DNA of 63,700 bases, filler included, from Dugesia japonica (lineage: Eukaryota): the NCBI GenBank assembly GCA_001938525.1. It is 4 parts of 4 records of this genome, joined end to end, with 100 filler letters (N's around TTAATTAATTAA, not from the genome) between each part and the next. Parts side by side here need not be neighbours in the genome. Positions count along the whole stretch, not along the records: positions 46,859 to 63,700 come from MQRL01599911.1; 3 more parts are not named here. One strand, written 5' to 3'. Position 1 is the stretch's first letter; every line of letters starts with the position of its first letter. The position numbers were made by a program, and so were the translations under genes. Shown in pieces: positions 1-63,700 of the stretch. The notes under the pieces are model-generated. The model was not told the DNA's origin, made no database searches, and was given only the letters and a program-made list of their open reading frames with translations.

Positions 1-963
1 CTAAATGTTTCTGGCCAGTACAATATACAGGTCGTCACATTTATAACATAAATCAGTCTTCAAAGTATCATACTCAATACTATTTATATATTAATTCATA
101 GCATGACATATTAATACTAAAGATCTTCACCTTAAATATTATACTTTAAATAAAATTACCACGAACTGAAATACCGATAACTGAGAGGCATATAAATGTT
201 TACAGTCTTATTTAATTTACACCTTCAATAAAATGACAATTCCATTTAAAAGAGGCAACTCAAAAGTTAAAATTGAAATAAATTTTTCAATTTTTATCAA
301 TAAATCCTGTTATAATCTATCCTACGTATTGATTTTTTTATTAACTAAAATGTTTCAAAATTGATTTATTTGTATTTGTATTTATTTGTTAACGTATTCA
401 TTTTAAATTTCAATTATATATATCCAAATATAAAAGTATAACATCCGGTAAATTGATAAAAATGTATTCATTTTAATAACAATTAGTGAATGGATTTAAT
501 TTAATTTATATTCACATATGTTTGAGTAAAGTTGGTTATGGATTTATAAAGATTGTTTTATAAATTGTAATTTCTGCATTAGTTTGATAAATTTTTGAGC
601 TGAATTATATGTTGAATATCAGTTACGTGTGTTCGTGGAGGTCTATTGTTGATACTGAAAGATTAAAATTTCTTGACAATCAACGGATTGGTTTTCACCG
701 GATTAGAGTATTTCCAATTCCGTATGAAATTTATTTTATTTTAATATCAATTTATAGTATAATTTATTAATCAATCTTTCCAAAAATATTATTCAAGCAT
801 TTTCTTCAAAAAAATTTATTATATGGTTTAATCATTTTATTGAATTCAATTAAGTAACCAAATATTCATAACTGGATAGTATATTTAAATAACATGTAAA
901 CAAATTTTGAAAAATTATTAATCAAAAATTCATTTCTTTTATATTTATTTACTATTTATTTAG

Positions 964-1127
964 GTGAAGGTACATTTATTTTCAGTTGTAGTGAATATCA
1001 AATATTGAAAGAAACATTTGAGTATCTAATGAATGAAAATCAATTACACTCTAATTGGGGAAACAGTCTTAAACCTTCTAAAAGCAATATCCATAGACAA
1101 ATTTCTGCAATAGAACCTAGAACAGAA
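964..1127 (+). CDS. Internal exon of an FRS2/DOK-family adaptor gene (C-terminal end of IRS-type PTB domain)
   Basis: Pyrimidine tract + TAG acceptor (961-963) and GTAATT donor at 1128. Open frame (G)EGTFIFSCSEYQILKETFEYLMNEN...PRTE resembles the PTB end of FRS2 (GQGIFAFKCARAEELFNMLQEIM) and DOK (GEGxFxF). Upstream exons were not found in the window. Confidence 0.7.
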
Positions 1128-1604
1128 GTAATTGTTGAAATTTTTGCAAGATTTTATTAACATAATTGTCAAATTTTTAACAAAATTTTATTTCTCAGAT
1201 AAATATTTCAGTATTTCAATATTTGTATTATAAACTGTTATTTAAATGAAAATTTAACGTAATAAAATTTGTTAAATTTTAAAAAATGCTATTTTATACA
1301 CAGTTAATAAATTAATATGCTATAATTTTGAAAACAATCAGTATTTAAAAATAATTTCACATTTCAGATACGAATCGAAAGGATTAAATTGCTCAAAAGT
1401 CTTTTAAAAAGTTATCTGTAAATTATTTATTCCTTATATGAATAATTTTTATTTGATAGCTAGTTTAGAATAGTTTCTTTAAATCAAAAAACATAATTTA
1501 AAAATATTTTCTTTAATTTCTTAATGAATATTCGAATTTTCGACAATAGTTTTCAGGGATTAACTTTTTGATTTATCTATGCTATTTAAAATAAATAAAA
1601 TTAA

Positions 1605-2748
1605 TTTTTGAAAAAAATGTCGTTTTTAACCTTAAACTTTAAACTCAAACAAGTAAAGTCCAAATAATATTTGATATTATTTTTAATATTAATTGAAAAC
1701 CCTCCGTTTTTATTGACGAATTCAAAAATGGAAAAAATGTAATGGGGTATGATTTTTCTGTACGAGTTAAAACTCGATTATAAAGCTGTAGAGACCACTG
1801 GTAATGTCAAAGGTGCGTTCGACCAAAGTATCGTAAATAATTACATTATGCAATGATGATTTAAACAATTTACAGAAGAAAATGAAAGCCTAAAAAATAA
1901 AGAAGGTCGTGAATACTCATCTGCACTGGACAATGATAAATTGAATAACTTGATTAAGGCAGATTCACACATAACAATTTGATAGTTTGCTAATGATTTA
2001 AATGCAAGTCATCCGACAGTTCGGGNNNNNNNNNNNNNNNNNNNNNNNNNNNAGAAACTTGAAAAATAAATACCTAATTATTTTAATTAGAAACAAAAAA
2101 TTCGGCGTTTTGAAGTGTGCTCATCTCTTTTGCGGAATGATTTATTTATCAATCGCATTGTGACATGTGATCAAATGGGTTTAATATGACAATCACAACC
2201 GTTCTACACAGGGGTTCCACCTCGACCAAGCCCCAAACACCTTAGAGAATCAGAGCTTTACTTAAAAAGATTATGTTCAAAATTTGGTGGTATGTTGGAA
2301 GCATTATTTATTTTGACTTTCTGGCGCTGGGAGAAACAATTAGCAAAAATAAGTATTGCCAAGAAATAGATATAGTGCATTAAAGATGCAAAAACGTCGT
2401 TTTTTTGGTCAACAGAGTAGGTTATATTATTTTTCATGACACCAGAGTACAAAATTTGGCAGAATCCGCCATTCTCTCTGGCCTATCCACTTACCAATTA
2501 TCATATTTTTAACATCTTGAACTCTTTCTAAAAGATCATATTTACAACCAATATGCTTCTATAAATGCCTTTCAGCTGATTATAGAATCCAAGACACCGG
2601 AATTCTTTACCTTTGGGATAAATCACCTCATTTCCTATAGGAATATGTCGATTATAATTCGTATTATTTAAATTAATAAATGTTATTTGGATGTGAATTA
2701 TTTGAATTTAAAAATAAAGTTTAAAAAGGTTATTTTATTTTGTCAGAA
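1605..2748 (+). mobile_element. Decayed mariner element (Hsmar1/cecropia-like transposase pseudogene, about 1728-2672)
   Basis: Conceptual translation IFLYELKLDYKAVETTGNVKGAF...DNDKLNNLIKAD...RRFEVCSSLL...RIVTCD parallels the Hsmar1 transposase. Many stops and frameshifts. Degenerate inverted ends at about 1605-1680 and 2672-2748. Confidence 0.85.
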
Positions 2749-3380
2749 TTATCACAAATTCAATAATAAAAAAATTATGTTTAACCGTACAGTTTTCGAA
2801 ATTATGTTCAATTTAAAACTCTAATTAAAACTCAAATATGTATTTAAAATTTATCTTTATTTTCATAATGAGGTCATTATTGTATACATTGCTTGTCGAG
2901 TAATTTTTTAATAACTACTACAATTTGAATAATTTTTTTAATGTTTTTGTGAATTGTTTATGTAATCGTAAACATTCAGTAGAAATTCATGATTCTTCGT
3001 CTGTTTTTTATTGCTAAAATGTGATAGTATGTATTCATGTTCATATTTAACATTAACTAATTTTTTATTTTCGTGCTAGATTTTTTTAGTTTTTAAAATA
3101 CGATTGTGAAAATTAAAATTATGTATATCAATTGTTACATTTTAAAAGTATTTATAATTAATTGTGTCGACAAGTTTTTATTTCAAAATTTTCCATTTAA
3201 CACATTTTTTCAAATTTAATGCCTATCTCAAATAATAAATCTTTGAATTAAGAAAAACATTAAATCCTTTGCGTTCCACTATCCAGTGATACTGGACATC
3301 GCATTTCGGTGGAATAGATTCCACTGGACAGATTTCATTGACATACTTAAAAGGGTTTATCTTCCAGATTTTTTAGGGGG

Positions 3381-4733
3381 TGTTAGGTACATCTAACGAG
3401 AATTGATTTTGCAAATCACAACAACTAATTTCACTCATTTTTATTTCAAATTAAACTATAAAAATATAAAAACTTTTCTGAAATAGGAACTAAAAAATTA
3501 AACATAATTTAAACAATTTCTATTGGTTGAAACTTTTTTATTATTTATTTCCGTATATCCCATTCTTAAGAAACTTTCTAAGTTTTTCTACATTTCTATT
3601 CAATCTCTTTCCATTTTATCCTTGTATCGTATCCCGTCTTCGTGAATTATGCGATAAGGACCTTCAAATCTGTCTTGGCATTTATTTTTTGGTTTTACCT
3701 TGATGAGGGCATAATCTCCTACTTTGAATTCTCTATTCGTAGTCACTTCTGAAAACCTTTCTTTAGTTATTTCTGAAACTTCTAACTAGTACCACTTTTC
3801 TCTGCTAATTTTCTTTCCAAAAACGATCTCAGTCGGGCTCTTTTCAGTCGTCTTCTGCTTTGTTGCTTTCAATGTAAATTCAATTTCCGGTAAAATGTCT
3901 GCTTTAAAATGTCTGTTGCATTATTTAAATCTCGAATTGTCAATTTGTTCGTTTGCATTATGATGATAAGAACTTGAAAAGCAAAGTTTAATGTCTAATT
4001 TCTGTGCTAACTCTCTCATAATTCTAGATAAAAAGGCTTTTCCGTAATCTAGTCTTAATACAAATCTATTAATATTACTTCGTAATTAATAATTCGTTAA
4101 TATTTCTCTTGGACATCCAAATCTCAAAATCCACTGCTCAAAAACAGCTTTTCGTATTGTTTCCTAGTCTTGTCTAAACAGTGCTATAATAGCCAGATAT
4201 TTGCTGAACTGATAGATTATTTTCAGAATGTATTTTTTTCGTCCACTTGTTTCCCGCATTGGTCCACATATATCTGTGAATATGACTTCAAACGATGTGG
4301 TGGCTTCTAATCTCTTTGCCATCTCTTTAGTTGATGTTGTCACTACTTTAGTCTTCTGACAAATTTCACAACTACGAACTATCTCCACAAATTCTACGCA
4401 ATGCATTTGTCTCTCATATATTCGTACACCTTTTAACTCCAGCATGACATAATAATTTATGTATTCCTATTGTTTCATGTATTTTGTCATCCGGAATTTT
4501 TATTTTCTTGATTATGTTTAATTGATCCTCTTTTTCTATTGTGTTCAGAGCTCTTGTTTTAATCTTCCCTTTGCATCTTCGTGTAACATTTGACATTGTA
4601 CTTCAAATTGAAACTTCACATTTTGGTTTTTTGTAATTTCGACTTGTTACTCTGGCGTAACTTCCAACTGAATTAATTTTATCTCTGTTTTTCTCTACTC
4701 GATCTGCTAACGTCATTGTTTCTTCAATTGCTT
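3381..4733 (-). mobile_element. Ty3/Gypsy family A remnant: short gag piece fused to integrase, PPT and about 177-bp 3' LTR (3381-3557)
   Basis: Integrase HHCC/core motifs (HKLLCHAG, CEICQK, FEVIFTDICGP) and C-terminus RNVEKLRKFLK followed by a purine tract. The LTR ends ...TACCTAACA like the copies at 35983 and 57893. 4600-4733 matches gag at about 39530-39620. Confidence 0.85.
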
Positions 4734-4734
4734 C

Positions 4735-5538
4735 GGATTTAAGTCCGGAGATCAAGCAGGCCATGCATGAGGTCCACCTATACCAATCCAGCGATCATGA
4801 TATGTTGCATTTAGTGACCCACGAGCAAGTCTACTAAAATGCGCCGGTGCTCCATNATNCATAAACCACATTACTTTTNTCATTACCAATGGTATATCCT
4901 CAAGCCATTCNGGTAGCCTATCGTCCAAAAAATTTCGGTATACCTTAGAGGTAAGTGTTTCTGGTAGGATCACCGGTTCGATTAAAAAATCACCCACAAT
5001 TCCAACCGAAACGTTCAATGAGAACTGTTATTGGAAACAATCTTCACCTATCTCATACATGATTATTATGGAAATTCATTATGGCATTTTTTGAGAAATT
5101 TGCTTCATCGGTAAACAGAATTAGGCTNNNNNNNNNNNNNNNNNNNNNNNNNNNNNNNNNNNNNNNNNNNNNNNNNNNNNNNNNNNNNNNNNNNNNNNNN
5201 NNNNNNNNNNNNNNNNNNNNNNNNNNNNNNNNNNNNNNNNNNNNNNNNNNNNNNNNNNNNNNNNNNNNNNNNNNNNNNNNNNNNNNNNNNNNNNNNNNNN
5301 NNNNNNNNNNNNNNNNNNNNNNNNCCTCTACCATATCACACACATCTTTAATTTCTATTATTTTTCCTGTTTTTGGTCTTTCTGGCTCACCATTATGTTT
5401 AAACGTGCCTGTTAAGTGAAGATGCCGATGAATTCTTTCAAAAGTTTTCCTATCAGTAAGTTTTCCTAACCCGTACATAAAATGCATGTCCGTCCTTTCG
5501 GCGTTTGTATATTGATTCGTGATATGAGATTTAGGCAT
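4735..5538 (-). mobile_element. Truncated Tc1/mariner-superfamily transposase pseudogene, DD41D (rosa) type
   Basis: YTNAERTDMHFMYG N-terminus, ILFTDEANF, GAPAHF...RWIG...WPA*SPDLNP. 40 residues run from GAPAH to the break at SPDLNP, consistent with D41D spacing. Truncated at SPDLNP. Confidence 0.85.
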
Positions 5539-5989
5539 ATTCTTAATTTTTATTTTATATACATGTAGATTAATTTTAAAAAAGGCTTACTTTTTAGAAT
5601 ATTTAAAACAAAATATTTTAATTAATGTTGATTGATAATAAAGATATTATGTATAATAAATACATTGCAACAGATTTGATATAAATTACTGATATTGTTA
5701 TTGGTATTTGTGTTATATTGATAGTTAAGTTATAATTATTTGTAAAAACTATTCGTGTTTTTAAAGTCTTGATAGGCATGTATTTTTGAAACGAAATCAT
5801 TTTGAAAAGATAATAAATATTTATATGTATAAAAATCCAAGGAATTTTTTTCCCTCATGTTTACCAAGTAAACATTAAAAAAAAATTTTTTTGTCCTTGT
5901 TTTTGAATAGGTAGAATTATACATATTGTCAATAAGGATGAAGTAGTCGAAGACTATTCGTTAAAACTGAACGTAATAATGTCAGATCC

Positions 5990-6150
5990 ACCAAATAAAT
6001 TTAAAAATTGTATCGCCTGCTCAAATCAAAATATGGTTGGTGGATAAAAAAGAAAAACAATATTTTTGTGAAACCTGTCCGACGAAATCTGCAATTCACG
6101 AAGGAAACTGTTTTTAAAGATACCATATGTTGACTACTTTTAAATTATAA
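5990..6150 (+). mobile_element. piggyBac transposase C-terminal cysteine-rich domain remnant
   Basis: KNCIACSNQ...RKTI/FCETCPTKSAIHEGNCFKRYH (one frameshift, one stop) fits the PGBD-type CxxC..CxxC..H..CF..YH tail. Confidence 0.7.
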
Positions 6151-7480
6151 TTTGTTTTCATAAGAAAATATTGTTTACTACAATTGTTTTTNNNTTCATT
6201 TATTCAAATTGATTTATTTTGTTCTTAAAATTAATTTGAACTGGCTACCGACACTCTAATAAACTCAGTAGACTGATAAGTGTGAAAATATCAATTTCTA
6301 GTAATTGATAATTACAGATTTTCTAATTTTATATCTATATTTTAATGTCATCAATTAACGAAATCATTAAACTATACTGTTTAGGATGTTGACCACAAGA
6401 TACTTATGAGTTTACTTCATATTTTGTACATCGTTCTTAGGTATTTTCCGGTTATAAGTCGTGTTTGAATGATTTTCAGACTTTGACATTTTAATAATTA
6501 TTAAAACTTCGTAAGATTAAAAAATGCGTTCAAGTTTGTTTTATTCATTTCAACTTATTAAAAACAAAATTAAATTGATAATTGTTTATTACTTTCAATT
6601 TTTTTTATATTGAAAAAAAAAATTGAAAAATTTTATCGTGTGGTACAAAAATACATATCTTGTGAAAACGTTATCTGTGTAGAGTATGACTAGTATGACT
6701 TAAACTTTTGTAAAATAGCAAATGAGGTGGCGACACATCAAGTATATTGAATTAATGACAATTGGTTTCAAAATGACATTATTTTTACAGGCTCATCGTG
6801 TTGNNNNNNNNNNNNNNNNNNNNNNNNNNNNNNNNNNNNNNNNNNNNNNNNNNNNNNNNNNNNNNNNNNNNNNNNNNNNNNNNNNNNNNNNNNNNNNNNN
6901 NNNNNNNNNNNNNNNNNNGAACCATAGCATCATTAAGCTTATTTTTCGATAATGTGTATTGTCCGAAAATTTCATAATTCCTTAAATATAAATTAATATT
7001 TTCTTTATTAATTACTCTTGAATCTGAAAATATCAAAAATATAACAAAATATTAAAATTTTTAAAAATTTTAATTCACATCTAAAGTCTTTAGACAAAAA
7101 ATTATGCATGAAAATGGTGATTAGAACTAATTGCTTATACACGACTTGTAATTATATAGATTTGTGGCAGAATATTAAAATATTTTTTCAACGCTCTTAA
7201 AGTATTATGACGGTAGGTAATATTATGGATAAAACTAGAAGTATTATTTGAAAATAATGTACTTATTTTTTGTTTTGTTGATATTTCATCAAATAAATAT
7301 AATAGTTTATAAACATTATCTTGTTTGTAAGTGGATAAATATTCCATTATAATTGGACAAAATGTTCAGATCATATTGAAATCATAATTTTTTGATTTGT
7401 AAATTAATTTTTACAATTAAAATGGAAATATTTAATATAATTAATAAATATAAAATAAAATAGAGTATTTATATTTATAG

Positions 7481-7580
7481 ACACTCCATTTAATGACTTC
7501 TTCTTTACAATTTAATCGATCCCAATCAATGAATGCTACTTGTCACCATTCATGCGTTGAAAAATATTCCAGATTACATG
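7481..7580 (+). CDS. Next exon of the FRS2/DOK-like gene (TLHLMTSSLQFNRSQSMNATCHHSCVEKYSRLH)
   Basis: TTTATAG acceptor, strong GTAAGT donor, 100 nt open. Phase 0 start matches the exon ending at 1127; phase 1 end matches the exon at 10916. Confidence 0.7.
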
Positions 7581-7659
7581 GTAAGTGATATTTTGTTTAT
7601 CTTGTTTGTTTTGTACAATTTTCTGATTATTTTAATAATTTAGCGTAATTAAAAAAACA

Positions 7660-8255
7660 TTAACATGTTGACTGTAGTGTAGGTCACCGGTGACTGGTAC
7701 TCGACTTGGCTGCTGCGGCGTGGCGCTACCAATAGTAAAATACATTAATATAAATATCGATACTGATAAATTTTTCAATAATACTGTTGTTAATATAATG
7801 GTTTGAAGAAATTAAAATTAATAGAACATATAAAAATAACTTTATTAACACATATAAAATATACATATTATTTGTGCATATTGCGACGAATCACATTGAA
7901 GTACTCTAGGCAAAATATAGGTGAACTAATACAATCGGCATAATGTCACCACTTTTCTAGTAGATTTCTTTACACTTATTTTCCCTAGCTGCTTTGAATT
8001 TTTTTCGTAGTACACTTTGCAAAATTCTCTTACATTTCGTGCTTTTCTGGGTATTTTTTTAAATTCGTAACGTGGTTTTTTCTATAAGCAGTTACTTGAT
8101 TGTTGGTCGTATTGAGAAAGATTAAGTAAACAGGGTAGCTGCTTAGCAACTCGAGCACAACAATTTGAAAGAAATGATAATCTCGAAAATGTCCTACAGC
8201 GCCTCGGAAGTCATCGGTGACTGCCACCACGAAAAATGCATTAAACATGATTAGA
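7660..8255 (-). mobile_element. Internally deleted piggyBac-like element
   Basis: End TTAA-CATGTTGACTG...GTCACCGGTGAC at 7660-7693 with a degenerate inverted counterpart at about 8210-8255. The minus strand reads ARNVREFCKVYYEKNSKQLG...TRKVVT..DCISSPIFCLEYFN, a decayed piggyBac CRD. Confidence 0.6.
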
Positions 8256-10915
8256 CAACTCAACTTATCTGTCGTAAATAATATTTTAACATAATATGCA
8301 TCAAATAATAAAAAATTCATGTTAACGCGATTGGCAAACCACGTAAAATATGCGCGGTAGTCAACGCACAAATCAAAAAAGAGTATAATAAAAAAATGGT
8401 CAAGTAAAAAGCGTGGATCAAAAATTAAAGAAAATCCTTTTTTTAAAGAAAATATATTTAATAATCACTTTAAATTATTATATCTCCGTTGTTAATTATC
8501 AATTTTTAATGATATAATAAAATAAAAGTAACATTTATACACTAATTTGGACACTGAACTTGACAGTAAAATCCTACTTATGACTTTAATCTTTTTTANA
8601 TTACTTAACGCTCTTATCATTTTAGTTGTATCACAACCAATGTTCCCTCTAAGTCGCTCAGTTCCTGTAAAATTTTACAGTAACACTGTCCGGGAAATAC
8701 AAATAAATTTATTATGTTGTTTTCACTTACGCTGATTCTTTTCCTGTGCAGTCAATCAAAAAATAGAAGGAAAATTGATTAAAACTAATGATTCTATTAT
8801 AAAGACGCTATTATATTTAAGTTATTGAAAATCTGCATTTTTGAAGTTTCTTTATAATTGGTTTTGAACTTAAATATGAGGATATCGATTGACAAATAAT
8901 CTTTGAATAAAATGATTTTTTACAAAATCTCTTTAGGAATGTCATGCTCGAAATCCATTTTTCACATTTTGTTTTTAGTTTCAATTGTTTATAGTTGAAT
9001 TGCTCGTTTCTAATTTTTCTATTTGAACTAGAAATTGCTTTCTATCTCAAATAATTTGACGCTTAGAACTTTGTTGTAAGTGCAAAGTTGGACACATTTT
9101 TTACTAGTGATAAATTTGATTTTAGATCTTAATATAGATTTTGATAAATTAAAATTGCTAAAATATTGATTTTAAATCAATTATAAGAATAGTTTTAGAA
9201 TTTTATGCTAAAATATTAATGATTTTTAGAAGACGTATGGATGAAGAATTAATATTTATGTATAATAAACTCCCTAATATCCGCCAAAGTTTAATTTCTG
9301 TAAAGTGGCGGATACGAGAAATCGTTTAGTTGCTCTTGGATCAAAGACAGTAGGATTGATTTCATCAAATTTAATTATTTCTAATTTCTCCTTTATACAT
9401 TATTAAGGCTAAAAAGTTTAATAAGCAGCAATTTATAATTATAACATGTTTTTATTTACTTAGAATGGCGGATATAGGCTTACTGTATTATGAAAANNNN
9501 NNNNNNNNNNNNNNNNNNNNNNNNNNNNNNNNNNNNNNNNNNNNNNNNNNNNNNNNNNNNNNNNNNNNNNNNNNNNNNNNNNNNNNNNNNNNNNNNNNNN
9601 NNNNNNNNNNNNAAATGTATACATTTAAATTGTATACATTTAAAGCGATTTTTTGTAATTATGTGCTATAGATAATAACAATAATTCAGTTACCGAATTC
9701 AATACCAATCTTATTATTCATAATCTATTTTAGTAACTGCACTTCAGTCCATTTTATATTATGATTTTATATGAACTTTATTAATTTGTGGGATGAATTA
9801 ATTTGATATTTTTTTGCAGTTTAAAAATTATGAGAAAGATTTTTATTCAAATAAATATTTTTTTTATAAAAGATTCAGTAATATATTAGAATTTTATTTG
9901 AACGATATTACAAACCATGAAAATTCAAATAACAAAATCGATGAGCTTAAAGCGTTTTTTCTTTTATAATTTTTTAAAGGTTTGTAGTTTAATTATTACT
10001 GTATGTTTTGAAAAGCGAGTTGAAATTTTTGTGCTTTAGTTGGAAATCATTTTCTTAAAATCTTTTTTTTATATTGAAAGTCAGAAATTAATTATGAAAT
10101 TAAATTAAATTTTTTGTATAAAAATTGTGAATAGTTTAAGGATTATTTTAAATATTTTTATACACACACACTTTTAGAATTTTAAATAAGATTTTAATAA
10201 CAAATGATTTTTTTATTTAAATATTTCGAAAAGAATTTGAAATGAAATTTTGAATACAAATTATTATTTTATTTGAATTTTTGGAGAAATTTTAAATGAG
10301 ATTTTGATTATTTTATTGGAATTTTCAAAATTATTTTGAATGAAAATTTAATCTAAAATTTTAAATTTATTGAAAAATGATTCCGAAATTAAAGCAGTGT
10401 TTTAATTTGTTTGAATAAACAAATAGTGGTGGATATATTTTTGTTTTGTGAATAAATCTTTTCTGGAAACGAGTTTTGTTATTAATTACCCGANNNNNNN
10501 NNNNNNNNNNNNNNNNNNNNNNNNNNNNNNNNNNNNNNNNNNNNNNNNNNNNNNNNNNNNNNNTTTTTTCTTCATTTATATCTTTTCATCACTGCATTGC
10601 GTTACTCAATTTTCTCTTTATAAAGTCTTTTATTACAAGTTACGTTTTTTAAAAATTACTTCTCAAAATCTTAGTTCAAGTTTTAGTTCACTTAACTAAA
10701 ATTATATTTAAGATTTTCTCTATAGTTAGATTGTTAAGAACATGTAATTTCAAATACAGCATTTCATAGGCTTACAATTGTAATGTTTCTACTTATTTAT
10801 TTTTATATAAATAGTTCATAAAATTTAATTTCAATCAAAAATTTATTTTCTTTAAATTAAACATACCGTATCACAATTAATTAAACCCTAAACGTTAAAC
10901 CTCATTTATTTTCAG

Positions 10916-11193
10916 ATTTTTCAGCGATGCCTAATTTTAGAAATCGAGATGATGTTAGTGATTTAACATCAAGTGAATCTACAGTCAGTAGTGGAACTAT
11001 GAATGTTTCTAATATCTTGTCTTTAAATCATGAAAATTACTTGACGGAAGTAACCAATATTTCAATCCCTGGTTCTGGCGGAGAGTACCTTGTTGCTGCT
11101 AATGTTCCAATTGCCCACGGTTATGTTAATCAGCATAATTCAAATAATTCAGAAAATATTGTTCAACAAACGCCAAATTACATTAATGAAATG
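10916..11193 (+). CDS. Exon of the FRS2/DOK-like gene: Ser/Asn-rich tail with YVN and YIN (Grb2-SH2-type YxN) motifs
   Basis: TTATTTTCAG acceptor, GTTAGA donor at 11194. The split codon G|AT gives Asp in frame with ORF 10927-11211. HGYVNQ and PNYINE resemble the tyrosine docking motifs of FRS2 tails. Confidence 0.72.
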
Positions 11194-11423
11194 GTTAGAG
11201 TATACTATTAATTTTATTTAATTATTTATTACATATAAATTAAATATAGTATCAAATTTTTCCAAAATTAGGTCCAGTGTTTGTATTCGGATTTCTGGAA
11301 AATACATAACTATTTTCCATATTTTGTCAAAATAAATAATAAATAATAAAAAATATTCTGTCAATATAATAAAGACAAACAAGCCTTTTTGAAACTTTGT
11401 GTATTTTCCAAGTGCAGTAAAGT

Positions 11424-11682
11424 AGTAGATGGATAGTAGCGCACGGAAACACCCCCCAGGGAAAAAAATTTTTTCGGCCGATTTTTTCATTTTTTTCAAA
11501 ATGAGGTGAAATTATTTATTTTGTTTAAATGAAGTAAATTAATTTTACTCAATCTGAACAAAAACAATTAATTTAACTTAATTTAAACAAAATAAATAAT
11601 TTCACCTCATTTAAACAAAAAAATTGGCCAAAAAAATAAATTTTTCCTGGGGGGTGTTCGCGTACGCTACTATTTATCTACT
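11424..11682. mobile_element. Foldback MITE, probably Mutator-like
   Basis: Almost the whole 259 bp is an imperfect palindrome (AGTAGATGGATAGTAGCG...CGCTACTATTTATCTACT; TGAGGTGAAATTATTTATTTTGTTTAAAT and its reverse complement). Flanks CAGTAAAGT / CAGTAAAAC form a 7/9 candidate 9-bp TSD. Confidence 0.75.
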
Positions 11683-12002
11683 CAGTAAAACTTCGAATTT
11701 TCGCCAACTTCAATTTTACCAGCAATATTCTAAAATCTCAAAATATAATACAAAACAAACAAACGTGAAAAGGCCGTAAAATTTACACCATAAAATAGAA
11801 AGAAAAAATAAGTTTTTCAGGCATTAAGTTTTGTTTTTCTTTTGAGAAAACTAGAAAGCTAAATGTGTTGTTATTTTCATTTAAATGTAAATTTCTCAAT
11901 ATATTACCATATAAAATTAGACTTGGGTTTATAAAGGTGATTTATGTCTAATTATCTTTTAGGGTCCTATTCTGAATATTGTTGGTGTTAGATGAATTTG
12001 TA

Positions 12003-12102
12003 NNNNNNNNNNNNNNNNNNNNNNNNNNNNNNNNNNNNNNNNNNNNTTAATTAATTAANNNNNNNNNNNNNNNNNNNNNNNNNNNNNNNNNNNNNNNNNN
12101 NN
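12003..12102. other. Artificial 100-nt scaffold spacer (44N-TTAATTAATTAA-44N)
   Basis: Identical structure occurs three times; the 12-mer is a palindromic all-frame stop linker. Confidence 0.95.
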
Positions 12103-13296
12103 TAATATTATTAATAATATAATTAATATAATATTATAATATAATATAATATATAATATTAATTAATATAATATAAAAATATAATTAATATTATTGATAT
12201 TATTATAAATTCTATGCATTATTAATATTTATTGTTACCATCTTTATTATTATTTCATAATGTAAATGAAAATTATATTAAATCGCATATTTTTATTTAA
12301 TTTTATANNNNNNNNNNNNNNNNNNNNNNNNNNNNNNNNNNNNNNAAAAAAAATACTATATAAAAAGTTTTAAAATTTTTCGTAATCAATATTCATAATT
12401 AATAAATAATTCATTAAACGTTAAATATTTGTAACAACTAAACTGATACTGTATTCGGTATTCTCCACTCAAAAGAATTGTTACTTCACAATTATAAATT
12501 TGTTTACATTTTTCTCTACCTATAATTTATTACTATATCAACTTTTTAATCAATATTTAATTTAAAACTTTTAATAAATAGGGAATAAAATTTTTGCAAA
12601 TTAACATAACCTCTGCCGATAAGTAATGAGAACATATTTTTATTTATAATTTAATAATTATCATTAATTATTATTTCTCTTTTATTATTTATTGAACATT
12701 TTTTTATTTTTTATTTCTCAAATATATTTTTTTATTTTATTTTATTTTTTATTCATGATTTCTTCATCATTACGATTAAGTCTTTTTTTTCAGTATTCGA
12801 TTGTCAAATATAAATTTTTGGTGTACATTTGATACTTTTTTGATTAGTGGGTTCCATTAAAAATTCTATTTGAAATAATACTTTCTTCCTAGTCTTATTA
12901 TTTAAACAAGAAGAAATCTAATCGCGTATTGTTGCCTTTTAATTGTCCATTTGTGTGAATATTTAATAACAATATTATATTTAAATGCCATTTTCATAAT
13001 GAATATAGATCAGAACATTTTTATTAATTATATTTCGTGCATTAAATTTTAATATTCAGTCATTAGGGATAAATGTTGTGATAATATTTTCATTAGAAGT
13101 AGTACCGAATTGATCAATTATGGCTAGAATACACTTTTATCACTTATTGTAATTTGAAATGGTCTATAAATATCGATATTAATACTTTTTAAAGTTTCTT
13201 TTGCATTAATCTTTGAATGAAATTTTTTCATTTTTGAATTAAATGGTTTTTGGTTTCGACAAAATTCTACACTTTCCTTTATTATATCTTTGAAAT

Positions 13297-13815
13297 ATTA
13301 GGTTGTCCAGAAAATTCTTACTGTTTTTTACTATGAAATAAAAAGCAGTTTCTAAACAAAGAAAGGTTTTATTCAGTAACCTTATGGACATTATTATTAA
13401 CAATTTTTTGATATATTTCTGCCTATATTATGATTTTCTTAACAAAAAATTTCTGATTTTGTTCAGGAAAAAATACTTTCAGGTGCGTTTTGATATTGTC
13501 TTCTGAGGTAAAAGATTTTCTCTGACATAGATATTTGGAGATAGCAAAATAGATAGAACTCTGATGGTACCATATCAGTACTATGTGATGGGTCTTGCAG
13601 CAAAACCTAGCGAAGTTCCAGTAATTTTTCTCGAATCTTGAAAGATATGTGAAGTTTTACGATTTTGTGATATAAAACAATATCTTCGCAAGTTTCTTTT
13701 TTTGTACATTTCTCCTGCAAGGAAAATTTTTAATTTGTTTAATTGGTGACAGTAAGCATTTGATTATATTGCAGTTTTAACTGGTAAGAGTTCAAAATAT
13801 ATAATACTCTTATAA
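13297..13815 (-). mobile_element. 3' half of a decayed mariner element
   Basis: Terminal TATTAGGTTGTCCAGAAAA TIR-like end. The minus strand gives PSHSTDMVPSEFYLFCYLQ, a decayed HPPYSPDLAPSDYHLF motif. Confidence 0.7.
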
Positions 13816-28063: not shown

Positions 28064-30400
28064 AATTACTCTTTTGATATAAATTTGCGAGAGTTTCTTT
28101 ATTGCATTTAGCTTAGACCAATTTTTTTGAGAGCTTTTTGATTAAATGAGTTCCATAAGCCTAACGTGCCAATAACAAGAGCATCAAGTGTAACCTTGTG
28201 GAACTTTGAGCTTATTTAGGCTATGAAGCTCTTATAGTTTTTCCTATAATCTTCTCTAACTTTTGCAAAGCCTTGTAATGAATCATATAAAACCTTGATG
28301 TCAAAAATGTGAATTTTTGCCTTTCTATGGCTTTTGATGATGAGATAAGGTCTGGGCTTTGATGCGAGACCTTGTGAACAGGAATCATTTTCGACATCAA
28401 AGTTCTGTTTTCTAAATTGAGCTGCAATCTTTTCCAAAACATGATTGTGTTTATTTCACTTTTATTTACTCATAGCAAAGCAGTGGATGAATATGGGTGT
28501 TTGAGTTTTAGCTTTATTAACACATAGTCTGCAGTGAATTGGCATGTTTTTCTTCAGTTAGAAGATTGTTTCTTACTCTACCAAGGAAGATGTAATTGCT
28601 TTCAGAAAGGTTTATGTTTTTGATAAATTTAAGAGCATAGTCTAATTAGGCTAGAATAACTTGTGTAGAATGGCTTTTACATTTTTGGAAAATATCACCG
28701 CAATTTTAGTATGAAGGACATTGCACAATGTCGACTTCGAGCTGTTATTTATCAGTATATTGAGAGAGAAATTGTAATTATTTAGTCCAGTGATTTTCTG
28801 GGCTATTTCACATTACTCGATAAAAAAGAGCAGTCTAAGTGATTTTAGTCATTTTTAATCCAATCAGAGTATGTGATTCTATCAATACTGGGTGAGGATT
28901 TTAAAGTGCTATTGAAAGTAGTTTTAATTTCGTTTAATGTTATTTCGTTGTTAGTGTGAAATTCTTCAAAAGCTGGAATATCAGAAAGTTTAAATCTATA
29001 TATGCTCAGGTTTTCCAACAAAATCTGAGTGAAATAATTGATAATATTCTTTTTGTTGGTATTGAGTTTGAAATTGTAGATGCAAGAATTTAATGAAATA
29101 CTCTCAAAGAGCTTTTATGTTTCGGCTCTGAATTGATTATTTGGATTCAGTGAGATGGTTTCTGATTTAAAATTTATCTGTTTGACTAAGTGGTATGTTG
29201 AAGCTGTATCAATCAGGATGAATTCACTTTTATCTTTCTCTGCATAGAAAATGATCTAGTGAGTGTTATTCCAATTGTAAGAAAAAATCACTTTCTTGGT
29301 ATTTTTAAGATGATTTAATGGAAACAATCTATAGAATTAATCACGATGATTGTGCATGAGAGCATTTCCCATATGTGAATTGAAAAATAGAGTGTTTTTA
29401 TCAAAGACAAATTTCTTGTAGTAGGCTTGAGATGGGTGCTTAGTAACAGTTCCTAGGCATCTGATTNNNNNNNNNNNNNNNNNNNNNNNNNNNNNNNNNN
29501 NNNNNNNNNNNNNNNNNNNNNNNNNNNNNNNNNNNNNNNNNNNNNNNNNNNNNNNNNNNNNNNNNNNNNNNNNNNNNNNNNNNNNNNNNNNNNNNNNNNN
29601 NNNNNNNNNNNNNNNNNNNNNNNNNNNNNNNNNNNNNNNNNNNNNNNNNNNNAATTTTTCCAATTTTTTGTTGAGTATTTGCAAATTGCTCTATCAGATG
29701 AGCAGTCTATTTCTCAAAGGTGGTGCTAATTTATTCCTGAACCTAAAAGTGTCATTCTTTATGCAATGTTCTCATTTCTAATTTGCACTCTGGATGGAGT
29801 ACTGCTGTGAAATACGGCATCATGGTTTTTAAGATTTGAGAAGTATAAGTTTGTTTTGTATACATTGATTTTTGTACAGATATCGCACTGAATAATAAAA
29901 TCCTTTTTTAATTTTATCTTGTGGTCAATCAAATAGTGGTTATAAAGAAATTTTTTGTCCATGACATACAACGTTTTCCTTTCTTTTCCCCATAGTGCTG
30001 TATGTGTGCATTTTAATTGTTTACTAATGCTTAGTCGATATGCAATAAGTTTGTTTGTATAGATAATTCCAAGTTTTTCATTACGTTTTTCATTGTTTAT
30101 AGGTTTTGTTACAATTGAGGCGTTTTTGTTAGATTAGTCTCTAAACAGGATATGTTGTATCGCATTTGTAATTGAATCATTTGTTTCAACTACTTCTTGA
30201 GCCGATGATTGCCTGCTGATCTTTTTTGGATCTAGGTGATCCTCAAAGCCTTCAACAAGAGCGGAGTGCTTATTGTTAATAACGTGGAGTAGTTTGATTT
30301 GTTTATCACCACCTGTTTCTAGGGTAGGTGAGTTTTATATCTGATCTGATAAATTATCGGAATTTGTGTGAACAAACCTCTATGCGCTTTTTAGTAATTG
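28064..30400 (-). mobile_element. Decayed RLE-type non-LTR retrotransposon (NeSL/R2-like) with most of the RT deleted
   Basis: C-terminus: CRLC...HC knuckle, KHNHVL, RPYLII..IFDIKVLYD..R..Y..Y and DALVIGTLGLW (restriction-like endonuclease). RT start ITLNEIK...SSPSIDRITYSDW at about 28860-28950. Upstream NWNNTH*IIF...ILIDT (Ulp1-like) and a CDIC zinc-finger-like region. Confidence 0.8.
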
Positions 30401-30544
30401 ATTTCCAAATATACGGACAAATTATGAGGAACAAAATAATCAACTAATATATATCAACTAGTCAACTATATAAATATTGTTAGCTCCCAAATAGCACTTG
30501 CTCTTCTGCCCATTTACATTTAGTTAATTTAAACTGGATTTTAA

Positions 30545-30980
30545 CCTGATTTATTTTGAATAAAACGTTTTCTTAGTTGAGAAAAGTGTTGCTCAAATGA
30601 CTTGGAAGCTATTAATATGTAATCCATGTAAACTCTGACCGTGTTCATTAAGCGTTAAACAGTAGCAAGGGCATTAGTTAAACTAAACAGTAGTCTTGTA
30701 AATTCGGAGTCCATTCTCAGTAACAAAATCAGTTTTCTCCCTGTCTTCTTCTTTCATTTTTATCTATTGAAATCTTTTATTAGCATCCAGTATTGCAAAT
30801 AGTATTGCGTTTCTGAGTTTATTAAATTGCTCATTTATTTTTGGAAAAGGATAAGTATCATTTTAATAATTTCATTTAATTATCGATATTCTATGCATAT
30901 TCTTATTTATTCGTCTTTCCTTTTGACAGGAACAACATGTATTGGGAGAAACTTTGTTTCAACTGTTCTTTTATTTGATT
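30545..30980 (-). mobile_element. Gypsy RT fragment of a different family
   Basis: VVPVKRKDE*IRICIEYR*LNE, FAILDANKRF, EDREKTDFVTENG, RLLFSLTNA, VYMDYILIAS. Confidence 0.8.
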
Positions 30981-30984
30981 CATT

Positions 30985-33900
30985 AAAAAATGTAAGATGT
31001 GATTTGAGCAATAATTGTATAATTGATAATAATTGTAGATGTGTGTATGATATTGAATTCCTTGAAAATAATTTGTGTAATAATGTATTTTTGTATGATG
31101 ATATTATGCTTGATATAATTGTTGATAATAAAAAAATTTTGTAAATAACAATAATAATAATTATAGTATTAATAATAATTATGACGATAATAATAATTTA
31201 TTAATTATTATTAATTTTGATAAAATAATTTATGAAAACCATAATACCGTAGATAGCCAACATATGATAAATTTTATAATTAATAATATTGTTACATCAT
31301 GTTTACTTGATACTGGAGCTAAAATAAGTGTTATTAAATGTGAATTATTATAACGAATAGGAAATGTTTCAATAATGGATTCTGATATAAATGTCACATG
31401 TGTGAATAAGAGTTTTTTACAAGTTGTAGATAAAATATATTTAAATGTAAAGCGTAATGAAAAAATGGAGAATATTTCTTTTATGTTATTAAAGAGAACT
31501 TAAAGTATTGTAAATATTGAAAATATTGTTTATACAATTCACAATGAAATTTGTATTCCAAAAGAAAGGAGAATCAAATTCATTGATTACACTCATCAAT
31601 TAGTATGTCATGCTAGATCGAAAAACGTTCACAAATATATTTTAGAGCATTTTGATATGAAGAATAAAACTAATATAATATATGAGACTGTACAAAGCTG
31701 GAGGAATAGAATAACAGAAACAGTCTGGATTTCATCTGCTGAGAGACTAAATGTGAAGACAATGACATATATCTTTGTAATATAGAAGCAAAGTATAGAC
31801 ATAATACAACGGACGAAGAGAGAGTACAGAGAGCAATAAAAATATTGATTAACAAGCGAAATAAGAATTTAGAGAAATTTATAATGATTAATAAAGGAAT
31901 ATTCATGGCAGACAACTGAGATATCGCCAGAACAACAATGGCAGAACATCAAATAATCACAAATGGAGAACCAATAAATACAAAACCATGGAGACTACAT
32001 ATACATTTAGAGAATATGATTGATGAAGCTATCAAGAATTTGTTTGACAATGGCATTATTAGGAAGTGTAATTCGCAATGGAACAATTCATTAATATGTG
32101 TTTGGAAAAAAAAGGATAGGCGTTAGATTATGTATTGATTTAGAATACTGCATGCAATCACAGAAAGAAAGATATTTCCGATGTCCAATGTAGAGGAAAT
32201 ACTAGACAATTTGAGTGGTGCAATATTTTTTCGTATTATTGAATTGGGTAATGCATATTATCAAGTTCTGTTACATAAAGACTGACAAGAGAAAACCACA
32301 TTTTCTACGAAAAATGGACAGTATTTGGTATAGCTGTAGCACCTGAAACGTTTCGAAAATTAATGACAAAAGTATTAGGAAGATTGAGTCGAACGATGGT
32401 ATACATGGATGATATATTGATATATTCAGGAAGTCTAGAGCCGCACTATCGAATTTTAAACCAAGTTTTTAAAAGAATTCAAGAATCAGGATTGAGAATT
32501 AATGCGCAAAAAATGTCATTTATTGATAATTAAAGTAAAATCTTTAGGACATGTCATAGACAAGAATGAAGTTCGAATCGATCCAACAAAAAATTAAAGC
32601 GATAAAAAATTTAGGAATACCTAGATGTGTAAAGAACTTGAGAAGCTTTTTAGGAATATGCAATTACTATAGACGGTTTATCAATAATTACTCAAAGAAA
32701 GCTAGAAGCTTGGAAGAGCTATGTAAAAGTAATAATACAAAACTTATTTGTTCTGAAATTTGTGATAAAGCTTTTAATGAGATGAAAGAGACATTAACAA
32801 AAGCACCGATATTGAGTTTTTTAAATATCAAAAAAATGTTTGTACTAGATACAGATGTGAGTTTTGATGCCATAAGAGTCGTTTTATCGCAAATAGATGG
32901 AAAAGGTGTAGAACAAGTCATTGCATATGGGTTACATGCAATATCAGCTCATGAAAAGGGATATTGTATAACAAGATAAGAATTATTGGCCATTTACTAT
33001 TTTTGTAACCTTTTAAACATTATTTGTATGGAAAAAGATTTTTGGTGAGTACAGATCATAGGGCGATAGCATTTATGAAAAAGACAAACGAGCCAATCGC
33101 TCTGTAATTTCAGACTTGGATGAATTTTCTTATTAGCCTAGATATGGTATTGCAATTTAGACAAGGTGTGAAACACACATATGCAGATTTGCTGTCGAGA
33201 ATGAATTGTGGTACCTGTGTACAATGCTTAACAGATCAATAGAATCAGAAAGAAATATAAAGACAGGAACAATTAATGATATATCATGTTCAGATACATA
33301 TAAATGGCAAAGTAATGTAGAAGAAATTGAACAGATAAAGAATGATATAAAAAATGCAACATGTAAAATGGTTTCAAGTAATAAAAGAAATAATAAAAAC
33401 ATAAAGACGGCAAAATTTGGATCCCATCAGAAAAGAAAATTCAAATGGTAAAAGAAATGCATAATTTATTGGTGTGCGCAGGCACGGAATAGTCATAAAT
33501 TATTTGAAAAACGAATATGATATGGAAGATTTACGAGAAGCTGTGTCAAAAGTACACAGTGTCAAATGAACAAAGTAAAAACAGTTTAAACAAAAGAGGA
33601 AACTATAAGATTAAAAACTAACGAACCATTTGAGAGTATTTATATTGATATCCATGAGCTATTCTAAGAAACCGTAGGAAGAAAAAGATATATATGCACG
33701 ATAATAGATAAATTGAGAAGATACGTGGGCTTAACAGCTCTAGTAAAACAAGATGAGGAATCAATAAAGAAAACGATTATGGATAAATGGATACTAAGAT
33801 TTGATGCCCCAAAATGTATACATGTAGAATGCGGGAAGATCTTCAAATCAAAAGCCTTCAAGGAGACGACAGATTCAATGAATATAGCGATTTGCTTTTT

Positions 33901-35950
33901 AAATTCATATCATCATAATACAAACGGAATAGTAGAACGTCAATTCAGAACGATCAGAAATTACAACATTAAAAGATAAAAAAATACAAATTAGGCAGAG
34001 TTAATACCAGAAATCCAATATACTCTAAATGCAACAAGCCAGAAGACTTTGGACATAAGCCCAGCAGAAGTGATATTCGGTAAGAAGATACATAGAGAAC
34101 GATGGTTTAATATTGGAGAAAAGAAGAAAACATCTGAAGAGTTGACACCAACAAAGAGACAAGTTCAAGTTGGAGACGAGTTGCTAATCACGGCAGAGAA
34201 CAGATCAAAAGTGTAAGAAATATACATAGGTCAAAACGAGGTAATAAAACTGATTCATGAAAGACAATAACTACTGAAGAGTTCAAAAGTGAAGATAATT
34301 GAAAGAAATGTGGAAAAAATTAAAAATATTTTTAAAAAAGGGATGTGAATATCAATTCATGGATTTCAAATGTCTGAAATTTTTTTTAATTTTTATATTT
34401 ATCACGTATATACAGGGTGTTCCAATTTAAGGTTACATTTTAAAATTTATTCCATTTATTTCTGTTTTTTTTAATTAATCAATAGTTGTTCAATAAGCAA
34501 AAGTAATTCATGCCGTTTTTAAAAATGAATTGTTATACCATTGAACAAAGAGAATTTATGGTAAAAAATTATTTTCAGTACGGCAAAAGTTATGCCGAAG
34601 TTCACAGAAAATTTAAGTCTGATTATGGAAGAGAAAGTTGTCTGTCACATGTGACAATTCAAAAAGTTATCAAACAATTTATAAAAGTGGCTCGATAAAA
34701 GATGAACGACGTAAAGAATATTATAAAAGTGGTCGCTTGGAAACAAATATTGCAGCTGTAAGCTTTAGTGTAAGTAAGAAACCAAAACCGTCAATCCGTC
34801 GTCTTTAACAACAACTATTCATTTCAAGAACGAAGTTATTAAGAATTTTGCATGAGGATCTTCATTTTAAGGCATTAAAGATTCAAATAACTCAAGAAAT
34901 AAAGCCGGCAGACTTTGAAATACGCCATAAATTCAGTAAATGTGCCATTGAAAATAAGCATGAAAATGAAACATTTTTTCCAAAAAGTTATCTTTAGAGA
35001 CGAAGCATATTTTGAACTAGGAGGATTTGTGAACACACCGAATTTTAGAATTTGGAGCAATGAAAACCCACATGAAATACTACAAAAACAATTCTATTCA
35101 CTAAAGGTAAATATTTGTTGTGGTTTTTGGGCTGTTGATGTTATCGGTCCTTAGTTTTTTGAGAATGAAGCTGGGAATTCTGTGATAGTTACCAGAGTTC
35201 AATATTGAAATATGATTGAAAAAGCTTTGTTTCCTAAATTGAATGTTATGAATAACCGGAACATGTGGTTGCAGGATGGTGCCATATCTCATACGAGAAA
35301 AGAAACAATTACCCTTTTAAGAAAACGATGTGGTGAAATATTAATTTCTCGAAATGCAAACATCAATTGGCCGTCCAGATCCTGTCATCTTACGCCTCGA
35401 GATTTTTTCTTTTGGGGTTATTTAAAGGAAAAGGTGTATATTTGCTATCCTCAAATAATTGTTGATCTTAAAGAGATCATCATCATGAAATTGGTGAAAT
35501 TAGGCCCGAGTTGTACCAAATTCTCATAGAAAACGTTAGTAAAAGAATGGGTGCTTGCTATGCAGCAGCAGGAGTTCACTTCCATGACATTATTTTTCAT
35601 TGTTAAACCGGAAATTATGTACTATAATTGTAAATAAATATATTGCTACATTTGATAACTTTTGCTAATTTTATTGAAAATTTAAAATATAACCTTTAAT
35701 TGGAACACCCTGTATTATTTAAAATTTAGTTCTGAAACTTTTAAATATTTTTGGAGAAAGTGAAGATAAATTTTAAAATATTATAGTGTTTTTTTTGAAA
35801 TTAAATTAAGATCTATATTTTTTATTATAGGAAATCATAAAATAATAAAAAATTGTTTTAAAAAATTATCATAAATAAACTATTTTAAAAAAAATATTTT
35901 ATCAAAAGGTCTCAGATTATTTGTTTGAATACTGTGAATCGTTCTTCATA
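30985..35950 (+). mobile_element. 5'-truncated Ty3/Gypsy element: Asn-rich spacer, protease, RT, RNase H, integrase, PPT (34334-34343) and interrupted 3' LTR
   Basis: CLLDTGA, YMDDILI, LRSFLGICNYYRRF, FVLDTD, HHNTNGIVERQFRTI, ERNVEKIK, then AAAAAAGGGA-TGTGAATA. The LTR starting at 34344 is split by a rosa element; its end near 35950 is approximate. Confidence 0.9.
34413..35712 (+). mobile_element. Full-length (1300 bp) but inactivated rosa (DD41D) Tc1/mariner element
   Basis: TIRs CAGGGTGTTCCAATTTAAGGTTACATTTTAAA / TTTAAAATATAACCTTTAATTGGAACACCCTG with TA duplication at 34411-34412 and 35713-35714. YTIEQR N-terminus, IFRDEAYF, and QDGAISH...LTPRD with 41 residues between the last two Asp. 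Confidence 0.95.
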
Positions 35951-35982
35951 ATTTTAAATTTTAATAAAAGACTTGTAATAAT

Positions 35983-38900
35983 TGTTAGGTAGATCTTCAA
36001 TTATTAATTCATTTTGCAAATCATAACTCATATTGTAAGACATTTTTATTTTTACTACTACACATTTTTCCACATTTCTTTCTAAACGATATCCATTGTC
36101 TCCTTGTACTGCATACCGCCTTTCATGAATTTTCTCAATTATTCAAAAATCTATCTTGACCTTTATTTCTTGTTTATACCTTGATCAGGACAAAGTCACC
36201 CCCTTTAAATTCTCTTTCAGTAATCAAGTCTGAAATGTTTTCTTTAATTCTATCTAAAACGTCTGACTCATAACACTGCTAATTTTTTTACCAAAAACGA
36301 TCTCAGCTGGGCTCTTTCCAGTCGTCTTCTGTTTTGTTGCGTTCATTGTAAATTCTATTTCTAATAAAAGATCTGTGCAATCTGCTGTCTTTCTCTCCTG
36401 AAGTGTTGCATTAATCAAATCTCGAATCGTCCTGAACAGTCTCTCAATTTTTCCGTTTGCATTGTGATGATTTGGACTCGAAAAGGAAAGTTTAATATCT
36501 AGCTTCTGCGCAAACTCTCATAACTAAGGATTCCAAAGCTTTTCTACAATGTAATTTTATCTCTCTTGGGCATCCAAATCTCAGTATCCACTTTTCAAAA
36601 ATAGCTTTTTCGTACTTTTTCCTAGCCTTGTCTAGGCAATGGCATAAAAACTAGATATTTACTGTATTGGTCGATTATTCCAAGAATATATATATTTTTC
36701 GTCCACTTCTTTCCCACATTGGCCCATATATATATTAATATGACTTAAAACTTTGGTCTTCTGATAAAATTCACAACTACGAACTATTTTCTGTATTTGG
36801 CTCCACAAATTCTTTGCAATATATTTGTTTCTCATATATTCGTACACCTTTTCAACTCCTGAATTATATAATAATTTATGTATTTCTTCTATTGTTTCAT
36901 GTAATTTGTCATCTGGAATTTTCATTTCCTTGATCAAATCTGTTTTCTCAGAAATGTTTAAATGATCTTCTTTTTTCTTTTCGATTATGTTTAGTATTCT
37001 CGTTTTAATCTCCCCTTTCTTGGCAACTTCATGTGACATTTGACACTGTACACATATCTCACATCTTTGTCTAGATAACATATCTGTATTAGCATGTTGA
37101 ATTTCTTTTCTATATTCTAAAACCATGTCTAAACTGCTCAGATAATTAATTCATGTCTGGAATTGCGATATAATTAGTTTTTTTGTCCTCATCATGAAAG
37201 TTAGAGCTTTGTGATCTGTTCTAAGAGTAAAGTTTCTACCATACAAGTAATGTTTGAAATGCATACAGAAATAATAAACAGCCAATAACTCATTAAGTGT
37301 AATGCAGTAGCACTTTTCATGACTTGTCATTGAGTGTGATATATAAGAAACAACCCTTTATCTTCATTCTTTATCTCTCTGTGACAATACTGCTACAATT
37401 GTATAAAAACTGGCATCTGTATCTAATATAAATTCTTTGTTTATGTTGGAAAACACAATATTGGTGCAGTCATTAGAGATTTTTTCAGACCCTTAAATGT
37501 ATCGTTTATTTCATCTGTCTATTCTAATTTCTTCTTGCTTGATCTGCTACACAACTGCTTTAATATCGTAGACTTTCTTGCATAGTTTTCTATAAACTTC
37601 CTGTAATAATTACAAATTCCTAAAAGACTTCGTAACTTCTTCAGACAGTTAGGTTTGTTTCTCATTGCTTCTATTTTAGACTGATCAGTTCTAACTCCAT
37701 CCTTACTAAATATGTGTCCAAGAAACTTGATTTTGCTTTGAAGAAACTCACACTTCTCTAGATTAATTCTAAAACCAGCCTTCATTATTTCCATCAATAC
37801 TCTTTCAATGATCTTATATTGTTGATCTTTATTGTTCGTAAATATCAGAAAGTCATCAAGATAAACCATGGCCTGACTGATTTCGCTAACCATTTTTGTC
37901 ATCATCTCCTGAAATGTTCCTGTTGCCGCTGCGATGCCAAATGGTATTCCATTAAAATAATATTGTCCGCGTTTCGTTGAAAACGCCGTTTTTTCTTGAG
38001 ATTCTTCTTCGAGCTATCCCGGATAGTATGCATTTTCTAAATCTATTGAACTGAAATATTTGGGTCCATCTAACTTATCCAGCATTTCATTGAAATTAGT
38101 CATGGGAAAAGCTTATCTTTTTGTTACCGCATTCAATTGTCTAAAAGCCAAGCATATACTTATTTCCTTCTTTTCCTTCTTCCAAACACAAATTAATGGG
38201 GTATGCCATGGAGAGCTGCATTTCCGGATAATATTATTCTCGAAAAGGTTTTGGATAGCTTCTTTAATTTTAGCTTCTGAATTCATTGATTGTCTTTACG
38301 GTTTTACATTGATTGGTTCACCACTTGTGATTATTTTGTGTCTGGTCAGATGTGTGCATCCTACATCCCATCTGCTATAAAAGCATCTTCTTTACTTCCA
38401 ATTGTTTTCAATAACCGTTGATCCTCTTTAATCTTCAAAATATTTAAGGCTCTTCTCAATCGCTCGCCTTTTTTAATTTGTCTTCCAAATTTTGCTTCAA
38501 TATTACAAATGTAATTTTCAACCTTTTCATCCGCTTTGCTATCGATCCTTTGCATAAGTTGGTATCCAAAACGTCTCTGCATATCTATTCCTCCTATCAG
38601 ATCTGGTGTCACTCTTTTAGCAACTAAGAAAGTAATCTCTTTAAAAACTTCATCAATTATCACTAAAGTTCTAACTTTCCCAACAATTTCAAGTGTACTA
38701 TTATTTGCACAACGCAATTCTTCATCACTCATTTGTAAATTTATTTCTCGTAATTTATTAAAACAGCTCAAATTGATCACGTTAATTCTAGTTCCTGTAT
38801 CTAATAGGTATTCTACTTTATTTCCTTGAATTGAGACTGTAACACTTGGTTAGCCTTGTAATTTATGGTTAGAAATATTTGTTTTCTTTTCTGCTTCAAC

Positions 38901-39790
38901 TGTTCTAACCCATTCAATTTTACTATCATCTGCAAAATTTTCCCTCTTTAAGAACCTGTATACTTTTTATGTAACTTTTCCTATATCATCCCACTTTTCA
39001 ACCTCTTTAGGATAATTTCTAACTTCATTTAACAATGGATGGCTCAAACCAACTCCTTTACTGGTGGAGCCCTGCCTTTTGGGTACTGCCTTTTGGAATC
39101 ACTTTTATATCCATCGTTTGTACTGACATCTTTATCTTCAATCGCATGTACTCGATTATATCAGTTTCTTGATCTTAGGTAGTCATAAATTTCTCATTGG
39201 TTCTTTTCATTTTCAAATTTGTGTAGCACTCTTCTGCTCTGTGTCCACCATTACCACATCGTTTACACCTCACTTCTTGACATAACCTTCTTATATGGCC
39301 AACCTTTCCACATCCAAAATATTTTGTTGGTTTTTTTTGGACAATCTCGACTTATATGTCCTGTTTTATGACAACTCCTGCACTCTACTACTTTTTATTG
39401 TCGGACAACTTGCTTTAGTATGACCGATCTTATGACATAACCAACATTCGATATTTTGTTTTTCTCTTCTTTGTTCCACATGTCTATTATTTGTATGATT
39501 TACCGGTTTCTGATTATTTCGATTTGTAACTCTCGCGTAACTTCTAACTACATCAACGTGATCTCTGTTTTCTCTATTCGATCTAATAACGTGATTGTTT
39601 CTTCGATTTCTTCTATATTCTCTCGTTTCCGCAACGTCACTTTTTCTTCAACATTTTTGTTATCTGAACAATATACTAACACCTTTGCAACCATTTTTTC
39701 CTTAGAAAAATCTTTATTTGTAAATAATCATTTTACTAAATCTTTTACATTTCTAAAATAAACTTGAATCGATTCATTTCCACGCCTGTA
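35983..39790 (-). mobile_element. Ty3/Gypsy family A element: gag (3 CCHC knuckles)-protease-RT-RNase H-integrase, partial 3' LTR
   Basis: LLDTG, VYLDDFLI, LRSLLGICNYYRKF, HHNANGKIERLFRTI; LTR end TACCTAACA at 35983. PPT and the 5' part of the LTR are deleted; many stops. Confidence 0.92.
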
Positions 39791-41187
39791 GTTAATCAAA
39801 TTTTGAAAATCTTATTTCCTCATAATAATCAATAAAAATATTATGGAGACTAATAATTGTAATGCCAAATACATAATTACTTTGATAATTTTGTTTTTGT
39901 TGATTCCACCACTCATCATTATTTTTATAATTTTAAAATCATCCGCTTCTTGATCTGCGGACCTTTTTCTTGTAGATATTTTATCGTGCGATTCATCAGT
40001 ATTTTTAAGTCCTCTCTTTAATATAGAAAGTTCCTCATTTTTTGGTAGTTTCTTTGTTTCATTGGGAGACTTTTGTGCTGTGGTAGATTGATTAAATTTA
40101 GTAGATTGAGTTTATTCTTTGGGAACTTCTTTTGAGATATCAAGTTGACTAATTTTTGTTTGTTTGTTGTCAATTTTTTGTCCGCATTATCCACAAAATT
40201 AAGTATATTGTTCATGTCACTTTTTAGATAGGGACTTAATATTTTTTCTGGCTTTATCATCATAATTTCTACTTTAATGAAATTTCCATTTCCTGGGATT
40301 ATGCCGTATTTCATAATCCTTTTGTTTTTTAATCAATTCTTGCCCGTAAAAATATAGTTTTATTTTGTCGTCTTTTTTTAAAAATACTGGCTAATTTTTA
40401 CGAACTATTTTATATAGTTTGTTTACTTTAGTATGTATCCATTTCTAAATTTCTTGTTTCTTGTTGTCTCTCTAATAACATTTGACATTGCACTTTCTTT
40501 TTTTGTAACTCTAATCGCATATTTTAAGATTCTTCGTGGTTTGCATTTCTATTGCATTTACTTCTTTTGTGTAAGGACTGAAACTATCATTTTTGGTTTT
40601 CTTCTGATTTATCATTCCGGTCTAGCAACAACAGAAATTTGTGATGTTTTCACTCACACCACTATCACCCATTCTCGTATTCAGTGGTACTATGCTATAT
40701 CCCGTCTTAGAGTTATCAATTTTGGTTTCATTGGCTTTGATTAATTCCATGTCATTCTTTGTTATAAGATGATAATTACGAGTGATAACAACTTTTTGTA
40801 AGTAAACTTTATTTATTATTCTTTTTCTTTTTATACAATGACAATTACTTGAGCAGGTCTTCTTCTTACTTCCTTTTCTGGCTTTGATACTTTTGTTAAT
40901 GTCTTTACGGTGGCTATCAGTACTCGTTCCATGTCAGCATAGGCTTTGATAATGTCAACGATCGCTTGAAAGGACTGTGATAAACCCAAATCTCTTTTTT
41001 CAGCTTGGTATTTGCCAACAACATGTAACTATAAGATTTGTGTTACATGATAATTGAGCTTAGCTTTTACCATAATTTAATCTCGTCATTATATTATTCA
41101 CTCATAAACCTTTATGTTATCATTTTAGTTTGACAGTAAAAAAGCAATTAAGAATAAAATTATATTACAATTCAAAAAAATTAAATT

Positions 41188-41698
41188 GGATCACACAACT
41201 GTCTCTTTCTCAGTCTCATCTAACGGCTAAAGTACTTGCTACAACATCGCCTCTAGTTTATTTGACAATCTTTCAGATAGTTTCACATACTCTTCAGCTT
41301 CAACTTGTGTCACCCATATTTTCTGGGTCAGGTGTTACTGTTGTCTCGCCAATTTCGTAGTCTGAATTAGCAGAAAAACTAATTCCTTTTCACGATCCTG
41401 CTGCCATTTATTTATCTCTGCCCATCTATGTTGGTAAACTTTCTCCTGTTTATCTACACGAACTTGAAATGCATCGATTTGTTGGAGGTGTTCTCTCTGG
41501 TGCTGTTTTTGTTGGTTCGTTTCTGCTGTCAACATTTTGATTTCATCATGCTTCATTTTTAATTAGTCCTGGACAATCTACTAGGGATTTACATCAGTAC
41601 CTTAGACTCCAAGAGAGTCCCACAATACCGGCATGTGGAAACACCTTTCAGCTTCCAACAATCCTTTAGTCACTGCTTTTGTGATGAGTTTAGACAAT
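41188..41698 (-). pseudogene. Decayed exon-like ORF of an unknown coiled-coil protein
   Basis: TTCTTACATTTAG acceptor, then a mostly single-frame reading with point stops: LSKLITKAVTKGLLEAE...MKHDEIKMLTAETNQQKQHQREHLQQ...EEYVKLSERLSNKLEAML. GC content is raised relative to the flanks. Confidence 0.45.
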
Positions 41699-43857
41699 CT
41701 AAATGTAAGAAAATATTAAACTTGATTAAGCTTAGAAATTTCATAATACAATTATTGATAGTGCTCAATGATATCATCTGTTTTTAATTAATCAACTAAA
41801 TAATAATTTATTTACTCTAAATTCAAACTGACCATCGATTTCGGTTTTTTCGAGCTTTGTTTTTATTTCGTGCTTTTAATTAATTGATTATTATTTCTTT
41901 GAGCATTATATCGTTTCTCGTGTTTTATTTATTTTCTTCCTTTAATATTTTATTTTAATAATCGAATCCTTTTTAATTAATTTAATTCTTTTAATACACG
42001 TATTTCTTAGTAATTCAACTTCAGTGTTAGTTATAATTCTCTTTTAATGTTCGTAATTCGTATGGTTTTATTTAATCCCCTTTCTTTACTGATCAATCAA
42101 CAGATTAATTATTTTAATAATAATATAAGTTTTCCTAAACGGATCAGAAATATTTTTATGTTGTTGATTTTACCTTCTTTTATTTTTTAGAACATACAGT
42201 TGTTAATAACTGATAAAAATTTTCTATATTGAATTAAAGTAATATTCACCTAAAAAAATTTATTGTGATAACAAATTAAAATTCAATAATGAATTCAAAT
42301 AAATGAAACGACAAGTCTCAATGACGGAATATTCAGTTATATCTATTTAGACGACATCATCAAATCGACTAGAATAAAAAAGCAAATAAACTGTAATTCA
42401 TGTTGGTATTTATACTATGCTAAAATATCACAACGTAAACACTAAAATTTCTAAAAAATAAAAATGAAATATTTTTCTAAACCAAAATTTATAACATTAA
42501 TAATTTCATGAAAAAAATATTTAATTTTTTAGAAAATATAGAATTTTTTATTTTTTAGAATTGTTTAACAGATAGAATAAAATCATAATATAAATAAATT
42601 TTTAAATTACATTTTTATTTTTAAAACGTTTTTATAAAAATATTTACAAAATTTTATATTAAATAAAATTTATAAAATAACTATTTGTTTTAATGTTTCA
42701 ATTTATCTAATTACATGAAAACATGTTAATTTAAAGTTACTACAAAATTAATAAATTAACATACGCAAAATAGATATAAAATTTTGAAATCAAGTAATCA
42801 AAATAAATACATAATTATATAATTGTAATCACATAATTTGATGATCACNGAAATAGAATATTATCACATTTGTANTGAGGCGATTNGTTAAATCATGATA
42901 ATCATAAGGTTTATACATAATTGGTACTTTTGACTGTTGGATATAATTTGGAGATAAATAGTTGATGGTTTGTTTTAGATTTAATCTGCTGTGTGGATCA
43001 TGATTGTTTTGGTTTGAAATTAAGTAATCATTTGTTGTTGTATTTGAGTTTATGATATGGAATATATTTATATTTAGGGTTTTATTATATTGATATTTGT
43101 AAAGTTTGGGTGATTGCTGGTGACAAAAACAAATCTAACAATTGTTGTCAATGATTAGTGATTGTCTACCTGACAATTGTATCTATTATATACACACAAA
43201 ATGAATTGGCCACTATTGAAATACATGAGCTCATAGTCTTTCTTTGTCAGTGTAGGTTTCGTAGATTTTCTTTATCATTAGTCTTATTTTTCACAAATAA
43301 AATTGTGTTATTCTTTTGTATTTCGGCAAAAGAAATTTTTATTTACATTATTTAAATTTCCAATTACTTTTTGGATTTCATTAAAATAAGAAAAAGCTTC
43401 GATCAAAATAAAATATATTTGTAAAAAGGTTCAAATTTTCGACAATAGTCTTCTTTAAGAACATATTTGGATATCAATTGACGCAGGTTATCATTATAAA
43501 TTTAACTTGATTAGTTATTTTACCATATTGAATGGAATGTTTGCTCTAAAATCTTTGATGTTAAAATGTGAATATTTATTTCCGTTGGAAAGTGGTGTCT
43601 AAAGAAATATTTAAATATTCAAGATAATAAATTTACTGACAATTTTTATTGATAGTTTTTAAATTTTGCCCACACATAATCTAATGTTTGATTATTGATT
43701 ACAAATATTTCCTAAGTAAATTTAATCTTTCATTTGGTATATCTCCAACCGCGATACTTAATTAATTAATAATCAAGATTTGATTCTCACTTATATTTTA
43801 GTAATATACTCATTATTTGCAATTTGGTTGTTTTATTATTAATATTATTATTATTAT

Positions 43858-46700
43858 TATGAAGAAATTGCTACGTATTCTGAATTAAGCAGTGGGTGGA
43901 AGATCAATCATAGTGATTGTCCGTAGAAATCTGAATGCTACCTAAATGAGCAGTTACCATGAGCAGAAGATGCCGATGAAGATCATTAATATTCCGGAGT
44001 TTGAAAGGAGAAACGATTTGTCTATTACAGTATTTAAATATAAAGATTTGGCGGATTATGAAGATGATGCGTTTTTGTATAAGCATTCCCTTGTGGATGT
44101 AATTTTCCGCTAAATAAACCCGAACGGGCGCATTTTCAATTTACATAATTTGGAAAATTAACAAAACTTTCATTACACAGCTGTGGTAAATTTAGACCGT
44201 TTATTAAATTTACAAGATCAGACTCTGAAATACTGAATCCAATGTAAATGGTGTCCTAAATATCTTCACGGATTCGAAACACAATCTACATTTGATAAAC
44301 ACGTAGCTTTATGTTCCATAATCACAGAAAAACCACCTCGTATACAATGTCTGAAGACATGGAATTGCGGTATAAGTACTTTAAAAAAACAATAACACCA
44401 GTGTTTGTTATTTTTGCCGATATTGAAGCGACACTGATCCAAGAAGATGATGGCCGAGTAAAACATGTTCCATCAGCTGTACGGTTTTTGTTAATTCTCA
44501 TATTAAATACTACGAAAAAAAGCAAATATTATTTTTTTTATGGAGAAAATTTTATGGTTGAGTTTCTCCAGTGCATCGATCAATTGACAAAAAATGTGGT
44601 TGCACCATGTTACAAGATAAATATGAGAATGGAAATGAATTTTTCAACATCAGAAAAGGAGGCATATTTAAATAGTACACATTGTTACATGTGTGAGAAG
44701 GAAAATGTAAAACTAGTTCGAGATCATGACCATTTCTCCGGAAAATATCTTGGAGATGCAGGCAATCAGTGCAACTTATCTCGGAAGATCAGAATAGAGT
44801 TTCCAGTGTTATTTCATAACTTTAAGGGTTATGATTCGAATCACATTATCAAACATGCCTTTAATCAGTTCCGTCATTGGAATGTCAAGCTCATTGCACA
44901 GACAACAGAACATTGTCTTGCTAGGTTTGTACATTTTTGTGGAAATATTACAGTGCGAGTAATAGATTCATACCAATTCCTAAGCAGTTCATTGGAGTCA
45001 TTGACTGCAACACTTAAGAAATGTCCATTGAATGCATCAGAATTTCGGGAATATGAACACCAGAGTAAGAGTATATTTCCTTACAAATTCGCAACACCAT
45101 ACCAAATGCTGTTTAATCAAATACGTCTACCTCCACAATGGCTAGAGATAACAGAATCTGAATATGAAATTGCAAAGTTGGCATGGATGGAATCTGAAAG
45201 CAATAATCTGCTGGAGTATATGGTACATTACATGAAGCTAGACATTTATGTGTTAGCTGATGTGTTTGAAATATTTAGAAAACAGACACTTGAAGAGCAT
45301 GGACTTGAGCCGCTTAGATTTGTTTCCTTGCCAGGAATAAGCTGGTCAAGTGCTCTCAAGGCGATGGATAGGCCGTGGAAATTGCTCCAGTATCCAGAAA
45401 TACATCGGCTATTTGAGACGGGAATTTGTGTGGGTATGACATTTGTCAATACTCATTACGTTCAGGCAGATGAGGATACCTCACTGCTTTACATTGATGT
45501 AAATAATTTATATGGNNNNNNNNNNNNNNNNNNNNNNNNATATAAAGATTTTCAATTTGTAGATGATATAAAAGAAACATATCAAAATATATTGAATGAT
45601 TAAAATAATGATAATATTAGATACTTGCTGGAAATTGATCTGGAAATACATATTAAACATCATGATAAGTTGGATCAATTGTCTTTAGCACCAGAACACA
45701 AATGTCCACTGGGGTCTCGAGTAAAGAAGCATTTAGTTACACATGAGCCGAAACATCATTATGTAATTTATTGGAGATTACTTAAATTATATATAAAGCT
45801 AAGAGATCAGGTAACAGCTGTTCACATGATAATCAGATTCCAGGAGACGTTAATTTTCGTTAACTATATCAATGCAAATTCAGAAAAAATCAGCATCGCA
45901 TAAAAAATTTGAAAAGGATTTTTATAAATTGTTGAACAATGCACTCTATGGAAAGACGGTGGAGAATCCGAAGAAAAGAATGAATCTCCGGCTGTAAAAC
46001 AACGAGAAGAAGTTTGTAACTTAAACGAGCAAAGTTACATTCAAGAAAACGGTTAACATTACTGAATGACTGAAAGCTGTTTTGTTGGATAAAGACAATA
46101 TTTTCTTAAATTTTCTGAGTTATATTGGTCAGGTAGTGCTGGATTTAAGCAAACTGAGAATGTAACAGCTTTAATAGGAAGAGTTGGAAGAGTTACGCCA
46201 TCAGTTTAAGTATACAATCGATATTGTTGCTTTTCCTTGCATGCTCTGGGGTGGATAAAAATAAGCTTTTATCAGATATGAAATCATATGGTCTGTTAGA
46301 CACTAGTAATTATCAAAAGAATCATCTACTATATTCGAGTAAAGTAGCCAACAAGATAGGTCTATTTAAAGATTAAAAGCAAGCATAAAACTATACCGAG
46401 TGAAAAGTTTTACGTTCAAAGTGCTACAGCTTTAAGAAAGTAGATGGTAGTGCATCAATGAAGGCAAAGAAAATCAGTTGAAAACAAACTGATATTCAAC
46501 ATTAAAATTACTTGGATCCGTATAATAATGAAAATGGTGTAGCAGAAATTAAAGTCAATCAAAGCAGTTTCCGATCAATCAAACATCAATTATTTACGGT
46601 GGAAAGTAAGAAAATTTCGTTATCATGTCTGGATGACAAACGCTTTTGGAGCAAAAAGAATAAGAGTATGGTCAATAACCTTTTTGAAATTATTAATTAA
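43858..46700 (+). pseudogene. Protein-primed family B DNA polymerase (Polinton/Maverick/adintovirus type) with endonuclease VII-like insert
   Basis: SGW N-terminal motif, exonuclease FADIEA / FHNFKGYD / IDSYQFL, CYMC..VRDHDH..G.YLG..CNL (EndoVII-like), KSIFPY, YIDVNNLY, KLLNNALYGKT, LDTSNY, GLFKD, DDKR. The 3' half is broken by stops and frameshifts, and the YxDTDS motif is not recognisable. Confidence 0.92.
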
Positions 46701-46758
46701 TTAAAAAGTTTAATATATAATCACTGTTTTTTATGAACTGCTGAGCTCTGAATCCAAT

Positions 46759-46858
46759 NNNNNNNNNNNNNNNNNNNNNNNNNNNNNNNNNNNNNNNNNN
46801 NNTTAATTAATTAANNNNNNNNNNNNNNNNNNNNNNNNNNNNNNNNNNNNNNNNNNNN
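46759..46858. other. Artificial 100-nt scaffold spacer
   Basis: 44N-TTAATTAATTAA-44N. Confidence 0.95.
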
Positions 46859-48559
46859 TTATGCCAAATATTTCCGATTACGTATTCAATCAATTTAATC
46901 ATGAATTATATGATTGTTACGTAACTACTTGGAATTACATTTCTTGCTTATATTAATTGAAATAAATGATTTTTTTGTTTAAATTAATCGAAATTAATTA
47001 TTCTTTGTTAAAATAAACAGCAATCGAATATTTTTGTTTCAATTCACGAAAACGTTTTATTTCAACATATTAAACTTTTTATCGATATCATTTTTGATTT
47101 TTTTATATACACTCAACACGTTTAATCCAGATTAATATTAGAATACTTCTCTGAGGAACATTATTATTTGAGTTTACTTGGGGAACATTATTAGAACATA
47201 TACAGAGAGAGCAAAATGAGAAATACAAATATTTATCTCCTTTATTTACANNNNNNNNNNNNNNNNNNNNNNNNNNNNNNNNNNNNNNNNNNNNNNNNNN
47301 TATCTCCTTTATTTACAGTTTGATTGTTTGGTTCCTCGCGGTATCGCTAAATGTTAAAATTAATTCCAAAAAATCCGTCAATTCCTGACGAAGAAAAAGT
47401 CAAAATTTCGAAATATTATCAACAACAAAAAAAAATTGATCGAATCTTTTAATTTAATGAAATCTGTAAAACAATCAATGGTTACTTCCAACAATTATTC
47501 TCGCAATAATCGCAATTGTAAAATAAAATATAATGCTTATTGATTAAATTAACAATATCACAAGTTTCCAACCAAAATTTCTTTATTACTAGCGAATATC
47601 TGGCATGAATTGCAATGCCACTCAAAGAAAGACAGTGTTTGTATTTTAATTCTGTTTATTGAAGGACGTTATCAATATAATTGCAAATAACGTGCGTATT
47701 TGCGGTGATTGAGCANTATATAATTTTAATTCATTTAAAATTAATTTATTACAAAATAAAGATTCACCAATACATTATTAAAATATAATTTATTAGAAAT
47801 GATACAGTAAATTATTATGAGACTTAATGCTACCAAACAATACAGATTATGTTTGAAATGCGTTATTAGTAAGCAAAGAAAGCAGACTAAATAATCAAAA
47901 CCTTCTCATAACTTCACTAATGGTACCTTTCTCAGATATATCACTTTAATTTCTTTAAATGTTTAGCTCGTTCATCATTTCTGTATATCATCTCATACTA
48001 CCTAGCCATTTCATTTACTACAGTGTCGACCATCATAATGAGTTTATCTGCTGTATTTTTTCATCATATTAAGACGGTCTTTCTTATTTGTTTGTCTTGG
48101 TGATCACTACTGTGTTATGTTGTAGCTGAAACCAAATTGAAAGAGGTGACAAGAAAGCCAAGTTAAATGGAAAAGGAGCTTAATTTGTCCGTAGAATTCA
48201 GTTATGGAATAGTAGGCGTGATAACAAAAATCACGATGACAGTCATATTAATATTGAAATATAAAGCAAAACGAGTGTAATATCCGAGACTTCGAATTGA
48301 ACCGGAATTAATAGAATTAAATGCTAAATATTTACACCCACTAAAAGGATTGGTAAGACGAAGGGTTTCTATGGGGAACTGACAAGTATATGAGTTACTG
48401 AGGAGATGAGGAGAGTGAATTTGTAAATAATTTTCCTGAAATGTAATAGTAGGGTTTAAAAACATTTTAAAAAATTTAAGTTTACTCGAAATATAAGAGT
48501 AGATTTAAATTTATTTTTCGTAAAATTGAAGTCCAAAGAAACTGAATATTGCCAAAAAA

Positions 48560-49486
48560 ACTGATGCGCCACTATCTACCTACTCTCACATCCTTCTTTT
48601 TTCACCATGAAGAAAGCGTTTTTCGGTAATTATTCTTTAGACAATGTACAGACAGTTTTTAATTTTACGATCAATGATATCATTTTCAAGTTGAAAAATT
48701 CAAAGCTACGCTCCTAAAGTCAAATTTCTTAAAATGTCAAATATTTCAAACCTGAACCATTTTCTCTGATGACAATGGATATATGAAATGTAGACAATTA
48801 AATTTTCTACCTTTTGCGTATGAGTCTTTTGGGGTCATTTTTCAAAATGGCGGAGATAGACCGCTTTCAAATCTTCAAGGGGTAATATGTGTGCCACTAA
48901 CACACAAATCGAAAATTTGGAGATGACAGAAGTTTTTAAAATTAAATTCTACATCTATATGTTTAAAGTTGAATTTCCTACTACCTTTCCTTCGACGGCT
49001 AGGGGGGAAAGGGGCTGATGCGCCACAACCCTTATATTCGAAACGAAGCACTTTTCGATAGTAGTCCTTTAGGTAATGTATAGGTACTTTTTAATTTTAG
49101 GAAGAATGGAATTAGTCTTGACTCGAAAAATTTAAAAATCTTAAATTTGAAAAATCTGTTTACGTTGACGTGTCACTAAATTTTCAACGCAATAATCAGA
49201 TTTTTCATCACTTTACAATTCTAATTATACCAAATTTTACTTAATTAAAACAAAAATTACGACAAAAATTAAATTTTAAAAAATATTTTAAAAAAAAAAT
49301 AATAAAAAAGATAAAAATAAAAAGTAAAAAAATGTTCAGCCCAAAATTTTCTCTGCCCAGGGGGGGAGGGGTGGGCTGATGCGCCACTATCTACGTAAAA
49401 AAATGTTCAGCCCAAAAAATCTTCAGCCTAAAATTTTCTCTGCCCATGGGGGGAGGGGGTGGGCTGATGCGCCACTACCTACTTAC
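48560..49486. repeat. Non-autonomous DNA-transposon-like repeat with four copies of CTGATGCGCCAC and a tandemly duplicated G-rich terminus
   Basis: Motif at about 48561, 49015, 49376 and 49464; 49326-49396 is repeated at 49397-49481. GCGCCACTATCTACCTACTC resembles the end of the MITE at 11424-11682. Confidence 0.65.
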
Positions 49487-52400
49487 TATTGAGTTATTGT
49501 ATTTTAGCAAAAATAGAACCTAAATAAGAATCACAAAATACTAAAGTGGAAGTCAATATGAATCTGGATGACATCGACTGAGCTATTTTTTAAGAGCCAA
49601 CCCAAATTTATACGCAATTGATAAACCCGACGTTGAACCCGTAAATAGTGCTAGAAAATTTATGGACAGAACACTGTAGACGCATAATGCAGAATTCGAA
49701 CATACTTTCTGAATAGTTACNCCAAACCCGTCAATTAGAATCAAGAAACGTAAAACGAAATATTGAATGTTGGCTATGCCATAAGATTGGTCATACTAAA
49801 GCAAATTGTCCAAGAAAAAAAGTAGTAGAATGTTGGACTTGTCATAAAAAAGACGTATAAGTCGAGTTTGTACAGATAAAAAACCAACAAAATATTTTGG
49901 TTGTGGAAAGTTGGGCCACATTAGAAGGTTATGTCAAAAGGTTAGGTGTAAAAGATGTGGAAATGTGGACATAAAACAGAAGAGTGTTATACAAACTCGA
50001 AAATGAAAAGAACAACCGAGAAATTTGTGAATAATGCAGAGCCAAAAAACCGATATAATCGAATTCATGCAATTGCAGATGAAGAAGTCAATACAAACGA
50101 TGGATATTAGGAAGTATACCAAAGTGATTCAGAAAGGCTGTACCAAAAAGACAGGGTTTAACCAGTAGCGTAGTTAGTTGAAGCCATCCATTCTTAAATG
50201 AAGTGAGTAATTATTTTCAAGGGATCAAAAAGTGGGATAATATCAGGAAACTTACAGAAAAAGTACAGGTTCTTAAAGAGGGAAAGTTTTCCGTATGATA
50301 GAAAAATAGAATAGGTTGGAACAATTTAAGCAGAACAGAAAACAAATATTTTGTACCATAAATTGCAAGAGAGACCAAGTGTTATGATATCAATTTAAGG
50401 AAATAAAGTTGAATGTCTTTTAAACACAGGGGCTCAAATTAACGTTATGAGTTTGAGTTGTTTGAGTAAATTACGAGATCTGCATTTAAAGATGAGTGAT
50501 GAAAGATTGCAGTGTACAAACGATATTACACTTGAAGTTGTTGGAAAAGTTAGAACTGGAGTGACAATTCATGCAAAGACGTTACTTTCTTAGTTGCAGA
50601 AAAAAAGACACCAGATTTGATTAGAGAAGTAGATATGCAGAAGACCTTTGTACAAAAAGTGAACAATAAAACTAATGAAAAAGTCGAAAATCACATTTGT
50701 AATATTGAAGCAAAAGTTGGGAGACAAATTAAAAAGAGAAAGCAAATGACAAGAGTTTTAAGTATTTTAAAGATTAAAGAATAACGGTTATTAAAGATAA
50801 TCAGAAATAAAGAAGAGGTTTTCAAAACGGATAAATGGGATGTAAGACGCACACATCTGATAAAACATAAAATAACTACAAGTGGTGAACCAATCAACGT
50901 TAAACCGTATGGACAACCAATGCATTTAGGAGCTAAAATTGAAGATGCTATCCAGAACGTTGAGAATATCTACTGAGAATAATATTATCCGGAAATACAA
51001 CTCGCCATGAAATACTCCACTGATTTGTATTTAGAAAAAAGAAAAGAAAAACATAAGAATTTGTTTGGATTTCAGGAAATTGAATGCAGTAAAGAAAATA
51101 CAAGCCTTTCCTATAGATAATGTCGATGAAATGCTGGACAAGTTAGGTGGAACAAAATATTTTAGTTCAATAAATTTAGTAAATGCGTATTATCAAGTAG
51201 AACTCGATGTAGAATCTCAAAAACCAGCGTTTTCAACGAAGCATGCACAATCTGGCTTTAAGAAAATGCCATTTAGCATCACAGCGGCATCAGGTACAAT
51301 TTAAGAGATAATGATAATGGTAGGTAAAATTAGGGAAGCCATACTATATATATATATAGTATACGATTGTAAATTTATTCTTAGAATAGATTATAAAGCT
51401 CTAACTTTCATGATGACGACGAAGAAACCAATTACGTCACAATTACAGACATGGATTCATTATCTGAGTAGTCTAGACATGGTTTTTGAATATATAAAAG
51501 GAATTCAACATGTTAATGCAGCTATGTTATCAAGAAAAAGATTTGAAGTATATGTACAATGTCAAATGTCACATGAAGATGCCAAAAAAGGGAAGATTAA
51601 AACAAGAATGCTCAACGTAATTATTAAAGAAAAGAAGGATCAATTAAACATTATCAAGAAAATTCAAATTTTGGATGACAAATTACGTGGAACAATAGAA
51701 GAAGTACACAAATTATTATAATGCAAGAGTTGAGAAGGTGTACGAATATATATAAAGAATTTGTGGAGTCAAATACAGAAGATACTTCATTGTTGTAAAA
51801 TTTTTAAGAGGTCAAAAGTAGTGACAACAGCAACTAAAGAGAAGACAAAAAGATTAATAGCTAACAATTGGTATGAGGTCATATTCACATATATATGTAG
51901 GCCAATGCAGGAAACAAGTGGACGGAAAAATATAAAACTTGGTATAATAGACCAGTTCATTAAATATCTGGTTTTTATAGCACTGTCTAGACAAGACGAA
52001 GAAACAATACGAAAACCTGTTTTTGAGAAGTCCATTTTGAGATTTGGTAGTCCAAGAAAAAATAAGGTTAGATTGTGGGAAAGCCTTTGAATCCAGAGTT
52101 ATGAAAGAGCTTGCACAGAAGTTAGACATTAAACTGTGCTTTACGAGTCTTTATCATCACAATGCAAATAGACAAATTGAAAGACAGTTCAGGACAGTTC
52201 AAGATTTGATTAATTCAACAATTCCGGAAAGAAAGACAACAGATTGGCAGAAAAATACGGAAAGAGTTTTAAAAGTGACTACTAAAAAAGAATTCAAAGT
52301 GGGCAATTTTGTACTTGTTAGGAGTTGAAAAAAAGCCTATTTGTAATTTTAAAAATCATCATTTTTAAATAATTTTAATAAATTGAATATTCATTATTAT

Positions 52401-53580
52401 AGCTAGCAAATTTGTCAACATTTAAATAATTTAGNNNNNNNNNNNNNNNNNNNNNNNNNNNNNNNNNNNNNNNNNNNNNNNNNNNNNNNNNNNNNNNNNN
52501 NNNNNNNNNAAATTATTTTATGGAGATTGAAACTGAACCCAATAACCTAGCGACAGCTAACATGGTGACCACTATCACAGATTTATTAATTAGCAAATTA
52601 TTACCTGAGAGATTATACAGAGGGAATAACCTAGAAGAATTCATTACAGATTGCCAACGATTTTTCAATGTCACAAATACAAATCTGAAGATGCAAAAAA
52701 TTTCGGTAACTACCTTGTAGAATAAAGCATTATTGGAAGAATACAAAACAGCAGAAGCAAAATAGTTTGAAGAAAAGCTCAGAAATGCCTTCCAAAAACC
52801 AAGTTCCTTAATAGAAGATCTGAAAAAGGCTTTAAGTTATGAACAAGGCAACGATTTGGCAGAGATATTCATCGATAAAATCAAAAAATTGACAAAAAAG
52901 TTAATTATTCATAAATGAGACGAAAAAGAAATAGAAAAATGCTTATTAATGCATTGTATTAGAGATAAAGATGTAAAAAAAGAAATAGAAATGCGAGAAT
53001 TAAGAACATCAGAACAAATCAGATCGACAATTAAGAAAGTTGAAAAGGTAAATAAAGCAATTGGTCATATCAATGTTCTCAGAACCTCAACAACAAAGAT
53101 TGTTCGAAGTTATAGAGACGTGGTACAGAAGGGACAGTTGAGAAATGTAAATATGAAAATAAATAAATATAATGAAAATAGACGAGTTCCAGTTTGTTGG
53201 ACTTGTTAAAAACCAGGGCATATAAACATAGATTGCCAAACGAAAAGAAGTATTCAATGCTAGGCATGTAGAGCATTAGGACCCATGCGCAGAAAATGCC
53301 CAACAATTCAGTGTGGAAGATGTCTTTTGCAGGGAAATAAAACAACAGAATCCTCAACAAATTTAGAAAGAAGACAGAAAGCGAGAATAGTTAATAATAT
53401 AAATTATAAGAGACGTGATAATTTCAGAAATCAGAGTAATGAGACTAGAGATTTCATAAACAGAGATCGACAAAGGAACATACAAAATCAAAAAATGATA
53501 GCAGCAATTGGTTTTAATGGAGATACATCAGTAGAAGAACAAAACAATGAACTAACTGGGGAATATAAAGCAGTAGAGTA

Positions 53581-53623
53581 CCCAAAAGGTTGTGCTCCTT
53601 CCAGAGAGGCAATGGTCGGAGCA
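53581..53623 (+). promoter_or_regulatory. Candidate -1 ribosomal frameshift signal at the gag/pol junction
   Basis: C CCA AAA heptamer in the gag frame, 5-nt spacer, TGCTCC..CCA-loop-TGG..GGAGCA hairpin. Equivalent signal at 39083-39041 (-). Confidence 0.65.
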
Positions 53624-53649
53624 ATTTATTAGGTAATTTTGATGACATT

Positions 53650-54390
53650 TTTTTGATAATGACATTGGCTATAATAATGTAAATAAAATAGAGTATTTTA
53701 ATGTAAATAATAGTAATATTAAAAGTTCATCTATTTATAAATTATGTAATATGTATAGCAATAATTTTTGTAATTCTAAATATGATAATTATCTTGTCAA
53801 TAATAATGATGACAACAATAATGAACAAAATAAAACGTTAGATGATAATGAGTATATTGATTGGAGAGTCACAGAAAAGATTTAAGTTTATTAAGAAAGA
53901 TTTTGATGTAAATGAAAATGAAATAATAGAAGGTACAGATGATTATATCGATCAACAAAGTTTAACTATAGATGCAAGGAAACGACCAAGAATAACCTAT
54001 AATAAAATGCAAGACAGACCAAGTATAACGATAAGTATCCAGGGTCGTGAGATGGAGTGTCTATTAGATACAGGTACTCGAGTTAATGTATTATCAAAAA
54101 CAATAGTAGATAAATTANNNNNNNNNNNNNNNNNNNNNNNNNNNNNNNNNNNNNNNNNNNNNNNNNNTTGATAATGACATTGGCTATAATAATGTAAATA
54201 AAATAGAGTATTTTAATGTAAATAATAGTAATATTAAAAGTTCATCTATTTATAAATTATGTAATATGTATAGCAATAATTTTTGTAATTCTAAATATGA
54301 TAATTATCTTGTCAATAATAATGATGACAACAATAATGAACAAAATAAAACGTTAGATGATAATGAGTATATTGATTGGAGAGTCACAGA
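53650..54390. repeat. About 220-bp exact duplication across gaps (53652-53874 vs 54168-54390); assembly overlap
   Basis: Identical sequence; the second copy is bounded by N runs on both sides. Confidence 0.9.
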
Positions 54391-57300
54391 NNNNNNNNNN
54401 NNNNNNNNNNNNNNNNNNNNNNNNNNNNNNNNNNNNNNNNNNNNNNNNNNNNNNNNNNNNNNNNNNNNNNNNNNNNNNNNNNNNNNNNNNNNNNNNNNNN
54501 NNNNNNNNNNNNNNNNNNNNNNNNNNNNNNNNNNNNNNNNNNNNNNNNNNNNNNNNNNNNNNNNNNNNNNNNNNNNNNNNNNNNNNNNNNNNNNNNNNNN
54601 NNNNNNNNNNNNNNNNNNNNNNNNNNNNNNNNNAAGATGTAGAAATAATTAAAACCAATGAATTATTAAGAAGTGCAAATGATAGTAAATTAGAAACTAT
54701 GGGTAAAATTGATATTAATGTCAAATTAGGAAATTAAAAGAAGAAAATAACATTTATAGTGGTAAAAAAATATTATCCCGGATATTATTGGTGGTATTGA
54801 GTTTCAAAATCAATTTGGTATAGAACGGACATGGATAGAGAAAATAAAAGAAAGAACAGAATATTTTATATGTGATATGGAAGCAAAATATAGCAGAAAA
54901 ATCATAGATGATGAAAGCTTACGATGTGCAATAGAAATTTTGAAATTGAGCAAAAATAATAGAATAATTGAAATCGCGCAAAGAAATAAAAATGTCTTGA
55001 TGACAGACAAGTGGGATATTGGGTGCACGGCTTTAATTGAACACATAATTAAAACGAATGGAGGGCTGATAAATATAAAATCAAGAAGGCAGCCTGTAAA
55101 TTTAGAAGGAAAAATAAATGAAGCTATAAAAAATTTAGAGGACAATGATATAATCAGGAGATGCAATTCACCTTGGAATACACTTTTGGTATGTGTATGG
55201 AAAAAAAAGAAAAGAAAGATAATGATTGTGTCTAGATTTTAAATAATTGAATGAAATTACGGAAAGACAAGCATTCCCTATGCCAAATGTCTAAAAGATT
55301 TTGGATACATTACATGGTTCTAAATATTTAGCACTATCCATCTAGGCAACGCTTATTACCAAGTAAGATGTGATAAAGAATCGCAAGAAAAAACGGCTTT
55401 TTCCACAAAGGAGGGTCTATTTTGTTTTAATAGAATGCCATTTGGCGTTGCGGCAGCTTCTGGAACATTCCAAGAATTGATGAATAAGATAATAAAAGAG
55501 ATGTGGAAGGATAGAGTAATAGTATATTTAGATGACATTGGGATTTTTACCGATTCTATGGAAACACACTATATTATATTGGAAAAGGTTTTGAAGACAA
55601 TTAAAGACGCAGGATTAAACATTAATCCAGAAAAATGCCAACTGTTAAAAAAAGAAGTTAAGTTTTTAGGTTTTATTATAAATGATAAAGATATTCAAAC
55701 ATATCCGGGCAAAATAGAAATTATCCAATCATTTCAAAGACCAAATGCGTAAAAAACTTGAGGAGTTTCTTAGTCATATATAATTATTATCGAAGGTTTA
55801 TTAGAGATTATGCAAAGAAATCAAATCCATTAGAAGCTATGTGTGGGGAAAATAATTCAAAATTGATATGGTCTGATTTGTGTGAAAAAGCATTCGAAGA
55901 AATAAAATTAGCATTAAAAAGCTCTCCAATATTGAAATTCGCAGATTTCCGAATAGAATTTTTACTCGACACCAATGCAAGTTTTGATACCATTGAAGCG
56001 GTATTATCTCAAAAAGATGAATACAGACATGAACGTGTAATATCATATAGATCTCATTCCATGAATGGTCATGAACGGGGTTACTGTATTACTAGAAAAG
56101 AATGGTTGGCGATCTACTATTTCTGTCGGCATTTGAATCACTACTTGTATGGTAAACACAAAGATTATAAAACGATTGCATTCATGCTTACTACTTAAAA
56201 ACCAAAAATAGCACAATTTCAAACATGGATCAATTATTTGAGTAGCCTGGATATTAAGATGGAATTTAGAAAAGATACAGGACATGGTAATGCAGAGATG
56301 CTTTCAAGAAATATATGCGGAACATGCGTACAATGTCTAATGGATCATAATAAACCAAAAGTAGGGCAATTAAAAACGAGACTATTAACTATCATGGCGG
56401 AAGATAATCGTAAAAATTAGAAAACTAATTCCAAAGAAATACCGAAAATAATTGAGGAGTTTAATAGACAGGAGACTGCTAAATTTATTGTTGAAAATGG
56501 CATTGTTTACACAAAGCATAACAAGATATGGGTTGCATCGTGCAATAAACAAGAAATGATTAAAAAGACTCATGTCTTACTGTGTCATGCAGGAGCAGAA
56601 AAAACAATGGAATATATTAAAAATAATTTCGATATGAAAGATTTGGTTGCTGAAGTAAAATGAATTATATCAGAATGTGATCAATGTCAAAAGACAAAGA
56701 TAGTAACGACAAAAGTAAAAGAAGACACCAAAGTAGTAGTGGCAAATGAACCGTTAGAGAAAATATACATGGATATATGTGGACCGTGGAAAGAAACACT
56801 AAAACAAGAGAGATATATTTGTGAAATGATTGACCACTACAGTAAATATATAGTATTGACTGCTATAAATAAACAAGATGAAAAGACAATAGTCAAAGTT
56901 TTACTGAATAATTGGATACTAAAATTTGGGCATCCGAAGGAATTACACGTAGATTGTAGGAAAAGCTTTGAAGCAAAGAGTGTAAAGGAAGTGACAAGTT
57001 CAGCTGGAATTGAGCATATATTCTCTAGTCCATACCATCACAATACCAATGGCATGGTAGAAAGACAGTTTCGAACCATAAGAAAATACATAAATGCATC
57101 ATTAAAAAATAGAGTCAATACGAATTGGGCAGATATATTACCAGAAATTGAGTACACCTTGAATTTGAAAACTCAGAAAACCAATGAAGTAAGCCCAGCA
57201 GAAATTGTATTTGGAAGAAAAATAAATAGATTAAAATAGTTTAGTAACAGCAAAGTAGATAGAGAAGCAATGATGATGAAAATTGAAACACAGAATAAGG

Positions 57301-58129
57301 AAGATAACATAAGAACAGCACAGAATTTGAATGTAGGAGACGATGTTCTAACTAAACAAGAAATACGTAATAAAGATCAAGATATATATGAAGGACCATG
57401 TACGCCCATCAAGAAAATACATGAAAGAAGTTATTTACTAAGAGATGTTACAGGGAAAACAGTGATTAGAAATATAGAGAAGATTAAAGATATTAAGTAA
57501 TAAAAGATTTAAAACTCAATTAACTTAGCGACAGCTAACAGTACTCATCAAGGTAGAAACCAGAAATAAATGCCAAAACAGATTTGAAGGACTTTATCGA
57601 ATAATTGAGAAAATTTACGAAAGACGGTATGCGGTCCAAGAAGAAAATTGACAGCGATTAGAAAGAAATGTGTAAAAACTAAGAAAGTTTCTTAAGAAGG
57701 GAGATTTAAGGAAATAATTATAAATTAATAATTAATTCAGCCAATAAAAATTGATTATATTGTAGATAAATATTTTTAGGGTTCTATTCTTATGTAACTA
57801 TAAAATTAAGATAGCGTTGTGAAGTGAAATAAATTATGTCTAAAAATCGTTGTGAATTTTGAAAATGAATAAGAATTGAAGAATTATCTAATAATATATA
57901 TTTATTTTTCTTAAATATTTTAATAATTGTTTCAGTAAACTAATTAGATATTATTTAATCTTGTTCACCCGCTCCCTCCTTCATTTAGTTGACATAATTA
58001 ATGGATTAAAAATATAATTGATAAAACTAATTTAATTAATCAAAAGCTAACTTCCGAAGGCTTCAATACAGAAATTTGATTAACTTATTGCAAACGAGAA
58101 ATATCTATAATCAAATATTAACATACTAC

Positions 58130-58455
58130 CGGTGGCGTAGTGAGCATAACTGGAGCCCGTAGAACAATACTCTTTGACTCTCCCACCTTCCAAAAACCCG
58201 AAAAACATAAAGTAATTTAATATATAGCAGTGATTCTTAAACTTTATCGATCGTAACCCCTTGCCAAAAAATTATTAAAACTATTTAAAATTACAAAAAA
58301 ATAAAATAACTCTTACAAGTGCAGATTAACTATGGTAGATGTCAAGTAGGAAAATATTAAGCCGTAATTAATTAATTAAGTTTAAAAAACTTTTTTGGAC
58401 GTAGAAAATTTATCATGCATTTTGGCATCATAGACCCCTTCTCGCTACGCCCCTG
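58130..58455. mobile_element. hAT-type MITE (326 bp)
   Basis: TIRs CGGTGGCGTAGTGAG / CTCGCTACGCCCCTG; 8-bp flanks CATACTAC / CATGCTAC (7/8). Confidence 0.85.
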
Positions 58456-59689
58456 CATGCTACCAATTAATTAAACAATTTTTAAAACCACACAAAATTC
58501 AAACAACTTTGTAAAAACTATATTTAATTAGAAATTACATGAGCAATATAATTAAATAAAAATATTGTACATTAAAATAAACATTGTAACACTTTATTTT
58601 AAGAATTACCACAAAACTTAAAATACTTATCGTTGTTATTTACAAAGGGTTTTTCATCAAAATCAAAATTCAGTATCAAAACATATAATACAAATTGAAA
58701 AATTTTATTTTAATAACGATAAATAAATTTATTATTATCTAATATTTTAATATATTTCACAAAATCTTCTTACTAAATGTAATTGTCTGATTTTTCATTT
58801 GTAGCAGTGCATAAAATATTTTTTAATACGATTCTATCATTAAATATTCTAAGGAATCACTTTATTTAGAAAATTTTAAAAAAAATTTTAAAAGCAGTTC
58901 TAGAAATTTATTTTTAAAGAAAATTGCCGACTTATAGTTTCTTAAGCAAAATTATTATTATTGATATTATTGTTTGATGAAATTGAAGTACTCATAGAAT
59001 CGTCAATATCAAAACTTAATTACATAGAAAATTTATTCACAAAACAAAACTATAAATATGAATTTGCTTTTATCAAATAAATTTAAAATTTAAATTCTAA
59101 AACGGAAAATATCAAATATTAGTATTATGAAAAATGTTTTAAAATTTAATCAATGTCAAATTTAAAAATACATTTTATATATTTTATCTTATTTAATATT
59201 TTTCAAAATTTTACTAATGTCAAATTTAAAATTACAGTAAATATTTAACAAAAACTGATTTTAATAAATTCCGCCTCAAAATACAAAAAATTAAAATCTG
59301 CTTTTAAAATCTTACAATTATTATAATTATTATTGTTGGGGTTCCACCTGAGTTAATGCGGATGAGAAACGCTGGCCAGGGAAAAAACGGCCCTCAAGGG
59401 ATACCCTTCAAGAATTTAAATCTAATGTCCCTAGATTAGATATTCAGTGCAAAGCNGTTGACCTCTAACCCTTACTTGGNTTCGTATTCATTTCTCTATT
59501 ACTGTAGTCATCAAATAAATAAGCAAAATGTTAATATTAATATGTATTAGTTTATAAATTACACCTTAAAGAAACATCATTAAATAAATTATTTCTCTTA
59601 AAATAGAGGAAATATTAATTAAGTAAACAATTCGGAAGGAAGAATTTAATTAAGAAAAGATCATCATTTATTTATGAAACCAACAGATA

Positions 59690-60651
59690 TTAAGATCGTG
59701 ATGTCTGATTACCCTTATCAACCATTAAAGGTTCGAGGGGCATCGCTGCTTTTAGTTTTAAAATATCGTGGACCAGTTTATTCTCTCGGTCTTGGTATGA
59801 CCGGATGACCTCGGTGAAAAACTCTATTTGAGCATTCCATACTCTCTCCTGGGTATGTGACACTTCAACCTCCTTCCTAAATGCGGCGCATTTGGTCTTA
59901 TCTCGCTTTACTTTTGCCTCCGCCAAAGCAGTATCGACCTCCTACCGTCCCTTGGCAAGGCGATATAGGTCCCAGGTCATCTCCTGGTTCTCGCTAGTCT
60001 CACGCACTTTCTTAGTTAGTGCTGAGATTCTAGTTAATGAAGAATGCACTGAAAGGAGAGATATTATTAAATTATTGATAGATAGTGGAAAATCGTTTAA
60101 AACGAGTTTCATATAAAACATATAACGAATGTTATGCAAATTAACTCGTGCGAAAAATCAGATTAAGAAGTAGTTATAAACAATCACGATCCCTAGTTTT
60201 TATTAACATTAAATTTGACGACACGAACCATCATCGACAATCAAGAGTTATTGTTTTCTACAACATCAGCATATTCTTTATGAGCACCCGGTGCTGCATT
60301 ACGTAGGTCCCATAACGTGTCACCAATGAATGCGCTCAAAATAGAGAAGGATGGAAGATGAGCCGCTGAGACTGGGATCATTGATAGGCATTCCCTCCAA
60401 TCCCTGATAGTACTAAACTCCTCATTTTGAATTGGGGGAAAAGTGGGACCAATATGGGCCTGTTTATTCATAGTAGGCTCTCTGCTCGGCCGCGTCCCAT
60501 TCTCTTTCATTCTTCGCGTCTTCCTTTGACAAGTCAGTGTAGTCTGTGAACACCCCAGCGTTACGGTCATGGGGGTTTTATATCTTTTAAAAATCAACCG
60601 GCCGGTACGCCGATAATAAAGGGTTTCCCATTTATAGTCCATCTCACAATC
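59690..60651 (-). pseudogene. Two exons (60651-60229, 60048-59690) of an unknown helical/coiled-coil protein; further probable exons at about 60800-61230
   Basis: TTACAG and CTCCTTTCAG acceptors, GTTCGT donor. The last exon is 119 codons in one frame with a single TAG (59942-59944), with AATAAA about 20 nt after the stop. The penultimate exon needs at least one frameshift. Confidence 0.6.
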
Positions 60652-62639
60652 CTGTAATGTTATCAAATATAAAATATCATTAAGAAAAAGAAGTATTTGT
60701 TTAATGTAACCCTTATCAGCATGAACACGCAGAAGCCTTTAATTATTTTTTATTTAAATAAACACATAAATCAGATGTTTTTAATTAAGTTGGTTTGGTT
60801 TCTTTATCCAGATCCACGTCAAACTTTAGCGGGAACAACTTGGCGAAACATTGTTAGTCTGTTTTGTCCGAATGTTCAACCTTACCACGAGACAAGATGT
60901 GAGCCACTAATTGTCTCAAACGGCTGTTCTACGTTGCCTCCGAATCAGTTTGAGGGTATTTCGTAACTTGGTTGACATTTTCTACAATTAAGATATAGAT
61001 TAAGGCCTACCTAATTTCAGGATTACTCGGCGTGAGATGCAATATCGGCAAAAAGATACTATGCGTGAATAACCGGTGCTTGCATTATAATAATTAGTAA
61101 GTCAAAATAATAAACCGGTTGTTATATAATTTTAATTGGGAGATGTATATCATTTATGTGCAACCCGTTAACTTGCTGAGGTTAGGAGGATTACTGATGA
61201 TAATACTAATGAACCGATCTGGCCATGATGTTATAATAATAAACTTAACAGGTTAATTATATTATCATTATTAAAAATGGAAATATTAATAACAAACGAT
61301 TATAATAATAAATGAATAAATACCTATTTGAATTTAAATAAACGACGATTGAGTGACCGATTTGTACTCGCGATAAATAATAATAATCAATATTGAGATA
61401 ATAGATTCATAGTAGGGACATTTTATTTAATGGACATTAACACAATCCCACTAATAGGTAGGGGAGCCTTGACTTTAATGTTTATTTATTGAGATCCAAT
61501 GACTGGTTGTAATCTCATCGAGTAAAAGTTTCCACAGTTCCGACGAAACTGACTTATCGATCATCAAAGTGTCGCTGTAACGTTAATGAACTAATTATTT
61601 TCCTGGGCAACGAAATCAAATTCCTTCATAGATAAACCTTCCAGCTACATAAAGATGGTTTTCTGGTTTCAAGTATATAATACGACTGACAGAGACCGTT
61701 TTTAGACTATTTTTTCCAGACTGTATTTTCCAGTATATTAAATTATAGAAATGTGCCATAATATTGCAACTGGATGAATTCTAACGTTATTCATTAAATG
61801 ACCAGAATCAAACTTAATATAAATGATTCTTTTCTTTTTTCTATCGAAACATACTCATCGAAAATTTTGCATAAGCTATTGGTTCTGTGTATTAATAACG
61901 TATCTTTATTTTTTCCTTTTGCAATTCTTATGGCTAAATAGAGTGAGTCAGAGTTTATTATCGCTTGCGTATGTGTGCCGACAGGTCACACAATTATTAG
62001 TCAACGCATTTATCTATTTTGGATTGTCATCATGTGTTTAGAGTAGAAGTTGTTGTTATCGAACGATGAGATATGTTAGAGTATTACTGAACTAGCTAGT
62101 TGGCATATTCTATTAGTTGAGTGTAATGAGTGCTTGATAATTTATCCAAATTTAGTAACAAATATTGATGAGAAATCTAACAACAACTGCTGGTTTTTGT
62201 CTAAATTAACGAATGCAGGTATTTATAGTACAGATAAATTAACTATTAGAGTAATAAATAGCAACCCAAACATTTTATTAATCACATAAAAGCCAAGCCT
62301 CTCCTATCCATAATATGGACAAAATTTGTTATCAATCATATGAATTTTGCAATTACAGACATAAATATAATAAATAATTACTTTAATTTGGGTAAAGAGA
62401 TTCTGTCACAACAGGGAACTGATCAAACGAATAACACTTATTTTCTTCCAAATTGAGAGGTTTCAAACGACACTATCTTTTTTCTGGTTATCAAAATAAT
62501 TTTCTTCTGCAGGTGAAAATACACTGATTAATAAATGTAAGTTAAAATCGTGATCTTACAATGATTGATTAACGGATTAGTTTCGCACAGATATTTCCTT
62601 GAAATGATAATCGTTTTACGTATAGGTATACGAACGCAA

Positions 62640-62860
62640 GTTTATTAATTGACTGATGTTTTTATTATATTTTTGTCTGAATTTTGAAGCCCTTTTATAG
62701 CTTTCAAAATGCAACCCGGCATGATCCTCATTGNNNNNNNNNNNNNNNNNNNNNNNNNNNNNNNNNNNNNNNNNNNNNNNNNNTTTATTATATTTTTGTC
62801 TGAATTTTGAAGCCCTTTTATAGCTTTCAAAATGCAACCCGGCATGATCCTCATTGGCCG
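62640..62860 (-). promoter_or_regulatory. Pol II promoter-like array: GGCCAATG, CTATAAAAGGG, TCAGT, AATAAA
   Basis: CCAAT at 62857-62853, TATAAAA at 62822-62816 (duplicated at 62699-62693 across a 50-N gap), TCAGT at about 62656, AATAAA at 62646-62641. Confidence 0.55.
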
Positions 62861-63700
62861 GCTAATTTTATTTCAAATTTTTGTAATTTCATTGGTGTTG
62901 ACCTGAATTTCCAAGAATTTTTCATCGTTTTCTGTTAATCTATTGGTGCCTATTTTTGGAGCACCTTGTGACTTTCTTGACTTTGCTCTATTTTTCTTTT
63001 CTGGTCCCTCATTGTAGGGGCTTCCCTGATGATCCCACGATTTTCAGGTTACTAAATCCTATTGCCCCAGATCTTTTTCTTTCTAGATTTTTTTGCTAAG
63101 AGTTTCTGCGATTATCCTGAGCAGAGATATTCATAGAAAACTGATTTTCGGCTAATTTAAATTTATTTTATTTCAAAATTAATTAATATTTTTCCGATAA
63201 TTAATTTTTTCTCCGTAATACTTTTCTTGCCTTTTATTACTAATTTTATAATTTTTTTTGATTATTGTAATTGATGTGGGCCAGATTTGTTGACTCAAGG
63301 TCTTCATATCCATGTTCTTTGTATTTTGATCTTTTATTCCTTATAATTTATCTATGCTGACTTTTTCTTAATTATTTTTCTTGGGGCTTCGATGTATTTT
63401 TTATAACTCTTCAGTCGAAACTATGTGGTTCTTGATTGACCTTCTTTCCGGACCCCCTTTCTCCATCATTTCTTCGTCTTGGGACCTTGGCTTTGTTTTT
63501 TCTCTACAGACCGGGTGTTTTACCTCAACATTATTATTGGGGCGAAACGCCCAGAGGAACGATAATCAAGGTTAAAAGAGGTCACGAATGAACAATACCC
63601 AATTAAAGAACCAGAAGAAAGCCAGAATAGAAAATCCAGACAATAATATTAAATAGAAAACCTAGAAGATCAAATTCAATGTGATTAATTATAGTAATCA

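Follow-up and report, generated by a model that had tools for sequence, protein, structure and literature searches.

A unit at positions 59334 to 63530 of a 63,700-nucleotide stretch of the Dugesia japonica genome (the window, filler included) is a dispersed mobile unit whose homology with other copies stops at its ends. We read it as the probable solo LTR of a giant Ty3/gypsy element similar to Burro, now silent and decayed, in which the LTR itself bears an array of micro-ORFs. The designation as a solo LTR is one that we infer from the sequence; no PBS, PPT or gag-pol adjoins the present copy, and neither these nor a second LTR could be tied to the unit within the window. Solo LTRs are usually treated as non-coding promoter scars. 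If our reading is correct, an LTR with several conserved small proteins would amount to a coding layer missed by annotation and would supply candidate causes for the cell-identity defects that follow loss of PIWI in planarians; it also raises the concrete question of retroelement replication with a 3-kb R region.

The features that define the unit and its extent are:

59334..63530, minus strand, whole TG...CA-bounded element, probable solo LTR, about 4.08 kb without the gap artefact
63522..63530, minus strand, 5' terminal 9-mer TGTTGAGGT, by sequence match
59334..59342, plus strand, 3' terminal inverted 9-mer TGTTGGGGT, 8/9 identical to the other end
59330..59333, left TTAT, candidate target-site duplication, weak, within a TTA tract
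63531..63534, right TTAT, candidate target-site duplication, by sequence
62661..62856, assembly artefact in which 73 bp are duplicated exactly on the two sides of a 50-N gap, by the DNA-run joint from 62663 to 62792 (X1, X3)

Both terminal motifs described by an earlier, sequence-only reading of this DNA are present (TGTTGGGGT at 59334 on the plus strand and TGTTGAGGT at 63530 on the minus strand), with TTAT on both sides. The ends have the form TGTTG...CAACA and constitute a short inverted repeat, in which identity amounts to 8/9, 10/18 and 13/30 over successively longer stretches; the 25 longest inverted repeats include no terminal arm pair. The terminal 9-mer occurs three times in the window versus 0.42 expected, a count reached in 2 of 100 shuffles. 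The TTAT duplication had been credited with moderate weight as boundary evidence, but this has to be lowered to weak because TTAT makes up 4 of the 14 four-mers of the 17-nt TTA tract on the left; among the other copies, none was recovered with both of its flanks. The length, previously put at 4197 bp, is corrected to about 4.08 kb once the 73-bp duplication at the N-gap is discounted as an artefact of assembly: the stretches 62661-62733 and 62784-62856 are exact duplicates flanking the 50 Ns, and DNA runs X1 and X3 both connect 62663 to 62792 with 10 letters in between.

Contigs that match the unit number 2135 and 2314 in the two DNA runs, more than 2,100 in each, and most are 85-95% alike. 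Diverged copies cover 30 of the 30 bins of the unit in both runs, and this, together with the other flanks found elsewhere, supports a bounded, multi-copy TG...CA mobile unit. Contig 16 of X3 tracks the unit up to 63534 and continues with 26 dissimilar letters, while at the 59334 end loose ends occur in 29 contigs before 59317 and in 28 contigs behind 59354, showing that the flanks of other copies differ at both ends. Position 59317 lies 17 nt outside the unit end, inside the TTA tract. Far more relatives contain the two ends and a few short blocks than contain the interior, and distinct repeats adjoin the unit on either side, the one beyond 63530 being a separate, deeper repeat. The sequence from 63535 onward was also considered as a related element in head-to-head orientation, which is not supported; the 13/18 match at its start is also reached at two other places in the window, and head-to-head alignments are no better than shuffles (140 and 59 of 300). 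Scans of sequence collections for the end pattern returned 0, 6 and 8 loci, all 14 of them attributable to chance, with no more than 24 nt matched. The unit did not turn out to be an ordinary host gene, and the proposal that it consists of host-gene exons or of a chance mosaic of repeats is hardly credible: the low-complexity target site and the lack of a protein family match would suit it, whereas the complete bin coverage by diverged copies, the distinct repeats on both sides, the lack of polyA RNA and the transposon debris around it argue the opposite, and copy coverage and loose ends together largely refute it. The rest of the window is likewise transposon debris.

Several segments of the unit resemble regulatory ones:

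62860..63530, minus strand, purine-rich U3-like segment, by composition and bin depths
62650..62857, minus strand, predicted promoter-like motifs (CCAAT at 62857, CTATAAAA at 62823, TCAGT at 62656), by motif matches
62382..62506, minus strand, predicted candidate non-coding leader exon, with a pyrimidine tract, a TGCAG acceptor and a terminal A before GTAATT
59667..59672, minus strand, AATAAA, 17 nt past the last stop and the final one of the 19 on the minus strand of the unit, by motif count
59334..59455, minus strand, GC-rich (0.45) U5-like end, very widely common to relatives, by composition and loose ends

The purine-rich first 0.7 kb of the minus strand, with a purine fraction of 0.60-0.71 per 100 nt, is found as reported, as are CCAAT at 62857, the TATA motif CTATAAAA at 62823, the stop ending at 59690 and the AATAAA at 59672; the last of these is a candidate polyA signal and one of 19 AATAAA motifs on the minus strand of the unit. 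A second occurrence of CTATAAAA, at 62700, is a product of the assembly artefact. Within the U3-like segment, blocks near 62942-62985 and 63193-63210 are common to very many diverged relatives (bin depths 2300-4800), and loose ends fall at 62975 and 63210. The ordinary Gypsy element in the window has CCAAT followed by CTATAAAA, in the same order, after its integrase. The U5-like end shows no unusual RNA fold (z -0.87), terminal folds being no better than those of shuffles, and a search of the unit with Rfam, which can miss minimal hammerheads, gave one chance match (mir-723).

In two polyA RNA runs no read spans the unit and no splice joint falls on it; the 45 and 6 reads obtained all lie only partly on the unit, and the junction 60229/60048, singled out earlier as a check, is crossed by none, as is every other junction. 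The present copy is decayed, and no expression of its small reading frames was seen in these runs. RNA reads of relatives near 62865-63005 fall on both strands, which would accord with an antisense arrangement whereby the plus strand of the LTR is read into genomic RNA, and small ORFs positioned antisense to it within U3 would keep their introns. Such an arrangement would account for intron retention, and a TGG is located 7 nt past the plus-strand end; nevertheless we judge it very unlikely, since the A-rich strand and the order of CCAAT and TATA indicate a minus-strand reading, in agreement with the ordinary Gypsy element of the window, a separate and deeper repeat follows 63530, another copy diverges after 63534, and comparison by eye with known tRNA ends gave no evident match.

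The interior comprises four GC-rich ORF blocks separated by AT-rich spacers:

60785..60978, minus strand, ORF A, ATG 3 nt past an acceptor-like AG, basic 20-codon start
60464..60642, minus strand, ORF B, ATG 9 nt past an acceptor-like CAG, first part basic
60241..60471, minus strand, ORF C, unbroken orphan frame of 76 aa, helical by a low-confidence prediction
59690..60048, minus strand, ORF D, TG immediately past a strong acceptor, 118-codon charged frame, helix predicted

Each of ORFs A, B and C is delimited by a start and a stop codon of its own, and three of the four (A, B and D) are broken in the present copy. In ORF A a frame break near 60920 is followed by a 44-codon frame with one in-frame stop; this frame harbours an H-I-x6-EH-x-D-x-T-D-x-x-C-x3-L-x-PL motif with 9 of 12 fixed residues, compared with at most 6 in 100 shuffles. 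ORF B breaks near 60577; its second part, acidic and 37 codons long, ends in a stop that overlaps with the start codon of ORF C, and the stop-free lengths of ORF B are not significant alone (P 0.16 and 0.18). Length by itself is not significant for ORF A either. The lengths of ORFs C and D exceed those expected from base composition, with no stops versus 4.2 expected in C (uncorrected P 0.009) and one in-frame stop versus 6.95 expected in D (uncorrected P 0.006). Positions 59759-59806 of ORF D are common to very many diverged relatives (bin depth 12,984 and 31,678). ORF D has a weak heptad periodicity, and we therefore describe its product as a long charged helix and not as a proven coiled coil. 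The single-sequence folds are of low confidence (pLDDT 59 for ORF C and 64 for ORF D).

The sequence-only reading had taken these blocks as AG/GT-bounded exons of one spliced gene. That is the weaker reading because the ORF A motif passes through the supposed donor 60886/60885, with about 59 of its 75 nt behind it, and because A, B and C are self-delimited; as far as the sequence allows one to judge, a row of small ORFs fits better. A solo LTR with one multi-exon gene, in which the extra starts and stops result from decay, is an improbable alternative; a partial form of it would unite only C and D, as two exons that together encode one protein of some 200 aa. Between C and D there are indeed a GTTCGT that resembles a donor (60229/60228), 180 nt of AT-rich spacer and, at 60049, a strong acceptor (all splice sites of the unit being by-eye consensus matches), the present copy is demonstrably broken elsewhere and the GLT2 probe discussed below likewise shows, by eye, a GC-rich block that is open, together with an AT-rich spacer and AG|TG; the 60229/60048 join, on the other hand, is out of frame with ORF C in the present copy, besides having no junction reads.

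The absence of gag, pol and transposase motifs from the interior holds, and none of the 12 read-through frames matches a Pfam family. Pfam searches with seven pieces gave two coiled-coil families only, below the cut-off, and none for the ORF A motif frame and ORF C. The ORFs of the unit have no match in Pfam, 5.8 billion clustered proteins or 1.84 billion representatives; phmmer with ORF D returned nothing from the latter, a word-indexed protein search gave 0/73 (longer) and 0/2 (near) candidates for ORF D and no candidate for ORF C, and a viral fold search with ORF C gave 0/16 matches at E <= 0.001. No paralogy amongst ORFs A-D was detected at E < 0.05, and tblastx of the unit against the remaining window was blank.

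We propose that in intact relatives of the unit transcription would start near 62660, and that a short leader exon would be joined to one of several acceptors to yield separate messages: one for ORF A, one for ORF B, with ORF C translated by stop-start reinitiation, and one for ORF D, whose start is possibly formed at the splice. All of these messages would end at the AATAAA near 59670, and the proteins may act as small regulators on the RNA or the transcription of the element itself, comparable to the accessory proteins of complex retroviruses. The parent element would have been put into the TTA tract by integrase, and recombination between its LTRs would have left the present solo copy, since decayed and probably kept silent by the PIWI pathway, which silences planarian Gypsy elements according to passages of PMC8532177. 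The earlier suggestion that each solo LTR is an expression cassette finds no support in the present copy, with three ORFs broken and no spanning reads in the two polyA runs. For a planarian high-copy retroelement superfamily as a whole, we entertain only tentatively that the LTR is a self-contained polycistronic cassette, with one promoter, a shared leader exon and a row of orphan micro-proteins, made by the use of alternative acceptors, of a start codon assembled through splicing and of stop-start reinitiation; in that case each solo LTR would be a mobile unit for the expression of several proteins, and the full element would reach gag by splicing past the LTR polyA site.

The promoter and polyA motifs of the unit stand in the order expected of U3-R-U5, although the two polyA runs showed no RNA start or end; a start near 62660 and polyadenylation near 59650 would give an R of about 3 kb, a length that sits uneasily with strong-stop transfer and with read-through into gag. 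No such difficulty arises if the unit is a DNA element that carries genes but is non-autonomous: with its short TG...CA ends it would be mobilized as DNA, in the manner of Ginger, by a DDE integrase or transposase supplied from another locus, and the promoter, introns and polyA signal would be those of its cargo genes. A promoter near one end and a polyA signal near the other are usual for such elements, both ends are conserved in many relatives and the intron-like spacers are kept, there being no intron-less copy among the 15 DNA joints listed (0/15 with intron ends). Ginger1 and Ginger2 DNA transposons have TG...CA ends, a 4-5 bp TSD and introns. Their TIRs of at least 40 bp differ from the short inverted repeat found here (8/9 only, down to 13/30), and the unit, by its Pfam frames and end identity, has neither a long TIR nor an integrase-like transposase or remnant of one. 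TGTTG...CAACA is, moreover, the classic Ty1/Ty3-type LTR end. Multi-kb LTRs are known in the giant Ty3/gypsy group (PMC6431247). We therefore regard the DNA element as unlikely, albeit as a rival to be taken seriously.

The preferred reading, a solo LTR with a row of small ORFs, has counterparts in several known systems. Retroviruses have LTR-encoded or spliced accessory genes, such as MMTV sag, HIV nef, tat and rev, and foamy virus tas and bet. The likeness lies in small ORFs in or overlapping the LTR and in splicing from a shared leader, which is predicted here; the retroviral cases, in contrast, have one ORF per LTR, in U3, whereas the invertebrate unit has at least four downstream of the promoter motifs and no sequence likeness to them. 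The TG...CA ends do not fit a Penelope-like pseudo-LTR. Burro/GYPSM1 has an internal region of up to 25 kb and a total of more than 30 kb, implying multi-kb LTRs with which the unit of about 4.08 kb is compatible (PMC6431247). Accessory ORFs and the TG...CA integrase-type ends expected of the class are further likenesses. No gag-env-pol lies next to the present copy, and Burro accessory coding is described in the internal region or polyprotein, the account in PMC6431247 mentioning no ORFs inside the LTR. Plant Ogre elements, with LTRs of 1.9-6.5 kb and extra ORFs of unknown function (PMC6431247), resemble the unit in both respects, but carry the extra ORFs internally and not in the LTR. LTR coordinates are given in none of the six Schmidtea mediterranea rows of supplement 1 of PMC13524379. 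The GLT2 probe of S. mediterranea was compared over the first 400 of the 485 characters in Table S1 of PMC8532177, passages of which do not describe the structure or class of GLT2. By eye, its reverse strand displays a GC-rich block, an AT-rich spacer, AG then TG and a charged helical frame reminiscent of ORF D, with a faint resemblance of the form FR-[KR]-[ED]-[VI]-x-x-[SC]-H that is too brief to establish homology. GLT2 is transcribed upon loss of SMEDWI-2 (PMC8532177, passages).

The unit (59334..63530, minus strand), read from the sequence alone as a 4197-bp solo-LTR-like cassette with its own promoter, one spliced gene and a polyA signal, belongs to a family whose copies are dispersed and have fixed ends. 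Thirteen of the 24 public runs listed hold part of the stretch; these come from six studies, and the best-matching run may be the source. In two DNA sequencing runs, X1 and X3, 2135 of 10.2 million and 2314 of 10.0 million contigs, respectively, were placed on 59481-63700; the likeness is 85–95% in approximately 72–74% of them, and such diverged contigs cover 30 of 30 bins in both runs, bearing out the predicted multi-copy state. Summed depth, which is not a copy number, is 50–400 for most interior bins in X1, and near-identical contigs of the unique flank have a depth of ~9–12. The 3′ end bins are far deeper (4,600–22,700, the first partly lifted by the adjoining repeat), as are those holding 62942-62985 and 63193-63210 (2300–4800). 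These last two blocks, in the purine-rich segment, are common to very many diverged relatives, attract a few RNA reads and are candidate conserved cis elements.

The proposed end coordinates hold, the plus strand starting with TGTTGGGGT at 59334 and the minus strand with TGTTGAGGT at 63530. The window holds three copies of the terminal 9-mer where 0.42 would be expected (three was reached in 2 of 100 shuffles), the third match lying inside a decayed gag, and the inverted repeat of the ends is short (identity 8/9, 10/18 and 13/30). TTAT is indeed present on both flanks, and two random 4-mers of the window match with P 0.009; it is nevertheless weak as a target site duplication, because it makes up 4 of the 14 four-mers of the left TTA tract. 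At the right end, one of the 16 pieces listed spans 63357-63534 and continues into 26 unlike letters; at the left, 29 contigs of a further run, X2, come loose before 59317 (agreement there is low, 0.61), and another 28, from X1, match only as far as 59354. We therefore infer other AT-rich flanks in other copies and a terminus common to more distant families; 17 nt of TTA tract make the exact left boundary indistinct.

The length of 4197 bp has to be revised. A 73-bp exact duplicate lies on both sides of a 50-N gap inside the unit, and both X1 and X3 connect 62663 to 62792 with 10 letters between, hence a true length of ~4.08 kb. Near-exact tandem duplicates at 23768-25463, 53653-54390 and 49327-49485, at least the second of which adjoins an N-gap, are likely further assembly artefacts, and gap-adjacent repeats in this assembly therefore call for caution. 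Three other DNA joints (60735-63067, 61394-63166 and 61400-62622) skip 1.2–2.3 kb at low depth in both runs, two of them with short letters common at the joint, and probably represent internally deleted copies.

The repeats on both sides are separate from the unit. A 346-bp TG...CA repeat at 58971-59316, flanked on both sides by ATTAT, is very deep, its bins reaching 25,600, and some 100 contigs in each DNA run come loose past 59309. It probably represents a small solo LTR that shares the TTA tract with the unit. Another repeat (63535-63700; depth 1139 and 1327) begins 4 nt past the unit; its first 18 nt contain a GGGCG-AAA-CGCCC hairpin, and their likeness to the unit's start (13/18) was no better than that of shuffles.

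Within the unit, AT-rich spacers (0.20–0.28) alternate with four GC-rich blocks (0.41–0.52 per 100 nt), which carry small orphan reading frames:

60785..60978, minus strand: ORF A, starting 3 nt past an acceptor-like AG at 60981, stop at 60785, frame break near 60920
60464..60642, minus strand: ORF B, starting 9 nt past a CAG at 60652, frame break near 60577
60241..60471, minus strand: ORF C, an intact 76-codon frame (0 stops against 4.2 expected, P 0.009, uncorrected for frame choice)
59690..60048, minus strand: ORF D, TG directly behind a strong acceptor, 118 codons (one stop against 6.95 expected, P 0.006, uncorrected)

The corresponding P values for the four pieces of ORFs A and B are 0.16–0.31, and other copies have indels near both frame breaks (among the 12 of 42 rows shown). 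Beyond its break, ORF A runs on for 44 codons in a frame interrupted by a single stop. This frame matches 9 of the 12 fixed residues of a motif from a related 4.4-kb element of this genome (H-I-x6-EH-x-D-x-T-D-x-x-C-x3-L-x-PL); the runner-up among all six-frame positions of the window scores 6, as does the top shuffle out of 100. Since ~59 of the 75 motif nucleotides lie past the GTAAGG at 60885, splicing from that GT is not obligatory, and ORF A terminates with a stop of its own. The terminal TAA of ORF B overlaps the ATG of ORF C (ATGAATAA), a layout resembling that of calicivirus stop-start reinitiation. The bin holding 59759-59806, inside ORF D, is again far deeper than most of the interior (12,984 and 31,678). 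Splicing could possibly create an ATG for ORF D, as 5 of 13 donor-like GTs follow an A (62382, 62088 and 61855 among them), a share not enriched over the AT-rich background. Two further short frames at 61759 (47 codons) and 61564 (29 codons) may likewise have belonged to this row before decaying.

Protein family and sequence searches returned no homologues of the ORF proteins, and a viral fold search gave no match at E 0.001. Single-sequence models of ORFs C and D consist of helices at low confidence (pLDDT 59 and 64), and the basic starts of ORFs A and B (7 K/R each, out of 20 and 22 residues) may point to nucleic-acid binding.

Several elements of the sequence-only reading recur in our analysis: the purine-rich first 0.7 kb of the minus strand, CCAAT at 62857 with CTATAAAA at 62823, the stop at 59690, and the lack of known element domains (0 Pfam families in 12 read-through frames, scanned outside 59334-59480 and 62733-62783). 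The AATAAA at 59672 exists as described and is one of 19 on this strand. Beyond it lie acceptor-like sites at 59501 and 59347 (minus), the latter 14 nt before the element end; speculatively, they could route splicing of a full element past the LTR polyA signal. The proposed exon junction 60229/60048 lies 12 nt past the ORF C stop and is out of frame with C here; ORFs C and D might still be one two-exon protein in intact copies. The 15 DNA joints listed include none with intron ends, thus no intron-less copy was seen.

Two oligo-dT runs, each from a different study, were examined for RNA, with roughly one quarter of either run being read (13.6 and 11.6 million records). In them 45 and 6 reads touch the unit, each only partly, with no splice joint of any kind, 60229/60048 included, and no piles of read starts or ends. 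They sit mainly at short blocks common to relatives, and their source is therefore diverged relatives. Most first mates at 59622-59903 are on the plus strand, which in most stranded libraries denotes minus-strand RNA. A third run, mapped on 57300-59455, gave no depth in 59244-59455. From the missing joints and piles and the origin of the reads it follows that both this copy and the family close to it are silent in the samples examined, which fits the PIWI silencing described for planarian Gypsy elements in the accessible part of PMC8532177.

We lean towards the unit being a decayed solo LTR of a giant Ty3/gypsy element, its small ORFs being spliced from the LTR leader in intact relatives; the earlier reading stands in part, in observation as in interpretation. 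The element would have inserted into a TTA tract, been reduced to a solo LTR by recombination and decayed since; where relatives are intact, small accessory proteins would come from a leader, transcribed from the LTR promoter, that splices to several acceptor sites. The ends, the copies, the ORF blocks, the motif, the breaks and the lack of RNA are observed; LTR identity, splicing, protein function and the silencing route are inferred. The main difficulty for a solo LTR is an R region (between RNA start and polyA site) of ~3 kb with the polyA signal upstream of gag; the main rival, a non-autonomous DNA element carrying genes, appears unlikely. That the LTR served as a polycistronic micro-protein cassette is a tentative, rather doubtful proposal.

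As far as the accessible text of PMC6431247 goes, Burro/GYPSM1 carries accessory coding within an internal region of up to 25 kb (total over 30 kb), and Ogre has LTRs of 1.9–6.5 kb with internal extra ORFs. In the nine flatworm rows of PMC13524379 supplement 1, 6 of 6 S. mediterranea elements are without LTR coordinates, and the available portions of PMC11410931, PMC10954484 and bioRxiv 10.64898/2025.12.11.693146 hold nothing on LTR anatomy. Our literature searches turned up no account of ORFs within a planarian LTR; Repbase Reports or the supplement of Grohme et al. 2018 could hold one. By eye, the GLT2 probe (Table S1 in the accessible part of PMC8532177) shares with ORF D a spacer-AG|TG-charged-helix layout, and the family of the unit may therefore already have a name in Repbase.

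Elsewhere in the window, 52549-57900 (plus) is a decayed ordinary Ty3/gypsy with a PBS-like TGGTGACC at 52563, reverse transcriptase (RVT_1, E 2.7e-28) and integrase (rve, E 1.4e-14), followed past the integrase by CCAAT at 57741 and CTATAAAA at 57798; its segment 57516-57731 is extremely abundant. A 434-codon frame at 44299-45603 with DNA_pol_B_2 (E 1.4e-12) is probably a Polinton/Maverick polymerase remnant, and 20492-20896 holds a remnant of a DDE_1 (pogo/Tigger-type) transposase (E 7.1e-09).
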